The notes under the pieces were generated by a model. The model had not been told where the DNA came from. It made no database searches and saw only the letters and a list, made by a program, of their open reading frames with translations. A stretch of DNA of 64,000 nt from Candidatus Doudnabacteria bacterium. GTDB lineage: Bacteria; Patescibacteriota; Doudnabacteria; UBA920; O2-02-FULL-48-8. Below are positions 1-64,000 of the stretch, one piece after another; the first letter of the stretch is position 1; every line of letters starts with the position of its first letter. A program made the position numbers and the translations under genes. The stretch is from the NCBI GenBank assembly GCA_019659055.1, contig JAIFWV010000002.1, positions 26,047 to 90,046 on the forward strand, read 5' to 3'.

Positions 1-446
1 GCAATAAGTTCTACGTTGTGGATGTTGGATCCAACTGGAATATTTTTGAGCATCATGCGGTTACCCGGCTTGATGTCGGCGCGTTCGGAGGTCATGAGGA
101 TTTCGCCCACTTTGATCCCGTCGGGTGCCAAAATATATCGCTTCTCCCCGTCTTTGTAGGCCAAAAGCGAGATGAAGGCTGATCGTCCTGGATCGTATTC
201 CATAGTTTGGACCTTGGCTGGGATGTTCATCTTGTCGCGCTTGAAATCTACAGAACGAGATTTGAGTCTGTGTCCGCCGCCGCGATGCCGGACTGTGATT
301 TTGCCTTGATTGTTGCGGCCGGCAGTGGTCTTATAAGACTTCAACAAACCGCGAGGGGTAGCCACGCGCTTGGAAAGAACCGAGTAATCGGTGACGGAGT
401 GGATTCTTCGTCCAGGTGAGGTTGGTTTGTAAATCTTGATAGCCAT
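1..446 (-). CDS. rplB: 50S ribosomal protein L2 (N-terminal part; runs off window)
   Basis: Manual translation MAIKIYKPTSPGRR...GRNNQGKITVRHRGGGH...EYDPGRSAFI is the L2 signature; lies downstream of rplW. Confidence 0.97.
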   Translation of the reverse strand, partial: MAIKIYKPTSPGRRIHSVTDYSVLSKRVATPRGLLKSYKTTAGRNNQGKITVRHRGGGHRLKSRSVDFKRDKMNIPAKVQTMEYDPGRSAFISLLAYKDGEKRYILAPDGIKVGEILMTSERADIKPGNRMMLKNIPVGSNIHNVELI

Positions 447-448
447 AA

Positions 449-895
449 TTAGATTCCTTCGGCCAGGCCGCTGATCTTCTCGCCGGCCTTAAGGGTAACA
501 TAAGCCTTCTTCCAGTTGCTGGTCTTGCCTGCGATTTTACCTGATCTGCGGGTCTTGCCTTTGATATTCATAATATTTACATCGGCAACATGCACGTCGT
601 AGACTTTTTCGATCGCCTTCTTGACTTCCAACTTATTGGTTGATTTCGAAACGCGGAAGACATAGCGTCCTGAGGCGGACAGTAAATTAGATTTTTCTGA
701 CAAATGATAGTTACGCAAAATGTCGTGGGCGCGGCCGGTGTCCTCTTTCAAAACAACCTGTTTCTTCTCAGAGGCTTCGACTGCAGGCTCTTGGACCATA
801 TCTAAGACATTCTCATCTTTCTGAGTCTTCTTTGAGGCCTTAGGCTTCTTGGCCTCGTCCTCTTTTTTGCCTTTGATGCGGTCTAAAATACTCAT
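449..895 (-). CDS. rplW: 50S ribosomal protein L23 with ~55 aa charged N-terminal extension
   Basis: SEKS..YVFRV..NKLEVKKAIEKVYDVHV..WKKAYVTL; likely start MSILDR at 895. Confidence 0.93.
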   Translation of the reverse strand: MSILDRIKGKKEDEAKKPKASKKTQKDENVLDMVQEPAVEASEKKQVVLKEDTGRAHDILRNYHLSEKSNLLSASGRYVFRVSKSTNKLEVKKAIEKVYDVHVADVNIMNIKGKTRRSGKIAGKTSNWKKAYVTLKAGEKISGLAEGI

Positions 896-899
896 AAAT

Positions 900-954
900 T
901 CGTGTATCTTGAATCGTGTAGCGTGAGGCGTTTCATGCTTCACGCTTCATGTTT
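900..954. repeat. Heptamer-unit inverted repeat hairpin (NCGTGAA / TTCACGN)
   Basis: tcgtgta tcttgaa tcgtgta gcgtgag ... tcatgct tcacgct tcatgtt; same family as 9907-9960. Confidence 0.7.
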
Positions 955-1595
955 TAAGTCTTTAAGTAAGTCTTTTCAATTATATCTAAAGCGTCTTTCA
1001 TGATTATCGAATCGTATTTGAGCAAGTCCAAAATGTTGAGCTGGTTGGCCAAGATCACCTTGGCGTTGGACAGATTGCGTCCGGCGCGTTCGACTTCCCT
1101 GTTTGCAGTCGGGATAACCAATAAAAATTTCTTGCCCAATCCGGCGCGGTCGGCAACTCTGGTGAGCATACCGGACAATTCCTTGGATTTAGCGACGTTT
1201 TCCAATTTATCAACTATGACCAATTTCTTGTCTCGGATTTTATCGGACAAAACGGTAAACAATGCTTTGCGAAAAGCCGAGCGGTTCATCTTGAGCGACC
1301 AATCAACTTCGTTGCGCGGACCAAATGTGATGCCGCCATGGCGCCACAATGGTGAGCGGAAGGAGCCGGCGCGAGCGCGGCCCGTGCCTTTTTGCTTCCA
1401 TGGCTTCTTACCAGTACCTGCGACTTCGCCGCGGGTCTTGGTATGAGCAATAGAACGACGGGCATTGTTTCTCTGGGTGCGCACAGCGGCCCAAACCAGA
1501 TTTGCATCCAATTCTTCCAAACCAAAAATCTTTGGATTCAAATCCAGATCGGAAACTTTTTCGCCAGATTGATTATAAACTGCGGCTTTGTTCAT
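954..1595 (-). CDS. rplD: 50S ribosomal protein L4
   Basis: HTKTRGEVAGTGKKPWKQKGTGRARAGS..SPLWRHGGITFGP. Confidence 0.98.
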   Translation of the reverse strand: MNKAAVYNQSGEKVSDLDLNPKIFGLEELDANLVWAAVRTQRNNARRSIAHTKTRGEVAGTGKKPWKQKGTGRARAGSFRSPLWRHGGITFGPRNEVDWSLKMNRSAFRKALFTVLSDKIRDKKLVIVDKLENVAKSKELSGMLTRVADRAGLGKKFLLVIPTANREVERAGRNLSNAKVILANQLNILDLLKYDSIIMKDALDIIEKTYLKT

Positions 1596-2272
1596 AATTT
1601 CTCAAACTGCTTCATTAATTCCGGGTAGTCGGTAAAGATTCCATCGACTCCCAGTTTCCTCATTCGTTCGTACTCGTGCCTATCGTTGACTGTCCAAACC
1701 AAAACTTTTTTTGCCAAAAGTCTCAGGATGAGCATCGTGGCGTAAGAGACATATGTGCTCTGCGGATTTACAGAATAGAGTTTGTCTTTACGAGTCAGAA
1801 AACTAATTATAGTTCGGAGGCTCCATTCGCCTTTGGCGAATATGAGACCCAATTGGACGTTTCCGTCCAAAGTTCTGAACTTCTTCAATACTCCCGGATA
1901 AAACGAGGAGATCAGAACCTTGTGCGGAAAACTTTTTAATTTGGCAAAGACTTGTTCTTCGATGCCATGAACCTTGATCTCGATATTGAGATCGGTATGG
2001 ATCACTGCCAAAACTTCGTCGAGAGTCGGGATTTCGCGGCCGTGTTCGGCGCTGACCCGTTTGATTTCGGACAATACCGTGTCGCGAATCAATCGCGGAT
2101 CACCGAACAATCTCAGCATATCGTGATCGTGGACAACCACGAGTTCGCCGTCTGCCGACTTGCGAACATCGAGTTCCAACATATCGGCACCCATGCTCTC
2201 TGCTTTTTGAAAAGAACGGATTGTGTTCTCCGGTTCGGTACCCGAAGCGCCCCTGTGCGCTATAATCTGCAT
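1592..2272 (-). CDS. Glycerophosphodiester phosphodiesterase (GDPD/UgpQ-like)
   Basis: IAHRGASG..PENT..ELDV..VVVHD..NIEIK..WTVND..DGIFTDYP motifs. Confidence 0.93.
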   Translation of the reverse strand: MQIIAHRGASGTEPENTIRSFQKAESMGADMLELDVRKSADGELVVVHDHDMLRLFGDPRLIRDTVLSEIKRVSAEHGREIPTLDEVLAVIHTDLNIEIKVHGIEEQVFAKLKSFPHKVLISSFYPGVLKKFRTLDGNVQLGLIFAKGEWSLRTIISFLTRKDKLYSVNPQSTYVSYATMLILRLLAKKVLVWTVNDRHEYERMRKLGVDGIFTDYPELMKQFEKL

Positions 2273-2881
2273 TTACTTGATGACTAACTGGACCTTAACT
2301 ATGCCGCCGGGAGCTCCCGGGACTGCCCCTTTGACCGCAATCAGATTCCGCTTGGCGTCGATTTCGATGACTTCCAAGTTTTTCACAGTGCGGACGCCGG
2401 CCATGTGCCCGGCCATGCGCAAACCCTTGCGCACGTGCTGAGGAAACCGGCCGCCGATAGCCCCCACTGCTCGCGGGTGGTCATGGCCATGGGTTGCTGG
2501 TGCGCCGTGGAAACCATGCCGCTTGATAGGTCCGGCAAATCCCCGGCCCTTCATCTCGCCCGTGACTTTGACCATGTCGCCGACTGCAAACATATCGACT
2601 TTGATCTCTTGGCCGCGGCTAAATTTGGAAGCGTCTTCAACTCGGAATTCTATAAGTTTGGCGAAATTGCCCAATTCTTTGGTATGGCCGGCCAGAGATT
2701 TGGTGGCTTTCTTCCGGCGCCCAAAACCGACTTGCACTGCCTGATATTTATCTTTATCCGTAGTCCGGACTTGAGTAATCTTGTTCGGAGCAGCCTTGAG
2801 AATTGTAACAGGAATAACCTTACCATCCTTGGTAAAGATTTGGGACATATGCAATTTTTCAGCGATGATAAACTTGGACAT
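2273..2881 (-). CDS. rplC: 50S ribosomal protein L3
   Basis: MSQIF..PVT..YQAVQVGF..KGRGFAGPIKRHGF..RMAGHM..KGAVPG; start MSKF at 2881 assumed. Confidence 0.97.
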   Translation of the reverse strand: MSKFIIAEKLHMSQIFTKDGKVIPVTILKAAPNKITQVRTTDKDKYQAVQVGFGRRKKATKSLAGHTKELGNFAKLIEFRVEDASKFSRGQEIKVDMFAVGDMVKVTGEMKGRGFAGPIKRHGFHGAPATHGHDHPRAVGAIGGRFPQHVRKGLRMAGHMAGVRTVKNLEVIEIDAKRNLIAVKGAVPGAPGGIVKVQLVIK

Positions 2882-2889
2882 AAGGGTAA

Positions 2890-3005
2890 CCATCGCGAGC
2901 GACGTGTTACTAAGAATTTATCTTAGCCGTCGCGTGGCGATCTTTTTTAATAGTTTGCTTCGTCGGTCACAATGCTAACGCTGTGTTTGACCTCCTCGCA
3001 ATGGG
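2890..3005 (-). repeat. REP/REPIN-like structured repeat, family A copy 1
   Basis: Minus strand cattgcgaggag..cgacgaagcaaact..agatcgccacgcg..cgctcgcgatgg; same scaffold at 35394-35524. Confidence 0.75.
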
Positions 3006-3118
3006 CATATTTAAGCTTTAAAAAAACCGTTCATGATCCCGAATTATTCAGAAGCCTGAACGGTTCTTCTAGATTGGCGATTTCCGGGAGGATCTATCCA
3101 ACCTGTATTAAATTGTGG

Positions 3119-3442
3119 TTACATCTTAATTTCAATATCAACCCCAGCAGGGAGATTGAGATTGCTCAGCGCGTCTATGGTTTTGGGTGTTGGGGAGGCA
3201 ATGTCGATTAATCGCTTATGGATGCGCATCTCGAATTGTTCTCGGGCATTTTTGTGCACGAAAGTCGAACGATTGACGGTATATTTGGACTTTTCGGTAG
3301 GCAAAGGGACTGGGCCGATAACCTCAGCACCAGTTCGTTTGGCCGTCTCCACAATCGAGCGGGCAGATTGATCAATAAGCTTATGGTCATAAGCTCTGAT
3401 TTTGATGCGGATTCTAGCTGAATCTATCTTTTCGGCAGGCAT
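3119..3442 (-). CDS. rpsJ: 30S ribosomal protein S10
   Basis: [43 protein letters not shown]. Confidence 0.98.
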
Positions 3443-3554
3443 TGAGATTTTAAAGGATAAGTTATAACGGATGTTTCCCGACTTGGGGCAACTGGTTTAA
3501 AATACACTATTTTTGGCAGTTTGTCAACTCCGGGGTTTGGGCGGCAAAGACCCA

Positions 3555-3584
3555 AAGGACTACCCCGAGACCGGGGTAGTCCTA
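3555..3584 (-). terminator. Hairpin downstream of tuf
   Basis: aggactaccccg agac cggggtagtcct 12-bp stem just after tuf stop. Confidence 0.55.
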
Positions 3585-3590
3585 AGTGGC

Positions 3591-4790
3591 TTATTTGGTG
3601 ATTTTGAGTACTACACCGGCACCGACTGTGTGTCCGCCTTCGCGGATAGCAAAGCGCTGTTTTTCTTCCAATGCAACCGGGGAAATCAGCTTAACTTTGA
3701 TAGAAACTGTATCGCCTGGCATGACCATTTCCTGGCCGGCTGGCAATTCAACTTCGCCTGTAACGTCTGTGGTTCGGATGTAGAATTGAGGCTTGTAGCC
3801 CTTGAAGAACGGAGTGTGTCGTCCGCCTTCTTCCTTGTTGAGGACATAGACTTCAGCGTCAAATTCGGTATGAGGAGTAACTGAGCCTGGCTTGCAGAGT
3901 ACTTGTCCGCGCTCGACTTCGTCCTTCTTGGTTCCTCGCAAAAGCACACCCGCATTGTCGCCTGCTCGGCCTTCGTCGAGTTGCTTGTTGAACATTTCGA
4001 TACCAGTGACTACGGTCTTGGCGGTTGGGCGCAAACCCATGATTTCGACTTCATCGGAAACTTTGACAATACCGCGCTCGATACGGCCAGTAACAACTGT
4101 GCCGCGGCCTTCTATGGAGAAGATGTCTTCGATAGCCATAAGGAATGGCTTGTCGATGTCGCGCACTGGTTCTGGGATTTGAGCATCCAAAGTTTCGAGA
4201 AGTTTAACAATGGAATCAACACCGGCCTGGTCGCCCTGAATCGCTTTGAGAGCGCTTCCGCGGACGATGGCAGTAGTTTTGCCGTCGAAACCGTATTTGG
4301 TGAGCAGGTCGCGGACTTCTTCTTCGACGAGGTCGAGAAGTTCCTGGTCTTCCACCATATCTACCTTGTTGAGGAAGACGACGATTGCTGGCACGCCAAC
4401 TTGCTTAGCCAAGAGGATGTGTTCGCGGGTCTGAGGCATTGGGCCGTCGACTGCGTTCACAACCAAAATTGCACCGTCCATCTGGGCGGCACCGGTGATC
4501 ATGTTTTTGACATAATCAGCGTGGCCCGGACAGTCGACGTGTGCGTAGTGTCTGTTTGGGGTTTCGTATTCGACGTGTGAGGTCGAGATGGTCAAGATCT
4601 TAGTTGGATCTCGGCGACCTTGTGATTCTGACGCCTTGGCGACTTCATCGTAAGGGACGAACTTTTTGGTCCAGCCCTTATCGAAGGAGACTTTGGTCAA
4701 AGCGGCAGTGAGAGTGGTTTTGCCGTGGTCGACGTGGCCGATTGTACCCACGTTGACGTGCGGCTTGGAACGTTCAAATTTGTCTGCCAT
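3591..4790 (-). CDS. tuf: Elongation factor Tu
   Basis: [28 protein letters not shown]; start MADKFERS. Confidence 0.99.
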
Positions 4791-4930
4791 TTGTATAGCC
4801 TTTCGCAATTTTTAAGTGGTATCCAGTCAGTCCCGAGCCTTAACCGAAAGCCCTATCGACCAGGCTTTTAGCCAAGTTCAGGATGACGCCAATCTTAAAA
4901 AACGCTTAAAATTAATTTTAATGCCATAAG

Positions 4931-4959
4931 ATTATAAAGGATTTGTGAGGCTTTGTAAA
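4931..4959 (-). promoter_or_regulatory. Sigma70-type promoter for tuf
   Basis: Minus strand TTTACA-17bp-TATAAT. Confidence 0.65.
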
Positions 4960-5000
4960 GGGTCAGAAGCCTTGTGGATAAGTGGCCAAAAACCAGCCAT

Positions 5001-5033
5001 TTCAACGGCTCACACCCCGTGTGAGCCGTTGAA
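5001..5033. repeat. Perfect 15-bp hairpin with ACCCCGT core (REP-like)
   Basis: ttcaacggctcacac ccc gtgtgagccgttgaa. Confidence 0.75.
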
Positions 5034-5050
5034 CCAAACTGCACCTATCA

Positions 5051-5079
5051 TTGACTTAGCAAAGAAATTCTGCTAAAAT
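5051..5079 (+). promoter_or_regulatory. Sigma70-type promoter
   Basis: TTGACT-17bp-TAAAAT with TGn extended -10. Confidence 0.7.
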
Positions 5080-5085
5080 GTCTTC

Positions 5086-5285
5086 GATTCCTGATCCGCT
5101 CTCACGGACCGAGGAAGGGGGCTTTCTAACTACCGGGTGAAGCTACGAGACAGGGGGTATCGTAGCCGGATCTGGTTTTGGCACCAATGGTTGGTGTAGT
5201 TGGAAGTCTATAACCCCCTTCATTCTTTTCATGAGAATAAGGGTGTGAATCAGCCGTCTACTTCGATTAGTGACGGTCTTTTTTA
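5086..5285 (+). ncRNA. Candidate structured ncRNA (rod-like, possibly 6S RNA-like)
   Basis: Lies between a consensus promoter and an intrinsic terminator; nested pairings GATTC/GAATC, TCTCACGGA/TTCATGAGA, GAAGGGGG/CCCCCTTC, TTTCTAACTAC/GTAGTTGGAAG, GCTACGA/TCGTAGC. Confidence 0.55.
5252..5284 (+). terminator. Rho-independent terminator
   Basis: gccgtc..gacggt stem followed by T run. Confidence 0.65.
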
Positions 5286-5328
5286 TGCCAATTTTGGTCC
5301 TCCCGACACTCGGACTACAGGTGCTTAA

Positions 5329-5912
5329 ATGCAATTTTTTTGCTATAAATACCTTACGGCAAAAACAAAACATTTGGTCTTTGGATTCGTGGGAGACTCC
5401 GGGTCTGGCAAATCCACTCTCATGATCGAACTTCTCAATTTCTTCCCGCATCTTGAGATAATCAAATCCACTTCCACCAGAGCGCGGCGCGACGACACTG
5501 ACGATTTGTTCTACAAGCTGGTCGGTATGGATTATATGGACAATCCCGAAAACCAGAAGAATTTCCTCAATCACGAAATCTATGCGGGCAATCATTACGT
5601 CTACGAGCGCTCTATCCTCGACCAGGTTCTGCGCTCACATTGCGGCATGTTTGCCATCATCGAATCCGCTGTGCCAAAAATCCAGAAAGCAGGATACGAT
5701 GTACGACTCATCAAAGTCGTCCCAATTGTGACTGGGATTTGGATCGGACTCGAGAGCGCCAGAGCGAAGACCAGCTTCGCGCCACGCAAGGCGGATTGGT
5801 TTTTGATCTCGTTATCGAAAACTCATTTCGGCCCGGCGGATTGGAACAATCAGTCGAGACTGCCGCAAAATTCATTCAGGACCAAATCCACGGGCACCAC
5901 CCCGGGAATTGA
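5329..5912 (+). pseudogene. Guanylate-kinase-like P-loop protein with apparent frameshift near 5725
   Basis: GDSGSGKST, STSTRARR, EIYAGNHY in frame 5329; kinase-like C-terminus (FDLVIEN..LEQSVETA) lies in the -1 frame ending 5912. Confidence 0.65.
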
Positions 5913-5960
5913 CAGAACCCCCCAGAACAGGTATAAATAGGAATCATTAACGGAGGATTC

Positions 5961-6227
5961 ATGAGTATCTTGGATCGACTCTTTGATTTTTTCCATCGTA
6001 CCGAGGACACCCGGGCCACTCCTGTCTTGGAATACGTGGCTCCTCCCCGCGAAGTCACCAAGTACCATCTGCACGACCACGAGTTCGAGGGTCTGGTCGA
6101 TCACTACTTGGCAGACGAGTACTACATCGACGTGGAGCGGGCGAAGCTCCACCTCAAAGACTGCAAGGAATGCACCGACGTTTTCTGCGGTTTCTGGAAT
6201 CGCATGAGACGGCAGAAGGTCGCCTAA
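5961..6227 (+). CDS. Small zinc-finger protein, zf-HC2/ZAS-like (HxxxCxxC)
   Basis: GGAGG RBS; H..x25..HLKDCKEC. Confidence 0.7.
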   Translation: MSILDRLFDFFHRTEDTRATPVLEYVAPPREVTKYHLHDHEFEGLVDHYLADEYYIDVERAKLHLKDCKECTDVFCGFWNRMRRQKVA

Positions 6228-6502
6228 TGTCTCGCTACAGAGGACTAGGACGAGCTCGAACCCGGGCCAACCGGGGCGCGCGCGAGAGCGCAGACATACG
6301 GTTACTAGAGGAAGAATACCTGAGACTCCATCCCGAGATCCGGGGGTTCGAGGACAGAATCTGCTTAATAGCCCCGAACTGCCCTGATTTTGATCGCAGA
6401 CTCCCGTTCAGAATTCCGTACTGCGATCCCCATGTGCGTGAGTGCGAAAAATGCCAGGAAAAAATGGCAGCATCCGGATTCCCATATCCAAAGGAGCGTT
6501 AA
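6227..6502 (+). CDS. Small HxxxCxxC zinc-finger protein
   Basis: TAATG coupling to upstream gene; HVRECEKC with upstream Cys residues. Confidence 0.65.
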   Translation: MSRYRGLGRARTRANRGARESADIRLLEEEYLRLHPEIRGFEDRICLIAPNCPDFDRRLPFRIPYCDPHVRECEKCQEKMAASGFPYPKER

Positions 6503-6741
6503 TGCCAGTCACAAAACTTGCTTCGGCGGTAAACGCGATCACCATCCCAGCCGATGACCTGGTTCAGACGGTCAGTGAGCACGAGAGACTGGGCGAGCGC
6601 ATAATCGCTACAGTCCCAGGAGGACTTCAACTCAAAAGGACCGGAAGCGGGCGCAATAGCGTGATCGAAGTCATCCCGACTTCTTTCACCCTCATTCTCG
6701 GGCAAGAGAGACACCGCGACTACCGAAACGGTGAATCCTAA
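6502..6741 (+). CDS. Hypothetical protein
   Basis: AAGGAG RBS, TAATG coupling, followed by terminator-like hairpin at ~6749-6786. Confidence 0.6.
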   Translation: MPVTKLASAVNAITIPADDLVQTVSEHERLGERIIATVPGGLQLKRTGSGRNSVIEVIPTSFTLILGQERHRDYRNGES

Positions 6742-6854
6742 TCGCTATCGCGGCGTGGACGTACATACGTCCCGCCGCTTTTTTTATTAATTGCTTGCGC
6801 TCGCTAGCATTATTTTTATTTGTTAAAATATTTTCAAACCCTACGGAGGCCCTA

Positions 6855-7076
6855 ATGGATTTTCAGGAGAAATCCGTCAGCTTTCATCAGTTCACTGCAG
6901 ACGTGGACAAGCTGAGAATTTTGATGATGTGCTATCGGACTTGCGAACAACCCAAAAACACCAACCCTGACACTGACGAGGTCGTAAACGCTTACAATCA
7001 TATGTTTGGGCATGGCGGACGATGCCAAGAATGCTTCCCCTATGCCGTCAAGCTACTCAGTCTCCTGGAAAATTAA
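6855..7076 (+). CDS. Small HxxxCxxC zinc-finger protein
   Basis: GGAGG RBS; C..x26..HGGRCQEC. Confidence 0.65.
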   Translation: MDFQEKSVSFHQFTADVDKLRILMMCYRTCEQPKNTNPDTDEVVNAYNHMFGHGGRCQECFPYAVKLLSLLEN

Positions 7077-7130
7077 AAACGGCGCGCCTCCTTTTTTGAA
7101 GGCCGCCGTTTTCGTTTTCCAATTATTTAT

Positions 7131-7237
7131 TTAGCGAGGCATTTGTAAAAGCAACCCGCGGAGGACGACGGTCCGAGCGCGTAGGCCGAAATTTTAGCAA
7201 AAATTTACGGCCGGTGCTTTTACAAATATGCCGAGCG
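7131..7237 (-). repeat. ~107-nt structured repeat element, copy 1 (immediately after fusA stop)
   Basis: Homologous to reverse complement of 19749-19857 with compensatory stem changes. Confidence 0.8.
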
Positions 7238-7239
7238 CC

Positions 7240-9372
7240 TTATTGTCCGACTTGTCCCACGCGGACTTTGCCAGATTCGCCGATAATTTTCTCGGCCACA
7301 TTTCTTGGCACTTCCTCGTATTTGAGAAACTCCATAGTGTAGGAAGCCTGTCCCTGGGACATGGATCGGATTTGGGTGGCGTAGCCAAACATTTCCGCCA
7401 GCGGGACTTCTGCGTCAATTATTTTGAGGTTGCCGCGATCGGTCATTTCAAGGATTTTGCCGCGCTTGGCGTTGAGGTCGCCGATGACATCGCCCATGGC
7501 TGATTCCGGGGTCGTGACCTCGACTTTCATAATCGGTTCGAGAATGATTGGGTTGGCTTTTTTCACGGCGGACTGGAAAGCCATGGATCCGGCAATTTTG
7601 AAAGCGATTTCAGAAGAGTCAACCTCGTGGTAACTGCCATCGTAGAGCGTGGTTTTGACGTTGAGCACTGGGAATCCGGCAATAACGCCGCGATCCTCTG
7701 CTTCCGCAATACCTTTTTCTATCGGTTTGATATATTCCTTGGGTACGGTGCCGCCAACGATTTCATTTATAAATTCATTGCCTTTCTCTGGATCATCCTG
7801 CGGTTCGATTCGTATCCAGACGTGACCATACTGACCCTTACCGCCGGTCTGGCGGATGTATTTGCCTTCGGCATCAGCTTTACCGCGAATAGTTTCTTTG
7901 TAAGCAACTTGGGGTTTACCAACATTGGCCTCGACTTTGAATTCGCGCTTCATGCGGTCAACCAAAATTTCCAAGTGCAGTTCGCCCATACCCGCAATCA
8001 AAGTTTGCTGGACTTCTTCGTCAGTGCTGACTCGGAAAGTCGGATCCTCTTCTGCGAGTTTTTGCAAAGCCAAACCCATCTTTTCTTGATCGGCTTTGGT
8101 CTTTGGTTCGATAGCAACCGAAATAACCGGTTCTGGGAATTTGATCTTCTCAAGCATTACAGGGAAATCGACATCACAAAGCGTATCGCCAGTGAAGGTA
8201 TCTTTCGGCCCGACCAGGGCCGCGATATCGCCGGAATGAACTTCCTTAACCTCTTCGCGGGAATCGGCATGCAATCGGACCAAGCGGCCAACACGTTCTT
8301 TGTTTCCGGAACGGGCGTTTAGAATATATGAACCGGCTTGAAGGACTCCTGTGTAAACTCGGAAGAACGCCAATTTGCCGACAAAGGGGTCAGTTGCGAT
8401 TTTGAATGCCAAGGCTACAAACTTGTCGCTATCGTTTGGAGTCAGTAAAATTTCTTCTTGAGTCTTGGTATTGATAGCCTTAATCGGGGGCTTATCTAAC
8501 GGTGAGGGCAGGTAGTTCACTACCGCATCCAAGAGCGAAGTCACGATAAGTCCGCGTCCATCTCCGCCGAGGACTGGGAAAAACTTTCCCGACAAGGTCG
8601 AGGTTCGGATAGCTTTTATCAACTCCTGGTCGCTGATTTCCTCGCCGGCCAAATATTTTTCCATGAGAGCATCATCTGATTCGACAACTTTTTCTATGAG
8701 CTTCAACCGGTACTCGCGCGCTTTCTCAAGCATGTCGGCTGGGACTTCGCCTTCGGTAAAGGTCTTGTCCTTGTGCTCCTTGTATGTATAGGATTTCATC
8801 TTCACCAAATCGACAATGCCGTTGATGTCTTTTTCAAACCCAATCGGTAGTTGGATCGGGAAGGCGTTGGGCGACAAGCGCTTGTGAATCGCATCCAAAG
8901 ATTTATAAAAATCGCCGCCAGTCTGGTTGATCTTGTTTATAAAGCACATGCGGGGTACTGCGTATTTGTCGGCTTGGCGCCAGACGGTCTCGGACTGAGG
9001 TTCTACACCCATCTTACCGTCGAAGACCACGACTGCGCCGTCGAGCACGCGTAAAGATCGCTCGACTTCGACTGTGAAGTCCACGTGTCCGGGGGTGTCG
9101 ATGATGTTGATGCGGTGAGTGTCGGGAGATTTACCGCCAGATTGCAGTGTCCGCGACCAAAAGCTGGTGGTGGCCGCCGCGGTAATCGTGATGCCGCGTT
9201 CGCGTTCCTGCTCCATCCAGTCCATGGCAGTGTTGCCTTCGTGGACTTCGCCAATCTTGTGGATCTTGCCGGTATAAAACAAAATCGACTCGGTAGTGGT
9301 GGTCTTACCGGCATCGATGTGGGCAATAATCCCGATGTTTCTGGTTTGTTCTAGGCTGTATTCTCTAGGCAT
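7240..9372 (-). CDS. fusA: Elongation factor G
   Basis: [44 protein letters not shown]. Confidence 0.99.
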
Positions 9373-9394
9373 TTAAAAAATTTTCAGTTGTAAA

Positions 9395-9898
9395 TTATCT
9401 TCGCTGGAATCGGGCAAAGTGGGCAAAAGCTTTATTGGCTTCGGCCATGCGGTGCACGTCTTCGCGCTTCTTGATAGCCGCACCCTGCTTGTTGAAGGCT
9501 TCCATAAGTTCGGTGGCCAGTTTTTGGGCCATGGGTTTGCCTTTTTTGCCGCGGGCGGCGTCGATAATCCATTTCATGCCGAGCGCGGTCTTCCGCGGCT
9601 CTTGCACTTCCATAGGCACTTGGTAGTTGGCACCGCCAATACGGCGGCCTTTGACTTCCAGAATCGGACAGACATTGCGTACTGCCTGCTCAAAAATCAT
9701 TTTGCCATCGGTTTTGACCCCGTCCTTGGCTGGCATTTCTTTTTCGATAATATCCAAAGCGCCATAGACGACTTTATTGGCAATAGTTTTCTTGCCGCGT
9801 TCCATGACGTAGTTTATAAACTTCGACAGCTTGACGCTGTTATACTTGTGGTCCGGATCCACCGGATGCTTCTTGTATGATCGTGCTTTTCGTGGCAT
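9395..9898 (-). CDS. rpsG: 30S ribosomal protein S7
   Basis: MPRK..KFINYVMERGKK..RRIGGANYQVP..HRMAEANKAFAH. Confidence 0.98.
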   Translation of the reverse strand: MPRKARSYKKHPVDPDHKYNSVKLSKFINYVMERGKKTIANKVVYGALDIIEKEMPAKDGVKTDGKMIFEQAVRNVCPILEVKGRRIGGANYQVPMEVQEPRKTALGMKWIIDAARGKKGKPMAQKLATELMEAFNKQGAAIKKREDVHRMAEANKAFAHFARFQRR

Positions 9899-9906
9899 AT
9901 ATTTGG

Positions 9907-9960
9907 TCGTGATTCTTGAAACGTGGATCGTGAATCGCTTCACGTCTCACGCTTCACGTT
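9907..9960. repeat. Heptamer-unit inverted repeat hairpin (same family as 900-954)
   Basis: tcgtgat tcttgaa acgtgga tcgtgaa ... tcacgtc tcacgct tcacgtt. Confidence 0.7.
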
Positions 9961-10374
9961 TTATGGTCTCTTGGCTCCGTATTTAGATCGGGACCGCTTG
10001 CGGCCTTCGACGCCGCCGGCATCGAGCTTGCCGCGGACTATGTGATAGCGCATACCGGCCAAATCTTTGACGCGGCCGCCGCGAATCATGACCACCGAGT
10101 GCTCCTGTAAGTTGTGGCCGATGCCCGGGATATAGGCGTTGACTTCCATACCATTGCTCAGGCGGACCCGGGCAAATTTGCGGATAGCTGAGTTTGGTTT
10201 TCTCGGAGTCATGGTCGAGACTTTGATGCAGACCCCGCGCTTAAATGGGGATCCTTTGCGGATGGTATAGGTTTCTCCCTTAAGCGAATTGTAAACGCGC
10301 TCAAGTGCCGGAGACTTGGATTTATAAAATGACTTGGTTCGTCCTTTGCGGACTAATTGGTTGATTGTAGGCAT
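9961..10374 (-). CDS. rpsL: 30S ribosomal protein S12
   Basis: [37 protein letters not shown]. Confidence 0.99.
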
Positions 10375-10502
10375 GTGCGAAATTAAAACGGCAGATCTTG
10401 CCGTTGCAACTCAAACGGACTTAAATCTATTAAATATTTGTACCTGCAGATAATAACAGGTTTTTTGCCTCCCGTCAACCCTGTTTCCAATCCTCACTTC
10501 TA

Positions 10503-10531
10503 TTGACAAAATCACCAAAATGTTATATATT
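10503..10531 (+). promoter_or_regulatory. Sigma70-type promoter, divergent from rpsL
   Basis: TTGACA followed ~15-17 bp later by TATATA/TATATT. Confidence 0.55.
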
Positions 10532-10571
10532 TGTGAGTCGCAACGGAATTCTTTACAGTGGGAGGCTTAAG

Positions 10572-10793
10572 ATGCCAAAGAAGCAAAAGACCCTTCAGCA
10601 CAGTTTTCAAGTAAGATTCAGCGAAAAAACCATGGCGCAAATCATGGAACTCCAGGAGCATTACGGGGCGATTACAATCGCTGAAACAATCCGCCGTGCA
10701 GTCGAAGAACGTCACAAAGTAATGGAAAAGCAAACAAAAGGATTCTCAGTGTTCGGAAAGAGGGACTCCGAAACAATTGAATTCCTTCTCTAA
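10572..10793 (+). CDS. Ribbon-helix-helix (CopG-like) DNA-binding protein
   Basis: GGAGG RBS; FQVRFS beta strand + two helices (..AETIRRAVEE). Confidence 0.6.
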   Translation: MPKKQKTLQHSFQVRFSEKTMAQIMELQEHYGAITIAETIRRAVEERHKVMEKQTKGFSVFGKRDSETIEFLL

Positions 10794-10803
10794 CGGAGGG
10801 TTT

Positions 10804-11103
10804 ATGGGTGCCAAGAAAGGTTTGCTAAGTGGCAATAAATTTAATGGCAGGCATACTACAGTAATAGACGCTGCCATTCCGATGGTAATAGCGGCAAGCA
10901 AGCGGCCGGAAGTTACAAAGATCGTACTGAGCATCATCCGGCAAATTGGCCCAGGGCCGCAGAACCTAAAATTCAAACCAATACCAGCGGGACTTCAGAT
11001 GACCATCCGGAGTACCAACGCCAAGCAGGAATTTTATCTCTACACCTCAAGCCCCGACCTTACCAAGAAGGAATTGGAAAAAGCGTGGGCAAAGGAGGCC
11101 TAA
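10804..11103 (+). CDS. DUF2103-like protein
   Basis: HTTVIDAA..IRSTNAKQEFYLYT resembles DUF2103 (recalled, not searched); GGAGG RBS. Confidence 0.55.
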   Translation: MGAKKGLLSGNKFNGRHTTVIDAAIPMVIAASKRPEVTKIVLSIIRQIGPGPQNLKFKPIPAGLQMTIRSTNAKQEFYLYTSSPDLTKKELEKAWAKEA

Positions 11104-11172
11104 CGGCAGATTCGCAGCAAATTGCGAAACTGCCTTTTTTATTTGCTAAAAATCACCCAAATGGCCTAAGTC

Positions 11173-11201
11173 TTGACAAAATTGCCAAAAAGGAGTATAA
11201 T
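11173..11201 (+). promoter_or_regulatory. Perfect consensus sigma70 promoter
   Basis: TTGACA-17bp-TATAAT. Confidence 0.8.
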
Positions 11202-11277
11202 TACTAGTTACGATCAAAACGGTTGTAACGCTTTAGAGTACAGCAAAGCCCACATATTTTGGGGCAAGGAGGACAGC

Positions 11278-11913
11278 ATGTCGTACATTGCAAACGTGTT
11301 CGGTGACCTGGACGATCAGAACAAGTACACCGACGACCTGTTGGCACAACTGCTTGCGCAACTCTTCGAGAAGCCGGCGGCGTGTGTCGATCAGGACGAC
11401 CGCTGCTCTTCCAAGCCCTTGAGCGACTCCGACACGAGCATCACGCTCGATTGCGGCAAGATCGTCAAGCGCTGCAGCTACCACACGAAGGTGTTGTCGG
11501 TGCTCGAGACGGAAGTCCGCACCGTCTTCGCGGGTGTCGCTGTCAAAGCCATCCGCGAAGTCCAGAACGCGCGGGCGGCTGAGAAGGCCCGGATCGCGGC
11601 CGAGAAGAAGCTCTTCCGCGACGAGATCCGCAAGCACCTGGCGCGCAGCGTCGGTGTCACGGTGGAAATCGTAACCGAGGAGGACGTGACCGCGAAGATC
11701 GCGGCGATGACCGAGGACCAGAAGTACAAGCTCCTCGACATCGTGCTCAAGCGCGACCAGCCGGCGAAACCCGTCGTCAATGCGACGACGAAGCCCGGCC
11801 AGAAAAACCAGAAGCCCGCGAGCCCGCGGCCGACCCTGGTTCACACCAATCGACCCATGGGTGACGTCGCGCACCCCGGCGATCTCCGCCTCACTCAGGC
11901 CGCGAATCGCTAA
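11278..11913 (+). CDS. Hypothetical protein (Cys/His cluster, coiled coil), GC-rich
   Basis: AAGGAGG RBS, strong GC3 bias, terminator at ~11945-11979. Confidence 0.7.
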   Translation: MSYIANVFGDLDDQNKYTDDLLAQLLAQLFEKPAACVDQDDRCSSKPLSDSDTSITLDCGKIVKRCSYHTKVLSVLETEVRTVFAGVAVKAIREVQNARAAEKARIAAEKKLFRDEIRKHLARSVGVTVEIVTEEDVTAKIAAMTEDQKYKLLDIVLKRDQPAKPVVNATTKPGQKNQKPASPRPTLVHTNRPMGDVAHPGDLRLTQAANR

Positions 11914-12027
11914 CCGCAACCCACCGTCAGGGCAAATGACGAGGTGGCGAAGGTACCAGTTACCTTCGCCATTTTTTTATTCCAAAAAGAAAAGGGCGGG
12001 TAGTTTTAGAACTACCTCGCCCTATTT

Positions 12028-12357
12028 TTAATGCCGATTGAGTCGGTCGCGGCGGTCTGCTCGAAACTGTTCGAGCTTGTCGTGCAGTTCGCGCCGGCTT
12101 TCGGGGTCCGGAACACTTCCAGCCAAGAGCAGATCAATAGTCTGGAGCAAACCGTCAATCTGACTCCGGCGTACGACGTCTTTGAGGGCTGTCGAACTCC
12201 CCTCTTTGAGGCCAATCAGCAAATCGCGAAAGTCTTCGAACAACTCCTTCACCGAATCAATGGCTTCGCCGCGCTCCAAAACTTTGGCACAGCGATAAGC
12301 CGCTCGCTTTTGGAGGTAAAGCTGGCGCTTAAGCTCCACAATCTGTTCATTGACCAT
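12028..12357 (-). CDS. Hypothetical helical protein
   Basis: AAGGAGGTG RBS upstream of ATG. Confidence 0.6.
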   Translation of the reverse strand: MVNEQIVELKRQLYLQKRAAYRCAKVLERGEAIDSVKELFEDFRDLLIGLKEGSSTALKDVVRRSQIDGLLQTIDLLLAGSVPDPESRRELHDKLEQFRADRRDRLNRH

Positions 12358-12383
12358 CTCACCTCCTTGAGTTTGGTTTCGTT

Positions 12384-13019
12384 TTAGAGCTGAAAATCTG
12401 TTCCCAACAAAAATTTAACACATGCAGAGACGAGTGGCAAGAGGATAGACGAAAAAAGTCCGGTGAACAGGAATAAAAAAATCAAAATAAACCCAAAGCG
12501 CTCAAGTTCCAGGATCCAGTACATAAGACCGCGGTCCACAAACCCGAGCGCACTGGCCAAAACTTTGGATCCGTCCAAAGGCGGGATCGGTATGAGGTTA
12601 AAAATTCCCAAAATGAGGTTGAGGAGGATGATTTGAAATACCAGTGCTTGCCCTTGTTCGGAGATTCCGGGGAAAAACCGAAACACCAGGCTTGCCGCTC
12701 CGGCCAAAAGGAAATTAGTAGCCGGTCCGGCCAACGCCACGAGTATCATGTCGCGCCGGAAATTCCTAAGGTTCTGGTAATTTACAGGCACGGGCTTGGC
12801 CGCGCCAAATATAAACGGCGAACCGACCAGATACAAGATTGCAGGCAGGAGAATCGACCCAAACGGATCGATATGCGGGATCGGGTTGAGAGTGAGACGG
12901 CCCGAATACCTTGCCGTAGGATCACCGAGCCAATCGGCAACTAACCCGTGCGCCACTTCGTGGAAAATCACGGAAAACAGCAGGATGAAGATAAAAAATA
13001 TGACGCTAAATGGATCCAT
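12384..13019 (-). CDS. Site-2 protease (M50 family)
   Basis: HEVAH, AGPATN, FNLIPIPPLDG. Confidence 0.93.
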   Translation of the reverse strand: MDPFSVIFFIFILLFSVIFHEVAHGLVADWLGDPTARYSGRLTLNPIPHIDPFGSILLPAILYLVGSPFIFGAAKPVPVNYQNLRNFRRDMILVALAGPATNFLLAGAASLVFRFFPGISEQGQALVFQIILLNLILGIFNLIPIPPLDGSKVLASALGFVDRGLMYWILELERFGFILIFLFLFTGLFSSILLPLVSACVKFLLGTDFQL

Positions 13020-13025
13020 GGGATA

Positions 13026-13098
13026 GAATTATGAATTTCGAATTATGAATTATGCTTATATTACATAGCCATAATTCCTGATTCCAGATTCCTAATTC
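13026..13098. repeat. Heptamer-unit inverted repeat (GAATTAT / ATAATTC)
   Basis: gaattat gaatttc gaattat gaattat ... ataattc ctgattc cagattc ctaattc. Confidence 0.7.
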
Positions 13099-13165
13099 GG
13101 ACCCAAGGCATTGACCAAAGCCTGTCCGTATGCTAAACTCTTTGGGTACCTTAATTGTAACACAT

Positions 13166-13351
13166 ATGAGAAAATGTACGATCTGCGGCAAAGGCTATAT
13201 GAATGCCATGAGACGATCACACTCGATGCGGGCGACGAAAGTCAAACTTTATCCCAATTTGCAATGGCTTAAGACCGAGCATGGCCGGATAAAAGCCTGT
13301 ACCAAGTGCATCAAGACTCAAGCCAAACGGTTAGCCGCTGTTACCGCATAA
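13166..13351 (+). CDS. rpmB: 50S ribosomal protein L28 (zinc-binding form)
   Basis: MRKCTICGK..SHS..PNLQ..CTKCIK. Confidence 0.92.
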   Translation: MRKCTICGKGYMNAMRRSHSMRATKVKLYPNLQWLKTEHGRIKACTKCIKTQAKRLAAVTA

Positions 13352-13380
13352 AAAACCTCTTCAGGAATGAAGAGGTTTTT
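13351..13380. terminator. Bidirectional terminator
   Basis: aaaaacctcttca gga tgaagaggttttt-type hairpin between convergent genes. Confidence 0.7.
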
Positions 13381-13398
13381 AAATTTCCGATTTACAAT

Positions 13399-14073
13399 TT
13401 ATTTTGTTACTGCAAATGTGTCTTGCCAGGCTTTTTGGCCTTCTTGATCGGCAAAGAGCGCATACTGGCCGATGCTAAAGAAGAAATATTTGTCGGGGTG
13501 ACTCTTGTCCATCCAGAAATAGCTGGCGCCGTTGCTGGCTGAATAAACCGGCGGGCATTTATCGGCGTTTTGCCAGAAAGGCGCGTTGGGATCGGTACTT
13601 TTGGGATATGCGATCACAGCGACTTCCTGATTCTCGGGGATGACCGGCGCGTCGGCGTCATAGCTTTTGTAATAATCAGCCAAAGTCAAAGGATAGCAAT
13701 CCTTGACTGAATAATTGGCCAGGAATTTCTTTTGGATTGATGCAATGAGAGTATCTTTCGGATCTTTGGTAAAACCCTGTACCCATTGCCCTTGTTCCAT
13801 AGGGTTTGCGGTATAGTAAACATAAATCTTGTCCCCGGCCTCTTTGGCGTCGGTGTCAGTTTTCCCGTCGCCATCCTGATCGGCGCTGTATGTAAACTTC
13901 ACTCCCAAGCTGTCTGAAGTAAAGGTTTTGACCGTGTCTTGATTATTATTGGAGTTGCCAGTGTTGGTTTGGGTGGTCCCCTGATCTTTAGGTTTAATCT
14001 TCACATACGGCAAGAGAAAATAACCTATTGCCAGCAGTACGACTACAAAAATGATCGTTTTGAGGGTTGTCAT
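13399..14073 (-). CDS. Membrane-anchored extracellular protein
   Basis: N-terminal TM helix, T/N-rich linker, DxDGDG motif. Confidence 0.75.
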   Translation of the reverse strand: MTTLKTIIFVVVLLAIGYFLLPYVKIKPKDQGTTQTNTGNSNNNQDTVKTFTSDSLGVKFTYSADQDGDGKTDTDAKEAGDKIYVYYTANPMEQGQWVQGFTKDPKDTLIASIQKKFLANYSVKDCYPLTLADYYKSYDADAPVIPENQEVAVIAYPKSTDPNAPFWQNADKCPPVYSASNGASYFWMDKSHPDKYFFFSIGQYALFADQEGQKAWQDTFAVTK

Positions 14074-14105
14074 TCGAGGAAAAATTAATAGTTAACCTGA
14101 TCTTA

Positions 14106-17100
14106 TCAGAATAACGCCGGCTTGCCTAGACTTGCCACCACCGAGACATAACGGTCCTCGTTGAGGATCTCAGACAGGGAATGCGCGGGCATTGCTCCAT
14201 TGAACAGATACCCTTGCGCGCGATTGCACATATTTTCCCGCAAAAACGCCAGCTGATTTTTGGATTCCACTCCTTCGGCTGTTATTTCCATGTTGAGACT
14301 GCGCCCGAGCGTGATAATTGATTTCGCAATTGCCGAATTTTGCATATCCATGGGGATACCCTTCATGAAAGTTCTCTCGATTTTGAGCATATCCACCGGA
14401 AAATGTTTGATGTAGCGCAAAGACGAATACCCGGTCGAAAAATCATCGAGGCAGAATCTGACTCCCCGTTCGCGCAAGGCATTCATGATGCTTGTAATAT
14501 TGTCTTCATTTTCGGCCAGGATTGATTCTGTAAGTTCGAGTTCCAGAAAACGAGCGTCAAATTTGGATTCTTCGATAGCGCCGATGAGGACATTCTCAAA
14601 ATTCTTCTGCTTGAATTGCCGGGCCGAAAGATTGATAGCCATAATCATTTTGTAGCCGGCATCGTGCCACATCTTCCCCTGCTTCAAGGCTTCTTTGAGT
14701 ATCCATTCGCCAATGGGTTCTATGAGTCCGTTGGCTTCTGCCAATGGGATAAACCGGTCAGGCAAAATCAGCGTCATATCCGGCCTCTGCCAACGGATAA
14801 GCTCTTCTGTCCCAACTATTTTACCTGTGGCGACATCTACTTGCGGCTGGTAAAACAGCACGAACTCCTGGTTTTCCAGAGCGTGTCGAAGCTTGGAATC
14901 CAGAGTTAGCCGTTCGTAGGCCGCCGAATTCATTGTGGTCGTATAGAACTGATAGGTATTGCGGCCGTATTCCTTGGCGCGATAAAGTGCGGCCTCGGCA
15001 TTTCTGAGCAGACTCGAGGCCTCTCTGCCGTCGTATGGATAAAGGCTGATACCAATACTCGGGCTGATAAACAGCTCGTGCTGGTCAAGGTAAAACGCGG
15101 GCCGGAAATCCTCCAAAATTTTATTGGCAAGCTTAGCCGCTTCTTCTTCGGTCTGGATATCGGCCATAAGGATTGCAAATTCATCACCGCCAAGCCGAGC
15201 TAAGACATAATCTTCTTTGACACAGCTGCGTACGCGCAAAGCGACTTCCTGAATCAGGCGATCGCCCAAAGCATGACCCAGAGATTCGTTTATTTGCTTA
15301 AATCGATCGAGATCGAGGAGCATAATTCCCAAATTCTGACCGTTGGCTTCGGCATCCGAAATAGCTTGCGCGAACCGTTCATTGAGGTAAGTCCGATTGG
15401 GCAGATCCGTGAGAGTGTCGTGATGGTACTGATACTGCAGGTTTTCTTCCGCGAGCCGGCGTTCGGTGATATCGCGAAAGTTTACAACCATGGCCCGAAT
15501 ACTCGGGTGGTGCAAAAGATTTGTACCTACTCCCTCAATCCAGCGATAGTTGCCATTGGCATGGCGGCAGCGGTATTGTGCGGTAATCGTCTGGTCCGGC
15601 TTGCGCAAGCTCGTGGCCAGAAGCTCGGCCACCAGCGGGGCGTCGTCGGGGTGCACTATATTTCTAATATTTACTCCGTGCATTTCTTCCGATGTGTATC
15701 CAAGCATACGCTGGACCGGCATGGTCGCAAATGTCAGGACACCGTTGGCATCGAGGAGTGCCACGCCGTCTGAGGTGTTATCGATAATAGCGCGGTACCG
15801 CTCTTCGCTGACCTGAAGTTTCTGTTCCATGAATTTACGCTCACGGATCTCTATCTGAGCTTCCCGATAGAGTAAGGCGTTGTCGATGGCCATGCCGGCG
15901 CGTCGGCCGAGCTCTTCGAAGAATTTAAGATCCTTCTCCTCATAGCGCTTGTTGGACTCTGCCCAGATCAAGGACATGACCCCGAAGACTTTATCGCGTG
16001 CGACCAAAGGCACCATAAGTGCGGACTTAATACCGAGCTTGGACGTGAGTTCATAATGCTCCGGATCGCGCGAACTGGCGCGGAGCATGTCGTCGGTAAT
16101 CTCCTTATAGATTTCAGCTTTTCCGGTGGTGATGATTTTCCAGGTCCCACGCTCCGGATCTTTGTGATTCGGATACTTTCTTGCCAATTCCACAGCAAAT
16201 TTTATTTTTTCCGGGTCCACGTGTTCTACTGCGACTTGCTTTGTGTTTTCGCCGTCAGGAGTGAGAATTTCGATTCCGCACCAATCGGCAAATTTGGGGA
16301 CGGCTAATTTCGCCACTCGCGCCAGTGTTGTCTCAAAATCCAAAGACGATGATAATAATTTCGTAGCTTCGGATAAAAACACGACCCCTTCGTCGGCTTG
16401 TTTGGATTTCGTAATGTCGCGAGCCACGGCCGAGGCACCCACGACTTTGCCGGAATTATTTTTTATTGGCGAGACCGCCACGGATATGTCCAAAATCCGT
16501 CCGTCTTTGGTTTTCCTTTTGGTCTCATAGTGATTAACACCCCTGCCGAGTCGGATCTGCGCCAAAAGCATTCTGGTGTCATCCGGAAAGCCTTCCGGAA
16601 CCAAGACTGAAACATTCTTGCCGAGAATTTCTTGTTCGGTATAGCCATATATCCTTACCGCTCCTTTATTCCAGCTCGTGATGTTGCCTTCTAGATCTTT
16701 GCCCATGATCGCGTCCTCAGACGATTCAACTATAGCTACAAGTTTGAGATTGGCCTCGAGGGCGGTTTTTTGAGGAGTGATGTCGCGCAGATACACAGCA
16801 AGGCCGTCTTTGGCGGGGTACACTGAGGATTCTATCCACTTCGGCATATTTCCCGGTTCAGAAAATTTTTCTTCGTAACGCAGGGATTTATTTTCCAACA
16901 AGGCTTCCTGCAGTTTGGAATAGGTCGCGGTCTGCATTGCGTTTGGAAATTCCTGAAAAATATTTTTTCCCAGAAGCTCGCTCCGGTTCCGCTGTAACAA
17001 CTGTTCGGCTTGGCGGTTGACGTATGTAAAGTTCCAATCTTTATCCAACGCAAAAAAGCCGTCAGTAATACTTTCGAGAATATGCTGGTTCCGGCGATTG

Positions 17101-17600
17101 ATTTTTTCGTATTCAGACTGTATATTTCTCTGCGCTGTGATATCTCGAAAAATACTCACAGCAAATCGGACCTTGCCCTCGCTGTCCCTGATGGGGCGAG
17201 CTTTGATTTCTGACCAAAACTCTGATCCCGTTTGCCGATTTCTGGAAAGTACAATCTTACTCGGTACCTCGAGCCCGTCCAGAGCAGATCTGGCTGGCAG
17301 GTCATTGAAGCTCACCGGGTTCCCGTTCTCATCAAAAATCTCAAACTTGTTTATGGCGTCGGAAACTAAATGATTTATAATCTCGGATTTATTATTGAAA
17401 TCCATAAGGGCGACCGCTGCGGCATTGGCAAAAACCACCCGGCGGCTTTCATCCTGAACGATTACGCCGTCGGCAATAGCCTGAAAAATTTCTTCTAAGT
17501 TTTGTTTCGCGTCGAGTTGCCCGAAAAGCCGCCCTAAAGTTACATCCGAATTTTGCTGATTAGTGTCTGAAATCATACGATAAACCTTCATTGTGGCCAC
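14106..17600 (-). CDS. Multi-PAS/GAF diguanylate cyclase-phosphodiesterase (GGDEF-EAL)
   Basis: Four PAS-like domains, GAF, RLGGDEF, EEL/DDFSTGYSS/EGVE/QGY; start may be 17576. Confidence 0.93.
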   Translation of the reverse strand: MATMKVYRMISDTNQQNSDVTLGRLFGQLDAKQNLEEIFQAIADGVIVQDESRRVVFANAAAVALMDFNNKSEIINHLVSDAINKFEIFDENGNPVSFNDLPARSALDGLEVPSKIVLSRNRQTGSEFWSEIKARPIRDSEGKVRFAVSIFRDITAQRNIQSEYEKINRRNQHILESITDGFFALDKDWNFTYVNRQAEQLLQRNRSELLGKNIFQEFPNAMQTATYSKLQEALLENKSLRYEEKFSEPGNMPKWIESSVYPAKDGLAVYLRDITPQKTALEANLKLVAIVESSEDAIMGKDLEGNITSWNKGAVRIYGYTEQEILGKNVSVLVPEGFPDDTRMLLAQIRLGRGVNHYETKRKTKDGRILDISVAVSPIKNNSGKVVGASAVARDITKSKQADEGVVFLSEATKLLSSSLDFETTLARVAKLAVPKFADWCGIEILTPDGENTKQVAVEHVDPEKIKFAVELARKYPNHKDPERGTWKIITTGKAEIYKEITDDMLRASSRDPEHYELTSKLGIKSALMVPLVARDKVFGVMSLIWAESNKRYEEKDLKFFEELGRRAGMAIDNALLYREAQIEIRERKFMEQKLQVSEERYRAIIDNTSDGVALLDANGVLTFATMPVQRMLGYTSEEMHGVNIRNIVHPDDAPLVAELLATSLRKPDQTITAQYRCRHANGNYRWIEGVGTNLLHHPSIRAMVVNFRDITERRLAEENLQYQYHHDTLTDLPNRTYLNERFAQAISDAEANGQNLGIMLLDLDRFKQINESLGHALGDRLIQEVALRVRSCVKEDYVLARLGGDEFAILMADIQTEEEAAKLANKILEDFRPAFYLDQHELFISPSIGISLYPYDGREASSLLRNAEAALYRAKEYGRNTYQFYTTTMNSAAYERLTLDSKLRHALENQEFVLFYQPQVDVATGKIVGTEELIRWQRPDMTLILPDRFIPLAEANGLIEPIGEWILKEALKQGKMWHDAGYKMIMAINLSARQFKQKNFENVLIGAIEESKFDARFLELELTESILAENEDNITSIMNALRERGVRFCLDDFSTGYSSLRYIKHFPVDMLKIERTFMKGIPMDMQNSAIAKSIITLGRSLNMEITAEGVESKNQLAFLRENMCNRAQGYLFNGAMPAHSLSEILNEDRYVSVVASLGKPALF

Positions 17601-17805
17601 AAAAAAATACGCCCAGCGTATTTACACTACTTTTAAGTATTTAGCAGTCGATTTATCTTGTGTTTCCTCATATCTTAGTTATTCTACCCCAATAGAGAAT
17701 TTTTTATCGAGCTCTACATGCACAAAAAATACTGGTATAACAACCACTTTATCGTATAAAGATCCAAATATTATTGCTTACGCTGAATTGTCTGTATAAA
17801 ACTAT

Positions 17806-18195
17806 TTAGTTTAACTGCGATGTGCAATGCGGACAGCGGGAAGCTTTGATAGGGATAAGAGTATGGCAAAATGCGCACTCTTTCTCACTTATGTCCGCCT
17901 CGGGCTTGCGGCGGAATCGGTTCATTTGTTTGACTACCAAAAAAATTGCGAAGGCGATAATCAAAAAGTTGATTATGCTATTGATAAACGCGCCGTAAGC
18001 CAACACTGCTCCGGAGGGAAAAGTCCACTTCAGGTTTGAGAAATCGATATTGCCCAAGATAAGTCCAAATGGCGGCAGGATAATGTCATGGACAAGCGAA
18101 TTAACTACTGCACCAAAAGCGGCGCCAATAATGACGCCGATTGCTAAGTCTATGGCATTGCCTTTGATGGCAAATTCTTTGAACTCCTTAAACAT
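17806..18195 (-). CDS. mscL: Large-conductance mechanosensitive channel with C-terminal Zn ribbon
   Basis: [28 protein letters not shown]; CAFC..CPHC tail. Confidence 0.93.
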
Positions 18196-18205
18196 CACTA
18201 AAGCA

Positions 18206-18892
18206 TTATAGAGTAAACTTGAATGTCGCCAGGATATCGGCGGAGGCGCCGGTCTTGTGAGTGATTTTGTAAGTCCCCCCGTTTTTGGAAATAAGTAAGA
18301 TCGATGTCCCTGACTTCAAAATAATTTCGCGCGCATCGTATCCGTTGAATTTAACATCTTGGGCGGAGGTGATATTGCCGTCTTCGGCGGATCCGATTTG
18401 TCCCCGGACCGAAGTTATGGCTTTGCTTACAAATTCAATAGTAACCGTTTCACCGGAATTATCTGCACCCGTAGATGCATCGTGAATAACTACGATCTTG
18501 CTCTTGTCGAAATCCCCAGTGGCTTCGTAACTCGGCGGGTACATAACGCTGAAGCTGGTACTGGTATAAGTTTTCCAAGTGTTGGCGTCCTGGCTCGGGC
18601 TTTGCTCTTGGGCTTTATGAATCACTGCCGGTGACCAACGAGCGTCATCGAAAACCATAAAGTCGCGCAGGCCATACACTGGCCAGTAGTAAACCGCAGC
18701 CCCGGCAATGGCCACTGCCAAAAGCAGGAGCAGAAATCCCGAAACATGAAACCGGCTGGGACGTTCGGTCTTGAGATTCATTTGTGGCATTATTCTTTCC
18801 GGTTTTCTAATTTCGGGTTCTGGCGCAAGCATTGGTTCTTCAACCGGTTCTAACGCTTGAGGTTGGATGTTGTTTATTTTCTTTCTTGGCAT
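18206..18892 (-). CDS. Single-TM protein with PsbP-like extracellular domain
   Basis: TM helix; WKTYT..FSVMYP..ILATFKF pattern. Confidence 0.65.
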
Positions 18893-19007
18893 GGTTTTGT
18901 TTTAAATGTGTAGGTTAATCATAGCGCTATTAATTAATTTTGGCAATTCCGGCAGAAAAAAACCCGGTACAGCGCTCAAGAGCACTGCCGGGTTTGAGAT
19001 TTCGAGA

Positions 19008-19575
19008 CTACGAGGAAAGGAGACGATATCTGAGGAACACCACATGTTGAGATCCTCGCTGCATTTCAGATCGGCTAAACCTTTCGCCGTCCTGCAGTCT
19101 GCGCCTCCTTGGAAGTTTGGAGAACTGAGCCACGATCATGCCTCCGATTTCCTCATCGCTCGGAGGATTGTCGGGATCATAGAGGGGTATCATGAGCGAG
19201 TATTCGCTCCTGAGAATCCTCTGGACTTCGTGCTGGTCATTACGAATAACACTGAGAAGCCGATCGCCAGACGATAGAATTTGCACCTCCTGGACTGGGA
19301 TTTCGGATGGAGTACCCAAGTTGAACTTTTTTTGGAGCTCACCTGCATCCGAAGTGTTGCATCCGACGAGCATCAGCTGTTTAGGGCCGAGTCCGGTCCT
19401 CTGTCTTTTCGTTGTCAGCACTTTTCCCCTCCTCGGGCAATATCGTCCGGTAAGACTTCGCCTCTCCTTGCAAAAAAAGTTGGATGTTGTCTCCTGGATA
19501 GAGTGCCATCAACTCTTGGATCTTCTCGGACGGGATGGATCCCGCGAAAGGATGACAATATTTTACAAGTCCCAT
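19008..19575 (-). pseudogene. Hypothetical gene apparently split by a 1-nt frameshift near 19422
   Basis: AGGAGG-preceded ORF 19381-19575 continues into ORF 19008-19421 if one base of GGGGAAAA is removed (EEGK|VLTTKRQ). Confidence 0.45.
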
Positions 19576-19669
19576 ATTCCTCCTCTTACGACTCCTAAGC
19601 TTATACTATATAAGAGCGTTTGTAAACCCTTGATGAATTAACAGTAAGCAACTATAATAATTCGGTCGG

Positions 19670-19743
19670 CGGGGTGTAGTATACCGGTAGTACGCGCCCA
19701 TGGGGTGGGTGTAGACAGGGTTCAATTCCCTGCACCCCGACCA
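19670..19743 (+). tRNA. tRNA-Pro(GGG)
   Basis: CGGGGTG acceptor/CACCCCG ACCA, anticodon loop ATGGGGT, T-loop GGTTCAATTCC. Confidence 0.92.
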
Positions 19744-19748
19744 AATAA

Positions 19749-19857
19749 CGCTCGCATTGATTGTAAATCTACCGGCCGTAAATTTCTGGTGAAATTTCGG
19801 CCTACTCGCTCGGACCAGTCGTCCTGCGCGGGTTAGATTTACAACAAAGCTCGCTAA
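19749..19857 (+). repeat. ~107-nt structured repeat element, copy 2 (immediately after tRNA-Pro)
   Basis: Reverse-complement homolog of 7131-7237. Confidence 0.8.
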
Positions 19858-20002
19858 TTTAATATTATTGTAATAAATAATTTAGAAAAAATCATCACTA
19901 TTTTGTGGTGATTTTTTCTTTGCAAAAAAAAGAGGCTCAAGACCTGCACGTATACCGTGCTAGATCGTGAGCCCCGCTTCTGGCCGAGGTGACCAGAGAT
20001 TG

Positions 20003-20185
20003 CTAACTTCCAAGAGGTGGCGCATCCATCCAGTAGTCTCCGACGTATTTCTTGCGCGGCGGCTTTTCCTGGATCGATCCGGGAGAGTTGATTTCCTCGG
20101 TCCGATACGCGAGCTGGTTTCCATCGCGAACCTTGCTACACTGCCGAATCGGAGGATCGTCGCTCTTCTTGTCAGTCTCGTCCAT
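20003..20185 (-). CDS. Small hypothetical protein
   Basis: AAAGGAG RBS before MDETDKK. Confidence 0.45.
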   Translation of the reverse strand: MDETDKKSDDPPIRQCSKVRDGNQLAYRTEEINSPGSIQEKPPRKKYVGDYWMDAPPLGS

Positions 20186-20210
20186 ACACACTCCTTTGGT
20201 GGAAACGTTG

Positions 20211-20378
20211 TCAGTCGTCGTCGAATGATTCTCCGCGACGGGGGTCGTCCTCACGCAACAGATTGGGATGAATGCGGCATGGCTTGCTGAAAGCGGAGAT
20301 ATCGGTCCTCGCAGACCGGCGGGTCGGTTTCGCCTCAGCCGATCGATGATCCGGAGGTGGTGAGTCTTTTTCTCTCAT
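20211..20378 (-). CDS. Small hypothetical protein (55 aa, absent from ORF track)
   Basis: TAAGGAG RBS; MREKDSPPPDHR...ESFDDD*. Confidence 0.4.
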   Translation of the reverse strand: MREKDSPPPDHRSAEAKPTRRSARTDISAFSKPCRIHPNLLREDDPRRGESFDDD

Positions 20379-20386
20379 ACTGCTCC

Positions 20387-20644
20387 TTAATCGTCATGAG
20401 GATGACGAAATCCTTCCGGGGGGCTTCGGCGCTGTCTCTTCGGTTTGGGTTCGCCGTCGCGCCGCCGTTTGAGATGTTCGATCCGCAAGCTATAGACCCG
20501 GACGACATCGTCCTGGCCGAGCTTGCCGGCTCGCAAGATTTTCCTCGCCAGCCGTTCGATCTGCGGCTGAATACCGCGGACGGTGTTCAATGACGGCCTG
20601 CGGCGGCCATCTGATTCGAGCGTATGCGCTGACCAGCAGCTCAT
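20387..20644 (-). CDS. Small basic hypothetical protein
   Basis: Tightly packed in operon; AAGGAG upstream. Confidence 0.45.
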   Translation of the reverse strand: MSCWSAHTLESDGRRRPSLNTVRGIQPQIERLARKILRAGKLGQDDVVRVYSLRIEHLKRRRDGEPKPKRQRRSPPEGFRHPHDD

Positions 20645-20646
20645 CC

Positions 20647-20946
20647 TTAGATCTCCTTTTGCGGGATTATCCGAACCAGATCAAACTTGCAGTCCTCGTC
20701 GTCTACCAGCAGCGGTTCGTACCGGAAGAATTCTCCTTGCAGGTACAGTTGCGTATGACCTCCTGGGTCTGAGGCCAGGATGAGGATTTCACCCGGCCGG
20801 CAAAAACGGTTCAGTTCAGTGTGGCAGGTGTAGTTGAGCCCTCTGTTTGATTTGCGTATGCCGTCTGCGGCAATCGCAAGCTGTCGCGAGCGCGTTTCGT
20901 TCTCGTTTGCCGTCTGGCGCGCTAGTCGATCTTGTCGGACAACCAT
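20647..20946 (-). CDS. Hypothetical protein
   Basis: AAGGAGG RBS before MVVRQD. Confidence 0.55.
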   Translation of the reverse strand: MVVRQDRLARQTANENETRSRQLAIAADGIRKSNRGLNYTCHTELNRFCRPGEILILASDPGGHTQLYLQGEFFRYEPLLVDDEDCKFDLVRIIPQKEI

Positions 20947-21294
20947 TGCAGAATCCTCCTTGGACTCGTTTCGAATTTGTAGGTTCAAATTTTGTAAGAC
21001 AAAAATTTATCTCACAGAGTTTGGACCACAAGCGATAAAAAATCCGACCAGGTGGTCGGTTCATCATAGTTTTCGCTTTAAGCTTGGCAATTAGCGTTTT
21101 CTATATGAACCGACATGCACGGGGACGTAATCAAACTTAACCATGCCCAAAATAATTTGGGTGAGTCGAGTCAATGCGTTGTGCAGAAGGTTTTTCATAT
21201 AGTTATCAACAAACCTAGTATAAGTTTAACAATAATAATGCTCTGCGTCAAATGAAAAGACCAAGAACTTGAGTGTTCCTGGTCTTTTTAGCTC

Positions 21295-21492
21295 TCAGAG
21301 CCAAAGCGATTCCGATTTGGGTAGTTGCGCCAACCCGGTCTTGTTTGCAGAAACCGTACCGGCGCTGGGACACCTGGTTTCGTTCATCTGCTCGGCGCTC
21401 TCGTGAACGTCGCCGCAAGCCAGACATTTACGCTTGCCGCTGTCTCCAACCTTGATACTTCCCTTGAGCGTACCACAACTTTGAGCAACCAT
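21295..21492 (-). CDS. Small Cys-rich (zinc-ribbon-like) protein
   Basis: AAGGAGGAG RBS; C..CLAC..H..C. Confidence 0.55.
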   Translation of the reverse strand: MVAQSCGTLKGSIKVGDSGKRKCLACGDVHESAEQMNETRCPSAGTVSANKTGLAQLPKSESLWL

Positions 21493-21501
21493 GACTCCTC
21501 C

Positions 21502-21645
21502 TTAATTCTGACACTTCGTTTCGACTTCCAAGACATGGCAGAAATTTTGTCTCTGACAAGTCATGCAAAGCCAGTAGCGGCCGATCTTTACGCAATTTTT
21601 ATGTGGGCCGATTTCGATGATCCGAATCTCATCTCGTGTCTTCAA
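21502..21645 (-). CDS. 47-aa Cys-rich microprotein (absent from ORF track)
   Basis: GAGGAGGAGGAG RBS, TTG start; MKTRDEIRIIEIGPHKNCVKIGRYWLCMTCQRQNFCHVLEVETKCQN. Confidence 0.55.
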   Translation of the reverse strand: MKTRDEIRIIEIGPHKNCVKIGRYWLCMTCQRQNFCHVLEVETKCQN

Positions 21646-21662
21646 TCTCCTCCTCCTCTTAA

Positions 21663-21854
21663 TTATTCTTTGTAAGCTTGAACCGCAAGATTGGCTGACC
21701 TTTGAGCATTCTTATCGGACAACCCGACTGATCGCTCGTGGTTGTAGAGCAGCAACCACAAGTCTTTCTTTTTCCCGGACAAGTAATTAGGCGGCCAAGT
21801 TCGGCTCTCACTGACCGAGTTGTTCATTACTCGGAGCGTTGCTAAATCCCACAT
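21663..21854 (-). CDS. Small hypothetical protein
   Basis: AAGGAGG RBS; operonic packing. Confidence 0.45.
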   Translation of the reverse strand: MWDLATLRVMNNSVSESRTWPPNYLSGKKKDLWLLLYNHERSVGLSDKNAQRSANLAVQAYKE

Positions 21855-21865
21855 CCATGTCCTCC

Positions 21866-22109
21866 TTACCAGCCGTTTCCGAGATAAATGTTCACCGGCA
21901 GACGATCCGGGTTAAATCGAATTAGATTGTAATCGCCGTACTGACCCTTGCCGAGTTTGTGTATGAGTTTCATCAGATCTCTGGCTAAATTACGGGCGCC
22001 AAAGATCCTCCTGGGCCACGAAATCCAAAAACTCTTCGCAATCGGCGTATTGGGGCGGGCCACACCTTGAACTTGCCATAATCCTAAAAAACGTTAGACG
22101 GTAATGCAT
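21866..22109 (-). pseudogene. Small gene with apparent +1 frameshift in a T6 run (22086-22091)
   Basis: AAGGAGG-ATG (22109) MHYRLTF joins LGLWQVQGVARPN...LGNGW if one T is removed. Confidence 0.4.
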
Positions 22110-22282
22110 AGTTCCTCCTTGTAAACAAAAACACCGGCCGCAATGGTCGGTGTGAAGTTTCAATTTCAAATGAAAACTTACCCGGCCAGTGCGTCGGTAT
22201 AAAAGTAAAACCAGAATGAATTAGCCGAATGAATTTTCATAGTATAGTAATTATACACCCAAGTGCTGTCGCTTGTCAAAAA

Positions 22283-23167
22283 TTATTCCAATTTATGGAC
22301 CTTGTCCATGAATGCATCCAATTCTTCTTTGCTGAAAAATTCAATCATGATTTTGCCGGACTCACCCGTTTTCTGGACTTTGACCTTGGTTCCCAATTTC
22401 CCGCGGAGTTCGTTCTCTATAGCCATTGTTTCCGGATCACTGGAAGTCTTCGGGGCTTTGATCATTTTGGGCCTCTGCATGATTTCGCGGGCTTTTTCTT
22501 CTACTTGCCGGACTGTAAGCATATCGGAAACCACCAACTCAAACAGTGCCAGCTGTTTTTCCATTCCGACCACTCCCAGGATTGCCCGGCCGTGCCCTTC
22601 GGAGATAATTCCTTCGGCTATCGCCCTCTGGATTTTGAGCGGCAGGTTGAGCAAACGCAAAGTGTTGGCGACTGTCGTACGGTTTTTCCCCATTTTCTGC
22701 GCCACTTGCTCTTGCGTCATACTATATGCCTCCATGAGCTGTTTGTATGCCGTCGCCTCTTCGATCGGGTCGAGATTGTGTCTCTGAATGTTCTCAATCA
22801 GCGCTAGCTCCAGCTGGAGCTGTTCGGTCATGGCATCGCGCACGATTGCGGGGACTTTCGCAAGGCCTGCAATCTTAGACGCCCGCAAGCGGCGCTCCCC
22901 GACTATCAATTGATAATTACCATCTCCCGTCGGGATGACCACGAGGGGCTGGAGGATACCGTGTTGCTTGATCGAAGTCGCCAGTTCATCAAGATTTTCC
23001 TCGCGGAAAATCTTACGCGGTTGCCACGGATTAGGTTTGATGAGGTTTATGTCGATTTCGGTAAAATGCTCGGGCAAAAGCGCCACCGGCGTCCCCGGCG
23101 GGTCAGTAACCGGCAAGCTTGCCGAAAGTTCATTTGAAAGTATTGATTGTGGGGTGTTTTCTTCCAT
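22283..23167 (-). CDS. parB: ParB/Spo0J partition protein
   Basis: PNPWQPRK..GILQPL..GERRLRA..ENIQR..LDPIEEA, HTH. Confidence 0.95.
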   Translation of the reverse strand: MEENTPQSILSNELSASLPVTDPPGTPVALLPEHFTEIDINLIKPNPWQPRKIFREENLDELATSIKQHGILQPLVVIPTGDGNYQLIVGERRLRASKIAGLAKVPAIVRDAMTEQLQLELALIENIQRHNLDPIEEATAYKQLMEAYSMTQEQVAQKMGKNRTTVANTLRLLNLPLKIQRAIAEGIISEGHGRAILGVVGMEKQLALFELVVSDMLTVRQVEEKAREIMQRPKMIKAPKTSSDPETMAIENELRGKLGTKVKVQKTGESGKIMIEFFSKEELDAFMDKVHKLE

Positions 23168-23190
23168 CAGGATTCCTTATAACGATTATA

Positions 23191-23934
23191 TCACGTCGGC
23201 TTCAAAAGCGAATAAATCTTATCCTCAAGTTTGTAGAATTCAGGAGACCTTAGGTTTCTGGGTCGAGGCAGAGTGTTATTTATAATCTTAAGCACGTGCC
23301 CCGGCCGTCCGGATAAAACTGCAATCCGATCGGACAGCTCCAATGCTTCCTGAATGATATGTGAGACCATAATGATGGTAAGCTTGCGTTTATGCCATAT
23401 CTCAAGTAATTCCCGGCGGAGGGTTTCCGCGCTGAAGTAATCGAGCTCCGAGAACGGTTCGTCCAAAAACAAAATTTTGGGATCTGTGGCCATGGCCCGG
23501 GCAATTCCCACGCGCTGGCGCATACCTCCCGAAAGTTCGTGCGGAAAAGATTCCGAAAATTTCTGCAAACCAAACTGCTCGAGTTCCCGCCGAACTACTT
23601 CCTTGCGTTCGGCTTCGGGAATATTGCGGCCAATCAATCCGAGCTCGATATTCTCATAAACTGTCAGCCAAGGCAGAAGCGCAAACTGTTGGAAGACAAA
23701 GCCAAGATCAGACGGATTAATACTCGGCAAGGTGTAGACTTGCCCTTCGAAATCCGTATCCAATCCCGAGAGGGCACGCAAAATCGTCGACTTGCCTGAA
23801 CCAGAAGGGCCGACAATTACAAAAAACTCGCCTTCAGTAATGGACAGGTCGATGTTCTCGAGCGCCAAAAGATGCTTCCCTGGAGCCTCTTGGTAAAATT
23901 TAGTCAGATTGGTTGTTTTGATTATGGGTTTCAT
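23191..23934 (-). CDS. ABC transporter ATP-binding protein (NitT/TauT family)
   Basis: GPSGSGKST, LSGGMRQR, LDEPF, VSH. Confidence 0.92.
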   Translation of the reverse strand: MKPIIKTTNLTKFYQEAPGKHLLALENIDLSITEGEFFVIVGPSGSGKSTILRALSGLDTDFEGQVYTLPSINPSDLGFVFQQFALLPWLTVYENIELGLIGRNIPEAERKEVVRRELEQFGLQKFSESFPHELSGGMRQRVGIARAMATDPKILFLDEPFSELDYFSAETLRRELLEIWHKRKLTIIMVSHIIQEALELSDRIAVLSGRPGHVLKIINNTLPRPRNLRSPEFYKLEDKIYSLLKPT

Positions 23935-24666
23935 TTATTCCTCGAGCATGACATGACTCTTCTCAAGCAAAGGCGTCCAAATAATTTTATTTATAGAAAA
24001 CACGATCAAGAGCAGGCCGAGAATACCAAAAAAAGTGATCGTTGGATGTGTGCTGAATCTTTGAAAAAAAGTTCCCAACCCCGGTTTGACGTTCACGATA
24101 ATTTCTGTGGCGATCAGGGCCTCCCAGCCTTCGCCGAGGCTTATAATCGATCCGGTGATCAAACCCGGTACGGTTACTGGCCAGAGAAAATATCGAAAAT
24201 AATTCCATCCGGATAATCTCGACATCTCAGCCGCTTCCACCCAATCTTTGCGTACGAGCTTCAAGGATGAGATGACATTGAAACAAATCGGCCAGACGAT
24301 AGTGATCGTGAGAAAAAAAATGACGGTAAAATTCGTAGCCCCCCAATAATAAGCAGCAAACGGGACTGCGGCAAAAATCGGAAAGCTCTGCAGGACATCA
24401 AAAAGCGGCAAGGCCACATGAGAACGGGAACCCCGATAAAACAACGCCGCTAAACACCAGCCCAACGCGGCGGCAAGAATGTATGCGGCCAAAAGCCGGA
24501 AAATCGAGATGAAAACATCATAGAATAGCTCCCCTGTGGCAATCTTTACGACTTTAGAGAAAAATAGCAAAAATAAAAAAGGCAGAGCGACAATTAAGAT
24601 CGTAGCCACCAAATGTGCCCGGCTCCGGTAAATTTTCATTCGATTTCGGTTTCTATGATTTTGCAT
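23935..24666 (-). CDS. ABC transporter permease (NitT/TauT family)
   Basis: Multiple TMs, EAA motif, WEALIATE; start 24666 or 24639. Confidence 0.88.
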   Translation of the reverse strand: MQNHRNRNRMKIYRSRAHLVATILIVALPFLFLLFFSKVVKIATGELFYDVFISIFRLLAAYILAAALGWCLAALFYRGSRSHVALPLFDVLQSFPIFAAVPFAAYYWGATNFTVIFFLTITIVWPICFNVISSLKLVRKDWVEAAEMSRLSGWNYFRYFLWPVTVPGLITGSIISLGEGWEALIATEIIVNVKPGLGTFFQRFSTHPTITFFGILGLLLIVFSINKIIWTPLLEKSHVMLEE

Positions 24667-24677
24667 TTTTTGTCCCG

Positions 24678-24747
24678 TACAAATGGTGCCGCTGGTCGGA
24701 ATCGAACCGACATGGCCGTAAGGCCACACGATTTTGAGTCGTGCGTG
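24678..24747 (-). repeat. 70-bp tandem duplicate of tRNA-Leu 3' portion
   Basis: Identical to 24766-24835; includes anticodon arm, T arm and CCA but lacks 5' acceptor strand/D loop. Confidence 0.9.
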
Positions 24748-24771
24748 CCCCGCACCAGCAATCTATACAAA

Positions 24772-24858
24772 TGGTGCCGCTGGTCGGAATCGAACCGACA
24801 TGGCCGTAAGGCCACACGATTTTGAGTCGTGCGTGTCTGCCAGTTCCACCACAGCGGC
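24772..24858 (-). tRNA. tRNA-Leu(CAA)
   Basis: GCCGCTG..GGCAGACACG..CTCAAAA loop, long variable arm, GGTTCGATTCC, CAGCGGCACCA. Confidence 0.95.
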
Positions 24859-24980
24859 CCCATTTGAATACATTGTATTTGCGGTGCGGGGTAAATCTGC
24901 CAGCCTGCCCCGTAGTGAAGCTTTGCTTCTACTACCAGGGTTCCACTTACCGCGGCCCCATCTGTAAACGACAACCTATT

Positions 24981-25487
24981 CTAACTCGAAATGGGTTTTT
25001 TGAAAAGGCCGCGCAAAGCGGCGGCAATGACCGCGGCGATGATAACACTGGCCGCAATATCAATAGGAAAATGTACGCCGACATATACCCGCGCCAGCGA
25101 GCCCAATGACGCCAGGATTATAAACGGCCAAAAATATTTTGTGCCGTAGAATGCAAACGCAAAACTAAAATAAATTACTGTATGACCGGAGGGAAAAGAC
25201 ATGCCATGCTCATTGTCTGCTAAGAGCTGATGAATATTGGCCACGATTTCATAGGGTCTGGGATGATTTACGATCCTTTTGATGACCTCCACGATAAAAA
25301 GACGGGAAACCGCAGCGGCCAATACCGCCAAATAAACATGGGTTCTAAGTCGCTTATCCAGCCACAAGGCCACAATGATAATGGCAAAAACATATAAAAA
25401 TTTCTCAGCAAAAAAGACTCCCAATGTATCGAAGAATTGGGATCGGCCGGCTAATCCATTGATTGCAAGAAAAATTTGTTGGTTCAT
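24981..25487 (-). CDS. PAP2 phosphatase (undecaprenyl-diphosphatase BcrC-like)
   Basis: K..RP, SFPSGH, ARVYVGVHFPID. Confidence 0.9.
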   Translation of the reverse strand: MNQQIFLAINGLAGRSQFFDTLGVFFAEKFLYVFAIIIVALWLDKRLRTHVYLAVLAAAVSRLFIVEVIKRIVNHPRPYEIVANIHQLLADNEHGMSFPSGHTVIYFSFAFAFYGTKYFWPFIILASLGSLARVYVGVHFPIDIAASVIIAAVIAAALRGLFKKPISS

Positions 25488-25494
25488 ATACGGA

Positions 25495-25564
25495 ACCACT
25501 TCGAGCGATTAGCGAGAAGTCTAGGTGTTAAATACCGAGATCTCTCACGTTCGTTCGAGATGGG
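25495..25564. repeat. REP-like repeat family B copy 1
   Basis: accacttcgagcgattagcgagaagtct..agatctctcacgttcgttcgagatggg; near-identical at 32179-32247. Confidence 0.85.
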
Positions 25565-25571
25565 CTTAATG

Positions 25572-26807
25572 CTATAGACCAGGTGCTGGGAAATTCTTAG
25601 CAAATCTCTTGACCTCGTCTTTCACTTGCAATGCTATTGAGTGATCAGTAATCACAGCGGCAATCCACGAGGCGATCTTGCTCATTTCTTTTTCTTTCAT
25701 GCCGCGGCTCGTGACTGCGGCTGTCCCTAACCGCAGACCAGAAGGATCCATGGGCGACCGCTTATCAAAAGGAATCATATTGCGATTAAGTACGATCCCG
25801 GCCGATTCCAAAAGATTCTGAGCATCTTTGCCGCCAATATTTTTGTTGGTCAGATCCATCAGGATCAGATGGTTATCGGTCCCGTCGGAAACGAGTCGGA
25901 ACCCAAAATCCTGCAGGCTTCTGGCTAAGGCGCGGCTGTTTTTGACGATTTGTTCTGCATATTTGCGGAAACCGGCACTGCGCGCCTCCTTCATGGCGAC
26001 TGCAATTCCAGCAATAGCATTTTCATGAGGACCGCCCTGCATGCCAGGGAACACGGCCTTATCAATAGAGGTTGCAAATTTATCTTTGCACATGATTATG
26101 CCGGCGCGCGGACCGCGGAGCGTTTTATGGGTAGTCGTAGTTACGACATCGAAAAACGGAATTGGCGACTGATGGACGCCAGCCGCAACCAATCCCGCGA
26201 TATGGGAAATATCCGCCATCGAAATGGCATTGACCTTCTCGGCTATCTCGTGAAATTTTTTGAAATCAATTTCACGCGGGTAGGCTGTGAACCCGGATAG
26301 AATTAAACGCGGACGAGTCCGGTCTGCAAGCTTTAGGATCTCAACGTAGTCCAAGCGTTCAGTTTTGGGATTGACGCCATAATGAACAAAGTTATATTGC
26401 TTTCCCGAAAAATTAACTTTGGAACCATGCGTAAGGTGCCCACCATGAGCCAAATCCAAAGCTAGAATCGTATCTCCAGGATTGAGCAGGCCCGCATAAA
26501 CTTCCAAGTTCATAGGACTGCCCGAGTACGGCTGGACATTTACATGCCAATCGATAGGTAATTCAAAGCCTTCTTTTACACGTTCAATTGCCAGACGCTC
26601 GACATCGTCGATAACTTCGTTGCCGGCATAATATCTTTTGCCCGGGTAGCCTTCGGCGTATTTGTTATTGAGCACCGACCCGAGGGCTTCCAGGACTTCA
26701 TCCGAAACATAATTTTCCGAAGCGATCAATTCCAAAACTTCGGATTGCCTTTTCCGTTCTCTTTGGATGAGATCATAAACTTGTGGATCAGACTTTTTTA
26801 AACCCAT
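25572..26807 (-). CDS. glyA: Serine hydroxymethyltransferase
   Basis: LIASEN, NKYAEGYPG, GGHLTHG, TTTTHKTLRGPR. Confidence 0.98.
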   Translation of the reverse strand: MGLKKSDPQVYDLIQRERKRQSEVLELIASENYVSDEVLEALGSVLNNKYAEGYPGKRYYAGNEVIDDVERLAIERVKEGFELPIDWHVNVQPYSGSPMNLEVYAGLLNPGDTILALDLAHGGHLTHGSKVNFSGKQYNFVHYGVNPKTERLDYVEILKLADRTRPRLILSGFTAYPREIDFKKFHEIAEKVNAISMADISHIAGLVAAGVHQSPIPFFDVVTTTTHKTLRGPRAGIIMCKDKFATSIDKAVFPGMQGGPHENAIAGIAVAMKEARSAGFRKYAEQIVKNSRALARSLQDFGFRLVSDGTDNHLILMDLTNKNIGGKDAQNLLESAGIVLNRNMIPFDKRSPMDPSGLRLGTAAVTSRGMKEKEMSKIASWIAAVITDHSIALQVKDEVKRFAKNFPAPGL

Positions 26808-27978
26808 TGGCTTTTATCTTAGTGGTTAGTAAAGCGTAAAAAAGCGTGAGGACTCCTGCAAACACGAACACTAAATAAATATTATGCGTCAATTTGAGAA
26901 TGATAATAGAGGCTAAAGCCGTAACGATTTTACCCATCGATAAACTAAATTCGACAAAAGTCGAATAGACCAAGGTGAACGCTTTATCTCTTTGCCTGGC
27001 CGTCTCGAAAGTTAGGCTCACCAGAGGTATATTGATCAGGCCCTTGCCGATCTTGGTCATAGTGTCAAAAATCAGAACAGACACTGCGTTGATTGCCGTA
27101 AACCGGAAAAACCAGGTCAGGGCATAAAAAAATGAAACTTCGCCGGTGAGCTTGCTCTTATCCGTATGATCGGCGAGCCTGCCTATGTACAACATTAGCA
27201 CGCAGGCAACCAGACTGGCAAATGTCGTAATCAACCCGACTCCGAAGAGTTGGCCTAAGATAATATACATCAGAACCGGCCATAAACTCATGAGCATCAG
27301 ATCTTCGGCATACCCAAAGTAACCAAAAAAATTCCGGGGATTTTGGGTAACAAAATACAAGAGCTGGCGTACGCGAAAGCTTCCGCTAAATTTGACTTCG
27401 CTGGTAAAAAATAGTGGGATCGAAGAGAGAATCATCATCGTCCCCGCGGCAAGGAACAAATAATAAAATCCGAAACTCTGGGAAATAATTCCACCCAAGA
27501 ACGGTCCGACTATATAAGCCAAATCAACTAAAACCATAATCATCCCCACTTGCCGGCCACGTTCACTGCGATTACTGGCAAGCGAAGTCAAAGTATTGAA
27601 CGCGGGCCAGAGAAAAGATTTTTGGATCGCAAATAAGATTGGGGTTGCGATAAACAACCATGGGTGATTACCAATCAGGAATAATCCAATCCAGTACAAA
27701 AGGTAAAAACAATTTCCCAAAAGGATTGAATGCTTGAGTCCGAAGCGATGAGCAAATTTTGCCCCAAGCATCATGAGCACGCAGTACCAGCAATAGACCT
27801 GAACATAAAACCACATGAGTGAGACAAGATTGAACCCTAGATGGTAAAGATAAATTGGTTCAAAGATGTACGCCAGCGATAACCCAAAACCATTGAGCAT
27901 GGTAAACCAGTAGATCTGTTTGACCTCGCGGTTGGGTTTATATGAAAAATAGTGCGGGTGCGGAATTGAAAAAAACAT
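26788..27978 (-). CDS. MFS transporter
   Basis: ~12 hydrophobic segments, G.LADH motif. Confidence 0.85.
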   Translation of the reverse strand: MFFSIPHPHYFSYKPNREVKQIYWFTMLNGFGLSLAYIFEPIYLYHLGFNLVSLMWFYVQVYCWYCVLMMLGAKFAHRFGLKHSILLGNCFYLLYWIGLFLIGNHPWLFIATPILFAIQKSFLWPAFNTLTSLASNRSERGRQVGMIMVLVDLAYIVGPFLGGIISQSFGFYYLFLAAGTMMILSSIPLFFTSEVKFSGSFRVRQLLYFVTQNPRNFFGYFGYAEDLMLMSLWPVLMYIILGQLFGVGLITTFASLVACVLMLYIGRLADHTDKSKLTGEVSFFYALTWFFRFTAINAVSVLIFDTMTKIGKGLINIPLVSLTFETARQRDKAFTLVYSTFVEFSLSMGKIVTALASIIILKLTHNIYLVFVFAGVLTLFYALLTTKIKANGFKKV

Positions 27979-27981
27979 TTA

Positions 27982-28593
27982 TTAGAGCGCTTTTTTTATT
28001 TCTTTTTCGCTAATGGGTCCTTCTCTTAATATTTTAACACGATTATTGACAATAGCCACTATTGTCGAAGGCGCAACCCTTTTGAGTTTGCCCCCGTCCA
28101 AATAAAAATCTGGTTTGAGTTTATATTTAGCAAACTGTTTTTTGACTTCTGAAACTGAATATGTGGTGGATTGGCCGCTGACATTTGCCGAAGTCGTGGT
28201 AATGGGCTTGCCTAAGGCCTCGCATAGTATTTGTGCCGGTGGATGATTGGGGTATCGGATCCCAATCGTTTTCGTACCTGCCGAAAGCATTTTCCAAGAT
28301 GCTCCGCGGGCTTTGAGCGGGACTATGATTGTCAGCGGCCCTGGCCAAAATTTGTTGATCAGTTTCAGCACGGCACGATTCAGACTGTAATACGGTACAG
28401 TAAGTAAGTCTGTACTCGGGACTATTACATGAGTAGGCTTTTTGAAATCGCGTCCTTTAAGCGTATAGAGTTTTTTTACCGCGGCTAGATTGGTCGCGTC
28501 CACGGCCAAACCATAAGCGGTGTCGGTGGGATAAACCACGACACCGCCTGCTTTGAGAACTTTGATTGCTTGTTCTATTGAAGAGATCCTCAT
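27982..28593 (-). CDS. tsaC: L-threonylcarbamoyladenylate synthase (TsaC/Sua5)
   Basis: YPTDTAYGL, KGR, FWPGPLT, TSANVSG, STIV, LREG. Confidence 0.93.
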   Translation of the reverse strand: MRISSIEQAIKVLKAGGVVVYPTDTAYGLAVDATNLAAVKKLYTLKGRDFKKPTHVIVPSTDLLTVPYYSLNRAVLKLINKFWPGPLTIIVPLKARGASWKMLSAGTKTIGIRYPNHPPAQILCEALGKPITTTSANVSGQSTTYSVSEVKKQFAKYKLKPDFYLDGGKLKRVAPSTIVAIVNNRVKILREGPISEKEIKKAL

Positions 28594-30965
28594 TCTTTGA
28601 CTACAAAATTTACAAGCCTATCGGGTACGAACACAACTTTCATTATTTTCTTATTTGCCAAATCAAGCTTGGCAAACAGCTCTGAGGAATCAATCAAGTT
28701 CTTGGTTTGCTTTTCGGATAATCCGGCATCAGCTTCAATCATCCCTCTTTTCTTGCCGTTGATCGAGATTACTATCTCAACTTTATCATCACGGGCAAGA
28801 CTTTCGTCGAACTCCGGCCATTTCTCCAAGTGGATAGATTCTTTGTGCCCAAGCTTTTGCCAGAGCTCTTCGGTAAGATGCGGAGCAAACGGGGCCAAGA
28901 GTTTCAAAAAACTTTCCCAGTCAGACTGACTCAAATTCTTATTCTCGTTTAAGAATTCCATGAATGCCGCTACTGCCGTATTGAATTTAAAATTCTCAAT
29001 GTCGGAGGTGATTCTTTTTATAAGTTTGTGGATATTTTTATTACTTGAGGCAAACTCACCCGCTTCAGAGAACCTGATTACTTTTTCGAGGAATCTGGAT
29101 AACCCGACCATCCCTTGGGTACTCCAGGGTTTCGCATCTTCAAGCGGACCCATGAACATTTCGTACATGCGGAATACATCCGCTCCATATTGTTCGATGA
29201 TTTCATCAGGGTTTACGACATTGCCGCGCGATTTACTCATTTTTTCTCCATCTGGTCCTAAAATAAGTCCTTGATTACGGAGCTGCTTAAATGGTTCATT
29301 AAAGCTGATATACTCCAACTTATTTAAAACCTTAGTAAAAAACCGCGCGTAGAGTAAATGCAAAACCGCGTGCTCAGCGCCGCCAACATAAGTATCAACC
29401 GGTAACCATTTCTGCATTTGTTCTTTGGATGCGAATTCTTCCAAATTATTTGGATCGGTAAACCTAAAGAAGTACCAAGACGAATCCACAAAGGTATCCA
29501 TCGTATCCGAATCCCTGCGGGCGGGTTCGTTGCACTTGGGACACTTTACATCGTGAAATGATTTGGACCTTGTTAATGGCGACTCACCTGTTGGCAGAAA
29601 ATCAACATCGGTGGGTAGCTTTACAGGCAAATCTTGTTCTGGTACTGATTGCATACCACATTTGTCACAATAAATTATAGGGATGGGTGACCCCCAATAC
29701 CTTTGTCGCGAGACAAGCCAATCTCTGAGTTTATATTGAATTTTTTCCGTCCCGAATCTCTCGGCCATCTCCGACCGAGCTGTGGAAGAACTCTCACCAG
29801 TAAAGTCACCAGAATTAATAAGCATCCCTTCGCCTTCATAACAATCATCGATTTCGTGATCAGGTTTTATAACTTTAACAATTCCTAAATCGTATTTTTT
29901 GGCAAAAACATAATCGCGCTCATCATGAGCAGGCACAGCCATAATTGCGCCGGTGCCGTAACTACCCAAAACATAGTCAGCAATCCAAACTGCTATTTTT
30001 TCTTTTGTTGCCGGATTGATAGCATGTATTTTGGTATCAACACCGGTTTTATCTTTGGTCTCTGCAATCCGGACGAGTTCCGTCTTCTTAGACGCCTGAC
30101 TAATGTATGCCACAACCTCCTGTGGCGCGCGCCAACCGACATCTATCCATTTCTGAGCCAATTCAGGAGAGATCACCAAAAAAGTGGCTCCGAATATCGT
30201 ATCAGGCCTGGTAGTAAATACTTCTACAAAATGTTTGGCATCTTCTTGACCTGGAATATCTGTCAGAGAAAATTCTATTAGAGCCCCTTCGGACCGGCCA
30301 ATCCAATTTCGTTGCATTTGCTTGATTGGTTCCGGCCAATCGAGTGTATCGAGACTCGTAAGTAAATCTTCAGTAAAATCAGTGATCTTAAAAAACCATT
30401 GCGATAAAAGTTTTTGCTCAACCACGGTCCCACATCTCTCGCAAGCACCGTTTACCACTTGTTCATTTGCCAGAACAGTTTGATCTTTGGGACACCAGTT
30501 CACTGAAGCTTCTTTCTTATATGCGAGGCCGTTCTTATATAGCAATAAGAATAACCACTGAGTCCATTTATAATAATCTGGGCTCGAAGTATTTACTTCT
30601 CGTTCCCAGTCATATGAAAAACCAAAAGATTTAATTTGGTTCCGGAAACGCTCAATATATTTAGGAGTAGTCTCCCAAGGAGGATTCCCAGTTTTGATAG
30701 CAAAATTCTCAGTCGGCAAACCAAAAGCATCCCAACCTAGAGGATGGAGTACGTCGTAACCTCTCATTCTGTTCATCCGAGATAAGATATCTGTTGCTGT
30801 GTATCCTTCCGGGTGGCCAACATGAAGACCGGATCCAGAAATATATGGGAACATATCCAAAATATATCTCTTCTTTGCAGGGTCAGGATTCTTGGGAGTC
30901 TTGTATATTTTTTCCTGCTCCCATTTCTCCTGCCACTTTTTTTCTATCTCTTTATGATCGTACAT
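28590..30965 (-). CDS. leuS: Leucine--tRNA ligase
   Basis: MFPYISGSGLHVGH, TTRPDT, SRQRYWG, KMSKS. Confidence 0.98.
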   Translation of the reverse strand: MYDHKEIEKKWQEKWEQEKIYKTPKNPDPAKKRYILDMFPYISGSGLHVGHPEGYTATDILSRMNRMRGYDVLHPLGWDAFGLPTENFAIKTGNPPWETTPKYIERFRNQIKSFGFSYDWEREVNTSSPDYYKWTQWLFLLLYKNGLAYKKEASVNWCPKDQTVLANEQVVNGACERCGTVVEQKLLSQWFFKITDFTEDLLTSLDTLDWPEPIKQMQRNWIGRSEGALIEFSLTDIPGQEDAKHFVEVFTTRPDTIFGATFLVISPELAQKWIDVGWRAPQEVVAYISQASKKTELVRIAETKDKTGVDTKIHAINPATKEKIAVWIADYVLGSYGTGAIMAVPAHDERDYVFAKKYDLGIVKVIKPDHEIDDCYEGEGMLINSGDFTGESSSTARSEMAERFGTEKIQYKLRDWLVSRQRYWGSPIPIIYCDKCGMQSVPEQDLPVKLPTDVDFLPTGESPLTRSKSFHDVKCPKCNEPARRDSDTMDTFVDSSWYFFRFTDPNNLEEFASKEQMQKWLPVDTYVGGAEHAVLHLLYARFFTKVLNKLEYISFNEPFKQLRNQGLILGPDGEKMSKSRGNVVNPDEIIEQYGADVFRMYEMFMGPLEDAKPWSTQGMVGLSRFLEKVIRFSEAGEFASSNKNIHKLIKRITSDIENFKFNTAVAAFMEFLNENKNLSQSDWESFLKLLAPFAPHLTEELWQKLGHKESIHLEKWPEFDESLARDDKVEIVISINGKKRGMIEADAGLSEKQTKNLIDSSELFAKLDLANKKIMKVVFVPDRLVNFVVKE

Positions 30966-31020
30966 TTTGCTTATATGCGTATTTAAGATTATTATGTAAT
31001 CAACTGCCAAGGAGGGTCAA

Positions 31021-31395
31021 ATGCCTGTTCTGCCCATTCCCGAGAAACTCGACAACTTTCGCGACCTTCTCAGCACTGCCATTTTTCACAGCTATCAGGC
31101 TGCCGCTTCCGGGAAACTTGCGGCTCCCGCATTTTCGCGAATTGTACCGATTGTCACATCAGATCCAGTTGCGTACGAGATCCATTCTTACGAAGATGCT
31201 CCCTATGCGGAGTTCATCTGGAGTCTCTGGTTTCTCATAGCCTCAGACCATGAAGTCTTCGGACAGCTTCAGGCGATGCGTTCGGATCTACAGCAACAGA
31301 ATTTCCGTGTCTGGGTCGGCATAGGCGTTTCGCCAAATATTTTCTCTGAAGCCGATTTCGGTCTTCTCCAAGGATCCGGGATAATGCAGATCTAA
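31021..31395 (+). CDS. Hypothetical protein
   Basis: AAGGAGG RBS; fills gap between leuS and tatD. Confidence 0.55.
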   Translation: MPVLPIPEKLDNFRDLLSTAIFHSYQAAASGKLAAPAFSRIVPIVTSDPVAYEIHSYEDAPYAEFIWSLWFLIASDHEVFGQLQAMRSDLQQQNFRVWVGIGVSPNIFSEADFGLLQGSGIMQI

Positions 31396-32171
31396 GTCCT
31401 CAAGCCAGTGCTTGGGGACTTTTCTAATTGGTAGATCCGGCAAGCATTGGTAAAGGTCAGGTCTGAAACTTCTTCAAGGCTTACTTCTCTGATTTCGGCA
31501 ATCCGCTCGGCGACCCGCTTCACATTTGCAGGCTCGTTGCGCTTGCCGCGGTTGGGCGAGAGAAACGGCGCATCCGTTTCTATGAGTATTCTATCAGACG
31601 GCAGATTCTTTGCCACTTCGGCCAGTCTACCAGTTTTATCGAAAATCAGGATGGCATTCAGGGCAATATAGTATCCCAGGTCCAAAAACTTTTTCGCGGT
31701 GTCCCCAGAATCAGTAAACGAATGGATGATCGCCTGTCCCGTATATTCGGCTTGCAAAATTTCTATCAAATCATGGTAAGCGTCTCGGCAATGAATCACA
31801 AGCGGTAACCCTAGCTTTTGCGCAAAATGAATTTGCTTGATAAATTCGGCTTTTTGCTTATTGATCCCTGCTTCCTCTTTTTGGTGATAATAGTCCAATC
31901 CGCACTCCCCAATTGCTACGACTTTATCTGTGATCAGAGCAGAGTAAATCTCTTCATCGAAATGTTCTTTGCTGTCTGTGGGATGCTGACCGACAGTGGC
32001 ATACACTCCATCTTTAAATTTCGAAGCCAGTTCAACTGCGGATTTGGATGATTTATAGTCGCAACCGACGTTGGTCATCCAAAGCCCTTGGTCTTGTGCG
32101 TCTTTGAGGATTTGCTCCCGGTCAGGATCAAATTCGGGAAAGTTTACGTGTGTGTGAGTATCAAATAGCAT
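31392..32171 (-). CDS. tatD: TatD family DNase
   Basis: DTHTH, GQHP, IGECGLDY, IHCR, IHSF, ETDAP. Confidence 0.93.
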   Translation of the reverse strand: MLFDTHTHVNFPEFDPDREQILKDAQDQGLWMTNVGCDYKSSKSAVELASKFKDGVYATVGQHPTDSKEHFDEEIYSALITDKVVAIGECGLDYYHQKEEAGINKQKAEFIKQIHFAQKLGLPLVIHCRDAYHDLIEILQAEYTGQAIIHSFTDSGDTAKKFLDLGYYIALNAILIFDKTGRLAEVAKNLPSDRILIETDAPFLSPNRGKRNEPANVKRVAERIAEIREVSLEEVSDLTFTNACRIYQLEKSPSTGLRT

Positions 32172-32178
32172 TATAGTG

Positions 32179-32247
32179 ACCACTTCGAGCGATTAGCGAG
32201 AAGTCTGGGTGTTATTACCGAGATCTCTCACGTCCGTTCGAGATGGG
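32179..32247. repeat. REP-like repeat family B copy 2
   Basis: Near-identical to 25495-25564. Confidence 0.85.
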
Positions 32248-32248
32248 G

Positions 32249-33685
32249 TTATTCAATTTTCTGAAACAATGGTTCGGGTTTCTTGATGTCGCCGGATTCA
32301 ATAATCTTTCGGATTTTGTTGGCAGTATCCGGCATCACGGGTGCAAGCTTCCCCGCAATATCATAAAGCAACCCAGTAAGGTTTAAGAGCAGCTCCTTCA
32401 CTTTTTCAGGTTCAGTCTTTACCAATTCCCATGGTTTGGCCTTATCAATCAACTGATTGGCCCAGGCAATTTCTTCCCAGATTTTCACCAGGCCTTCAGA
32501 AAAATTGAGAGTACTAAATGCATCCCAGGCTGCCGATAGATCTTTGGGTGAAACCGCAAAGTCGGCAACATCACCATCAAGATATTTTTCGATCATATTA
32601 GTTGTGCGCGAGAAAAGATTGCCGAGACCATTGGCCAAATCGCCGTTGTAGCGGATCTTGAGTTTTTCTTCCGAGACATCGCCGTCTTGGCCAAACGGCA
32701 CTTCCCGCAATAGAAAATACCGGACCGCGTCGGCGCCGTATTTGGCCACCCAATCGTTGGGATCGATAACGTTACCGATAGTCTTGCTGATTTTTTGGCC
32801 GCCAATGGTAAAAAATCCATGCGCAAAAATCGCGTGCGGTAATGGTAAATCCACGGCCAGCAACAACGCCGGCCAAATTATGCAATGAAATTTGATAATG
32901 TCTTTGGCCATGACCTGAATATCGGCCGGCCAGTAGTTGCGGAACTTTTCTTCGTCTTCTCCAAAACCAATTATCGAACAGTAATTAAACAATGCTTCGA
33001 CCCAGACGTAAACGGTTTGTTCCGGATCCCACGGCAAAGGGATTCCCCATTTGACGTTTGGCCTGGAAATAGCAATATCTTCCAAACCTTGTTTGATAAA
33101 CGACAACACTTCGTTTTGTCTCGTGTACGGCCGAATCCGGAATTCATCCGTCTCAATCCGTTCTTTGAGTATGTCGCCGTATTCCGAGAGTTTAAAGAAC
33201 CAATTTTTTTCCTTGATTAATTCAGGCTTGGTCTTATGATCCGGGCACACGCCGTCCACTAAATCTGATTCTTTGATAAATGCCTCGTGACCTACGCAAT
33301 AGAGTCCTTCGTATTCGCCTTCGTAAATCTTCCCCGAATCTTTGAGCATGGTGAGAAATTTCGCCACGGCTTGCTTGTGCCGCGGCTCTGTGGTGCGGAT
33401 AAAGTCATCTGAGCTGATATCGAGCTGGTCCCAAGCAAAAGAGAATTTAGCGGAGATTTCATCAACAAATTCTTGCGGGGTCTGTTTGGCTTTCTCCGCG
33501 GCTTGGGCGATTTTTGCCCCATGCTCGTCGGTCCCTGTTTGGAAAAACACATCCTCGCCCAAAAGCCGATGCAGGCGGGCCACCACATCTGCGGCAATGG
33601 TCGTATAAGCATGACCAATATGCGGTTTATCGTTTACATAATAAATCGGGGTGGTGATATAAAATTTTTGACGAACTGTGTCCAT
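32249..33685 (-). CDS. metG: Methionine--tRNA ligase (short form)
   Basis: TPIYYVN..PHIGH, GTDEHG, KDIIKFH, KISKT. Confidence 0.97.
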   Translation of the reverse strand: MDTVRQKFYITTPIYYVNDKPHIGHAYTTIAADVVARLHRLLGEDVFFQTGTDEHGAKIAQAAEKAKQTPQEFVDEISAKFSFAWDQLDISSDDFIRTTEPRHKQAVAKFLTMLKDSGKIYEGEYEGLYCVGHEAFIKESDLVDGVCPDHKTKPELIKEKNWFFKLSEYGDILKERIETDEFRIRPYTRQNEVLSFIKQGLEDIAISRPNVKWGIPLPWDPEQTVYVWVEALFNYCSIIGFGEDEEKFRNYWPADIQVMAKDIIKFHCIIWPALLLAVDLPLPHAIFAHGFFTIGGQKISKTIGNVIDPNDWVAKYGADAVRYFLLREVPFGQDGDVSEEKLKIRYNGDLANGLGNLFSRTTNMIEKYLDGDVADFAVSPKDLSAAWDAFSTLNFSEGLVKIWEEIAWANQLIDKAKPWELVKTEPEKVKELLLNLTGLLYDIAGKLAPVMPDTANKIRKIIESGDIKKPEPLFQKIE

Positions 33686-33705
33686 AGCTTTATAGATTCG
33701 TCTTC

Positions 33706-33781
33706 TACAAAATTACGAAATTTTACGAACATACGAACGAGTAGCCTTTTCGTATTTTCGTACTTTTTTCGTAGTTCGTAG
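33706..33781. repeat. TACGAA/TTCGTA short-unit inverted repeat
   Basis: tacgaa x3 ... ttcgta x4 in metG leader. Confidence 0.7.
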
Positions 33782-33889
33782 TTATTAAAAAAGCCCTTTC
33801 GGCTTGGGTATTATACCACAAGCGGGAACTTTTGGCTTTATTCATTAATTTGCTATACTGGGTATGCAGAAGCCCGTTAGGAGGACCGT

Positions 33890-34168
33890 ATGCACTCAGT
33901 TTGGATCGAGCACAAGGGCAATCAAATTTATCTCAAGAGCTCAGACGACTTCGAGCTCAGCCAGGTAGGGGCTATAACCGAAGCCGAATCCTCGATCGAC
34001 GGTGATGTCGCAGTGGTGTCATTCCCCCACGGCCACGAAACCCAGGCTGCCACTTTCTTCCGGCGGCTTGTAGAAAGATTCCGAAGGCAGGGATTTGAGG
34101 TCAATCGCGGCGTCTATATCTCGCCTTACATCATCACCGACGACGGTCTCTACATGACTGTCCAGTAG
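33890..34168 (+). CDS. Hypothetical protein
   Basis: AGGAGG RBS, TATACT -10 upstream, terminator 34187-34224. Confidence 0.65.
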   Translation: MHSVWIEHKGNQIYLKSSDDFELSQVGAITEAESSIDGDVAVVSFPHGHETQAATFFRRLVERFRRQGFEVNRGVYISPYIITDDGLYMTVQ

Positions 34169-34237
34169 ATCAGAGCTTCGCAAACAAAACCGGACTCATT
34201 CCGCAAGGAAAGAGTCCGGTATTTTATTTTTATAAAT

Positions 34238-35242
34238 TTAAGTGTACTGCTCTAAGACGTCATTTACAAATACAGAAACTCCAGACGCGATTGGGACCGC
34301 AATCAGGGCGCCGACAATTCCTCCCAGCGTGCCTCCGACAAGAATCGCCAGGATAATCATGACGGGATTTAGTCCGACACTCTTGCTCATGATGATCGGT
34401 ACCAAAACGTGGCCTTCCAATTCCTGCACGACTATAAAAAATATAACCGCGGCTAGAGCCAACCCTGGGCTTTGCAAAAATGCAAAAAATGCAGTGATGC
34501 CGCCGGCGATAAACGGACCAATATACGGGATGATCTCAAGCACACCGGCAATAAGCGCCAGGACCAGAGCGTAATCAACTTTGAGTATAGTCAAGCCTAC
34601 ATAGACGACGCCAAAGACTACAACTGACAAAATCAGCTGACCCAAAAGCCAGTAGCCCATCTTGCGCTGAATTTTGGTGACGAGGTTCATGACGTAAGCC
34701 TGGTGTTTGTAGGGCGAGAGATGCCGGATGAAATTTTTCATACCGTTCTCTTCCGCGGTCAGGTAGAACGAAATGACTAATACTGTAATAAACGAGACTA
34801 CGCCGGTGGCGACACCTTTGGTGGTTTGGAAAATATTCCCCGCAAGGCCCGATCGGAAGTGCTCAACTGTATTCGTAACACTCTTATCGATCCCGAAACG
34901 CGCCAGAGCATCTTTGTAGGGGCCAATTTTTTCTTGGAAATGAGACACGAAATTGTTTGACTGCAAGGATTGGAATTGATCAATCATAGTCGGGACCAGG
35001 AGGAATCCGACCAAAGCGATGAGACCCAGGAAAAGCACATAAACCAAAAGTACGCTTATCCCCCGCGGAATGCGGTATTTGCGGAAAAAATCTGCGACCG
35101 GGTCCATGGCAGCCGAAACTATGATGGCAATGACGAACAGCAGGACGATTTCCCGGATGGCAAATAAAAACCACACCAAAAGCGCGATAAACAGGATTTT
35201 GAGTATGGTAATCGAAGAGATATTTATAGTGTTGTGATCCAT
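34238..35242 (-). CDS. AI-2E family transporter
   Basis: IPYIGP, QELEGHVLVP.IM...GLNP, GIVGALIAVP. Confidence 0.92.
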   Translation of the reverse strand: MDHNTINISSITILKILFIALLVWFLFAIREIVLLFVIAIIVSAAMDPVADFFRKYRIPRGISVLLVYVLFLGLIALVGFLLVPTMIDQFQSLQSNNFVSHFQEKIGPYKDALARFGIDKSVTNTVEHFRSGLAGNIFQTTKGVATGVVSFITVLVISFYLTAEENGMKNFIRHLSPYKHQAYVMNLVTKIQRKMGYWLLGQLILSVVVFGVVYVGLTILKVDYALVLALIAGVLEIIPYIGPFIAGGITAFFAFLQSPGLALAAVIFFIVVQELEGHVLVPIIMSKSVGLNPVMIILAILVGGTLGGIVGALIAVPIASGVSVFVNDVLEQYT

Positions 35243-35393
35243 AGCTAAATTCTAAAGAATTGCTAGCGAATAAGCAATAGCTTAGAAGCTGGGAAGCTGG
35301 AATCTAGAATCTAGGAATAAACCAGGCTGCGGCCTGGTTTTGGTTTTCCCGACACTCGGAAAAATTTTGTCGGAATTTCAATCGAGCATATGT

Positions 35394-35524
35394 CCCATTG
35401 CGAGGAGTCCCGCCTACCACAAAAAAATTAATAGCCGGGGTGGGACGACGCGGCAATCTTTTTTAAGAGAGCTCGCCACGCGGCCTACTAGATTTAAGCT
35501 TAAGCAAACGGCCGCTCGCGATGG
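35394..35524 (+). repeat. REP/REPIN-like structured repeat, family A copy 2
   Basis: cccattgcgaggag..cgacgcggcaatct..gctcgccacgcg..cgctcgcgatgg. Confidence 0.75.
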
Positions 35525-35553
35525 ACAGATATATTCAGGATGACGGCGCATGG

Positions 35554-35580
35554 AACACCCGACACCCCGTCCCGGGTGTT
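35554..35580. repeat. 27-bp ACCCCGT-core hairpin
   Basis: Exact reverse complement of 55131-55157. Confidence 0.85.
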
Positions 35581-35591
35581 CAAGGATAGCC

Positions 35592-36434
35592 TTATCCCCG
35601 AAGCTTCTTTAGAATAGCAATATTTTTGGGATCGTCTTGGGGGTCATCCTTGGGTGTTTCGAGGATCCAGTCCATCTTGCCCAAAACTTTGTGGGCGGCC
35701 ATGGCCTTAAATCCCTCTAACCCAATCTTCCCCTGCCCGATATTTTCGTGGCGATCGAGATGTTTGCCGTATTCGGCTTTGGAATCATTGGCGTGCATCA
35801 CCACGAGCCGGTCCAATCCTATAACCTTGTCGAATTTCTTCATCATTGCATCCACACCTTTTTTGGTCCGGAGATCGTAACAAGATTGGAACGCGTGGCA
35901 AGAGTCCATGCAGACGCCAATGTCATATTTTTTCAGTCGCTTGTCGTCCAAAATCCATGCCAGCTCTTCGAAAGTATCACCCACGACGCGTCCAGCGCCT
36001 GCGGAAATCTCAAGCAGGAGCTGAGTGCTGCCTTTGTATCCATCCATAACTTTGGCGATAGCCTTAACCTCGCGTTCAATACCCTCCTCGTCTGTGAGTT
36101 CACCAAAACTTCCGAGGTGGGTCATGAGCGCCTTACATCCGAGCAACGAACCGCGTTCAAGCTCTTCGCGGATCACGGAAATCGAGCCGTAATAAATATT
36201 GCCCTTCACCGAAGCAAAGTTTATAAAATAAGGAGCATGGATATAGAAGGTATCAAACCCGTGTTTGTCCATCTCTTCGCGGAATTTCTTCTGGGTTTCC
36301 GGTGTAATTGGCTGGACCGGTCCGCCATGAGGCGACCGCGAAAAAATCTGGAAGACCTCGGCGCCGACCTTGGCGGCATTGCCCGGTGCATTCCAGATTC
36401 CCTTGGCTATTGAAACATGTGTACCTATTCGCAT
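35592..36434 (-). CDS. nfo: Endonuclease IV
   Basis: GTHVS, HAPYFIN, LLE..AG, DSCH, HANDSK, DRHENIG, ILETP. Confidence 0.95.
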   Translation of the reverse strand: MRIGTHVSIAKGIWNAPGNAAKVGAEVFQIFSRSPHGGPVQPITPETQKKFREEMDKHGFDTFYIHAPYFINFASVKGNIYYGSISVIREELERGSLLGCKALMTHLGSFGELTDEEGIEREVKAIAKVMDGYKGSTQLLLEISAGAGRVVGDTFEELAWILDDKRLKKYDIGVCMDSCHAFQSCYDLRTKKGVDAMMKKFDKVIGLDRLVVMHANDSKAEYGKHLDRHENIGQGKIGLEGFKAMAAHKVLGKMDWILETPKDDPQDDPKNIAILKKLRG

Positions 36435-36462
36435 ATACTTAGTCTATCAAATTGGAGGACAA

Positions 36463-36729
36463 ATGAGTATCAAGTACCGATACCCGATCTATTTCTGGTC
36501 AGTCATCCTCGGAGCCGTGATGTTCTTTGTATGCCTGGCATACCCGAGGAGATTCGTTGTAACCCTCATGGTTATCGATTGGATAGTCATCGTGCTTGCT
36601 GCAATTTTCGAGCGGGACCATACTCCTCAGTTCGTGAAGGGTCACCCGGAAATCTTTCAACACGATGCGGCGTACTACATGGCCAATCCGCCAAAATTTC
36701 CCAAACTCGAAAAACCAGATGCAAAGTAG
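36463..36729 (+). CDS. Small 2-TM membrane protein
   Basis: GGAGG RBS; two hydrophobic helices. Confidence 0.6.
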   Translation: MSIKYRYPIYFWSVILGAVMFFVCLAYPRRFVVTLMVIDWIVIVLAAIFERDHTPQFVKGHPEIFQHDAAYYMANPPKFPKLEKPDAK

Positions 36730-36768
36730 TTCAAAAACCGCGGCTGTGTAAACAGCTCGCGGTTTTTT

Positions 36769-37314
36769 CTATATTTCAAATTCGATTAGTTTGGCGTTGG
36801 TGGTGGGAATATAGCCTTCCTTGTTTTGGGGCTTGAGCGCATGCATAACTTTCATAGTGCCGCCGTGGGTAACCACCAGAAGCTTTTTGTCCTTGTAATT
36901 TTTCTCAACGTCGTCAAAAAATTTGTTTACTCGCTGGCGGACCTGTTCTATACTCTCGCCACCGTAGGGTGAAAAATCAAAATCCAAATTTTTCTCAAAA
37001 GTGCTCAAGGACAAATTATACTTGGCCACAGTATCCTTCCAAAGCATGCCCGATAATTCGCCTCCATCGCGCTCGATGAGCTCCCTTTTTATTTCTACCG
37101 GGATGTTGAGCTTTTTGGAAATGATTTGTGCAGTCTCAAAAGCGCGTTTGAGCGGCGAACATAAAATCAGGTTGAAATCGGGCGACAAATGCAACGCCAA
37201 TTTCTCTACCTGCTGGACTCCGGTCTCATTTAAACTCTCATCGATTTTTTGACCCATATAGCGGTGCTCGATATTTGAGTCTGTCTCACCATGTCTGACT
37301 ATGGTTATTTTCAT
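36769..37314 (-). CDS. Histidine phosphatase family protein
   Basis: VRHGET, SPLKRA..TA, GGES, VTHGG. Confidence 0.92.
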   Translation of the reverse strand: MKITIVRHGETDSNIEHRYMGQKIDESLNETGVQQVEKLALHLSPDFNLILCSPLKRAFETAQIISKKLNIPVEIKRELIERDGGELSGMLWKDTVAKYNLSLSTFEKNLDFDFSPYGGESIEQVRQRVNKFFDDVEKNYKDKKLLVVTHGGTMKVMHALKPQNKEGYIPTTNAKLIEFEI

Positions 37315-38585
37315 ATCTTCAGTTTCTTTTCGAAAACTTTTTTATCTGTGAATGGTCCGACGAGCGCCAGGTTCAGGCATTCGGTGCGGATGATTTGGCT
37401 GGCTACGCGGGAGACATCTTCGAGCGTGACTTTTTCGAATTCCTCAAATGTCTGCTTGATCGTCCGCACCCGGCCCATAAACGCTTCCTGCCCCAAGTAC
37501 CATTCGAGTTTGTCGTGCGGGTCTTCCATGGCCAAAGCAATTTTGCCTTTGATGTATTCCTTGGCTTTGGATAATTCGGCTTTGCTGATACCCTGAGTTT
37601 TAACTTTGCGCAATTCTTCCAAAATTATATCCAGTGCCTGATTAACATTCTGGATTTTGAGTCCGGCCGAAACGGCAAAATTGCCGGCATCAAGATAATT
37701 ATTAAATGACGTGCTGACATAATAAGCCAACCCTAGGCGTTCGCGGATACGCAAAAACAGCCGCGAGCTCATACCGCCGCCGAGCACTGCAGACATAAGC
37801 CTCAAGGCTTGATTGTTTTTGTTGCGGTAGGCATAGCCCTGGAAGCCGAGCATCATGTAGGCCTGCTCAGTCTGTTTGGTCTGAATGCTCACCCGCGACG
37901 ATTTCTGATTGATATTTATAGCTGCATACGTTCCGTGTTTTCGATTGGCAAGCTTGCCCCAGTTTTTCTCAACCAAACTCTCGAGTTTGCCTTGGTCAAA
38001 GTGCCCCGCCACAGCGATGATAGTATTGCTCGGGGTATAATATTTTTCGCGATAAGCGAGAATGTCTTTACGCGAAATTCTCTGGATGACTTCCGCGGTA
38101 CCCGGGATATCGCGTCCGAGCGGCTGGTTGGGCCAGAGTGTTTCCTCAAACAAGGCATCCACTGAAAACTGCGGATTGTCCTTGTACATATTTATCTCTT
38201 CGATAATCACGCCCCGCTCGCGGTTGATTTCTTTTTCGGCAAACAGCGGATTCTGGACCATGTCTGTAAGCACGCCAAAAACCAGATCCAAATGCTCATA
38301 CGCGGCCCGGATGTAATATTGCGTATGCTCTTTGCCTGTATTGGCATTGAATTCACCGCCGATAGAGTCTACGACCTCTGACAATTTTTTGGCTGTCGGA
38401 AATTTTTTGGAACCCTTGAAATGCAGGTGTTCCAAAAAATGCGACACGCCCGCCAGACGTTCTTCTTCGTAGCGCGATCCAGCTTTCACAAAAATTGACA
38501 TGGTCACAGACGCCGCGGTATCAATCGGCACCAGAAGCAGAGTCAGACCGTTTGGTAGAACTTTTTTAGTATATAACGATTGCAT
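37311..38585 (-). CDS. M16 (pitrilysin) family zinc peptidase
   Basis: HFLEH, NANT, GGMSSRLF.IRE..GLAY. Confidence 0.93.
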   Translation of the reverse strand: MQSLYTKKVLPNGLTLLLVPIDTAASVTMSIFVKAGSRYEEERLAGVSHFLEHLHFKGSKKFPTAKKLSEVVDSIGGEFNANTGKEHTQYYIRAAYEHLDLVFGVLTDMVQNPLFAEKEINRERGVIIEEINMYKDNPQFSVDALFEETLWPNQPLGRDIPGTAEVIQRISRKDILAYREKYYTPSNTIIAVAGHFDQGKLESLVEKNWGKLANRKHGTYAAININQKSSRVSIQTKQTEQAYMMLGFQGYAYRNKNNQALRLMSAVLGGGMSSRLFLRIRERLGLAYYVSTSFNNYLDAGNFAVSAGLKIQNVNQALDIILEELRKVKTQGISKAELSKAKEYIKGKIALAMEDPHDKLEWYLGQEAFMGRVRTIKQTFEEFEKVTLEDVSRVASQIIRTECLNLALVGPFTDKKVFEKKLKI

Positions 38586-38588
38586 ACT

Positions 38589-39923
38589 TTAGCAGTTCAG
38601 ATTTTCTTTAAAATAATTCACTAATTCAGAAATTTTAACCCGATCTTGTTTCATAGTGTCGCGGTCGCGCACGGTCACGGATTTATCATTGGCGGTCTCA
38701 AAATCGACAGTGATGCAATACGGCGTACCGATTTCGTCCTGGCGCCGGTAGCGCTTGCCGATTGAACCACTTGTATGATACTCAAGCATCCAGTGTTTGG
38801 AAAGCATTGACCGAATTTCTATTGCCGGCCCTGTGAGTTCTTCCTTTTTGGACAAAGGCAGAATCGCGATTTTGATTGGAGCTATTTCTTTGGGCAGACG
38901 CAATGTAACCTCGGTCTCGTGAACCGCATCGTCCTTGCCGGAACGCGCTTCGGTCTCGGTATAGCAAGAAAGCAATACTGCCAAAACTGTCCGATCAACT
39001 CCCCAGGTCGGTTCGATAACATGGGGTAAATATTCTTCGTTCGTTATTGGATCCCGGTACTTCATATTCTTGCCTGACATCTTTTCATGATTACTCAGAT
39101 CAAAGTCAGTCCGATAAGCAAGACCGTACAATTCTTTCTGTCCAAATGGATAATCAAATTCGATATCGATTGTTCTTTTTGAATAAAAGGCTCTATCCTC
39201 CTCACTGATTTCAACCTCATGGATTTTCTTTCTATCGATTCCCACTCGATCCAACCAAATGCGCATTTGATCAAGCCATATATCAAAATGCTTTTCCCAG
39301 CCGTCGGACGGATTTATGAAGTACTCAATCTCCATCTGTTCGAATTCTCGCAGGCGGAAAATAAAATTTCCCGGAGTAATTTCGTTGCGGAAAGCCTTCC
39401 CTATCTGGGCAACACCAAATGGCACTCTCATGCTAGAGCTTTCGACAATTTGCTTAAAATCAACGAACATTGCCTGCGCCGTTTCTGGACGTAGATATGC
39501 GATATTTGCTTTTTCTTCTGCTGGACCCAAAAAAGTTTTAAGCATTAAATTAAATTGCTTGGCTTCGGTGAATACGGTACCACCACAAACAGGACATTCA
39601 TCTGGTTTTTGATCTTCCCTGTATCTTGTGTGGCATTTCTTGCACTCAACCAATGGGTCGTTGAAAGTTGTGAGATGCGTAGAAGCTTCCCAAACTTTGG
39701 GATTCATAAGCAAAGCGGCATCGAGGCCCACCATATCAAATCGCTCCTGTACAAACATTTTCCACCAGAGTTTCTTGATATTATTCTTGAGCTCGACTCC
39801 AAGCGGGCCGTAGTCCCAAGAGTTGGCGAGGCCGCCATAGATTTCGGAGCCCGGAAAAATAAAACCCCGCCTTTTGCTGAGCGAGATAACTTTATCCATG
39901 AGATCAAATTTTGATTCTTGCAT
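38589..39923 (-). CDS. glyQS: Glycine--tRNA ligase (alpha2 type)
   Basis: YLRPETAQ, FRNEITPGNFIFR.REFEQME, IEP.WGVDR, IGKRYRRQDEIGTP. Confidence 0.97.
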   Translation of the reverse strand: MQESKFDLMDKVISLSKRRGFIFPGSEIYGGLANSWDYGPLGVELKNNIKKLWWKMFVQERFDMVGLDAALLMNPKVWEASTHLTTFNDPLVECKKCHTRYREDQKPDECPVCGGTVFTEAKQFNLMLKTFLGPAEEKANIAYLRPETAQAMFVDFKQIVESSSMRVPFGVAQIGKAFRNEITPGNFIFRLREFEQMEIEYFINPSDGWEKHFDIWLDQMRIWLDRVGIDRKKIHEVEISEEDRAFYSKRTIDIEFDYPFGQKELYGLAYRTDFDLSNHEKMSGKNMKYRDPITNEEYLPHVIEPTWGVDRTVLAVLLSCYTETEARSGKDDAVHETEVTLRLPKEIAPIKIAILPLSKKEELTGPAIEIRSMLSKHWMLEYHTSGSIGKRYRRQDEIGTPYCITVDFETANDKSVTVRDRDTMKQDRVKISELVNYFKENLNC

Positions 39924-40056
39924 GTATTTTAATTGATGGCGCTGGATGCCTGGGATTAGCCCCACGCTGGCTGCGTCACCCCTTTCTTTAATCTAAGATT
40001 ATCACAAACCGGGAAATAAAAAAAGCCGCTCCCATCCATCCTCAAGATGGGAGCGG

Positions 40057-40410
40057 CTATAGATCTGCGATGAGCATTTTGTACCCATCGATTACGCTAT
40101 CGCATAACTCAAGCATCGCGATGATTCCCGAACTAGTCAGCTTGCCCATGACCTGCGTCTGCTTGGGTGAGACGATCCAGCAAGCTCTGCCCGCAGCCTT
40201 CTGGATATCCCTCTGAGAGAAAGCAATCTGACCAAGACCCTTGGTATCCATGTGGGTCACGCCCGTGAGGTCGATGAGAATCAGCCGTTTGTCTTCAGCG
40301 GGAAGACTTTGGACAACCTGTTCGAGCTCATCGCCCGTCGAGCTATCCAAACGACCGCTGACCGTTAGACTATAGACGCCGTTTAGCCGTTCTGAACCTA
40401 TTTTCAGCAT
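40057..40410 (-). CDS. STAS-domain anti-sigma-factor antagonist
   Basis: GRLD..IDLTGVTHMDTKGL; AAGGAGG RBS. Confidence 0.8.
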   Translation of the reverse strand: MLKIGSERLNGVYSLTVSGRLDSSTGDELEQVVQSLPAEDKRLILIDLTGVTHMDTKGLGQIAFSQRDIQKAAGRACWIVSPKQTQVMGKLTSSGIIAMLELCDSVIDGYKMLIADL

Positions 40411-40453
40411 GGCGTCCTCCTTATCTGCATACTATACCTAAAAACCAGGCGTT

Positions 40454-41614
40454 TCAAGCCTGGTTTTTGGTCTGATCTCTGTATGTTTTCTGGAGGGTGC
40501 CAAACGATCCGGACTCAATCGATTGCCGAACTCGGACCATGAGGTTTAGATAAAAACGCAGATTATGCATTGTCGCCAGGCGTATCCCGAGCGGCTCTTT
40601 GGATGCAAACAAATGACGCAGGTAGGCGCGGGTAAAATTGGCACAGCAGTAGCAGTTGCAGGTGTTATCAAGCGGCGTGAAGTCTTCTTTGAATTTTTCG
40701 TTATCAATATTTACAGTGACATAGCCTTTGCCTTCACCCGGCTTAAGATTTATATATAGTTTCCCATGACGCGCCTCACGGGTAGGGATGACACAGTCAA
40801 AGCTATCACAGCCAAGTGCTACGGCACCGACAATCTGTGCCGGTGTACCCACCCCTAACAAATGTTTGGGCGCGTCTTCCGGCAAATAAGACTGAGCATA
40901 AGATACACCTTCATACATCTTGTCTTCCGGCTCGCCCACGGCTACGCCGCCAATGGCAAACCCCGGAAAGCCCAAGCTTGAGATTTCTTCTGCCGACTGC
41001 TGACGCAATTTTTTGTAAGTTGATCCTTGGATGATTCCCCAAAGCATCTGCCCGGGGTTCACGGAAGAACCCGCGAGCTTGTTGTGTTCGAGTGCGGCGC
41101 GTTTGGCCCACATGGTCGTACGATCCACTGTATCTTTGACTTGCTGTGCCGTCGCCGGGAATCCCGGAAACTCATCCAGTACCAAAGCAATGTCTGATCC
41201 CAAGTTGAGCTGGATTTGGACTGAGGATTCGGGCGTGAGCGTGTGGGTACTGCCGTCGATATCCGATTGGAACGTAACGCCAAGGTCTGAGACTTTCACC
41301 ATCTTGGCCAAAGAAAAAACCTGGAAGCCGCCCGAATCCGTGAAGATGCTTCCCTTCCAATTCATAAACTTGTGCAAGCCGCCGGCTTTGGCGATGAGAG
41401 CATCGCTCGGCCTCTGCCAAAGATGGTAAGTATTGGCCAGAATCATCTCGGCGCCCCAGAACCGGAGCTCTTCGGCCGCTATGGATTTGATAGCGCCCTT
41501 GGTCCCAATAGGCAAAAACACCGGCGTATGGACATCTCCATGTGCGGTTTTTATAATCCCGGTCCGAGCCTTGGACTCCGGATCCTTTTTTATAATTTGA
41601 AAAATATCGGACAT
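40454..41614 (-). CDS. tgt: tRNA-guanine transglycosylase
   Basis: NTYHL, TDSGGFQVFS, QG, GG.AVGE, FDCVIPTR, CxCxxC..H. Confidence 0.95.
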   Translation of the reverse strand: MSDIFQIIKKDPESKARTGIIKTAHGDVHTPVFLPIGTKGAIKSIAAEELRFWGAEMILANTYHLWQRPSDALIAKAGGLHKFMNWKGSIFTDSGGFQVFSLAKMVKVSDLGVTFQSDIDGSTHTLTPESSVQIQLNLGSDIALVLDEFPGFPATAQQVKDTVDRTTMWAKRAALEHNKLAGSSVNPGQMLWGIIQGSTYKKLRQQSAEEISSLGFPGFAIGGVAVGEPEDKMYEGVSYAQSYLPEDAPKHLLGVGTPAQIVGAVALGCDSFDCVIPTREARHGKLYINLKPGEGKGYVTVNIDNEKFKEDFTPLDNTCNCYCCANFTRAYLRHLFASKEPLGIRLATMHNLRFYLNLMVRVRQSIESGSFGTLQKTYRDQTKNQA

Positions 41615-41663
41615 AATTTGTTCTGTGACTTGTTTGGCATCAAAAAAGTAGCTAAAAAGAAAT

Positions 41664-41689
41664 AGATCCTGAAACAAGTTCAGGATGAC
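41664..41689. repeat. REP-like family C (AGATCCTGAAACAAGTTCAGGATGAC)
   Basis: Palindromic; partial copies at 4873-4887 and 35534-35545. Confidence 0.6.
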
Positions 41690-41744
41690 TTACTGATGAG
41701 TATAGCTTAGCAAATTTGCAGATCTTATGCTAATATGACGCAGT

Positions 41745-44087
41745 ATGAAAAATGAAAACTCTCCTACAATCCTAGCGGTTTTTGGCGCAACCGGCGATCT
41801 CGTATCGCGCAAACTTTTGCCGGCCATCTATCATCTTTACCGAAACAAACAGCTCCCGAACAAATTTAAAGTCATAGGTGTTGCCCGCCGTCCGTTTTCC
41901 GACGACGAATTTCGCAAGCTTATGAAAAAAGCGCTGGTGGCCAAAATCCGCCGGCCCGAGAAACTCGACGAATTTCTCAAACTCTTCAGCTATCATCAGG
42001 GCCAGTTTGATCAAGACGCAACATACACCTCGCTGAAAAAAGTATTAAATGCTCAGGATACCAAATGGAAAACTCGGGCCAATAAACTTTTTTACCTGGC
42101 CACACCCCCTAATTTCTATGATAATCTCCTACACAAACTTGCCGGCACGGGACTAGCCAAGCAAACCGGAAAAACCTGGGCGCGGATCATTGTCGAGAAA
42201 CCTTTTGGCAAAGACCTAGACCACGCCGAACATCTCGATGTGCTTTTGGGCAAACTATTCGACGAATCGCAAGTCTATCGCATCGACCATTACCTGGCCA
42301 AAGAAGTTTTGCAAAACATCATGGCGTTTCGGTTTGCCAACAATCTTCTGGAAGACGTCTGGAACCGCAAGTACGTGGAAAAGATTGAAATCAAACTCCT
42401 GGAAGAAATCGATGTCGAAGGCCGCGGGGAATTCTATGACGGCGTGGGCGCTCTGCTCGATGTCGGCCAAAACCACCTCCTCCAGGAATTGGCGCTCGTG
42501 ACCATGGATAAACCCGAAAGTTTCCGCACGGTCGATATCCATGCCCGCCGCGCCGAAATCCTGAAAAATCTGCGGCTCATGAATGCTGAGACTGTAAAGA
42601 GTGATACTATGCGCGCACAATACACAGGTTACACGCGGGAACCAGGGGTGGCCCGAAATTCCAACACGGAAACTTATTTCAAGCTTGAGACTTATATCGA
42701 CAACCCTCGCTGGCAAGATGTCCCGATCTACCTGGAAGCGGGAAAAAAATTCCCGGCCAACGAAAAATCAGTCACGGTGACATTCAAGCATCCCGAGCCA
42801 TGCTTGTGCCCACCCGGTGTACATTACCAAAACCGAGTTATCTTCCGCATCCAGCCCACCCCGGGAATCGAAATCGAATTTTGGAGCAAGAAACCCAACT
42901 CCTCGGGCATGGAACTCGAGAAACGCCTTTTGCACTTCAACTACGAATCCGACCCAAGCACGAGATATTTGGCCGAATACGCCAAGCTCATCTCCGACAG
43001 TCTCGCCGGAGATCAGACTTTGTTTGTCTCAAGCCGCGAAGCGATTTCATCGTGGAGATTTATAGACCCGATCGTTAAGGCGTGGAAAGCCAAACTCACT
43101 CCGTTACTCACGTATAAAAAAGATTTTAAAATCCTGTCCGAATTTGATCGACGAATCCGGCCTCAGCGGCCATTTACGAAATTGGCCATGGTCGGCTTGG
43201 GTAAGATGGGCAAGAGCCTCTCGCTGCAACTTTTGGAAAAAGGATTTTCGCTTGTAGCGGCCAATACTCATTCCAAAGACGCGGTGAGCGAACTCTCGCG
43301 CCACTCAAACTTCCACGCTTACCCAACCGACCAGCAAATGCTGGCCAGTCTCCCTAAGCCCCGGCTGGTCTGGCTCATGGTCCCGCACGCGCAAGTCGAT
43401 GAAGTTTTATTTGGCAAAGACGGGTTGGCCAAAATCCTCGACCGCGGCGATATCGTCATCGACTCGGGGAATTCATATTTCAAAGACACTATACGCCGGG
43501 GACGCCTGCTTACGCGCCGCGGCATCGAATTTATGGACCTCGGCTTTTCTGGTGGACCGGGAGGCGCGCGCCGCGGCGGCTGTCTCATGATCGGCGGCAA
43601 AAAATCTCTCTACCAAAAACTCGAGCATGTCTTTGCGAGTATGGCGGCTGACGGCGCCTATAATTATTTCGGCAAGATCGGCGCCGGCCATTTCGTGAAG
43701 ATGGTCCACAACGGCATCGAATACGGCATGATGCAATCGCTGGCGGAAGGCTTTGGCATCCTCAAAGCGTCTCCGTTTCGCCTCAATCTCATCGACGTTG
43801 CGGATATCTATAACCACGGCAGTGTTATAGAGTCGCGGCTCGTGGGCTGGCTTAAGGATGGATTTGAGATGCGCGGCCAAAACCTTAAGGGCATTACCGG
43901 GGTGGTGGGCTACACCGGCGAAGGCGAATGGACTGCCAAGACTGCCAAACAGCTCCGCGTGCCGGCCAAAATTATCGAAGAATCATTTCTCTTCCGGGTG
44001 AAATCAAAAAAGACACAAAGTTTCGTGAGTAAACTTGTGTCATCTATGCGCGAACAATTCGGAGGCCACAGTGTGCGCTCGGTTTGA
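41745..44087 (+). CDS. zwf: Fused glucose-6-phosphate dehydrogenase / 6-phosphogluconate dehydrogenase
   Basis: GATGDL, EKPFG, RIDHYLAKE (G6PD); GLGKMG, SGG..GA, GAGHFVKMVHNGIEYG (Gnd) in one ORF. Confidence 0.92.
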   Translation: MKNENSPTILAVFGATGDLVSRKLLPAIYHLYRNKQLPNKFKVIGVARRPFSDDEFRKLMKKALVAKIRRPEKLDEFLKLFSYHQGQFDQDATYTSLKKVLNAQDTKWKTRANKLFYLATPPNFYDNLLHKLAGTGLAKQTGKTWARIIVEKPFGKDLDHAEHLDVLLGKLFDESQVYRIDHYLAKEVLQNIMAFRFANNLLEDVWNRKYVEKIEIKLLEEIDVEGRGEFYDGVGALLDVGQNHLLQELALVTMDKPESFRTVDIHARRAEILKNLRLMNAETVKSDTMRAQYTGYTREPGVARNSNTETYFKLETYIDNPRWQDVPIYLEAGKKFPANEKSVTVTFKHPEPCLCPPGVHYQNRVIFRIQPTPGIEIEFWSKKPNSSGMELEKRLLHFNYESDPSTRYLAEYAKLISDSLAGDQTLFVSSREAISSWRFIDPIVKAWKAKLTPLLTYKKDFKILSEFDRRIRPQRPFTKLAMVGLGKMGKSLSLQLLEKGFSLVAANTHSKDAVSELSRHSNFHAYPTDQQMLASLPKPRLVWLMVPHAQVDEVLFGKDGLAKILDRGDIVIDSGNSYFKDTIRRGRLLTRRGIEFMDLGFSGGPGGARRGGCLMIGGKKSLYQKLEHVFASMAADGAYNYFGKIGAGHFVKMVHNGIEYGMMQSLAEGFGILKASPFRLNLIDVADIYNHGSVIESRLVGWLKDGFEMRGQNLKGITGVVGYTGEGEWTAKTAKQLRVPAKIIEESFLFRVKSKKTQSFVSKLVSSMREQFGGHSVRSV

Positions 44088-44104
44088 TTGCAAAATTAAA
44101 TGAG

Positions 44105-44371
44105 TTATTTCTGCAGCTGTTGGGCTTTTGTTTGAGCCGAGCGATAATTTACCCCCGTCCCGGAATCTAAATTTGCCTCGCCTTGAAGCGTGGCGTTATA
44201 TTCGTTTTGTTGTTCTGCGGCGTCTTTGGCGGCCTGGATCTGATCCTGGCCCTGCTCAATTTGGTTTTGCTTATTGCCGTCCCGTCCGACATAAAACGCG
44301 CCATAAACAATTACAGCAATAATAGCTAGAGTAATAATGAACCCTATAATCCCAAATCCGTTTTTATTCAT
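44105..44371 (-). CDS. Pilin-like small protein
   Basis: MNKNG|FGIIG.. class III signal-like followed by hydrophobic helix. Confidence 0.55.
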   Translation of the reverse strand: MNKNGFGIIGFIITLAIIAVIVYGAFYVGRDGNKQNQIEQGQDQIQAAKDAAEQQNEYNATLQGEANLDSGTGVNYRSAQTKAQQLQK

Positions 44372-44472
44372 GCATACATTTTATACTCTTCAAAAATTTC
44401 TGGCAAAAAAAGAAGGCCCAGTCCGACGTTAGTCAGAACCGAGCCCTTGTCCCGTTCACCAGATTGGTTGGG

Positions 44473-45183
44473 CTACAGCCTTTCGAGAGCTTCCTCGAAG
44501 CGATCGCGAGGCGCATCGTAATTTTTTAATTTTCTGCGCTTGCCCATAAAGAAAGCAATGCAGACAAACGATACGGCGAGCGCAAAATCGAATGCCGTGT
44601 CGCCGTTGCCGAACACGGCTCGAGCAAGACCCCAAACGACCTTCCCGCCATCCAAGACAAAAATCGGAAGGATGTTCAATTTGCCGAGCCGGTAATTCAT
44701 GTACGCCACGAATTGAATCGTGTTCTCGGTCACCGATTCGTCGAGCAGTGACACCACACCCATCGCAATGAGTGAAATGGCAAAGTTCGTAAACGGTCCA
44801 GCCAGGGACACGGCGATCATCGCTAGTGGTCTCCCCTGAACGTAGGCGTCAGGCAAACTCACGTAAGCACCCCACCACGAGATGCCGGCACCAGTGATCT
44901 GGTAGTTGAAGTAGTACGCTGTGATCGCGTGTCCGATTTCGTGGGCAGCGATGGAAATCACCATGAGTACCGCGCCAACCAGCGAACCCGTCACCAGCGC
45001 CGAAGTGCTGCAGTTGAGTTTTCGGCGCAGGGAATAAAGCTGGCGGTGGATATACGAATGGGCGCTCATCGTAAGCAGCACTGCCATCGCCACGGTCCAG
45101 AAGCTGATGTACACCGGGATTCCAAACACCTGCGTCCCGTACCCAAACGATGCGAGAACTTCTCCCATCTGCATGAGATTCAT
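44473..45183 (-). CDS. Site-2 protease (M50 family)
   Basis: HEIGH, AGPFTN, NILPIFVLDGG; AGGAGG RBS. Confidence 0.88.
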   Translation of the reverse strand: MNLMQMGEVLASFGYGTQVFGIPVYISFWTVAMAVLLTMSAHSYIHRQLYSLRRKLNCSTSALVTGSLVGAVLMVISIAAHEIGHAITAYYFNYQITGAGISWWGAYVSLPDAYVQGRPLAMIAVSLAGPFTNFAISLIAMGVVSLLDESVTENTIQFVAYMNYRLGKLNILPIFVLDGGKVVWGLARAVFGNGDTAFDFALAVSFVCIAFFMGKRRKLKNYDAPRDRFEEALERL

Positions 45184-45311
45184 TTACTTCTCCTCCTAAA
45201 CAGCCTCCGAACCTTTCAGAGACTCATTTAAACCAACAATGATTATTATGGGCTTAAAAAGAAATGGGTTAAGCAATTTTTCATGTATTCAGAATAGATT
45301 ACCAATGGTTA

Positions 45312-45340
45312 ATTATACTCCTTTTTCGGGATTTTGTCAA
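45312..45340 (-). promoter_or_regulatory. Perfect consensus sigma70 promoter, near-copy of 11173-11201
   Basis: TTGACAAAATcccgAAAAAGGAGTATAAT. Confidence 0.8.
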
Positions 45341-45431
45341 TACTTACGCTCCTTGGGCAAAAAAAACAGGACCGCACCTAGTATGGGCGGTCCTTCCTAA
45401 ATATCTTCGGGGCTGTAAAACCCCAGAAGGT

Positions 45432-46022
45432 CTACTGAATGAACTTTTTGCCGATCGAAGCGTTGGGTACGATTCCGCGGTCTACGAGCTGCTTGGCAGC
45501 ACGCGGACTTTGTGTCCGTAGCCATTTCTCGTACAACCGAAGCAGATCCGTGCTCGTGGTTACTCCCGTGCGTTCACTGATGTCCGCAAGGACGTCTGTA
45601 TAACAAACGAACTTGCGGGAGAGTTCTGCAAAAACATCTGAAAACGCATCGACCTCGTGCCGACTCAACGAACCATAGGCATACTCGCCCATGGAAACGT
45701 AGTAGTCCACGTCTATAGACCTACGCCTCAAACTGTCCGAGAAGAAGCCTGAGACAAACAGCGAAAAATCACCGAGACTGCGGAGCAGTGCTCTTTGCTC
45801 GGGCCCGTTGCTGTTGATGGCAGTGGTAAGCCGTACAGCCAGAGGAAGATTGTGTCCGGCGTACGGGCCGGAAGCGTCCGGCCGCACGAAAGCGCAAAGC
45901 AAATTCACCAGGTAATACCCCGTAAACTCGCTGGCACTCACATGCTGGCGAGCAAGAGCGCTTTCCACCAAGTCCTTGAAGTACTCGGCGGGTGCCTGAT
46001 TACGAATAGGAATCAGATCCAT
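45432..46022 (-). CDS. Conserved hypothetical protein
   Basis: AGGAGG RBS; LGD.SLF.SGFF..YY..MG..AY motif resembles a family recalled from Acidobacteria/Myxococcota. Confidence 0.7.
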   Translation of the reverse strand: MDLIPIRNQAPAEYFKDLVESALARQHVSASEFTGYYLVNLLCAFVRPDASGPYAGHNLPLAVRLTTAINSNGPEQRALLRSLGDFSLFVSGFFSDSLRRRSIDVDYYVSMGEYAYGSLSRHEVDAFSDVFAELSRKFVCYTDVLADISERTGVTTSTDLLRLYEKWLRTQSPRAAKQLVDRGIVPNASIGKKFIQ

Positions 46023-46086
46023 GCTTTTCCTCCTGGAAAACATTGTTGACCGAATCGTAGCAATATAAAAATATGGTGTCAAAAAC

Positions 46087-46112
46087 CTTATAGGCTAATT
46101 CGTGCGAATTAG
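46087..46112. repeat. Palindromic 26-bp site copy 1
   Basis: cttataggctaattcgtgcgaattag; overlaps ArsR stop codon. Confidence 0.85.
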
Positions 46113-46366
46113 ACCAATGTCAGACAGTGCTTTATGGCTGGGTGAAGGGCGTTCAAACAATAAAAAACAGACAAACCCCTCTGGTCGCGATCGATAATTT
46201 CTGAAGTACGCAATACAGCAAGATGCCTGGATGTGGCTCGGAAAGACAGGTGCAAATACGCAGCAATGTCGGTGACGCTTGCCTCTCTGTGCTGTTTGAG
46301 ATATTTGATTATCAAAAGCCTCCTCCTGTTTGCCAGTGCCTTATATATTTTCTCCAAATCTTTCAT
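46109..46366 (-). CDS. ArsR/SmtB family transcriptional regulator
   Basis: KALAN.RRL.I..V.DIA..S.HL..L..V.Y. Confidence 0.88.
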   Translation of the reverse strand: MKDLEKIYKALANRRRLLIIKYLKQHREASVTDIAAYLHLSFRATSRHLAVLRTSEIIDRDQRGLSVFYCLNALHPAIKHCLTLV

Positions 46367-46387
46367 AGGCTAATTCGTGCGAATAAG
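46365..46387. promoter_or_regulatory. Palindromic site copy 2 (putative ArsR operator at start codon)
   Basis: ataggctaattcgtgcgaataag abutting the ArsR ATG. Confidence 0.65.
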
Positions 46388-46398
46388 TCTTAGACTAT

Positions 46399-48528
46399 CT
46401 ATAAAGCGCCGATCTCGAGAGTCTTGTCATGTTTGTTGGCGCGTACAAGATCTTTGAGATTCAATCCCATTGAGCGGAAAATATTCATATTGAGAATCGG
46501 GAAGCGCTTACCTTGGCTTATGAGCGAAACAGTCTGCCCATCCTGGACTATGCTCCCGTCTGGATGCGCCCGATCAATGCTGTCAATTACTGCGCCAGTG
46601 TCGACGATGGTTAGATCATTTTTTACTAAATTAGAAAACTTATATCCCAAACCAAGGAAAACCTTGTCAGATACAAATCCATATTTTTTGGCTTTGTACA
46701 CCAGGTACACGGTGCGGCCATCATTTGAATCCAAGACCAACGATCCATCCTGGAAAGTATTTGCCCCGAGAACCTTACCTGGATTTTCTGTCACAGGCAA
46801 GATAGTTACTGCTGGCGAACCGCCGCCGCCGGAAGGCGCTGGAGTTGGTTCTGGATCGGGTTTGGGAGCTGGAACTATATGTTCAGGATTCTCGGGAGTG
46901 AATAATTGGTCAACGCTCCCGTCCCCATCATAATCGGCAGCCATTTCGGTCAGGCCATCGGCCAGAATTATAGATCCCTGGAATTTTTCGGTCACCGGAA
47001 TATTTTCATAAATTTGAAAAAGCTGGGCATCTGATCCGCTCACATCATATTCTTTAAAAGTAAAATTACCTTCTCCTGTGCCTTGCAGTTTAACGGTATA
47101 TGTTTGGCCTTGATCCTGTGGGACGTACACATATTTATGGTCACCAAAAATTTCCATATCCGATCCAGGAATACCGTTCTCGACGCTCCCATTCTCTGCT
47201 AGACCTGTCCGATGTCCCTCGGCATCCGTTACCTCGATATTGACAGGACTAAGTATGTGCCACCACTTACCTTTCAAATCACAGACTTTTTGATTCTCAT
47301 TAAAAGCATCCTCGTCGAGCACGGCATTGCCGGTATCCAGTTGGCTCCCAGAAATGAGGTTTACTATATGCTGGCGGATGCCATCTGCGGACAAAAGCTG
47401 GCCGTGGCTGGTTTTGAGCGCCCAATATAAATGATTGGCTGGCACAATAATGCCGCCGGAGCTATCTGTCGGTACAGTGCCGTCCCCGGTGATCAATTTG
47501 GGAAAATCAAAAGCCGGTTCAGAAAATTTACTAATCGTTTCTGTAATACCACCCAATGTGGCCGTAGCACAGCCATTGATCGTGTACAGGTCAGCATATG
47601 TTTTGTAGGGTACCGAAAAAGAATCGAGAGTCCCATGGTAAACTTCACTGGCGGCCAACGCTTTGTCATTAATCAAATTTAGTTTTTTAAATTCAGCAAT
47701 TGCCTGGTCATAAGTTGGCTGGCTATCCACTTCCTCAGGTGTACTCGCAAGCGGGTTATGGATCTTGAGAAATGATCCCTCGTAATAATTCCGGGTTGGT
47801 GCAAGATCGTAAAGAACCGGCATATTCTGGGCCAGCTTTTTCATTTCCTTGGGATTTAATCCCGGCACATCGAAATTATCGCCCTCGATAATGACTTTGT
47901 AGGCTTTGGGTGCTCCCGAGTTGGGAACTCCAACCATAACCGTCTTTCCCAGTTTGCTATTGAGTTTATTTGTATATAGGTATTGCTTTACTAGAAGACC
48001 TCCGGTGGAGTGAGCGACGATATTTACCTTGCCAGCCGCCTTGCCACTTTCGGTCTGAGTAAGAATGTAATCTATCTGGCCTTGGAAAGCATTGAGATTT
48101 ACCAAATTACCTTCGGCATCCACACCCGAAATCCCATATCTCCAATCATATGGAAACGTAAATAGATCTTGACCCTCTAGATATCCCTGCTTCACAAACT
48201 CATTTATAAGACCATCAGTGTAATCAAGACCGTGTCCAAGGAATGTTGTTTTTCTAATTACTTCGCTTGTTAAGATATCGTTGTCGGTAGGTTGAAGATC
48301 TTCACTAAACGACAATGGATCCATAAAACTATCGGGTAAAATAGTCATTTTGGAGTTAGCCCAGAGCAGGTCATCTCCTTTTTTTAAGTTTGTTCCTAGA
48401 ACACCCGGTACAATTAAGACTGGAGTTTTTAAACTGGTCATTGACCCTTGAGCTCGCGGGTACCAAAAAGGAGCTATCAAAAATATTATAATTCCAATCG
48501 TAAGAGATTTAAACCCAGTCAAAAACAT
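46399..48528 (-). CDS. Secreted alpha/beta-hydrolase (LCAT/PGAP1-like lipase) with C-terminal surface repeats
   Basis: VPGVLG, PYDWR, AHSTGG, GVPNSG, GDGTVP; P-rich linker; DG.LV..TVYL repeats. Confidence 0.85.
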   Translation of the reverse strand: MFLTGFKSLTIGIIIFLIAPFWYPRAQGSMTSLKTPVLIVPGVLGTNLKKGDDLLWANSKMTILPDSFMDPLSFSEDLQPTDNDILTSEVIRKTTFLGHGLDYTDGLINEFVKQGYLEGQDLFTFPYDWRYGISGVDAEGNLVNLNAFQGQIDYILTQTESGKAAGKVNIVAHSTGGLLVKQYLYTNKLNSKLGKTVMVGVPNSGAPKAYKVIIEGDNFDVPGLNPKEMKKLAQNMPVLYDLAPTRNYYEGSFLKIHNPLASTPEEVDSQPTYDQAIAEFKKLNLINDKALAASEVYHGTLDSFSVPYKTYADLYTINGCATATLGGITETISKFSEPAFDFPKLITGDGTVPTDSSGGIIVPANHLYWALKTSHGQLLSADGIRQHIVNLISGSQLDTGNAVLDEDAFNENQKVCDLKGKWWHILSPVNIEVTDAEGHRTGLAENGSVENGIPGSDMEIFGDHKYVYVPQDQGQTYTVKLQGTGEGNFTFKEYDVSGSDAQLFQIYENIPVTEKFQGSIILADGLTEMAADYDGDGSVDQLFTPENPEHIVPAPKPDPEPTPAPSGGGGSPAVTILPVTENPGKVLGANTFQDGSLVLDSNDGRTVYLVYKAKKYGFVSDKVFLGLGYKFSNLVKNDLTIVDTGAVIDSIDRAHPDGSIVQDGQTVSLISQGKRFPILNMNIFRSMGLNLKDLVRANKHDKTLEIGAL

Positions 48529-48532
48529 AAAT

Positions 48533-48829
48533 TTAGAGAATAAAATCGGCGCGAACCCATGAATAAGCTAAATAAAAGTATATTGATAACAAAATGATCA
48601 GAAATAAAGAAAGTGCTTGCCAAAAATATCTAATTTTTATATTTTCGGAATTACGAGATCCAAAGAAAATAAGCGCGCTGAAAATTATAGCGACTATAAT
48701 CAACCCAAGTTTAATAGCATTTCCATAGCCCGAAATTCCGGCACCTGCATGAGGGTAAACGTAGTTATATACCGGTATCAGCGCGAGTGCTAAAACAGCG
48801 ATAAGCATCAAGTATAAATTCTTTTTCAT
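48533..48829 (-). CDS. Small 3-TM membrane protein
   Basis: Hydrophobic ORF with own promoter. Confidence 0.65.
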   Translation of the reverse strand: MKKNLYLMLIAVLALALIPVYNYVYPHAGAGISGYGNAIKLGLIIVAIIFSALIFFGSRNSENIKIRYFWQALSLFLIILLSIYFYLAYSWVRADFIL

Positions 48830-48924
48830 ATTTGTATTTTAATTAATTGCAAAATATACCTATTGCTTACGTTTGTCAAACTTTCAAGAAATTTAAAAAA
48901 ATAGCCTTGACTATTATCGTAAGG

Positions 48925-49254
48925 CTAGCCGATGCGGTTTCTAATTGCTATAGCCATATAAATTAACAATAGACAATTGAAGCTTAATAAAAAAATAAAC
49001 CAACGGAACCACTTTACTCCAACGAAGTAAGCTTTCATATTATTTGCAATAAAGATCAGCCCAATCAGCTGGATGACCAAAACCACAAACGTCATCAAAA
49101 TATGCCCACTATCAGTAATTCGATTGACCCTTAACAAATTATGGTTTGGATTTAGTAACTGATAATCATAACTTGAAACAGGGCCCCAGATAAGCTCGGG
49201 TATCAAAAACATCGCTAAGCCTATTGCAAACCAGATCTTTTGTTTTGTTGTCAT
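48925..49254 (-). CDS. Small 3-TM membrane protein
   Basis: Hydrophobic ORF with own promoter. Confidence 0.65.
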   Translation of the reverse strand: MTTKQKIWFAIGLAMFLIPELIWGPVSSYDYQLLNPNHNLLRVNRITDSGHILMTFVVLVIQLIGLIFIANNMKAYFVGVKWFRWFIFLLSFNCLLLIYMAIAIRNRIG

Positions 49255-49313
49255 ACGTTAATTTAATTGATTATAAAGTAATAGCGATTGCTCAGGCTTG
49301 TCAAATTTTTAGT

Positions 49314-49342
49314 CTTATAGGCTAATTCGTGCGAATTAGCCT
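49314..49342. repeat. Palindromic site copy 3
   Basis: cttataggctaattcgtgcgaattag identical to 46087-46112; extends to 11-bp arms aggctaattcg-tg-cgaattagcct. Confidence 0.85.
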
Positions 49343-49363
49343 CAGATTAAGCGCGGGTAGTTT

Positions 49364-49849
49364 TTAGAAAAGTTTTATCAAGAAGTATATGAACATAGTG
49401 GTGCCGATGAGGAGTTTGAACAACGAACCTATGACCAGGCCGAGCATGGAGGCCCATGCGACTTTGAGCGCATGTTCCCTGGAGGCGTTGTTCAGAATCT
49501 CCCCGATGTAGGCTCCCACAAACGGTCCAAACAATATCCCGAGCGGGCCGAGAAAAAATATTCCGGCGAATCCTCCAATGGTAGCCCCAAGTATTCCAAA
49601 TCGCGAGGCCTTGCCGCCGCCAGCGGCCATAATAGCTGGTGCAAACAGATCCACAAGCATCGTAAGCCCGATGAGAATTCCAAATACCACAAGACCCCAA
49701 ACGCCCACATAGGCAAAATGCGTGTACCAAGCAAAGAGCAGGAGCCCCAGCCACGCCACAGGCAATCCGGGAAGGAGCGGCAACACGGCCCCGAGAGTGC
49801 CCATGATTATGAGAAAACCAGAGATTAGATTGATAGCAAGGTTATTCAT
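49364..49849 (-). CDS. DUF456 family membrane protein
   Basis: LP.LPG.P, GA.IG..G..GPF.GA.IGE. Confidence 0.85.
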   Translation of the reverse strand: MNNLAINLISGFLIIMGTLGAVLPLLPGLPVAWLGLLLFAWYTHFAYVGVWGLVVFGILIGLTMLVDLFAPAIMAAGGGKASRFGILGATIGGFAGIFFLGPLGILFGPFVGAYIGEILNNASREHALKVAWASMLGLVIGSLFKLLIGTTMFIYFLIKLF

Positions 49850-49914
49850 AAGTTTAGTTTAGCAATAAAAAAAGGCGAGTGCATAGTAACACTCGCCCTA
49901 GTACTTGCCGACAC

Positions 49915-50397
49915 CTAGAAGTAGACGGAACCGATGAGGATCGCGATGGTCACCATGAGGCGGCCAGCTGTGACCAGGACTCCCTGAGGAGCCTGTGTCT
50001 TGATGGGATCGGAGATGTCTTCGTCTTCGGGAGGAATCTCGACCACCTGCCGCGAGATGAAAGCCATGAACCATGAGCGATCCTCGTTGTTGAGGCGATC
50101 CCACTCGATCCAGCACAGACGCACGCTTTCGCTCTTGATCATGAGCATCTCGGCTATGTGCGGCTGAATCTTTCTAGCCACAAGGATATCTCGGATTTCC
50201 TGAGCCCGGATGGGCCGCTGGGCTGCTGCGTACGCTGCGACCAACATGAGACATCCATCGTCCTCATCTGAATGCGCGTTGTTATTGATCCACTGCCCCA
50301 CCAGGATCCGGTCTCCGCGCGACACGATGCCCTCGTACACGGAGCGACGCAATTCCGGCGGAATCTCTTGCGTGAATGTGCGCAACAAGTTCTGCAT
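49915..50397 (-). CDS. Hypothetical protein with C-terminal TM
   Basis: AGGAGG RBS before MQNLL; TTGACC-17-TATGCT promoter. Confidence 0.6.
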   Translation of the reverse strand: MQNLLRTFTQEIPPELRRSVYEGIVSRGDRILVGQWINNNAHSDEDDGCLMLVAAYAAAQRPIRAQEIRDILVARKIQPHIAEMLMIKSESVRLCWIEWDRLNNEDRSWFMAFISRQVVEIPPEDEDISDPIKTQAPQGVLVTAGRLMVTIAILIGSVYF

Positions 50398-50459
50398 TTG
50401 TCCTCCTGACCGAGTTGTCGAATAGAGCAAGCATACCAATTGCCGCAGGCGAGGTCAAA

Positions 50460-50987
50460 TCACCGAAACGAGTAGTTCCTGAGTTCGTTTTTGATTTCTC
50501 GATAGTTTGGGATTGTTTCCGCGACCAATGCCCAAAATTTCTTTGAGTGATTGAATTCCTTGAGATGACAAAGCTCGTGGACGATGATGTAGTCGGCCTG
50601 CACCAGCGGCAGTTCGACTATTTTGTGGTTGAAATTGAGATTCTTACGAGCCGAACAACTCCCCCACAAACTCTTGTGATTTTTGATGCTGACCTTGCCG
50701 TGAGTCAACCCATAGTGCTGATTATAATATTCGATACGGGACTTCACGAACGCCAAAGCTTCTGCCAGCGTCTTACTTCGCACCGGCCCCAGAGGCTGGA
50801 CTTCGCGGTTTTTATAATACTCCAATTTTTTCTGGATCCAAGCAGACTTACGGTCCACAAAATCTTGCGCCGCAGACCGGGGAGCCCGCACTGGTTTGGT
50901 CACCACCACTCGCCCATCCGGGTATAACGTAATCCGGATATGCCGAGCTTTGGTGCTTTGTTTTATTTCATATCGGATTGAAGACAT
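50460..50987 (-). CDS. YgjP/SprT-like (DUF45) metal-dependent hydrolase
   Basis: WGSCS, YIIVHELCHL..NHS..FW. Confidence 0.9.
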   Translation of the reverse strand: MSSIRYEIKQSTKARHIRITLYPDGRVVVTKPVRAPRSAAQDFVDRKSAWIQKKLEYYKNREVQPLGPVRSKTLAEALAFVKSRIEYYNQHYGLTHGKVSIKNHKSLWGSCSARKNLNFNHKIVELPLVQADYIIVHELCHLKEFNHSKKFWALVAETIPNYREIKNELRNYSFR

Positions 50988-51268
50988 TATTTGATAAATG
51001 CCAAACCCACGGCCACGCAGTGTTGGCAGAAATAATTTTTCTTGGAGGTGCAGGTGCATTTCCAGCGCAAGCCCTTGGGTGTGGATTCCAGATGCACAGT
51101 GCGTTTCTCATGGTGTCCTTGCTTCACCTGAGCAATATGGTTGTATGTGTTTGATTTCACAAGCGTAAACTCCCCGTCCTTGGCAATCCCTTTGCCATAG
51201 CGAAAGTTGGATCTGGTCGCCAGATCCTCCAAGGCGTCTTCGGAAATATATTCTCTAAGCGGCTTCAT
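50987..51268 (-). CDS. SWIM zinc-finger protein
   Basis: CTC..FCQHCVA. Confidence 0.82.
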   Translation of the reverse strand: MKPLREYISEDALEDLATRSNFRYGKGIAKDGEFTLVKSNTYNHIAQVKQGHHEKRTVHLESTPKGLRWKCTCTSKKNYFCQHCVAVGLAFIK

Positions 51269-52280
51269 TTGAGGCGTCTCTATTCTCGTTATCCAGTTCA
51301 GCTTGGTATTGTTTTTGTTGCGCTCTTTTTACGGTATCCACGTGTTGTTGGACCCTCTTCCAGAGTTCGGGATTTATTTCATTTATATCCATGCTCTCCA
51401 TGAGTCCCACCATTACCATTTGATTATATTCTTCGTTTACTTTGAAAAGCCCTTCCAACATGCTCTTGCCCAGTACTTCAGCGGCAAGTTCACGGAAATC
51501 TTCATTTGCTAAATTCTCCCCTTCTAATTTACCTCGAATTATAGCACCCCAGACTGTATCTCTCGATACTCCGGTTTCGTGTACAATCTTCTCTATTAAA
51601 GCTTCTACAAAAAACACAGGTATTTGATAAGGGCGGTTATTGGCGGGATCAAAATATCTTTTTATTTCGTTGCCGTTCTCAAATTCGGGATGAGATTTAA
51701 GGTAATCCCGGGTGACTTCCCGGGCCAGCAATTCTGTCACCCCTTCATCAAAAAGTGCGAATGCTCTGTCTCGTCTCTCCTCATCATTTGTTCTTTCAAA
51801 AGTTTCCAGACCATATCCCGCTTGTCTGAATAACATTCCGAATTCTTCGCCATTATCATATTCCAGAAATCCTTGGCAATTGAATTTAGAAACTGCGTGG
51901 ACCTCCTCGTGTATGAGAGTTTCTAAAAAAAACAATTTTTCGGAAACTCCATTATCCTTCCCATATGCTTCAATGACTTCTGGATTTAGGGTGATCATAT
52001 TTTGCATCATCATATATGTACCACCATCCTCCAGGTCACGAGAAGAAAAAATAATATCATCAGCGAACACCATATTTATACTCTCTGGCGCGACGTCTGT
52101 CTTTTTCAAAAGGCTGATAAAAGATGATTTTAGAGATTCAAAATCAACATCCCCAAGATAGCCCTCGAATTCCGGAGAGGATTCATGTAATTCTTTATAT
52201 TCAGGATTACCCTTCTGTATCCCTTGGTCTACTCCTTCCTCAAGCTCACCATTTAAACTGAAAAATTCTCTGCTTTTCAT
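51255..52280 (-). CDS. Acidic zincin-like metalloprotease
   Basis: HEEVH and downstream DEGVTE. Confidence 0.65.
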   Translation of the reverse strand: MKSREFFSLNGELEEGVDQGIQKGNPEYKELHESSPEFEGYLGDVDFESLKSSFISLLKKTDVAPESINMVFADDIIFSSRDLEDGGTYMMMQNMITLNPEVIEAYGKDNGVSEKLFFLETLIHEEVHAVSKFNCQGFLEYDNGEEFGMLFRQAGYGLETFERTNDEERRDRAFALFDEGVTELLAREVTRDYLKSHPEFENGNEIKRYFDPANNRPYQIPVFFVEALIEKIVHETGVSRDTVWGAIIRGKLEGENLANEDFRELAAEVLGKSMLEGLFKVNEEYNQMVMVGLMESMDINEINPELWKRVQQHVDTVKRAQQKQYQAELDNENRDASNEAA

Positions 52281-52292
52281 GGGTGGATTATA

Positions 52293-52535
52293 TCATTTTT
52301 TAATTAGTTTCAATTTTTCTGTCCGCGGAAGTTGTTTGATCCGATACTCTTCCCTGGAGGCATTGGCGCGGTTGCGGAATCTGCTCGAGAAGATCAGTCT
52401 CACCGGCCGGCGGGCGGAAGTATATCTGGCCCCAAGCTTGGACGAATTATGCTCGGCAATCCTGCGAGTAAGATCAGTGGTGATCCCCGTATAGAGTGTC
52501 CCGTCCTTACACTTGAGCATATAAACATAGTACAT
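52293..52535 (-). CDS. GIY-YIG nuclease (YhbQ/UPF0213-like)
   Basis: YVYML.C.D..LYTG.T..L.RR..HN..GA.YT..RRP..E..IK. Confidence 0.92.
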   Translation of the reverse strand: MYYVYMLKCKDGTLYTGITTDLTRRIAEHNSSKLGARYTSARRPVRLIFSSRFRNRANASREEYRIKQLPRTEKLKLIKK

Positions 52536-52593
52536 ATAGTAAGTATAACAAAAAGGCCTGACTGTTTGCACAGCAGGTCGTTGGGACAGTTTA

Positions 52594-53187
52594 CTAATCT
52601 AGTTTATCGGCGAAGACAACGAGCCTCTGCGTATAACTCTGGGCGGATTTATCCCAAATACCTTGGCAGGTAATCAGGTTCAAATGCGCTATGCCATCCG
52701 CCGAAGTAAATATTTCTGTAGCGTCTGCATCCGGCGCATAAATCCGGGATTCCCTCACCGCAAATGTGACGACTCCGCCTTGTCCGTCGTGGACCCGAAT
52801 CTGGTCGCCAGGTTTGAGATTATGTAAATTGGCAAACACGGCTGTGGTATTATTTTCTCCATCGACATGGCCGTCGATGACTGCACTACCAATTTCCCCT
52901 GGTCGCGGCCCCAAGCTATACCACGCGGTATCGTCTTGGTCGGCAGGTACATCCATGGACCCGTTTGGTAATATCCCTACTCGTTCGACTGCCGCATCCA
53001 CGCCGATGCTTGGAATGACAATTCGCGCTGGAGCAAGAAATTTCTCTTTGGCCGCGGCATCACTCCATGAGTAGTTAGTGGTAAACTTGATCTTGATGTT
53101 TGGCAAAAACAGCCAGCCGGTTACGGCAATTGCCGCAACCAAAAACCCAAATACTATCAAGCGGGTCTGCAAAAGTCTATTTCTCAC
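52594..53187 (-). CDS. Class F sortase
   Basis: IPSIGV, PGE.GSAVI.GHVD, LNLITC, R at C-terminus. Confidence 0.9.
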   Translation of the reverse strand: MRNRLLQTRLIVFGFLVAAIAVTGWLFLPNIKIKFTTNYSWSDAAAKEKFLAPARIVIPSIGVDAAVERVGILPNGSMDVPADQDDTAWYSLGPRPGEIGSAVIDGHVDGENNTTAVFANLHNLKPGDQIRVHDGQGGVVTFAVRESRIYAPDADATEIFTSADGIAHLNLITCQGIWDKSAQSYTQRLVVFADKLD

Positions 53188-54091
53188 TCGGTACTAGTTT
53201 GCGTGTTTTTATAAGGGCAAAGAGGATGATCGCACCCGTAATTGCAAGCATAGGCAATTGCCATGGGAGTGTGACAACTTGTGTCCCCAATCCTGTGCTG
53301 GGCAAAGTCGGGACCGGTGTAACTGCAGGACTTACTGGGGCCGGTGTAGGCGTTGGAGTTGGAGTTGGTGACGGGGTCGGAGTCACAGCTACCGCACATG
53401 TCGGCCGATTGATGGTATTGGTATCCAGAGTTACCGCGCCGTTGCGGGCCAGTAGTCGGCCGTTGATAAGCGCACCGTTTGTGGCGGTAACGGAAGTCAG
53501 AGCCAAGACACTGCCGGAAAAATTCGAATTAGTACCAAGGGTCGCGGACGAACCGACCTGCCAGAAAACATTGCAGGCTTGCGCGCCATTCACCAGATTT
53601 ACGGAACTCCCGGAAGCTGTGGTCAGAGACGACCCGGACTGGAATACGAATACCGAGTTTGGATTGCCTTGTCCATCCAAAGTCAGAGCGCCGGTAAGTC
53701 CAAGCGACGAAGCAGAATTATATACGCCCGAAACCAGAGTTTGTCCACCCAGATCTCCGGAAACCGTGACAGTGACCGATTGGCCAGCGGCGGCGTTGTA
53801 GGCAGTCGAAAGATCAACTTCGGCTTGAGCAGCGGCGCTATCGGTAATGTGCTGTGTACCGTTAATAGTGCCTGGTGGGAATCCCGTCACCGAAGTTCCT
53901 GGAGACAAACCCAAGTCACCATTTACGATAGTCGAACCTGTGTTTGTGATTGTCGTGGCCCCAAGAACGGCAAAGCTATTGCTCGATCCAAGGTTCAGCG
54001 CCGTGGCGGCCATAGCCTGTCCGGTATTGCCGAATGCAAACGTAAATGCAACCAAAACCATCAAAACCTTGATCATCTTTTTCATATCCAT
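53177..54091 (-). CDS. Ice-binding (DUF3494) protein with PT linker and LPSTG sorting signal
   Basis: Signal peptide; FAVLG..TNTG..GD.G.SPG, FVFQ, NVFWQVGSSATLG; LPSTG + TM + basic tail. Confidence 0.92.
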   Translation of the reverse strand: MDMKKMIKVLMVLVAFTFAFGNTGQAMAATALNLGSSNSFAVLGATTITNTGSTIVNGDLGLSPGTSVTGFPPGTINGTQHITDSAAAQAEVDLSTAYNAAAGQSVTVTVSGDLGGQTLVSGVYNSASSLGLTGALTLDGQGNPNSVFVFQSGSSLTTASGSSVNLVNGAQACNVFWQVGSSATLGTNSNFSGSVLALTSVTATNGALINGRLLARNGAVTLDTNTINRPTCAVAVTPTPSPTPTPTPTPAPVSPAVTPVPTLPSTGLGTQVVTLPWQLPMLAITGAIILFALIKTRKLVPSEK

Positions 54092-54197
54092 GCTTTTCTT
54101 TCGTTAATATGCTCTATAAAAAGCAAAAAACCGGACAATTCCGGTCAAAACATAGAATGGGTTCTTGAATGGATTTGGAAGCAGTTTGCTAAATGTA

Positions 54198-54271
54198 TAT
54201 TCATTATACTCCTAGTCGCGATTAAAAGCAAATCGATTAGGTGATCCCAATGGATGAGAGTATAATGAATA
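54198..54271. promoter_or_regulatory. Divergent promoter pair forming a 14-bp inverted repeat
   Basis: tattcattatactc ...46 bp... gagtataatgaata; each arm contains an outward TATAAT. Confidence 0.6.
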
Positions 54272-54313
54272 CAGTCAAAGGTCTAGGAAATGTATTAAAT
54301 AAGGAAAATTTTT

Positions 54314-54670
54314 ATGGATGCAAGTAATTCACCTAGCACCAAACCGCTGTATCGCGGCACCCAAATCGTGTGGTATGTCGTCGGGATCCTCGAAGCGCTC
54401 CTGGCTTTCCGCTTTGTGCTCAAACTTCTGGGCGCCAACCCAAACGCCGGATTCTCGAGCTTTATCTACTCCGTGAGCAAACCGTTTGCCGCGCCGTTTC
54501 TCAACGTCTTCAAAATAAGCAAAGTCGAAGGCAGTGTCCTCGAATGGACAACCCTGCTGGCGATGATTGTTTATTGGCTCATAGCGTTTGCCATTGCCAA
54601 GATGTTTGTCATGGGCAAAACCGTCTCCACCCCTGAAGCCGCAGTCAAACTCGACGACCAGGCCAAATAA
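54314..54670 (+). CDS. YggT family membrane protein
   Basis: RF.LKLLGAN..F..FIY..S.P..APF. Confidence 0.8.
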   Translation: MDASNSPSTKPLYRGTQIVWYVVGILEALLAFRFVLKLLGANPNAGFSSFIYSVSKPFAAPFLNVFKISKVEGSVLEWTTLLAMIVYWLIAFAIAKMFVMGKTVSTPEAAVKLDDQAK

Positions 54671-54759
54671 CTTTTCGTACAACTGTACGCAACAAAAAAA
54701 GCCCCTGCCACTTACGGCTGGGCTTTTTTTCTCTGCCCCTGACCCCTGGGCGCTGACCC

Positions 54760-55062
54760 CTATTCTATTATCTGATAAATTTCTCGTCGGCCTTCTACAT
54801 ACCAATCATTGTAGTTGGCCATTTCTTTCATAACTTCTTCGTCCATGTTTGGGTCTGGTTTCCCTGCCTTATAATCCTTCATGGTCTGCTCCCAGGCAGC
54901 CAGACTCTCTACTTCGGTCTCGATGACGACTGTGTGGTAAGGCCCAACCATATCGGTCATCACCCGCGCAGATTTATCGGACTTAAATGCTTTCTTCATG
55001 AGCTTGGCCATCTTGCCGGCATTCCCCGGCTTGGCCCTAAAAATTTCCCTAACTATGTACAT
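54760..55062 (-). CDS. NIPSNAP-like dimeric alpha/beta barrel protein
   Basis: VRE.F.AKPG..TD..G..T.V.E.E.ESL..GRREI. Confidence 0.65.
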   Translation of the reverse strand: MYIVREIFRAKPGNAGKMAKLMKKAFKSDKSARVMTDMVGPYHTVVIETEVESLAAWEQTMKDYKAGKPDPNMDEEVMKEMANYNDWYVEGRREIYQIIE

Positions 55063-55130
55063 ATATTTTCTCCTGTTAATTTAACTTTAAACTAGACCCA
55101 TTGCTAAGGCTTGTCAATTAGGCAAAATTA

Positions 55131-55157
55131 AACACCCGGGACGGGGTGTCGGGTGTT
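55131..55157. repeat. 27-bp ACCCCGT-core hairpin
   Basis: aacacccgggacggggtgtcgggtgtt. Confidence 0.85.
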
Positions 55158-55175
55158 CCTTCTTAGGAAATATAG

Positions 55176-55796
55176 TTATTTTTCGGCAACTCCCCAAATA
55201 TGAGGCCAAGGTAACAAAAAAAGTTTTTCTTTACCCTCTGTGATCGAAACATTCTTGAATCCTGTGGCTTGTATATATTTCGCGGTTTCGCGATTTATAT
55301 TGCAATTTCCAGCATACAGCCTATGAAAAGGATTCGCGGCATTCTGATATAAACGTAACAGGCTCCCTCGAGGTGCGGCTACGTGCTCTATAAATAAATA
55401 TCGACCCCCGGGTTTGAGCACTCGGAATATCTCTGCCAGCACTTTCTTTTGATCTAATACTGAACAAAGCACAAAAGTGGCAATAACAGCATCGCAGCTA
55501 TCCGATTCCAAGGGCAATTGTTCTGCCTGGCTATTTTTTATTTCGATGTTCGTAAGACCTTGCCTCTGTGCTTCTTTGATTAGTTCCTGATTGATAACCT
55601 CGTTTGGCTCGATACCAATCCAGTGTATTTCTTTTGGAAAATATTTAAAGTTCGTCCCAGCACCGGGACCGATCTCCAATACCTTACCAGACAATTGCGA
55701 AAAATATTTCTGCTTGAAACCCAAACTACGAGCGTCTTCTTCCTCGTCTTTCCACTTTTTTTGCAATCGGGAATAGAAATTCTTGTATATGCTCAA
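55176..55796 (-). CDS. Class I SAM methyltransferase (METTL7-like)
   Basis: VLEIGPGAG, VLCSV, RVLKPGG..IEH. Confidence 0.9.
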   Translation of the reverse strand: MSIYKNFYSRLQKKWKDEEEDARSLGFKQKYFSQLSGKVLEIGPGAGTNFKYFPKEIHWIGIEPNEVINQELIKEAQRQGLTNIEIKNSQAEQLPLESDSCDAVIATFVLCSVLDQKKVLAEIFRVLKPGGRYLFIEHVAAPRGSLLRLYQNAANPFHRLYAGNCNINRETAKYIQATGFKNVSITEGKEKLFLLPWPHIWGVAEK

Positions 55797-55797
55797 G

Positions 55798-56124
55798 CTA
55801 AACCTTCTTGTAGATTACACTTTGGCCTGTCTTACCTATCTGCACGAGCTTGCTGCGCTTTTCCAATTCATCCAAATAACTCTCAGCGCTCGTATTAGAC
55901 ACATGTAGCAGATGCTCTACTTTGTCGTTGGTAATCTCTTCCCCGGGATTAAAAATCGCCAGGATCTGGTCCATGTGTTTCTGCCGCTCCTCTGCCCGAC
56001 GTTCATTGAGCTCATTGAATTCCTGTTTCTTCTCGAGCCTCACCTGCCCACCCTTCCGCCCAATCACAAATCCAACAACCCCTCCGACCACAAACCCTAT
56101 AAACATATAAATTAACGTGTTCAT
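55798..56124 (-). CDS. TM-anchored winged-helix protein
   Basis: N-terminal TM; ITN..VE.LL.VS..SA..YLDELE..G..Y. Confidence 0.7.
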   Translation of the reverse strand: MNTLIYMFIGFVVGGVVGFVIGRKGGQVRLEKKQEFNELNERRAEERQKHMDQILAIFNPGEEITNDKVEHLLHVSNTSAESYLDELEKRSKLVQIGKTGQSVIYKKV

Positions 56125-56280
56125 ATTTTTTTAAAAAATAGCGGCTGGTGCCGCGTGTTTCCAATATAAAACTAAAAATTACCCCTGTCAAATCCTTTCA
56201 GGATTTCGGAATTACGCAACCACTTGACGACTTTAATTTTTTAACCTGTATGAAAGAATCCTCAGAAGTGGTTAGTTCCT

Positions 56281-58743
56281 TTATTTAAGCAATTCATATC
56301 GGAAAAGTTTAGGCTGTATTGCAGTTTCATAATATTTGGCTACTGTTGTCCTTAAACCAATTATTGCCGTATTTAACTGAGGATTATCGTAAATTATTTC
56401 ATCGTTTTCATTTTTATGATATGTATTAAGTTCGGTATCAATTTGGTAAGTACCATATTTATATTCTGGGTTATATCCTTTTGTTCTTTTAGCTTTCTTT
56501 AGAACATCTTTAAACAAGTATAATAATTCCTCTTCTTCTTTTGTGAGTTTATAAGCTTTCAAATAGTTACTCGCTATCGTTGAGCTATCAAAACAGAGTT
56601 CGTTCCTATAAAATCTCCCATCGCTCCCATGAAAGCTTCGACAATGATTACGTCGACTTAAACAGGTGAATATAAAACAGCTTTTCAGAAAATCCTTATC
56701 CTTCAGGTAACGATCTTTTCCATCAGCGGTAGTAAAAAATAAATCACGTTCAAACCAATTTTTTTGTGGATAAAGTTTGGCGGCAAAAAGCGGCAATTTA
56801 TCTATGAAATTGTCAGTGCGTAAATAGAAGCCATTTTTTCTAGCATTTAATGTTGTCCTCACCAATGCTTGCTTTGGAGCTCCCAATGTATAGCCAACCA
56901 AATATTCGTACCCTAGAATATTTTCATTGAATACTTTTTCAGTACTTGTTGCCCCCGTTCTCTCTGCTTCATTTCCACTACTATCACAGTAGATACCATC
57001 TAGGCTGTCATCATTGAATTTCCGCTTATCAAAGTAAAACTCGTTGAAAGTGGTGTGAACTTTTTTCACCAAGATATCTTTTACAAATAAGGTACGATCA
57101 TCTTCTTGTTGCGGAGTATTTTTCGTGTCTATGTCAAAAGCTTTAAGCGACAGCTCTTCTTTACTTTCTGGCAAATTTTGCCACAAAATACAACTAATTG
57201 CAGACTTAGAAGCATGGAAATGTTCTCGATTAAATAAAAACCCTTCTATAAATTGATGTTCCCCCAGGCCGTGTGATTTCCAATATTTTATCGGGGAGAA
57301 AAGAATGAAAGCATCATGGGGTTTTGTCAAATAATATTTCCAACCAGACCAGATAAATAAATTGGCAATATCCTTAGACGGGATCATGCCTTTTATTTTC
57401 GAAGTAAAAAACTTTTTAAATTCGTTCGCAATAAAACTATCTTTTTTAACATCTCGAGTTAAGCCTTCCAGTCTAACCTTATCAGCACTCGTATCACTAT
57501 ATGGTGGATTTTCATATAAAATAATATTTGTCTTTGGATCTTTGATATACCTTAAAAGTGTTGCGATACTGTCACTGTATTCTGAAGTCATTCCTAGTGA
57601 CTTTTGGCCTGTGACAAATTCTAAACTGAGTGCATCGCCTCCTTCCACCAAAGCTTTTCTACTGCTAACTTCTTGTGGTGGTGGAATAATTAGTTTGACT
57701 CGATCTCCAATTCTTTCATTCAAAACTACCCACTCTTTCAATTCATAAGTATTTACTATTGTATGGGATAACTCATTATCAAAAATGTAGTCGCGTATTT
57801 TTATTGTTGTCTCGTATTTCTTTATTTCCTTAAGAGTGATTTCGTTTATTTTCTTACTTGCCCTTCCAAGAATAATATCAATACCAATACCTGTACTAGA
57901 AATGTACTCTTTCTGAAAGCTTTCATCGATATATTTACTAAGCTCACCAATTGTGATATCGTCTACTTTTTTATCAGTCAGAAACTCTTCTAGATTTCCG
58001 GTTCCTGCACAACGATCAAGAATTATATAATCATGGCCTGTGGGTATCCTTTTAATAGCTTTTCGAACTAATCCCGTAGCTTTGAGACAATATGCAGGTG
58101 GAGTATAAAAAGCTCCAAGTTCTTTTTTATGTTGCTTATCATTAAGCAAGTCCATAATATATTTAAAATCTGGCTCATCTCCTTTCCATGGATATATAAA
58201 ATGTACGAAATGCTTAGGCTCACGGAATTCCTTAAACAGTTTAATTTTGCTGGCATCCGGATTTTCGCGATAAAATCTGTTAGCCCAGCCAACAACGTCG
58301 AATACATCAATGTGAACTTTCGTATAATCTTCTCTCTCTAAAATTTCTGTAATTCTTCTTAGCCCTAATAATTTACTGTAATCAATCTTTTCGGGTTGAA
58401 TTTTAGTGTTAAATTCAGTATTATTTCTGCTAGCTGCCCCAGCGTATATTTTTTCTATATCTTTTAAAAAGTCACCTGAACTAAAAAGGTAAGCATTCTC
58501 CTCATTTAGCGCGACCAACAATATTTGAGCTGGGATAGGATCACCCTTTATTCTGCGGTGACTTAAATATTTGATGGCTTGAAGCAGGACTCTATTAATA
58601 TCTGGTATAGTTAATTTAAACTCAAAAAGAGTACCTTTATATACACCATCGGTATTATTTGTAAGCTCGATATCGGTACTAATTTTCAAATCAGTAAAAA
58701 ATCTGACTTGGCCTTCACGTTCTGATAAGAATTTATTACTCAT
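56281..58743 (-). CDS. Fused restriction endonuclease / N6-adenine methyltransferase (type IIG-like)
   Basis: TDG..FEFK..QA..Y (PD-(D/E)xK), GAFYTP, DRCAGTGNL, ENPPY; AT-rich. Confidence 0.8.
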   Translation of the reverse strand: MSNKFLSEREGQVRFFTDLKISTDIELTNNTDGVYKGTLFEFKLTIPDINRVLLQAIKYLSHRRIKGDPIPAQILLVALNEENAYLFSSGDFLKDIEKIYAGAASRNNTEFNTKIQPEKIDYSKLLGLRRITEILEREDYTKVHIDVFDVVGWANRFYRENPDASKIKLFKEFREPKHFVHFIYPWKGDEPDFKYIMDLLNDKQHKKELGAFYTPPAYCLKATGLVRKAIKRIPTGHDYIILDRCAGTGNLEEFLTDKKVDDITIGELSKYIDESFQKEYISSTGIGIDIILGRASKKINEITLKEIKKYETTIKIRDYIFDNELSHTIVNTYELKEWVVLNERIGDRVKLIIPPPQEVSSRKALVEGGDALSLEFVTGQKSLGMTSEYSDSIATLLRYIKDPKTNIILYENPPYSDTSADKVRLEGLTRDVKKDSFIANEFKKFFTSKIKGMIPSKDIANLFIWSGWKYYLTKPHDAFILFSPIKYWKSHGLGEHQFIEGFLFNREHFHASKSAISCILWQNLPESKEELSLKAFDIDTKNTPQQEDDRTLFVKDILVKKVHTTFNEFYFDKRKFNDDSLDGIYCDSSGNEAERTGATSTEKVFNENILGYEYLVGYTLGAPKQALVRTTLNARKNGFYLRTDNFIDKLPLFAAKLYPQKNWFERDLFFTTADGKDRYLKDKDFLKSCFIFTCLSRRNHCRSFHGSDGRFYRNELCFDSSTIASNYLKAYKLTKEEEELLYLFKDVLKKAKRTKGYNPEYKYGTYQIDTELNTYHKNENDEIIYDNPQLNTAIIGLRTTVAKYYETAIQPKLFRYELLK

Positions 58744-58900
58744 AGGATCTCATATTATTTAAAAGATATTCGGTATCCTAAGCATACCAAAAAGCCGCCT
58801 TTTTGGCGACTTCAGTGATTACGTAATAAAAAAGTACCTCAATTATTACACAGCTTGCTTCAAAAAGCAAAAAGTTCGTACTCCCTCTCAATGAACCAAA

Positions 58901-59362
58901 TTAAGCTTTATTTTTAGCTTCTTGGATAATAATATTTACTAAGTCATTCAGTAATATATATCCGTAAATAAAATTTAATAAAACTATTCCTGAGAATGGT
59001 AGTATATAATAATTTGATAATAATAATTCATTGCTTAATGTCTGTTTTATAAAAAAATTAATTAATAATAAATACAAAACAGTTATTAATATCAAATCAA
59101 GACCAAATTTAAACCTTTTCATCAAAGTGTGGAGTAAAGTCAGGCTTGGATTCTTGTTATCAATAGTTTTATACAGGTCAGATACATATTTTGACGTTAC
59201 AAAAATCGCTAGACTGGTAATATAAAACCCAAAAACAATCGAAAGAAAGATTATTACATTATCAACCACCTCTGTGTGTAACTTCATACCGCCATAAGTC
59301 CAGTATTGTAACAAACACATTATTAATAAAAATAGAACTACATAGATTTTCTTTTTATTCAT
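58901..59362 (-). CDS. 4-TM membrane protein
   Basis: Hydrophobic, overlaps upstream gene by 8 nt, very AT-rich. Confidence 0.75.
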   Translation of the reverse strand: MNKKKIYVVLFLLIMCLLQYWTYGGMKLHTEVVDNVIIFLSIVFGFYITSLAIFVTSKYVSDLYKTIDNKNPSLTLLHTLMKRFKFGLDLILITVLYLLLINFFIKQTLSNELLLSNYYILPFSGIVLLNFIYGYILLNDLVNIIIQEAKNKA

Positions 59363-60167
59363 GAATTTTTTTGATTAATTCGGAGACCAATTCTTTATTA
59401 ATAAATTTTCCATTCTTTCTATTCATTGGTGCCAGCAATGTTATTTTACTAATTACTTCCTGAGTATTGAAAATGCTTTCAAAATCCTCTGAGGTGCGAC
59501 CTATCACCGTAATATTTTTATATTCTGTTTTATTTTTTATAATATCTTTCACTTTTTCATATAATTGTTTTCCGATCTTCTTCTTGTTTTTATAAACCAA
59601 CTTAATAATAGCCTCTGTCGCACCAAATCCAAAAATATCTTCCCTTAGTCTTGCAGGCAACCCTATGCTAGCGGAATTCAGTAAATCCGGTTCTACCGTA
59701 AAGCATATTTCTTTTATAGATTCTATCTTATCAATAAATTCGCGTTGAGCTATCAGAGGCTTGACGGCAATTTCCTTTTTTATTTTATCCTCAAGCCAGT
59801 TTATAAGAAAGCCCTTTTTTCTGAGATCTGAAATATAAATTCTAGAGGTCAGTAAGTCGACGAGCACATAAAATTGCTCATTTAATTCAACCTTGTCAAT
59901 TGATCTGGGATTGAGGCTCTCTTTGAGCTTAGAATCAATAACTTTCTCAGAATAAGGAAACTTATTACCTTCCTCAAAACAAAGTGCAATAAACCGTTCT
60001 GGAATATACTCCTTTTCAATTTTTTTAATATTGAGAAGATCTTCTCCGATTGTTTGCTTTTCAAAATTGGCTTCGTCGATAGCGGCAAAGTTAGCCAATT
60101 CGGGCTTTTTGCCACCGATTATTAGTTGAAAAATGGAAAATTGTATCTCTTTTAGATGCTTCTTCAT
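59355..60167 (-). CDS. Hypothetical soluble protein
   Basis: 270-aa AT-rich ORF coupled to TM gene. Confidence 0.75.
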   Translation of the reverse strand: MKKHLKEIQFSIFQLIIGGKKPELANFAAIDEANFEKQTIGEDLLNIKKIEKEYIPERFIALCFEEGNKFPYSEKVIDSKLKESLNPRSIDKVELNEQFYVLVDLLTSRIYISDLRKKGFLINWLEDKIKKEIAVKPLIAQREFIDKIESIKEICFTVEPDLLNSASIGLPARLREDIFGFGATEAIIKLVYKNKKKIGKQLYEKVKDIIKNKTEYKNITVIGRTSEDFESIFNTQEVISKITLLAPMNRKNGKFINKELVSELIKKIHE

Positions 60168-60323
60168 GCCGTATTCTTAATAAAAAGACGGCAAAGAGCC
60201 GTCTTTTGTTTGATTCTATTATAAGACTCTAACAATAGCTTTGCAAGACCTTAGGATAAAATGATCTGCGGGTACAGCCATGGTCTATCAATAGGCAAAG
60301 ACACTTACGCCGCCTTTCTTAAT

Positions 60324-60554
60324 CTAACCTCGGGGAGGGTATGGGTCTTTCCCATAGGTCCACTCTGCCCTATACTGGCCATTTTGCCCTTGTATAAGGA
60401 TCTGTGAGAGTGCGCCTGCTGGAAATCGAGCCACATGTTGCTTAGCCAATTTTATGGCTTCGGCTTGCGTGGAGGTGATTTGCTCATAATTGCAATGTTC
60501 ACACCTAACTTTCCACTGAAAGCCATGTGAAAGAACATAGATCTTATTCCTCAT
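60324..60554 (-). CDS. DUF2188-like small protein
   Basis: W.V....TQAEAI..A..I.G.NG..E.TYG.DP.PP.G. Confidence 0.8.
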   Translation of the reverse strand: MRNKIYVLSHGFQWKVRCEHCNYEQITSTQAEAIKLAKQHVARFPAGALSQILIQGQNGQYRAEWTYGKDPYPPRG

Positions 60555-60834
60555 TGATTCGAATTTTCCGTCTTGTAGTCAGCCGACTCTGATTTATTCA
60601 AATTTAGTCTGGGTTTCGTACTCAGTAGATCTGCAGAATCTGTACCTCCACCGCAAATTTCCTTCTGAACTCCGTCCAAAATATTTGAAAAAGACATTAA
60701 TGACGCAAAAAGCGGCCCTGTTGGCCGCCTAACAAAAACAGTATGCGCCTCTCAAAAAAGGCTGTCAAATATTTCCGTAAGTGTTTGATGTTTTAAAAAA
60801 CAGGGTCTCAGAAGTTCTGAAACCCGAGTTTATA

Positions 60835-61056
60835 CTACCCGGTAAAGATTCCTTTCCCGGTTAAGATGGTGTGAATCGCCATCTCCAAGTTCACTGGCTC
60901 TGGCCAATGCTTCACGGGGTTGAGGCTGTGCCGCAGATGCACCACCAACATTCCGAGAGCAATGTCCTCACCTACGAGCGTCGCTGCCCTCCGGAACCCT
61001 TCCTCACCGTCGGTCGTGATGATCTTGGCCGCCCGCTGTATTTTGGAAAACTCCAC
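60835..61056 (-). CDS. Small hypothetical protein
   Basis: AAGGAGG RBS before GTG (MEFSKIQR). Confidence 0.55.
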   Translation of the reverse strand: MEFSKIQRAAKIITTDGEEGFRRAATLVGEDIALGMLVVHLRHSLNPVKHWPEPVNLEMAIHTILTGKGIFTG

Positions 61057-61109
61057 TATGCCCTCCTTGATGATGACTTGTGAGTGTAACAAACTCGGGA
61101 GGGAACGTC

Positions 61110-61136
61110 AACACCCGAGACGGGGTCTCGGGTGTT
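61110..61136. repeat. 27-bp ACCCCGT-core hairpin variant
   Basis: aacacccgagacggggtctcgggtgtt (two substitutions that perfect the stem). Confidence 0.8.
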
Positions 61137-61197
61137 AAAAATAAAAAAAGGCTGGGTGAGTTCCGTAAAGAACTACACCCAAGCCTTGTGCTTCGAT

Positions 61198-62763
61198 TTA
61201 CCAGCCGAAAGCGTGACGGTACCCGACTGACACGCTCTGTCTGAACCCTCGTGAGGTATTGGATTGCCCGACCACCGGCACCGAAGCGCTCCACCCGAGG
61301 TAAGCGCCTTTGTACCCAGCTTCGGCCGTATAGAACCCAACCATAGTGATCCCGTGCCCGAGCCCGAACGGATTGTTGTCCGTGCCGAGCGCGAACCGGT
61401 GCGCCAGTCGCAGGTCTTTCCCCAAGCCCGCCGAATGGTTGAACCCGGTTGCGAGCTTGAGTATGGTACCGACTGGGGGACTTGAGCCGTTGGTGCGGAA
61501 ATAATGCAACAACGTCGCACCCAATGGCAATTTACGTTTGCCGAGCTTCACCGAGCCCGATTTGGATCCTCCGAACTGGATGACGTCCCCGCCACGAATG
61601 AAAAATTTCGTGAGAGAAAAGTTCCAACCCGATCTGGCCCACCCAACCCCGAGATCTGACTCCATGTTGAATCCCAAACCAAACGAGTTCCAGGAATCCA
61701 CATAGAAATCACCCGCGGACGTCAAGCGCGTGTACCTCGCAAGCACCCGAGGTGCCGGCTTGGGCGCGAAGATCTCGCCTACTGCCATGCCATGGTACTT
61801 GTTCACACCCTCGAATGAAAGCGCAAACGAGTTCTTCGGCTTTTCCGGCGCATCGGACACCGACTGGTTTACAATCAGCGTATGTTCGCTGTCGCGCTTC
61901 TTCTGGTTGTCAGCCTTGCCGGACTGAGCCAACGCCATGTTGGGCACAGCCACGGTAAAGAAGAACGACACGGCCATGGCCACCTGGCGCATGAACAACC
62001 GGGCCAGTTCCTTGAATCCTTTAGGTGAAGGGAATCGCCAGAACATCACCGGCCAGCATGCGACCGCAAAGATTGCCTGGAGCGCAAACATGGCTCTGGG
62101 ACCGAAACCACGCAGCTGCGAAGGATCGATTTCTAATGCCAAAATGCCTGCCCAGAACATCATCGCGGCGCCAAGCATGGTCCAAAGGTACATCTGGCCC
62201 AAGAACAATGCCAGCGGAGCAAAGTCCCAATGCCAGACTTGCGGTTCGAAACTCTCGTACTCCCGAAGCTGTGGATCTGCTGCAGCCAGCTTTTCGTACT
62301 CCTGCTTCAGGCTGGGGCTATTCCAGTATGACCCTTCTTCGAAGTACCTCGTCAGCTCGACTTTGGCGTTCTGGATCTTCCTGAGCGCTGCCTTCGAGTC
62401 GTTGCGAGGAGTTGGCGGACCGCCAATGCCAGGCTTATCCAAGTATTGACCCTTGTTGACCGGCTCCCAATCCATGGCAACCGATTTCTCAAGCAGGGTC
62501 AGTTGGCGCATATGCTCTAGATGCTTCTGCGCCGTGTACGGAAACGATGGACCCATGGGGCCGCCGGAACTGCCCAGCTTTTTGGCCTCGCCCATGATGA
62601 TGTCGACTTGCGAGTCGGCGTAAGACGGCGCGATCGATGACATGATTCGGGAGTCCCTGGCCAACCAATGAGTCTTGTCCATGATGGCGCGGCTGGGAAT
62701 CAGCAACGCAAACATGGCGGCATACAGGACGTACGCCGTGACAGAGTAAACCTTCTTCTTCAT
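61198..62763 (-). CDS. Membrane protein with C-terminal TorF-like beta-rich domain
   Basis: AAGGAGG RBS; TMs, internal A-L-A|Q site, then amphipathic beta strands ending VSVGYRHAFGW. Confidence 0.7.
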   Translation of the reverse strand: MKKKVYSVTAYVLYAAMFALLIPSRAIMDKTHWLARDSRIMSSIAPSYADSQVDIIMGEAKKLGSSGGPMGPSFPYTAQKHLEHMRQLTLLEKSVAMDWEPVNKGQYLDKPGIGGPPTPRNDSKAALRKIQNAKVELTRYFEEGSYWNSPSLKQEYEKLAAADPQLREYESFEPQVWHWDFAPLALFLGQMYLWTMLGAAMMFWAGILALEIDPSQLRGFGPRAMFALQAIFAVACWPVMFWRFPSPKGFKELARLFMRQVAMAVSFFFTVAVPNMALAQSGKADNQKKRDSEHTLIVNQSVSDAPEKPKNSFALSFEGVNKYHGMAVGEIFAPKPAPRVLARYTRLTSAGDFYVDSWNSFGLGFNMESDLGVGWARSGWNFSLTKFFIRGGDVIQFGGSKSGSVKLGKRKLPLGATLLHYFRTNGSSPPVGTILKLATGFNHSAGLGKDLRLAHRFALGTDNNPFGLGHGITMVGFYTAEAGYKGAYLGWSASVPVVGQSNTSRGFRQSVSVGYRHAFGW

Positions 62764-62918
62764 AACTTTCTGCCTCCTTGATTTTCGCGAATGTACGCAA
62801 CCGAAACTGAACTGCAAAGTATAACAAATTGCTGACGTTTCGTCAACCCGGTTAGCCCTCGGCTTATTTCCTACACGCTCTCACCTTTTATGTTAAACTG
62901 AATGCAAAGGGAGGAAGC

Positions 62919-63158
62919 ATGGAAAAAATATATGACTTGGTACTCTTCTGTCCCAACTGTCGTAAGTGTTTCAATCCGGGAGAAGTGGGAATGTCTCTGG
63001 CGGAAGATGTCTGCATGACGGGCAATTGCCCGAGTTGCGACACGTCCGTCTTTTCCCAAACGACAATCAAAAAACTCAAGGAGGATATCCAGGTTTACGT
63101 AAACGAACAGACGAAAAAACAACTCAGGTTGGTTGCAGTAAACGGCAGAGCGGTGTAG
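62919..63158 (+). CDS. Small zinc-ribbon protein
   Basis: GGAGG RBS; CPNC..C..CPSC. Confidence 0.65.
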   Translation: MEKIYDLVLFCPNCRKCFNPGEVGMSLAEDVCMTGNCPSCDTSVFSQTTIKKLKEDIQVYVNEQTKKQLRLVAVNGRAV

Positions 63159-63177
63159 CTATGCAGAGAACAAACTA

Positions 63178-63210
63178 AAACGCCTCATCTCCAAACGGAA
63201 TGAGGCGTTT
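63178..63210. terminator. Bidirectional terminator
   Basis: aaacgcctcat..atgaggcgttt. Confidence 0.65.
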
Positions 63211-63304
63211 CTATTTCTAACTATTTAGTGTCGGGCAAACCAGGAAGTAGAAATTTTTTGTTATTTTGTATGCAAAATAACAATCGGCGAAGCCGAAAAA
63301 ATTT

Positions 63305-64000
63305 TCACTTCCTGGCAAAGTGCCGGCCGCCGTTGTCGCGGCGCGGACCACCGTGTCCGCCGCCATCTCGTGGTGGGCGCGGGCGGTCATCGATAGTGCC
63401 GCCCTCTGGACGAGGGAGGAGAATTTTGTGCGAAAGGTTGATCCGGCCCATGTGGTCGATCTCGACAACTTTGACTTCGAGCTCGTCGCCGATTTTGACG
63501 ACGTCTTCAACTTTGCCGACGTGAGTCCAGGCCAGTTCCGAGACATGGCAGAGACCGTCTTTACCGCCGGCTAGTTCCACAAACGCGCCAAAGTCCATGA
63601 TCCGGACAACTTTGCCTTTGAAGACTTCGCCGACTTTGATGTCGCGAGTGAGATTATGGATGATCTCGAGCGCCTTCTTCATGCCTTCGGCGTTGTTGCT
63701 GGCGACCATCACCAGTCCCGAATCTTCAATATCGATCTTCACACCGGTGTCGGCAATGATTTTGTTGATAATCTTACCGCCCGAACCAATGACGTCGCGG
63801 ATTTTATCCGGATTGATCTGCATGGTTTCAATGCGGGGTGCCAGAGGTGACATTTCGGGCCGCGGGGCGGAAATAGTTTTCTTCATGACGTCGAGGATGT
63901 GCATACGTCCTTCGCGGGCTTGCGTGAGAGCTTGCTCGAGAATTTCGACAGTGAGGCCGCGGGTTTTGTTGTCCATCTGCAGGGCGGTAATTCCCTTTTC
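63305..64000 (-). CDS. pnp: Polyribonucleotide nucleotidyltransferase (C-terminal part)
   Basis: [10 protein letters not shown] ([10 protein letters not shown]), S1 ([15 protein letters not shown]). Confidence 0.96.

Follow-up and report, generated by a model that had tools for sequence, protein, structure and literature searches.

We propose that the gap between fusA and tuf in one family of Doudnabacteria, which are tiny host-dependent bacteria, is a fast-turnover slot holding microproteins that resemble zinc-binding anti-sigma (ZAS) domains and may bind ECF sigma factors in trans, a reading that we regard as probable. In the 64,000-nucleotide stretch analyzed here (the window), 2,452 bp separate the end of fusA (7240) from the start of tuf (4790), both on the minus strand, and the genes in between are read from the opposite strand (Table 1), as the original prediction had described for a gap of ~2.4 kb.

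Table 1. Features of the fusA-tuf gap and its flanks in the window.
Feature	Position	Strand	Remarks
tuf (EF-Tu, 399 aa)	3591..4790	-	left flank
tuf 5' leader with long hairpin	4791..4925	-	alike in most family members
tuf promoter, TTTACA-17-TATAAT	4931..4959	-	promoter scan
DnaA-box-like 9-mer, TTATCCACA	4973..4981	-	13 nt upstream of tuf -35
REP-like palindrome	5001..5033		dispersed family on at least 6 contigs
Divergent promoter, TTGACT-17-TAAAAT, extended -10	5051..5079	+	promoter scan
Candidate small RNA	5086..5284	+	predicted rod with three-way junction, terminator-like hairpin
Guanylate-kinase-like pseudogene	5341..5912	+	by comparison with intact G002 orthologue
Promoter-like TTGACA-17-TATAAA(T) of s1-s2-s3 unit	5909..5938	+	read from sequence
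s1, 88 aa, stand-alone HHCC-type, ZAS-like, C-terminal helix	5961..6227	+	motif, model
s2, 91 aa, Arg-rich N-terminus, C52 ... H69xxxC73xxC76	6227..6502	+
s3, 79 aa, orphan, no Cys	6502..6741	+	start overlaps s2 stop
Terminator-like hairpin and T run closing s1-s2-s3 unit	6750..6786	+
s4, 73 aa, CHCC-type ZAS-like motif (C26 ... H53xxxC57xxC60)	6855..7076	+
Hairpin, possibly two-way terminator	7076..7112		between s4 and fusA
Y-shaped dispersed repeat, 108 bp	7131..7238		at fusA stop; 12 near-full genome copies
fusA (EF-G, 710 aa)	7240..9372	-	right flank

An order-wide slot between fusA and tuf

The canonical str operon is rpsL-rpsG-fusA-tuf, and the gene order rpsL-rpsG-fusA-tuf-rpsJ is kept here, with the difference that a gap of antisense microproteins intervenes. 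The split had been noted as a break in a normally adjacent pair, but it is the rule across the order rather than a special insertion: all 86 of the 86 Doudnabacteria genomes with both genes on one contig keep fusA and tuf separate, at distances of 382-7,731 bp. Such inserts are therefore normal in the order and by themselves no sign of a new system. In the window's family the gap measures 0.7-3 kb and its cargo is antisense microproteins, whereas other families of the order have a co-oriented gene of ~110 aa instead. Each family spacer holds different antisense small ORFs led by a Shine-Dalgarno (SD) sequence, with few BLAST matches among spacers; the same-genus genomes G001 and G002 have unlike gene sets in the gap. 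The recurring plan is a promoter, a strong SD, a small ORF and a hairpin terminator, all on the opposite strand, and the window's gap reads as four separate units rather than one transcript. Replacement-type flexible genomic islands sit between conserved genes and likewise have variable cargo between highly conserved flanks, although the gap here is small. Two dispersed repeats, the palindrome and the 108-bp repeat, also sit inside the slot.

The promoter that had been predicted for tuf alone is real and conserved: all 23 of the 23 family spacers have it, with 10 or more of the 12 consensus positions matched. The leader that follows it is short in G009, G014, G015 and G022. The 9-mer upstream, which resembles a DnaA box, is matched at 8 or more of its 9 positions in 14 of 23 family spacers and has no genome-wide enrichment; a divergent promoter with at least 9 of 12 matches occurs in 14 of 23 as well. 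Since tuf has its own strong promoter, genes could come and go in the gap without silencing it. We picture an old, order-wide slot, the contents of which, in the window's family, turn over fast as short, self-contained, opposite-strand units. The window's mix would then be four unrelated units: a hairpin RNA, a dead guanylate-kinase-like gene, a coupled s1-s2-s3 operon, and s4.

Zinc-ligand motifs and predicted folds of the small proteins

The HxxxCxxC motif, reported earlier in three small genes, is confirmed in s1, s2 and s4 and lies above chance, which under shuffling is 0.4-0.7% per protein. All four ORFs described as SD-led stand, but s2, the start of which overlaps the s1 stop codon, has only a weak SD. 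Across the family the motif occurs in 12 of 68 spacer ORFs and 10 of 23 gaps (shuffles, mean 0.046, maximum 2 in 2,000), and His is present in 12 of the 14 CxxC proteins of the spacers. Elsewhere in the genome, 24 of 187 other SD-led small genes encode CxxC and only 4 encode HxxxCxxC. In one account, the fourth ZAS ligand, His or Cys, precedes the motif by 23-26 residues (PMC4960319). All 12 spacer motif proteins have Cys or His 23-29 residues before it (shuffle mean 3.6, maximum 9 in 5,000), an offset window picked after seeing the data, and only 6 of 12 have it at the published spacing. An out-of-sample match lies in the same slot of G020. Mean column identity is 21%, with little conservation beyond the four zinc ligands, which are kept despite deep divergence. 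Pfam, NCBIfam and PHROG gave no noteworthy match for s1, s2 or s4, and none of the three reaches the curated zf-HC2 (PF13490) cut-off, so the HMM check suggested earlier gave no match for any of the three; a protein in the same slot of G006 does exceed it (33.1 versus 22.2 bits). Five matches came from a protein-database search with profile A1.

Is any of these proteins a ZAS domain? Judged by motif context and predicted fold, s1 resembles a zinc anti-sigma domain that stands by itself. Its ligands would be H38 or H40 ... H64xxxC68xxC71, with upstream His at offsets 24, 26 and 28, in agreement with the fourth-ligand spacing, and its leave-one-out score of 18.8 bits was equaled by 0 of 1,400 shuffles. 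The modeled helices (residues 30-34, 39-50, 58-67 and 69-87) form a predicted three-helix bundle plus helix 4. Among 48,161 chains compared with the model, five anti-sigma domains fall within the top 11: PupR (Z 5.8, rmsd 3.0, 53 aligned), RsiW (Z 5.1, rmsd 2.1, 51 aligned), MucA (Z 4.9), RslA (Z 4.6) and RseA (Z 4.6), although chance alone can give small helical bundles Z values of 4.6-5.8, and the unrelated chain She4p ranks second (Z 5.7). The model has pLDDT 69 and pTM 0.48, and its alignment included zf-HC2 members, which makes the fold comparison partly circular. The Atlas model of s1, independent of the alignment used here, is placed near zf-HC2 clusters (TM ~0.5); Foldseek of s1 against the PDB gave no match, and metagenomes yielded three short motif-level matches. 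The promoter-like sequence of the s1-s2-s3 unit is not in the promoter scan list, and its last -10 base is A.

On sequence grounds, s4 is probably a zinc anti-sigma domain too. Its upstream Cys at offset 27 leaves 26 residues between, as in the published spacing; its leave-one-out score is weak (7.1 bits, 1 of 1,400 shuffles as high), and a protein-database search returned only s4 itself. It appears to have its own extended -10 at 6821-6829, read from the sequence.

The assignment had also covered s2, which is probably not a ZAS protein. The homologue-conserved C52 lies only 17 residues upstream of the motif, C46, at offset 23, shows no such conservation, and the His-to-Cys spacing varies among homologues (x3, x5, x7, HxxxHxxC). 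The s2 model (pLDDT 81, best Z 3.5) has no clear match among PDB representatives, viral structures or the Atlas. The family is fast-evolving and occupies the same slot in G001, G002, G013 and G021, which represent three genera, the window's included. Over the order, profile A2 recovered its own input rows and three weak matches outside the family; one of its rows, L041, found no support in leave-one-out scoring, where it got 2.8 bits against 34 of 1,400 shuffles that did as well, and a protein-database search found input-like sequences only. The best reading of these alignments is that s2 belongs to a separate zinc-binding family tied to the fusA-tuf slot.

The known ZAS proteins RsrA (Streptomyces coelicolor), RsiW (Bacillus subtilis, 5WUQ) and RslA (Mycobacterium tuberculosis, 3HUG) share HxxxCxxC and the upstream His or Cys with the microproteins, and the predicted three-helix bundle and fourth helix of s1 are common to them. 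RsrA, a soluble single-domain protein of 105 aa, is close in size. Unlike known ZAS proteins, the microproteins have no adjoining sigma gene and no sensor domain, fall under the Pfam cut-off and lie in a fast-turnover slot; in several same-slot relatives a hydrophobic N-terminal stretch, seen by eye, precedes the zinc domain. A literature search covering few subscription journals and no supplements found no orphan ZAS microproteins in the candidate phyla radiation (CPR), no paper joining Doudnabacteria with anti-sigma factors, and none joining 6S RNA with the CPR.

The candidate RNA and the broken kinase gene

The gap had been described as carrying a structured RNA bounded by promoter and terminator. 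The promoter, the fold (5113-5222, z -3.6, single-sequence prediction) and the terminator-like hairpin (5252-5284; z -4.8 for 5240-5295; absent from the promoter/terminator scan's list) all hold, but z ≤ -3 is also reached by 5% of 120 stretches of 110 nt drawn at random from the genome, so the fold alone is no proof of an RNA gene. A 20-codon GTG ORF (5137-5199) inside it lacks an SD at normal distance. No Rfam family matched, 6S included. The other 120 genomes contain no homologue by BLAST (three chance-level matches of 20-29 nt only) or by single-sequence covariance model, which over 26 spacers reached an unconvincing 17.3 bits at best. A pattern scan gave 24 matches in viral contigs, none reaching past the pattern, and 0 in metagenomes. 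RNase P RNA and tmRNA are located elsewhere in the genome, so the candidate is neither; SRP RNA had no match in the window scan.

A link to 6S RNA had been suggested. 6S RNA forms a long rod in which both strands open into a bubble at the center. Like it, the candidate covers ~200 nt from a sigma-70-type promoter to a terminator-like hairpin, and its 5' and 3' core parts pair into a rod; unlike it, the candidate has a three-way junction, no model match and no homologue in 120 relatives. Its fold, by single-sequence prediction, has a 7-nt one-sided bulge rather than a 6S-type central bubble, and RF00013 matched neither the window nor the genome, and we reject the identity. RF00013 found no 6S in 121 genomes, but of 14 control genomes just 4 gave a score above its cut-off, so it can overlook divergent forms. 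A lineage-specific hairpin RNA with no shown link to the proteins is our best reading of this sequence.

The kinase likeness noted earlier is upheld, but the gene is not intact: the leaderless ATG start reads ACG at 5356, after an extended -10 at 5341-5349, and one nucleotide is deleted at ~5721-5725 relative to the intact 188-aa orthologue in the same-genus G002. It has no intact guanylate kinase frame of ~185 aa, and a 151-nt contig of run X1 has the same pseudogene allele. The G002 orthologue exceeds the Pfam PF00625 cut-off (27.1 versus 25.2 bits), and the kinase is far under that of TIGR03263 (44 versus 160 bits). It shares the P-loop N-terminus with guanylate kinase Gmk, from which it differs in being broken here and in its patchy occurrence, this query finding it in 4 of 121 genomes. 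A leader-peptide attenuator for the kinase was considered and rejected: the kinase is preceded by a conserved -10 of its own and, in G002, by a different gene. A leader peptide in the parB island looked unrelated by eye.

What the microproteins may do

The original prediction joined the RNA, the kinase and three ZAS proteins into one conserved RNA-polymerase/sigma-control module with a 6S-like RNA. That all parts lie in one antisense block beside tuf, that three of four small ORFs have the motif, and that no 6S was detected, leaving room for a divergent substitute, speak for such a module. Co-conservation, named in advance as its refuting test, fails: a search of 120 other genomes found the RNA in 0, s3 in 0 and the kinase in 3, at other loci in two of them (G013 and G018), and the kinase is broken in the window. 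The four separate promoter-terminator units and an RNA fold without the 6S-type bubble argue against it further. We regard this module, largely refuted already by the lack of co-conservation, as very unlikely, and no test result points to the dormancy or host-attachment switch attached to it. The sequence features themselves are real once gene integrity, the SD of s2 and the single block are corrected; the motif, its ZAS-like context and the tuf promoter outlast the conserved module and 6S.

What remains as recurring cargo would be a stand-alone zinc anti-sigma-domain microprotein, by motif and spacing and by predicted fold. We tentatively suggest, at clearly less than even chances, that it serves as a soluble or membrane-tethered sponge for one of five ECF sigmas in trans. 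Sigma region 2 is matched six times in the genome, by RpoD and five proteins of ECF size, and at least two ECF-sized sigmas occur in all 10 relatives checked. The last helix of the microprotein would block sigma from RNA polymerase, and CHCC types such as s4 would, by analogy with RsrA, free sigma on thiol oxidation. An anti-sigma usually adjoins its sigma gene (PMC4598750, PMC4960319). The island has no sigma gene, and within 1.5 kb to either side of 52 sigma loci in 11 genomes there was no H[LIVAMFKTG]xxCxxC ORF. The unpartnered ECF sigma has close relatives only in G006 and G011, against ZAS proteins in 10 of 23 spacers, so the two do not show up as a dedicated pair. Complex prediction for s1 residues 28-88 with this sigma, of contig C30, gave a score of 0.12 (mark 0.32), which speaks neither for nor against binding.

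It is rather doubtful, though worth weighing, that the zinc knuckle is a mere stable scaffold whose target is not sigma (DNA, RNA, another protein or a phage protein), or a zinc/thiol buffer. The low conservation beyond the ligands, the Cys-rich small genes elsewhere in the genome, the missing sigma gene nearby and the structural zinc of most ZAS members (PMC4598750) would fit this, but the s1 model retains the three-helix bundle and the fourth helix, which in class I anti-sigmas contacts sigma region 2 (PMC7406223), and anti-sigma domains are enriched among its top fold matches. We consider it unlikely that the slot gathers mobile-element or phage cargo and that the small genes are short-lived passengers, some decaying, with no role in the cell. 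The kinase is a pseudogene with a phage guanylate kinase family as best PHROG match, two dispersed repeats lie in the slot, and no homologue was found for s3, s4 or the RNA; yet all four zinc ligands persist, the s2 family holds the same slot in four other genomes, viral contigs have no s2 relative, no integrase or transposase was seen by eye in the fetched spacers, and the GC and GC3 of the gap genes are near those of fusA and tuf.

A bolder version of the sponge proposal, which we think improbable, has a quickly reshuffled repertoire of stand-alone anti-sigma-domain microproteins, most of them beside tuf, acting as interchangeable sponges in trans that would set the activity of ECF sigmas with no sigma gene linked to them, with s2 as a second, undescribed zinc family and the RNA as a lineage-specific polymerase-binding RNA in an order without detected 6S. 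That the microproteins are aimed at sigma factors of the host or of phage seems extremely unlikely.

Anti-sigma surveys rely almost wholly on sigma-gene adjacency, and orphan microproteins of this kind, mostly under the Pfam cut-off, are therefore invisible to them. The set is easily testable in Escherichia coli. If the microproteins bind no sigma, they would represent a second, unknown use for the ZAS knuckle; if they do bind sigma in trans, they would form a mix-and-match layer of transcription control in reduced CPR genomes.

The fusA-tuf gap and its antisense cargo

How old is the separation of fusA and tuf? In the window these minus-strand genes are parted, as the original prediction had it, by an antisense stretch, here 2,452 bp long, in which a divergent consensus-matching promoter is followed on the plus strand by a stable fold, a terminator-like hairpin, a guanylate-kinase-like gene and four small ORFs, s1 to s4. 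The window's genome (900 kb, 39 contigs, completeness 97%) was placed in the context of its order by searching 121 genomes with EF-Tu and with EF-G (C-terminal half). The gap is never closed in the 86 of 86 genomes with both genes paired on one contig, the 35 others (different contigs or without a match) being left out of the count, and it spans 691-2,994 bp in 22 genomes of the window's family and 382-7,731 bp in 64 from elsewhere in the order. As judged from this comparison of sequences, the split is ancestral. We retrieved 22 spacers from the window's family (one from the tuf side only) and 18 from other families. The expectation that tuf has its own promoter was borne out: the consensus match in the window is conserved, with at least 10 of 12 matches, in all 23 family spacers (window counted), and the cargo of these spacers is antisense, SD-led and different between genomes. 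These data show that the gap is old, that tuf has a promoter independent of fusA and that antisense units turn over fast.

Coordinates of features in and around the island
Feature	Position	Strand	Remarks
Glycerophosphodiester-phosphodiesterase-like gene	1592-2272		rplC and rplD either side
tuf (EF-Tu)	3591-4790	minus	
tuf promoter	4959-4931	minus	consensus match
DnaA-box-like 9-mer	4973-4981		
Dispersed palindrome	5001-5033		
Divergent promoter	5051-5079	plus	consensus match
Candidate RNA	5086-5284	plus	
Stable fold	5113-5222		
Kinase-like gene	5341-5912	plus	
s1	5961-6227	plus	
s2	6227-6502	plus	
s3	6502-6741	plus	
s4	6855-7076	plus	
Dispersed repeat	7131-7238		final 108 bp of island
fusA	9372-7240	minus	
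Three genes	10503-11919	plus	just upstream of rpsL, opposite to str operon; middle gene with weak DUF2103 match, under cut-off

Promoters and hairpins read from the sequence divide the island into four units, namely the RNA, the kinase-like gene, s1-s2-s3 (coupled through TAATG overlaps) and s4. The terminal repeat is Y-shaped and has 12 near-full copies in the genome, five of which begin 6-20 nt past a tRNA gene; it is found in the relatives G011 and G008 too. In 11 of the 23 family spacers the DnaA-box-like 9-mer lies 12-14 nt upstream of the -35 element of tuf, a hint that DnaA might control tuf or the divergent promoter. Genome-wide, GGAGG or AGGAG precedes the first ATG of just 25 of 323 long ORFs (first-ATG calling is crude), and small ORFs outside long genes chosen by these motifs number 187, with eight clusters of at least three; strong SD use seems to mark variable small-gene islands. 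In other families (loci L053-L070), a conserved, co-oriented gene of ~90-130 aa lies just upstream of tuf. This ~110-aa gene has tblastn matches in 11 of 18 fetched gaps, a similar-looking gene is seen by eye in most of the remainder, and in the window's family none of the 23 gaps has it; its Pfam RelB-like match is weak and under cut-off.

We propose that tuf's own promoter would make the slot permissive, and that cassettes may be exchanged through recombination in the conserved flanks. The first 100 residues of the window's EF-Tu are 96-100% identical to those of G003, a genome of another genus, and 60-68% identical to those of nine other family members, both same-genus genomes included; over the C-terminal part its identity to all of them is 81-96%, and a short insertion is common to the window and G003 only. 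This pattern suggests partial replacement of tuf next to the slot, and recombination in the flanks fits the apparent chimera without being proved by it.

The HxxxCxxC proteins

Three of the four small ORFs (s1, s2 and s4) carry HxxxCxxC, as first reported, each with a chance below 1% by shuffling. Among 68 plus-strand spacer ORFs (67 passed an SD filter and s2 was included manually), the motif occurs in 12, spread over 10 of 23 spacers, against a shuffle expectation of 0.046 (maximum 2 in 2,000); five of six His-containing control motifs gave none, save for single hits with two. All 12 motif proteins have an upstream His or Cys at an offset of 23-29 (shuffle mean 3.6, maximum 9 in 5,000), although just six fall within the 23-26 residues given for zinc-binding anti-sigma (ZAS) proteins in PMC4960319. 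We take these counts to show that four putative zinc ligands are under selection. A profile of slot proteins retrieved one more, not an input, from the same slot of the relative G020. Among 1.84 billion proteins, 1,152 matched the profile; 28 of 31 scanned, from the 150 listed, pass zf-HC2, an agreement that is partly circular because the profile holds zf-HC2 members.

Are all three proteins ZAS proteins, as supposed? They differ: one is likely (s1), one possible (s4) and one of another kind (s2). With a leave-one-out score of 18.8 bits, equalled by 0 of 1,400 shuffles, s1 fits the group. Its model (pLDDT 69) shows helices arranged as in an anti-sigma domain, and in a structure search five such domains came among the first 11 of 48,161 chains, with modest Z scores of 4.6-5.8, rank 2 being an unrelated chain; Foldseek found no match to the model, and the Atlas's own s1 model lies near zf-HC2 clusters. 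An anti-sigma-domain fold is predicted for s1. The s4 protein has CHCC spacing, a weak score (7.1 bits) and only itself as a match in the protein database. Homologues of s2 occupy the slot in G001, G002, G013 and G021 (8-25 bits, 0 of 1,400 shuffles) and have in common that they begin with an Arg-rich stretch and carry a Cys 17 residues N-terminal to the His, with variable His-Cys spacing; the s2 model (pLDDT 81) has no clear match in the structure sets.

Elsewhere in the window's genome we note three stand-alone ZAS-like small proteins (C27:5972-6292, C27:12189-12647 and C6:3151-3372); in one of them the motif is duplicated in tandem. In another family, locus L169 (G051:C1:68773-71913) has three tandem small genes, all with HxxxCxxC and two with two motifs.

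The candidate RNA and the kinase-like gene

The RNA is the first element after the divergent promoter; in relatives an SD-led ORF stands there. Its fold (z -3.6, with a terminator-like hairpin) is equally significant on the opposite strand (z -4.6), and among random windows 5% fold at z -3 or better; several G-U pairs in the fold favour a plus-strand RNA. Homologues were sought in 120 relatives with BLAST and with a covariance model made from this one sequence, and also by pattern scans; none emerged. RNase P RNA and tmRNA were ruled out, and no Rfam family matches. A lineage-specific small RNA is a plausible reading, and a decayed cassette or repeat is just as plausible. A 6S-like RNA is improbable; the 6S model RF00013 matched nothing in 121 genomes, and it misses most control genomes as well.

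The kinase-like gene is guanylate-kinase-like, its intact orthologue in the same-genus genome G002 scoring above the Pfam cut-off for guanylate kinase. The window's copy is not intact: its start codon is gone and one base is missing. A 151-nt contig from sequencing run X1 matches it exactly across the frameshift, which speaks against an assembly slip, although X1 could be the source sample itself. Three of 120 other genomes have the kinase, G002 alone in the fusA-tuf slot. With s3, like the RNA, present in 0 of 120 relatives, the parts are not co-conserved across related genomes.

Possible targets and the meaning of the slot

What might the slot proteins bind? Reviews (PMC4598750, PMC7406223) describe anti-sigmas as usually co-transcribed with their own sigma, whose region 2 is touched by anti-sigma helix 4. 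No motif ORF lies within 1.5 kb of a sigma gene at 52 sigma loci, and the 20 zf-HC2 matches in 25 family genomes, all within open frames of 40-185 aa, include no sigma gene among 12 loci read. The window's genome encodes RpoD and five ECF-sized sigmas. Behind four of these five lies a probable membrane-protein gene (a DUF5667-like gene in two cases, an Ig-like protein gene in one); the fifth, SD-led, on contig C30 (5114-5677; L029:1441-2007), has none. Since two or more ECF-sized sigmas were found in each of the 10 relatives examined, targets in trans exist, and action in trans has precedent in the orphan anti-sigma gene rsiA2, mentioned for Sinorhizobium (PMC6180224).

We tentatively propose that s1 and s4 would sequester ECF sigmas in trans, a possibility for which the predicted fold of s1 and the available sigmas speak and against which the distance of the motif ORFs from sigma genes tells. 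Oxidation would then be expected to free the sigma from s4 (CHCC type) but not from s1 (HHCC type). The proteins could instead be a zinc scaffold with another target, which we regard as only slightly less likely, or passenger cargo, a reading less likely still. Very improbable is the integrated module of RNA, kinase and three ZAS proteins; it was not upheld, its parts being not co-conserved and lying in four separate units. Listings of the open-access literature yielded nothing on ZAS microproteins of this orphan kind in CPR, nor on 6S RNA there. The slot finding is real and testable, yet it is not the integrated system first proposed.

What the first reader, a model, noticed from the sequence alone, without database searches (positions are those of the whole stretch)
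7131..19857. Two-copy ~107-nt three-way-junction element with compensatory mutations, at 3' ends of fusA and tRNA-Pro
Seen: 7131-7237 and the reverse complement of 19749-19857 align throughout. The closing stem covaries (TTGTAAAAGC/GCTTTTACAA vs TTGTAAATCT/AGATTTACAA), while arms GGAC-loop-GTCC and GGCCGAAATTT-loop-AAATTTACGGCC are conserved with variable loops. Both start within ~5 nt of the upstream gene end, in the same sense as that gene. Both are followed by AATAAATAATT and by a convergent islet of orphan small genes. Inference: a new structured RNA (processing or ribozyme-like) or a folded ssDNA recombination site (attC-like) marking gene-acquisition hotspots.
Basis: partly seen in the sequence, partly recalled or inferred. 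Interest (0 to 1): 0.75.

Follow-up and report, generated by a model that had tools for sequence, protein, structure and literature searches.

The report
Gene-end three-way-junction repeat of Doudnabacteria
The two folded 105-107-base stretches are real but are only 2 of 14 copies of an apparently undescribed, protein-free repeat that comes and goes right behind stop codons and tRNA ends in ultra-small (Patescibacteria) bacteria, and it most likely spreads as a selfish element recognised as folded single-stranded DNA rather than being a ribozyme or a marker of gene islands.

Summary
The repeat is real (83% identity, fold z about -6, no Rfam match) but not two-copy: 14 copies in this genome, copies in 21 of 25 family genomes (Ca. 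Doudnabacteria), and a related core in other Patescibacteria. Pairing is kept while sequence changes (98% of cells paired; 39 of 40 pairs with double changes). The better-folding strand, with near-invariant tandem G.A pairs, is antisense to the neighbouring gene; its 3' end lies within 8 nt of a stop codon or tRNA end in 66 of 114 copies (control 5 of 570). Copies are mobile: empty and filled orthologous sites (fusA 5 of 24, mreC 2 of 24), nesting, grouping by genome rather than site, and target-end duplications in relatives. The islets and AATAAATAATT are not part of it; attC boxes (0 of 83) and an integron integrase are absent. Best reading: a REP/MITE-like selfish repeat acting as folded ssDNA, moved by an unidentified enzyme; no GIY-YIG, RAYT, Xer or RT gene was tied to it. 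This scan reported the family before on another copy in this genome and on other genomes.

The parts
7133..7237 (+). Copy 1 of the repeat (105 nt); + is the structured 'A' strand (AGCGAG...CGAGCG), antisense to fusA
   Evidence: 124.9 bits
7134..7153 (+). P1 closing stem, 5' strand, with outer tandem G.A/A.G pair and A-tract next to the junction (pairs with 7215-7236)
7154..7182 (+). P2 arm: G(N)A/GA internal loop, GGAC/GTCC stem, GACG loop
7184..7212 (+). P3 arm: GGCCG-AAATTT stem with one bulged A, AGCA loop; flanked by invariant junction A and G
7215..7236 (+). P1 closing stem, 3' strand
7240..9372 (-). fusA (EF-G); its stop codon is 2 nt from copy 1
7075..7114 (-). Terminator-like hairpin after copy 1; a similar hairpin follows fusA without the element in congener G001 (empty site)
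7121..7131 (-). AATAAATAATT 1 nt beyond copy 1; not part of the family
5329..7076 (+). Convergent small ORFs between tuf and fusA (weak guanylate-kinase match, others no Pfam family); independent of the element
19670..19743 (+). tRNA-Pro(GGG); ends 5 nt from copy 2
19749..19855 (-). Copy 2 of the repeat (107 nt); - is the structured 'A' strand, antisense to the tRNA
   Evidence: 122.6 bits
19872..19882 (+). AATAAATAATT 16 nt beyond copy 2; not part of the family
20003..21067 (-). Convergent small ORFs without Pfam family downstream of copy 2

Best explanation
It is one of 14 copies in this genome of a protein-free three-way-junction repeat (about 105-145 nt) that comes and goes at the ends of housekeeping and tRNA genes in Doudnabacteria, and it most likely spreads as a selfish element whose folded single DNA strand, usually the one opposite the neighbouring transcript, would be recognised and moved by an enzyme supplied in trans that I could not identify. 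Shown: the copy number, the fold, the strand asymmetry, the polarity at gene ends, and gain and loss at orthologous sites. Inferred: (1) the A strand is what selection acts on, and the recognised features are the tandem G.A cap, the G(N)A/GA loop, the junction A and G and the bulged AGCA arm; (2) a new copy joins its A-strand 3' end to a cut near a gene end, in relatives with a 16-36-nt duplication of that end and a short target-complementary stretch beside the core; (3) copies survive in tight operon junctions because the opposite strand also folds (about -45 to -50 kcal/mol as RNA), which would keep stop and next start close together. My guess for the enzyme, untested: a small Ssn-like GIY-YIG ssDNA nuclease with host repair (about 35%), host or Xer-type recombination (20%), a RAYT (15%), something else (30%).
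For: Multi-copy and patchy: 1-17 copies in 21 of 25 family genomes, up to 19 with the wider model. Pairing kept under sequence change: 25 of 40 pairs with double changes in a plain MAFFT/RNAalifold alignment of 20 copies; 98.0% paired and 39 of 40 in 83 copies aligned to the model, against 70% shuffled and 31-44% slid. Strand asymmetry: G.T 46 vs A.C 21; A strand more stable in 78 of 83 as DNA; outer GA in 80 and 78 of 83, three unpaired bases invariant. The A strand is antisense at 58 of 114 copies that abut a stop or tRNA 3' end but sense at 8 that abut a tRNA 5' end and at the tRNA-trailing relatives, so no single transcript orientation carries the fold. Mobility: fusA site filled in 5 of 24, mreC-mreD in 2 of 24 with different subtypes, hisS in 0 of 5 other genomes; identity 0.66 within a genome vs 0.53 at the same site in different genomes and 0.55 background; nearest neighbour in the same genome 32 of 77 (6.3 expected), at the same site 3 of 25; new copies nested in older ones at the same point of P3 in G014 and G015; three copies of the rplL end separated by two elements in G014; target duplications in 13 of 112 related loci vs 0.02% control, 10 of 16 with an antisense stretch across the junction; an in-frame copy inside a gene (L222).
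Against: No cognate enzyme was found: 0 of 125 small GIY-YIG hits bracketed by the element or its halves (3 near only through a shared tRNA), 0 GIY-YIG or RAYT in 125 related loci (control 11 hits in G000), no hit at 20 RAYT, four-helix-bundle, Xer and RT loci. Tandem-G.A stems are not enriched beside GIY-YIG genes (15 of 121 vs 224 of 2420 shuffles). Most Doudnabacteria copies show no target duplication (6 of 82 above the control 95th percentile). The same sites recur across genera (fusA, nrdJ, tRNA-Met, tRNA-Thr, tRNA-Pro), which old insertion plus gene conversion, or a useful RNA role, would also give. The A strand is also the more stable as RNA (73 of 83), so energy does not separate DNA from RNA. 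One search uses an alignment fitted to the model, and several loci are near-duplicates.
Confidence: 0.6

Rival explanations
1. A domesticated RNA element: the sense-strand hairpin protects or processes 3' ends of abundant mRNAs and tRNA precursors (REP-, ERIC- or RNase III-site-like), and copies are homogenised by gene conversion.
For: Tight placement 1-2 nt after stop codons (31 of 47) and 5-7 nt after tRNA ends; recurrence at core genes; sense strand folds at -45 to -50 kcal/mol; divergent subtypes occupy the same tRNA-Pro and tRNA-Met sites in G001, G002, G016; such roles are reported for other small repeats (PMC3184786).
Against: The conserved non-canonical pairs exist only on the strand that is usually not transcribed; most orthologous sites are empty (19 of 24, 22 of 24); fusA keeps its own terminator-like hairpin beyond the element; orientation to the transcript is mixed.
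Confidence: 0.2
2. An attC-like recombination site that closes gene cassettes and marks acquisition hotspots.
For: Same strand logic as attC (antisense strand more stable, more G:T pairs, purine-rich unpaired bases 68%); directly after stop codons; in one relative two copies with tRNA-end duplicates bracket cargo ORFs (L256).
Against: RYYYAAC/GTTRRRY at the ends in 0 of 83; no integron integrase (141 bits vs cut-off 265; XerD model 256); neighbours are essential genes and tRNAs, not cassette arrays; the fusA islet is present without the element; branched, not a simple hairpin.
Confidence: 0.08
3. A self-cleaving or retro-mobile RNA made from the A strand.
For: Three-way junction with strong covariation and G.U pairs on one strand; gene-end duplications resemble retro-insertion products.
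Against: No Rfam family; loops vary freely in length, so no loop-loop contact; only three unpaired positions invariant; no conserved promoter upstream (at most 0.18 bits per position); no reverse transcriptase in G000, G011, G014, G022.
Confidence: 0.07

Closest known systems
REP/REPIN elements with RAYT (Di Nocera 2013, PMC3733652; passages and abstract seen)
   Same: Short, multi-copy, palindromic, intergenic, close to gene 3' ends, within-genome families, one strand distinguished; a GYAG stands before the P3 arm in many copies.
   Different: One 105-145-nt branched unit, not 20-40-nt hairpins or their dimers; GYAG becomes TTAG or GTGAG in subfamilies; the RAYT genes of G000, G008, G011 carry their own unrelated hairpins.
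Ssn nucleases and NTS/SRM hairpins (Chenal 2025, PMC11893778; parts 1-5 of 11 read)
   Same: Strand-specific ssDNA structure as the recognised form; the genome holds 11 small GIY-YIG genes, one with NTS-like flanks.
   Different: No CGTC-tagged motif; not found bracketing any of 125 GIY-YIG hits; stems vary in sequence, whereas SsnA needs the stem sequence.
bcr1 of the Bacillus cereus group and SPRITE/RUP of pneumococcus (PMC3184786, PMC3049150; passages seen)
   Same: About 105-155 nt, gene-less, patchy between genomes; bcr1 keeps a branched fold by compensatory changes; SPRITE lies close to gene 3' ends.
   Different: No fixed 5-bp direct repeat as in bcr1, no U-rich tail as in SPRITE; fixed polarity with the structured strand antisense; common inside operons.
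Integron attC sites (PMC5027507; passages seen)
   Same: Structure rather than sequence conserved; antisense strand favoured by G:T pairs, purines and energy; sits right after a stop codon.
   Different: No R-box triplet or L box, branched fold, no IntI, no cassette arrays.
tRNA-targeting integrative elements with a replacement 3' end (own knowledge)
   Same: The related Patescibacteria subfamily duplicates tRNA 3' ends from the T loop.
   Different: No integrase or cargo in most cases; a short target-complementary stretch precedes a folded core; the two copies in this window show no duplication.

Membership tests
attC site | RYYYAAC / GTTRRRY core boxes at the ends | tested here: not met
   0 of 83 copies on either strand
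attC site | Integron integrase in the genome or clade | tested here: not met
   One tyrosine recombinase in G000, Xer-like; integron-integrase model below cut-off; other genomes not searched for it
attC site | Antisense strand folds better, with G:T and purine bias | tested here: met
   described in PMC5027507
attC site | Arrays of variable cassettes | tested here: not met
   Neighbours mostly core genes and tRNAs
REP/REPIN-RAYT | Same repeat flanks a RAYT gene | tested here: not met
   3 RAYT loci, no model hit; other hairpins there
REP/REPIN-RAYT | Invariant unpaired GTAG or CGTC tag at the foot of a short hairpin | tested here: not met
   GYAG is partly paired and varies between subfamilies
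REP/REPIN-RAYT | Dispersed, extragenic, near gene 3' ends, within-genome families | tested here: met
Ssn / SRM | Repeat brackets a small GIY-YIG gene | tested here: not met
   0 of 125 hits from the family genomes; not all of the roughly 160 listed hits were fetched
Ssn / SRM | Strand-specific ssDNA binding and cutting | not testable with these tools
   needs purified protein
MITE | Terminal inverted repeats | tested here: inconclusive
   Ends pair, but with conserved G.A mismatches and variable stem sequence
MITE | Fixed-length target-site duplication | tested here: not met
   Direct flank similarity above control in 6 of 82; no constant short duplication
MITE | Cognate transposon with the same ends | tested here: inconclusive
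   No half-elements in G000; none at the candidate enzyme loci; other genomes not scanned for halves
Known structured RNA or ribozyme (Rfam 15) | Match to a family model | tested here: not met
Known structured RNA or ribozyme (Rfam 15) | Self-cleavage or a discrete transcript | not testable with these tools
   needs in vitro assay or stranded RNA reads
SPRITE / intrinsic terminator | Stem followed by a U-rich tract on the sense strand | tested here: not met
   Neither copy listed as terminator-like; many copies lie inside operons

The most novel reading that the evidence does not exclude
A phylum-wide class of protein-free mobile elements that act as folded single-stranded DNA: a Y-shaped core with G.A caps is recognised by a host-supplied enzyme, a short target-complementary stretch beside the core guides insertion into the last bases of genes and tRNAs, the gene end is replaced, and pairs of copies can carry cargo genes; that is, a DNA-guided, attC-like insertion system without an integron.
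Probability: 0.15. Interest if true: 0.85.

Novelty: new variant of a known kind. Interest (0 to 1): 0.55.

Why it matters
Patescibacteria genomes are thought of as streamlined, yet this repeat inserts into the tightest junctions of essential operons and tRNA clusters and keeps an intricate fold on the non-transcribed strand. If it is moved as folded ssDNA, it is a new substrate type for a site- or structure-specific ssDNA enzyme, with a possible target-pairing segment that could be reprogrammed. It also warns that strong covariation in a three-way junction need not mean a functional RNA. The enzyme is unknown, so the mechanism stays inferred.

Tried and rejected
Islet or hotspot link: rejected. 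AATAAATAATT as part of the element: 2 of 14 copies. A conserved promoter or terminus motif in the A-strand 5' flank: at most 0.18 bits; the weak signal is partly start codons of the next gene, 18 of 113 at 10-19 nt. A target triplet like a stop codon: 16 of 45 non-stop copies vs 119 of 456 background, no support. GIY-YIG partner: none bracketed; one arm sequence shared between 4 of 83 copies and one GIY-flanking repeat; tandem-G.A enrichment not seen. RAYT, four-helix-bundle (PF05635), Xer and RT loci: no hit. A PD-(D/E)XK nuclease gene bracketed by two inverted related copies (L215): not found in G000, G011, G014, G376, and 4 homologous loci lack the element. Viral contigs: 0, 0 and 1 match; the one match lies in a coding frame without the fold; phages and plasmids: no match. 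Replichore rule: in complete genome G023, 9 of 9 clear copies have the A strand as leading-strand template, but this is confounded with gene orientation, and dnaB is bracketed by inverted copies in G011 and G014. Sequencing runs: none was listed, no evidence either way. An end-pattern scan for further subtypes in G000 found only 6 of the 14 known copies and nothing new, too insensitive to use. Literature searches that found no description of this repeat: (open-access library only; supplements not examined, and RNA-motif or repeat lists in supplements or subscription journals could hold it).
Full report
Observation. The two stretches are homologous (82.7% over 104 columns, E 7e-23; alignment). 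The exact limits are window 7133-7237 (+) and 19749-19855 (-), each reading AGCGAG...CGAGCG on what I call the A strand. Both strands of both copies fold far better than shuffles (RNA z -6.2 to -7.1, DNA z -5.3 to -6.9). Rfam gives nothing for the element (related loci). fusA ends 2 nt from copy 1 and tRNA-Pro(GGG) 5 nt from copy 2. The element is not two-copy: a covariance model finds 14 copies in the genome. AATAAATAATT is 1 and 16 nt from the two copies and beside none of the other 12.

Distribution. The model finds 1-17 copies in 21 of 25 family genomes; a wider model gives 17 of 20 in the family and 2 of 116 in the rest of the class. An exact pattern of the P3 arm hits 23 GTDB loci, 22 titled Ca. 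Doudnabacteria and one Patescibacteria. The counts are minima: subtypes with the same ends but other arms, missed by the model, sit at tRNA-Pro(GGG) in G002 and G016 and before tRNA-fMet in G001. The two-arm core also occurs elsewhere in the phylum: 9 genomes outside the family among 401 (reversed control 0) and at least 121 metagenome stretches. Nothing real was found in viral contigs, phages or plasmids.

Anatomy. P1 is a closing stem of about 20 bp, variable in sequence, capped by a tandem G.A/A.G pair (GA present in 80 and 78 of 83 copies) and with an A-tract at the junction. P2 has a G(N)A/GA internal loop and usually a GACG loop; P3 has a bulge and usually an AGCA loop; three unpaired bases are invariant in 83 of 83. 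A plain alignment of 20 copies gives 25 of 40 pairs with double changes; 83 copies aligned to the model give 98.0% paired cells and 39 of 40 such pairs, against 70% for shuffles and 31-44% for slid partners (this alignment leans toward the model). Template switching can perfect inverted repeats without selection (own knowledge), but it would erase the mismatches, and these are the best-kept part.

Which strand. Paired columns hold 46 G.T against 21 A.C on the A strand (two unsure pairs left out), and the A strand is the more stable in 78 of 83 copies as DNA and 73 of 83 as RNA. Among 114 distinct copies the A-strand 3' end lies within -3 to 8 nt of an opposite-strand stop codon in 47 (31 at 1-2 nt), of an opposite-strand tRNA 3' end in 11 and of a same-strand tRNA 5' end in 8; the other end is that close to a gene end in 4; control windows 5 of 570. 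Of 45 remaining copies, 7 stand just before a TTGAC (by eye). So the structured strand is usually antisense to the transcript, sometimes sense. This is the pattern described for attC bottom strands (PMC5027507, passages) and is the main reason to read the element as folded DNA; it is an inference, not a demonstration.

Context. Neighbours are fusA, tuf, rpsJ, rplC, rplL, nrdJ, dnaB, mreC, mrdA, groEL, hisS, lysS, greA, trxA, HU, murC, galE and tRNAs (NCBIfam on 85 of 129 neighbouring ORFs; tRNAs). The fusA-tuf junction is split in all family genomes where it could be read (tuf 671-910 nt away in 10, not seen in the available flank in 14, two of these cut by contig ends), and only 5 of 24 carry the element. 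Congener G001 has a similar terminator-like hairpin after fusA without it. The islets are therefore independent.

Mobility. mreC-mreD is an overlap or near-overlap in most genomes and is opened by the element in 2 of 24, by different subtypes; hisS carries it in G000 and in 0 of 5 others. Copies are more alike within a genome (0.66) than at the same site in different genomes (0.53; background 0.55); the four tRNA-linked G000 copies, including copy 2, form one clade (99/99). In G014 and G015 a new copy sits inside an older one, cut at the same point of P3. In G014 three copies of the last 34 nt of rplL alternate with two elements, each followed by a stretch complementary to the duplication junction. 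In the related subfamily 13 of 112 loci duplicate the upstream gene end (control 0.02%); of 16 such junctions at a lower cut-off, 15 are tRNA ends starting near the T loop and 10 have a 7-10-nt antisense stretch across the junction (several loci are near-duplicates). Tandem arrays (L268, L271), an in-frame copy in a gene I recognise from memory as tsaD (L222) and cargo ORFs between two copies (L256) also occur. Against: most Doudnabacteria copies, including both in this window, show no duplication (6 of 82 above control); 13 of 82 have flanks that pair with each other beyond control.

The enzyme. G000 has 11 small GIY-YIG genes, one RAYT, one Xer-like recombinase, five four-helix-bundle genes and no reverse transcriptase. 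The GIY-YIG genes have their own hairpins, one NTS-like, and several sit behind duplicated tRNA fragments interrupted by hairpins, a geometry like that of the related subfamily; Ssn proteins of this class cut ssDNA near strand-specific hairpins (PMC11893778, parts 1-5 of 11). But none of 125 GIY-YIG hits is bracketed by the element, none lies in 125 related loci, and tandem-G.A stems are not enriched beside them. RAYT, Xer, four-helix-bundle and RT loci give no hit. A PD-(D/E)XK gene bracketed by two related copies is not found in the element-rich genomes tested. The partner remains unknown.

Verdict. A real, strongly structured, apparently undescribed interspersed repeat that behaves as a mobile element. 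It works like REP/REPIN or bcr1-type repeats, with attC-like strand logic, but fails the membership tests for attC, REP-RAYT, Ssn-SRM, MITE, SPRITE and Rfam families. Nine searches of the open-access library found no description (listings only, except the five papers cited; supplements not seen). Earlier unchecked notes of this scan reached a similar reading on another copy in this genome and on other genomes; I do not count them as support. New variant of a known kind; interest 0.55.

Noticed in passing
G000 loci L091, L093, L095, L096, L099: Five of the 11 small GIY-YIG genes lie directly before tRNA genes; three (L091, L093, L095, and likely L096) follow a duplicated 5' tRNA fragment interrupted by one or two hairpins.
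   Followed up: partly
L092 (G000 C26:5311-5529): GIY-YIG gene between inverted NTS-like hairpins, a likely Ssn unit; the same arrangement is in G023 (L105).
   Followed up: no
L001 (G000 C28:5181-5600): Short RAYT-like gene (139 aa, below the NCBIfam cut-off) flanked by inverted GTAG-tagged hairpins unrelated to this element.
   Followed up: partly
L425:1585-1700, L428, L416: Divergent subtype with the same ends but other arms and a CTTCCAATG loop, at tRNA-Pro(GGG) and tRNA-fMet sites; the same loop occurs in the other arm of other subtypes, so arms look exchangeable.
   Followed up: partly
L415 and L038, after tRNA-fMet: Other complex G.A-rich structured inserts that end in a duplicate of the tRNA-fMet 3' end, in G011 and G004.
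   Followed up: no
L417 (G008 tRNA-Met cluster): A second repeat family of about 75 nt placed directly before two tRNA genes.
   Followed up: no
L046, L414-L417, L038 upstream of the tRNA-Met cluster: A conserved hairpin with a GGTGACATA loop between promoter and first tRNA in 6 of 8 genomes shown.
   Followed up: no
L215:1540-2319: PD-(D/E)XK nuclease gene, behind a PolB-type exonuclease gene, bracketed by two inverted copies of the related core; homologs in 4 of 201 phylum genomes.
   Followed up: yes
L256: Cargo ORFs between two related copies, each followed by a tRNA-Gln-like 3' end, like a small cassette.
   Followed up: no
window 7122-7149 (-) and 19838-19866 (+): The TTTACA in each copy's stem with the AT-rich flank scores as an outward sigma-70 promoter (10 and 9 of 12 matches); consensus match only.
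   Followed up: no
window 1592-2272: A glycerophosphodiester phosphodiesterase gene sits between rplC and rplD in the S10 operon.
   Followed up: no
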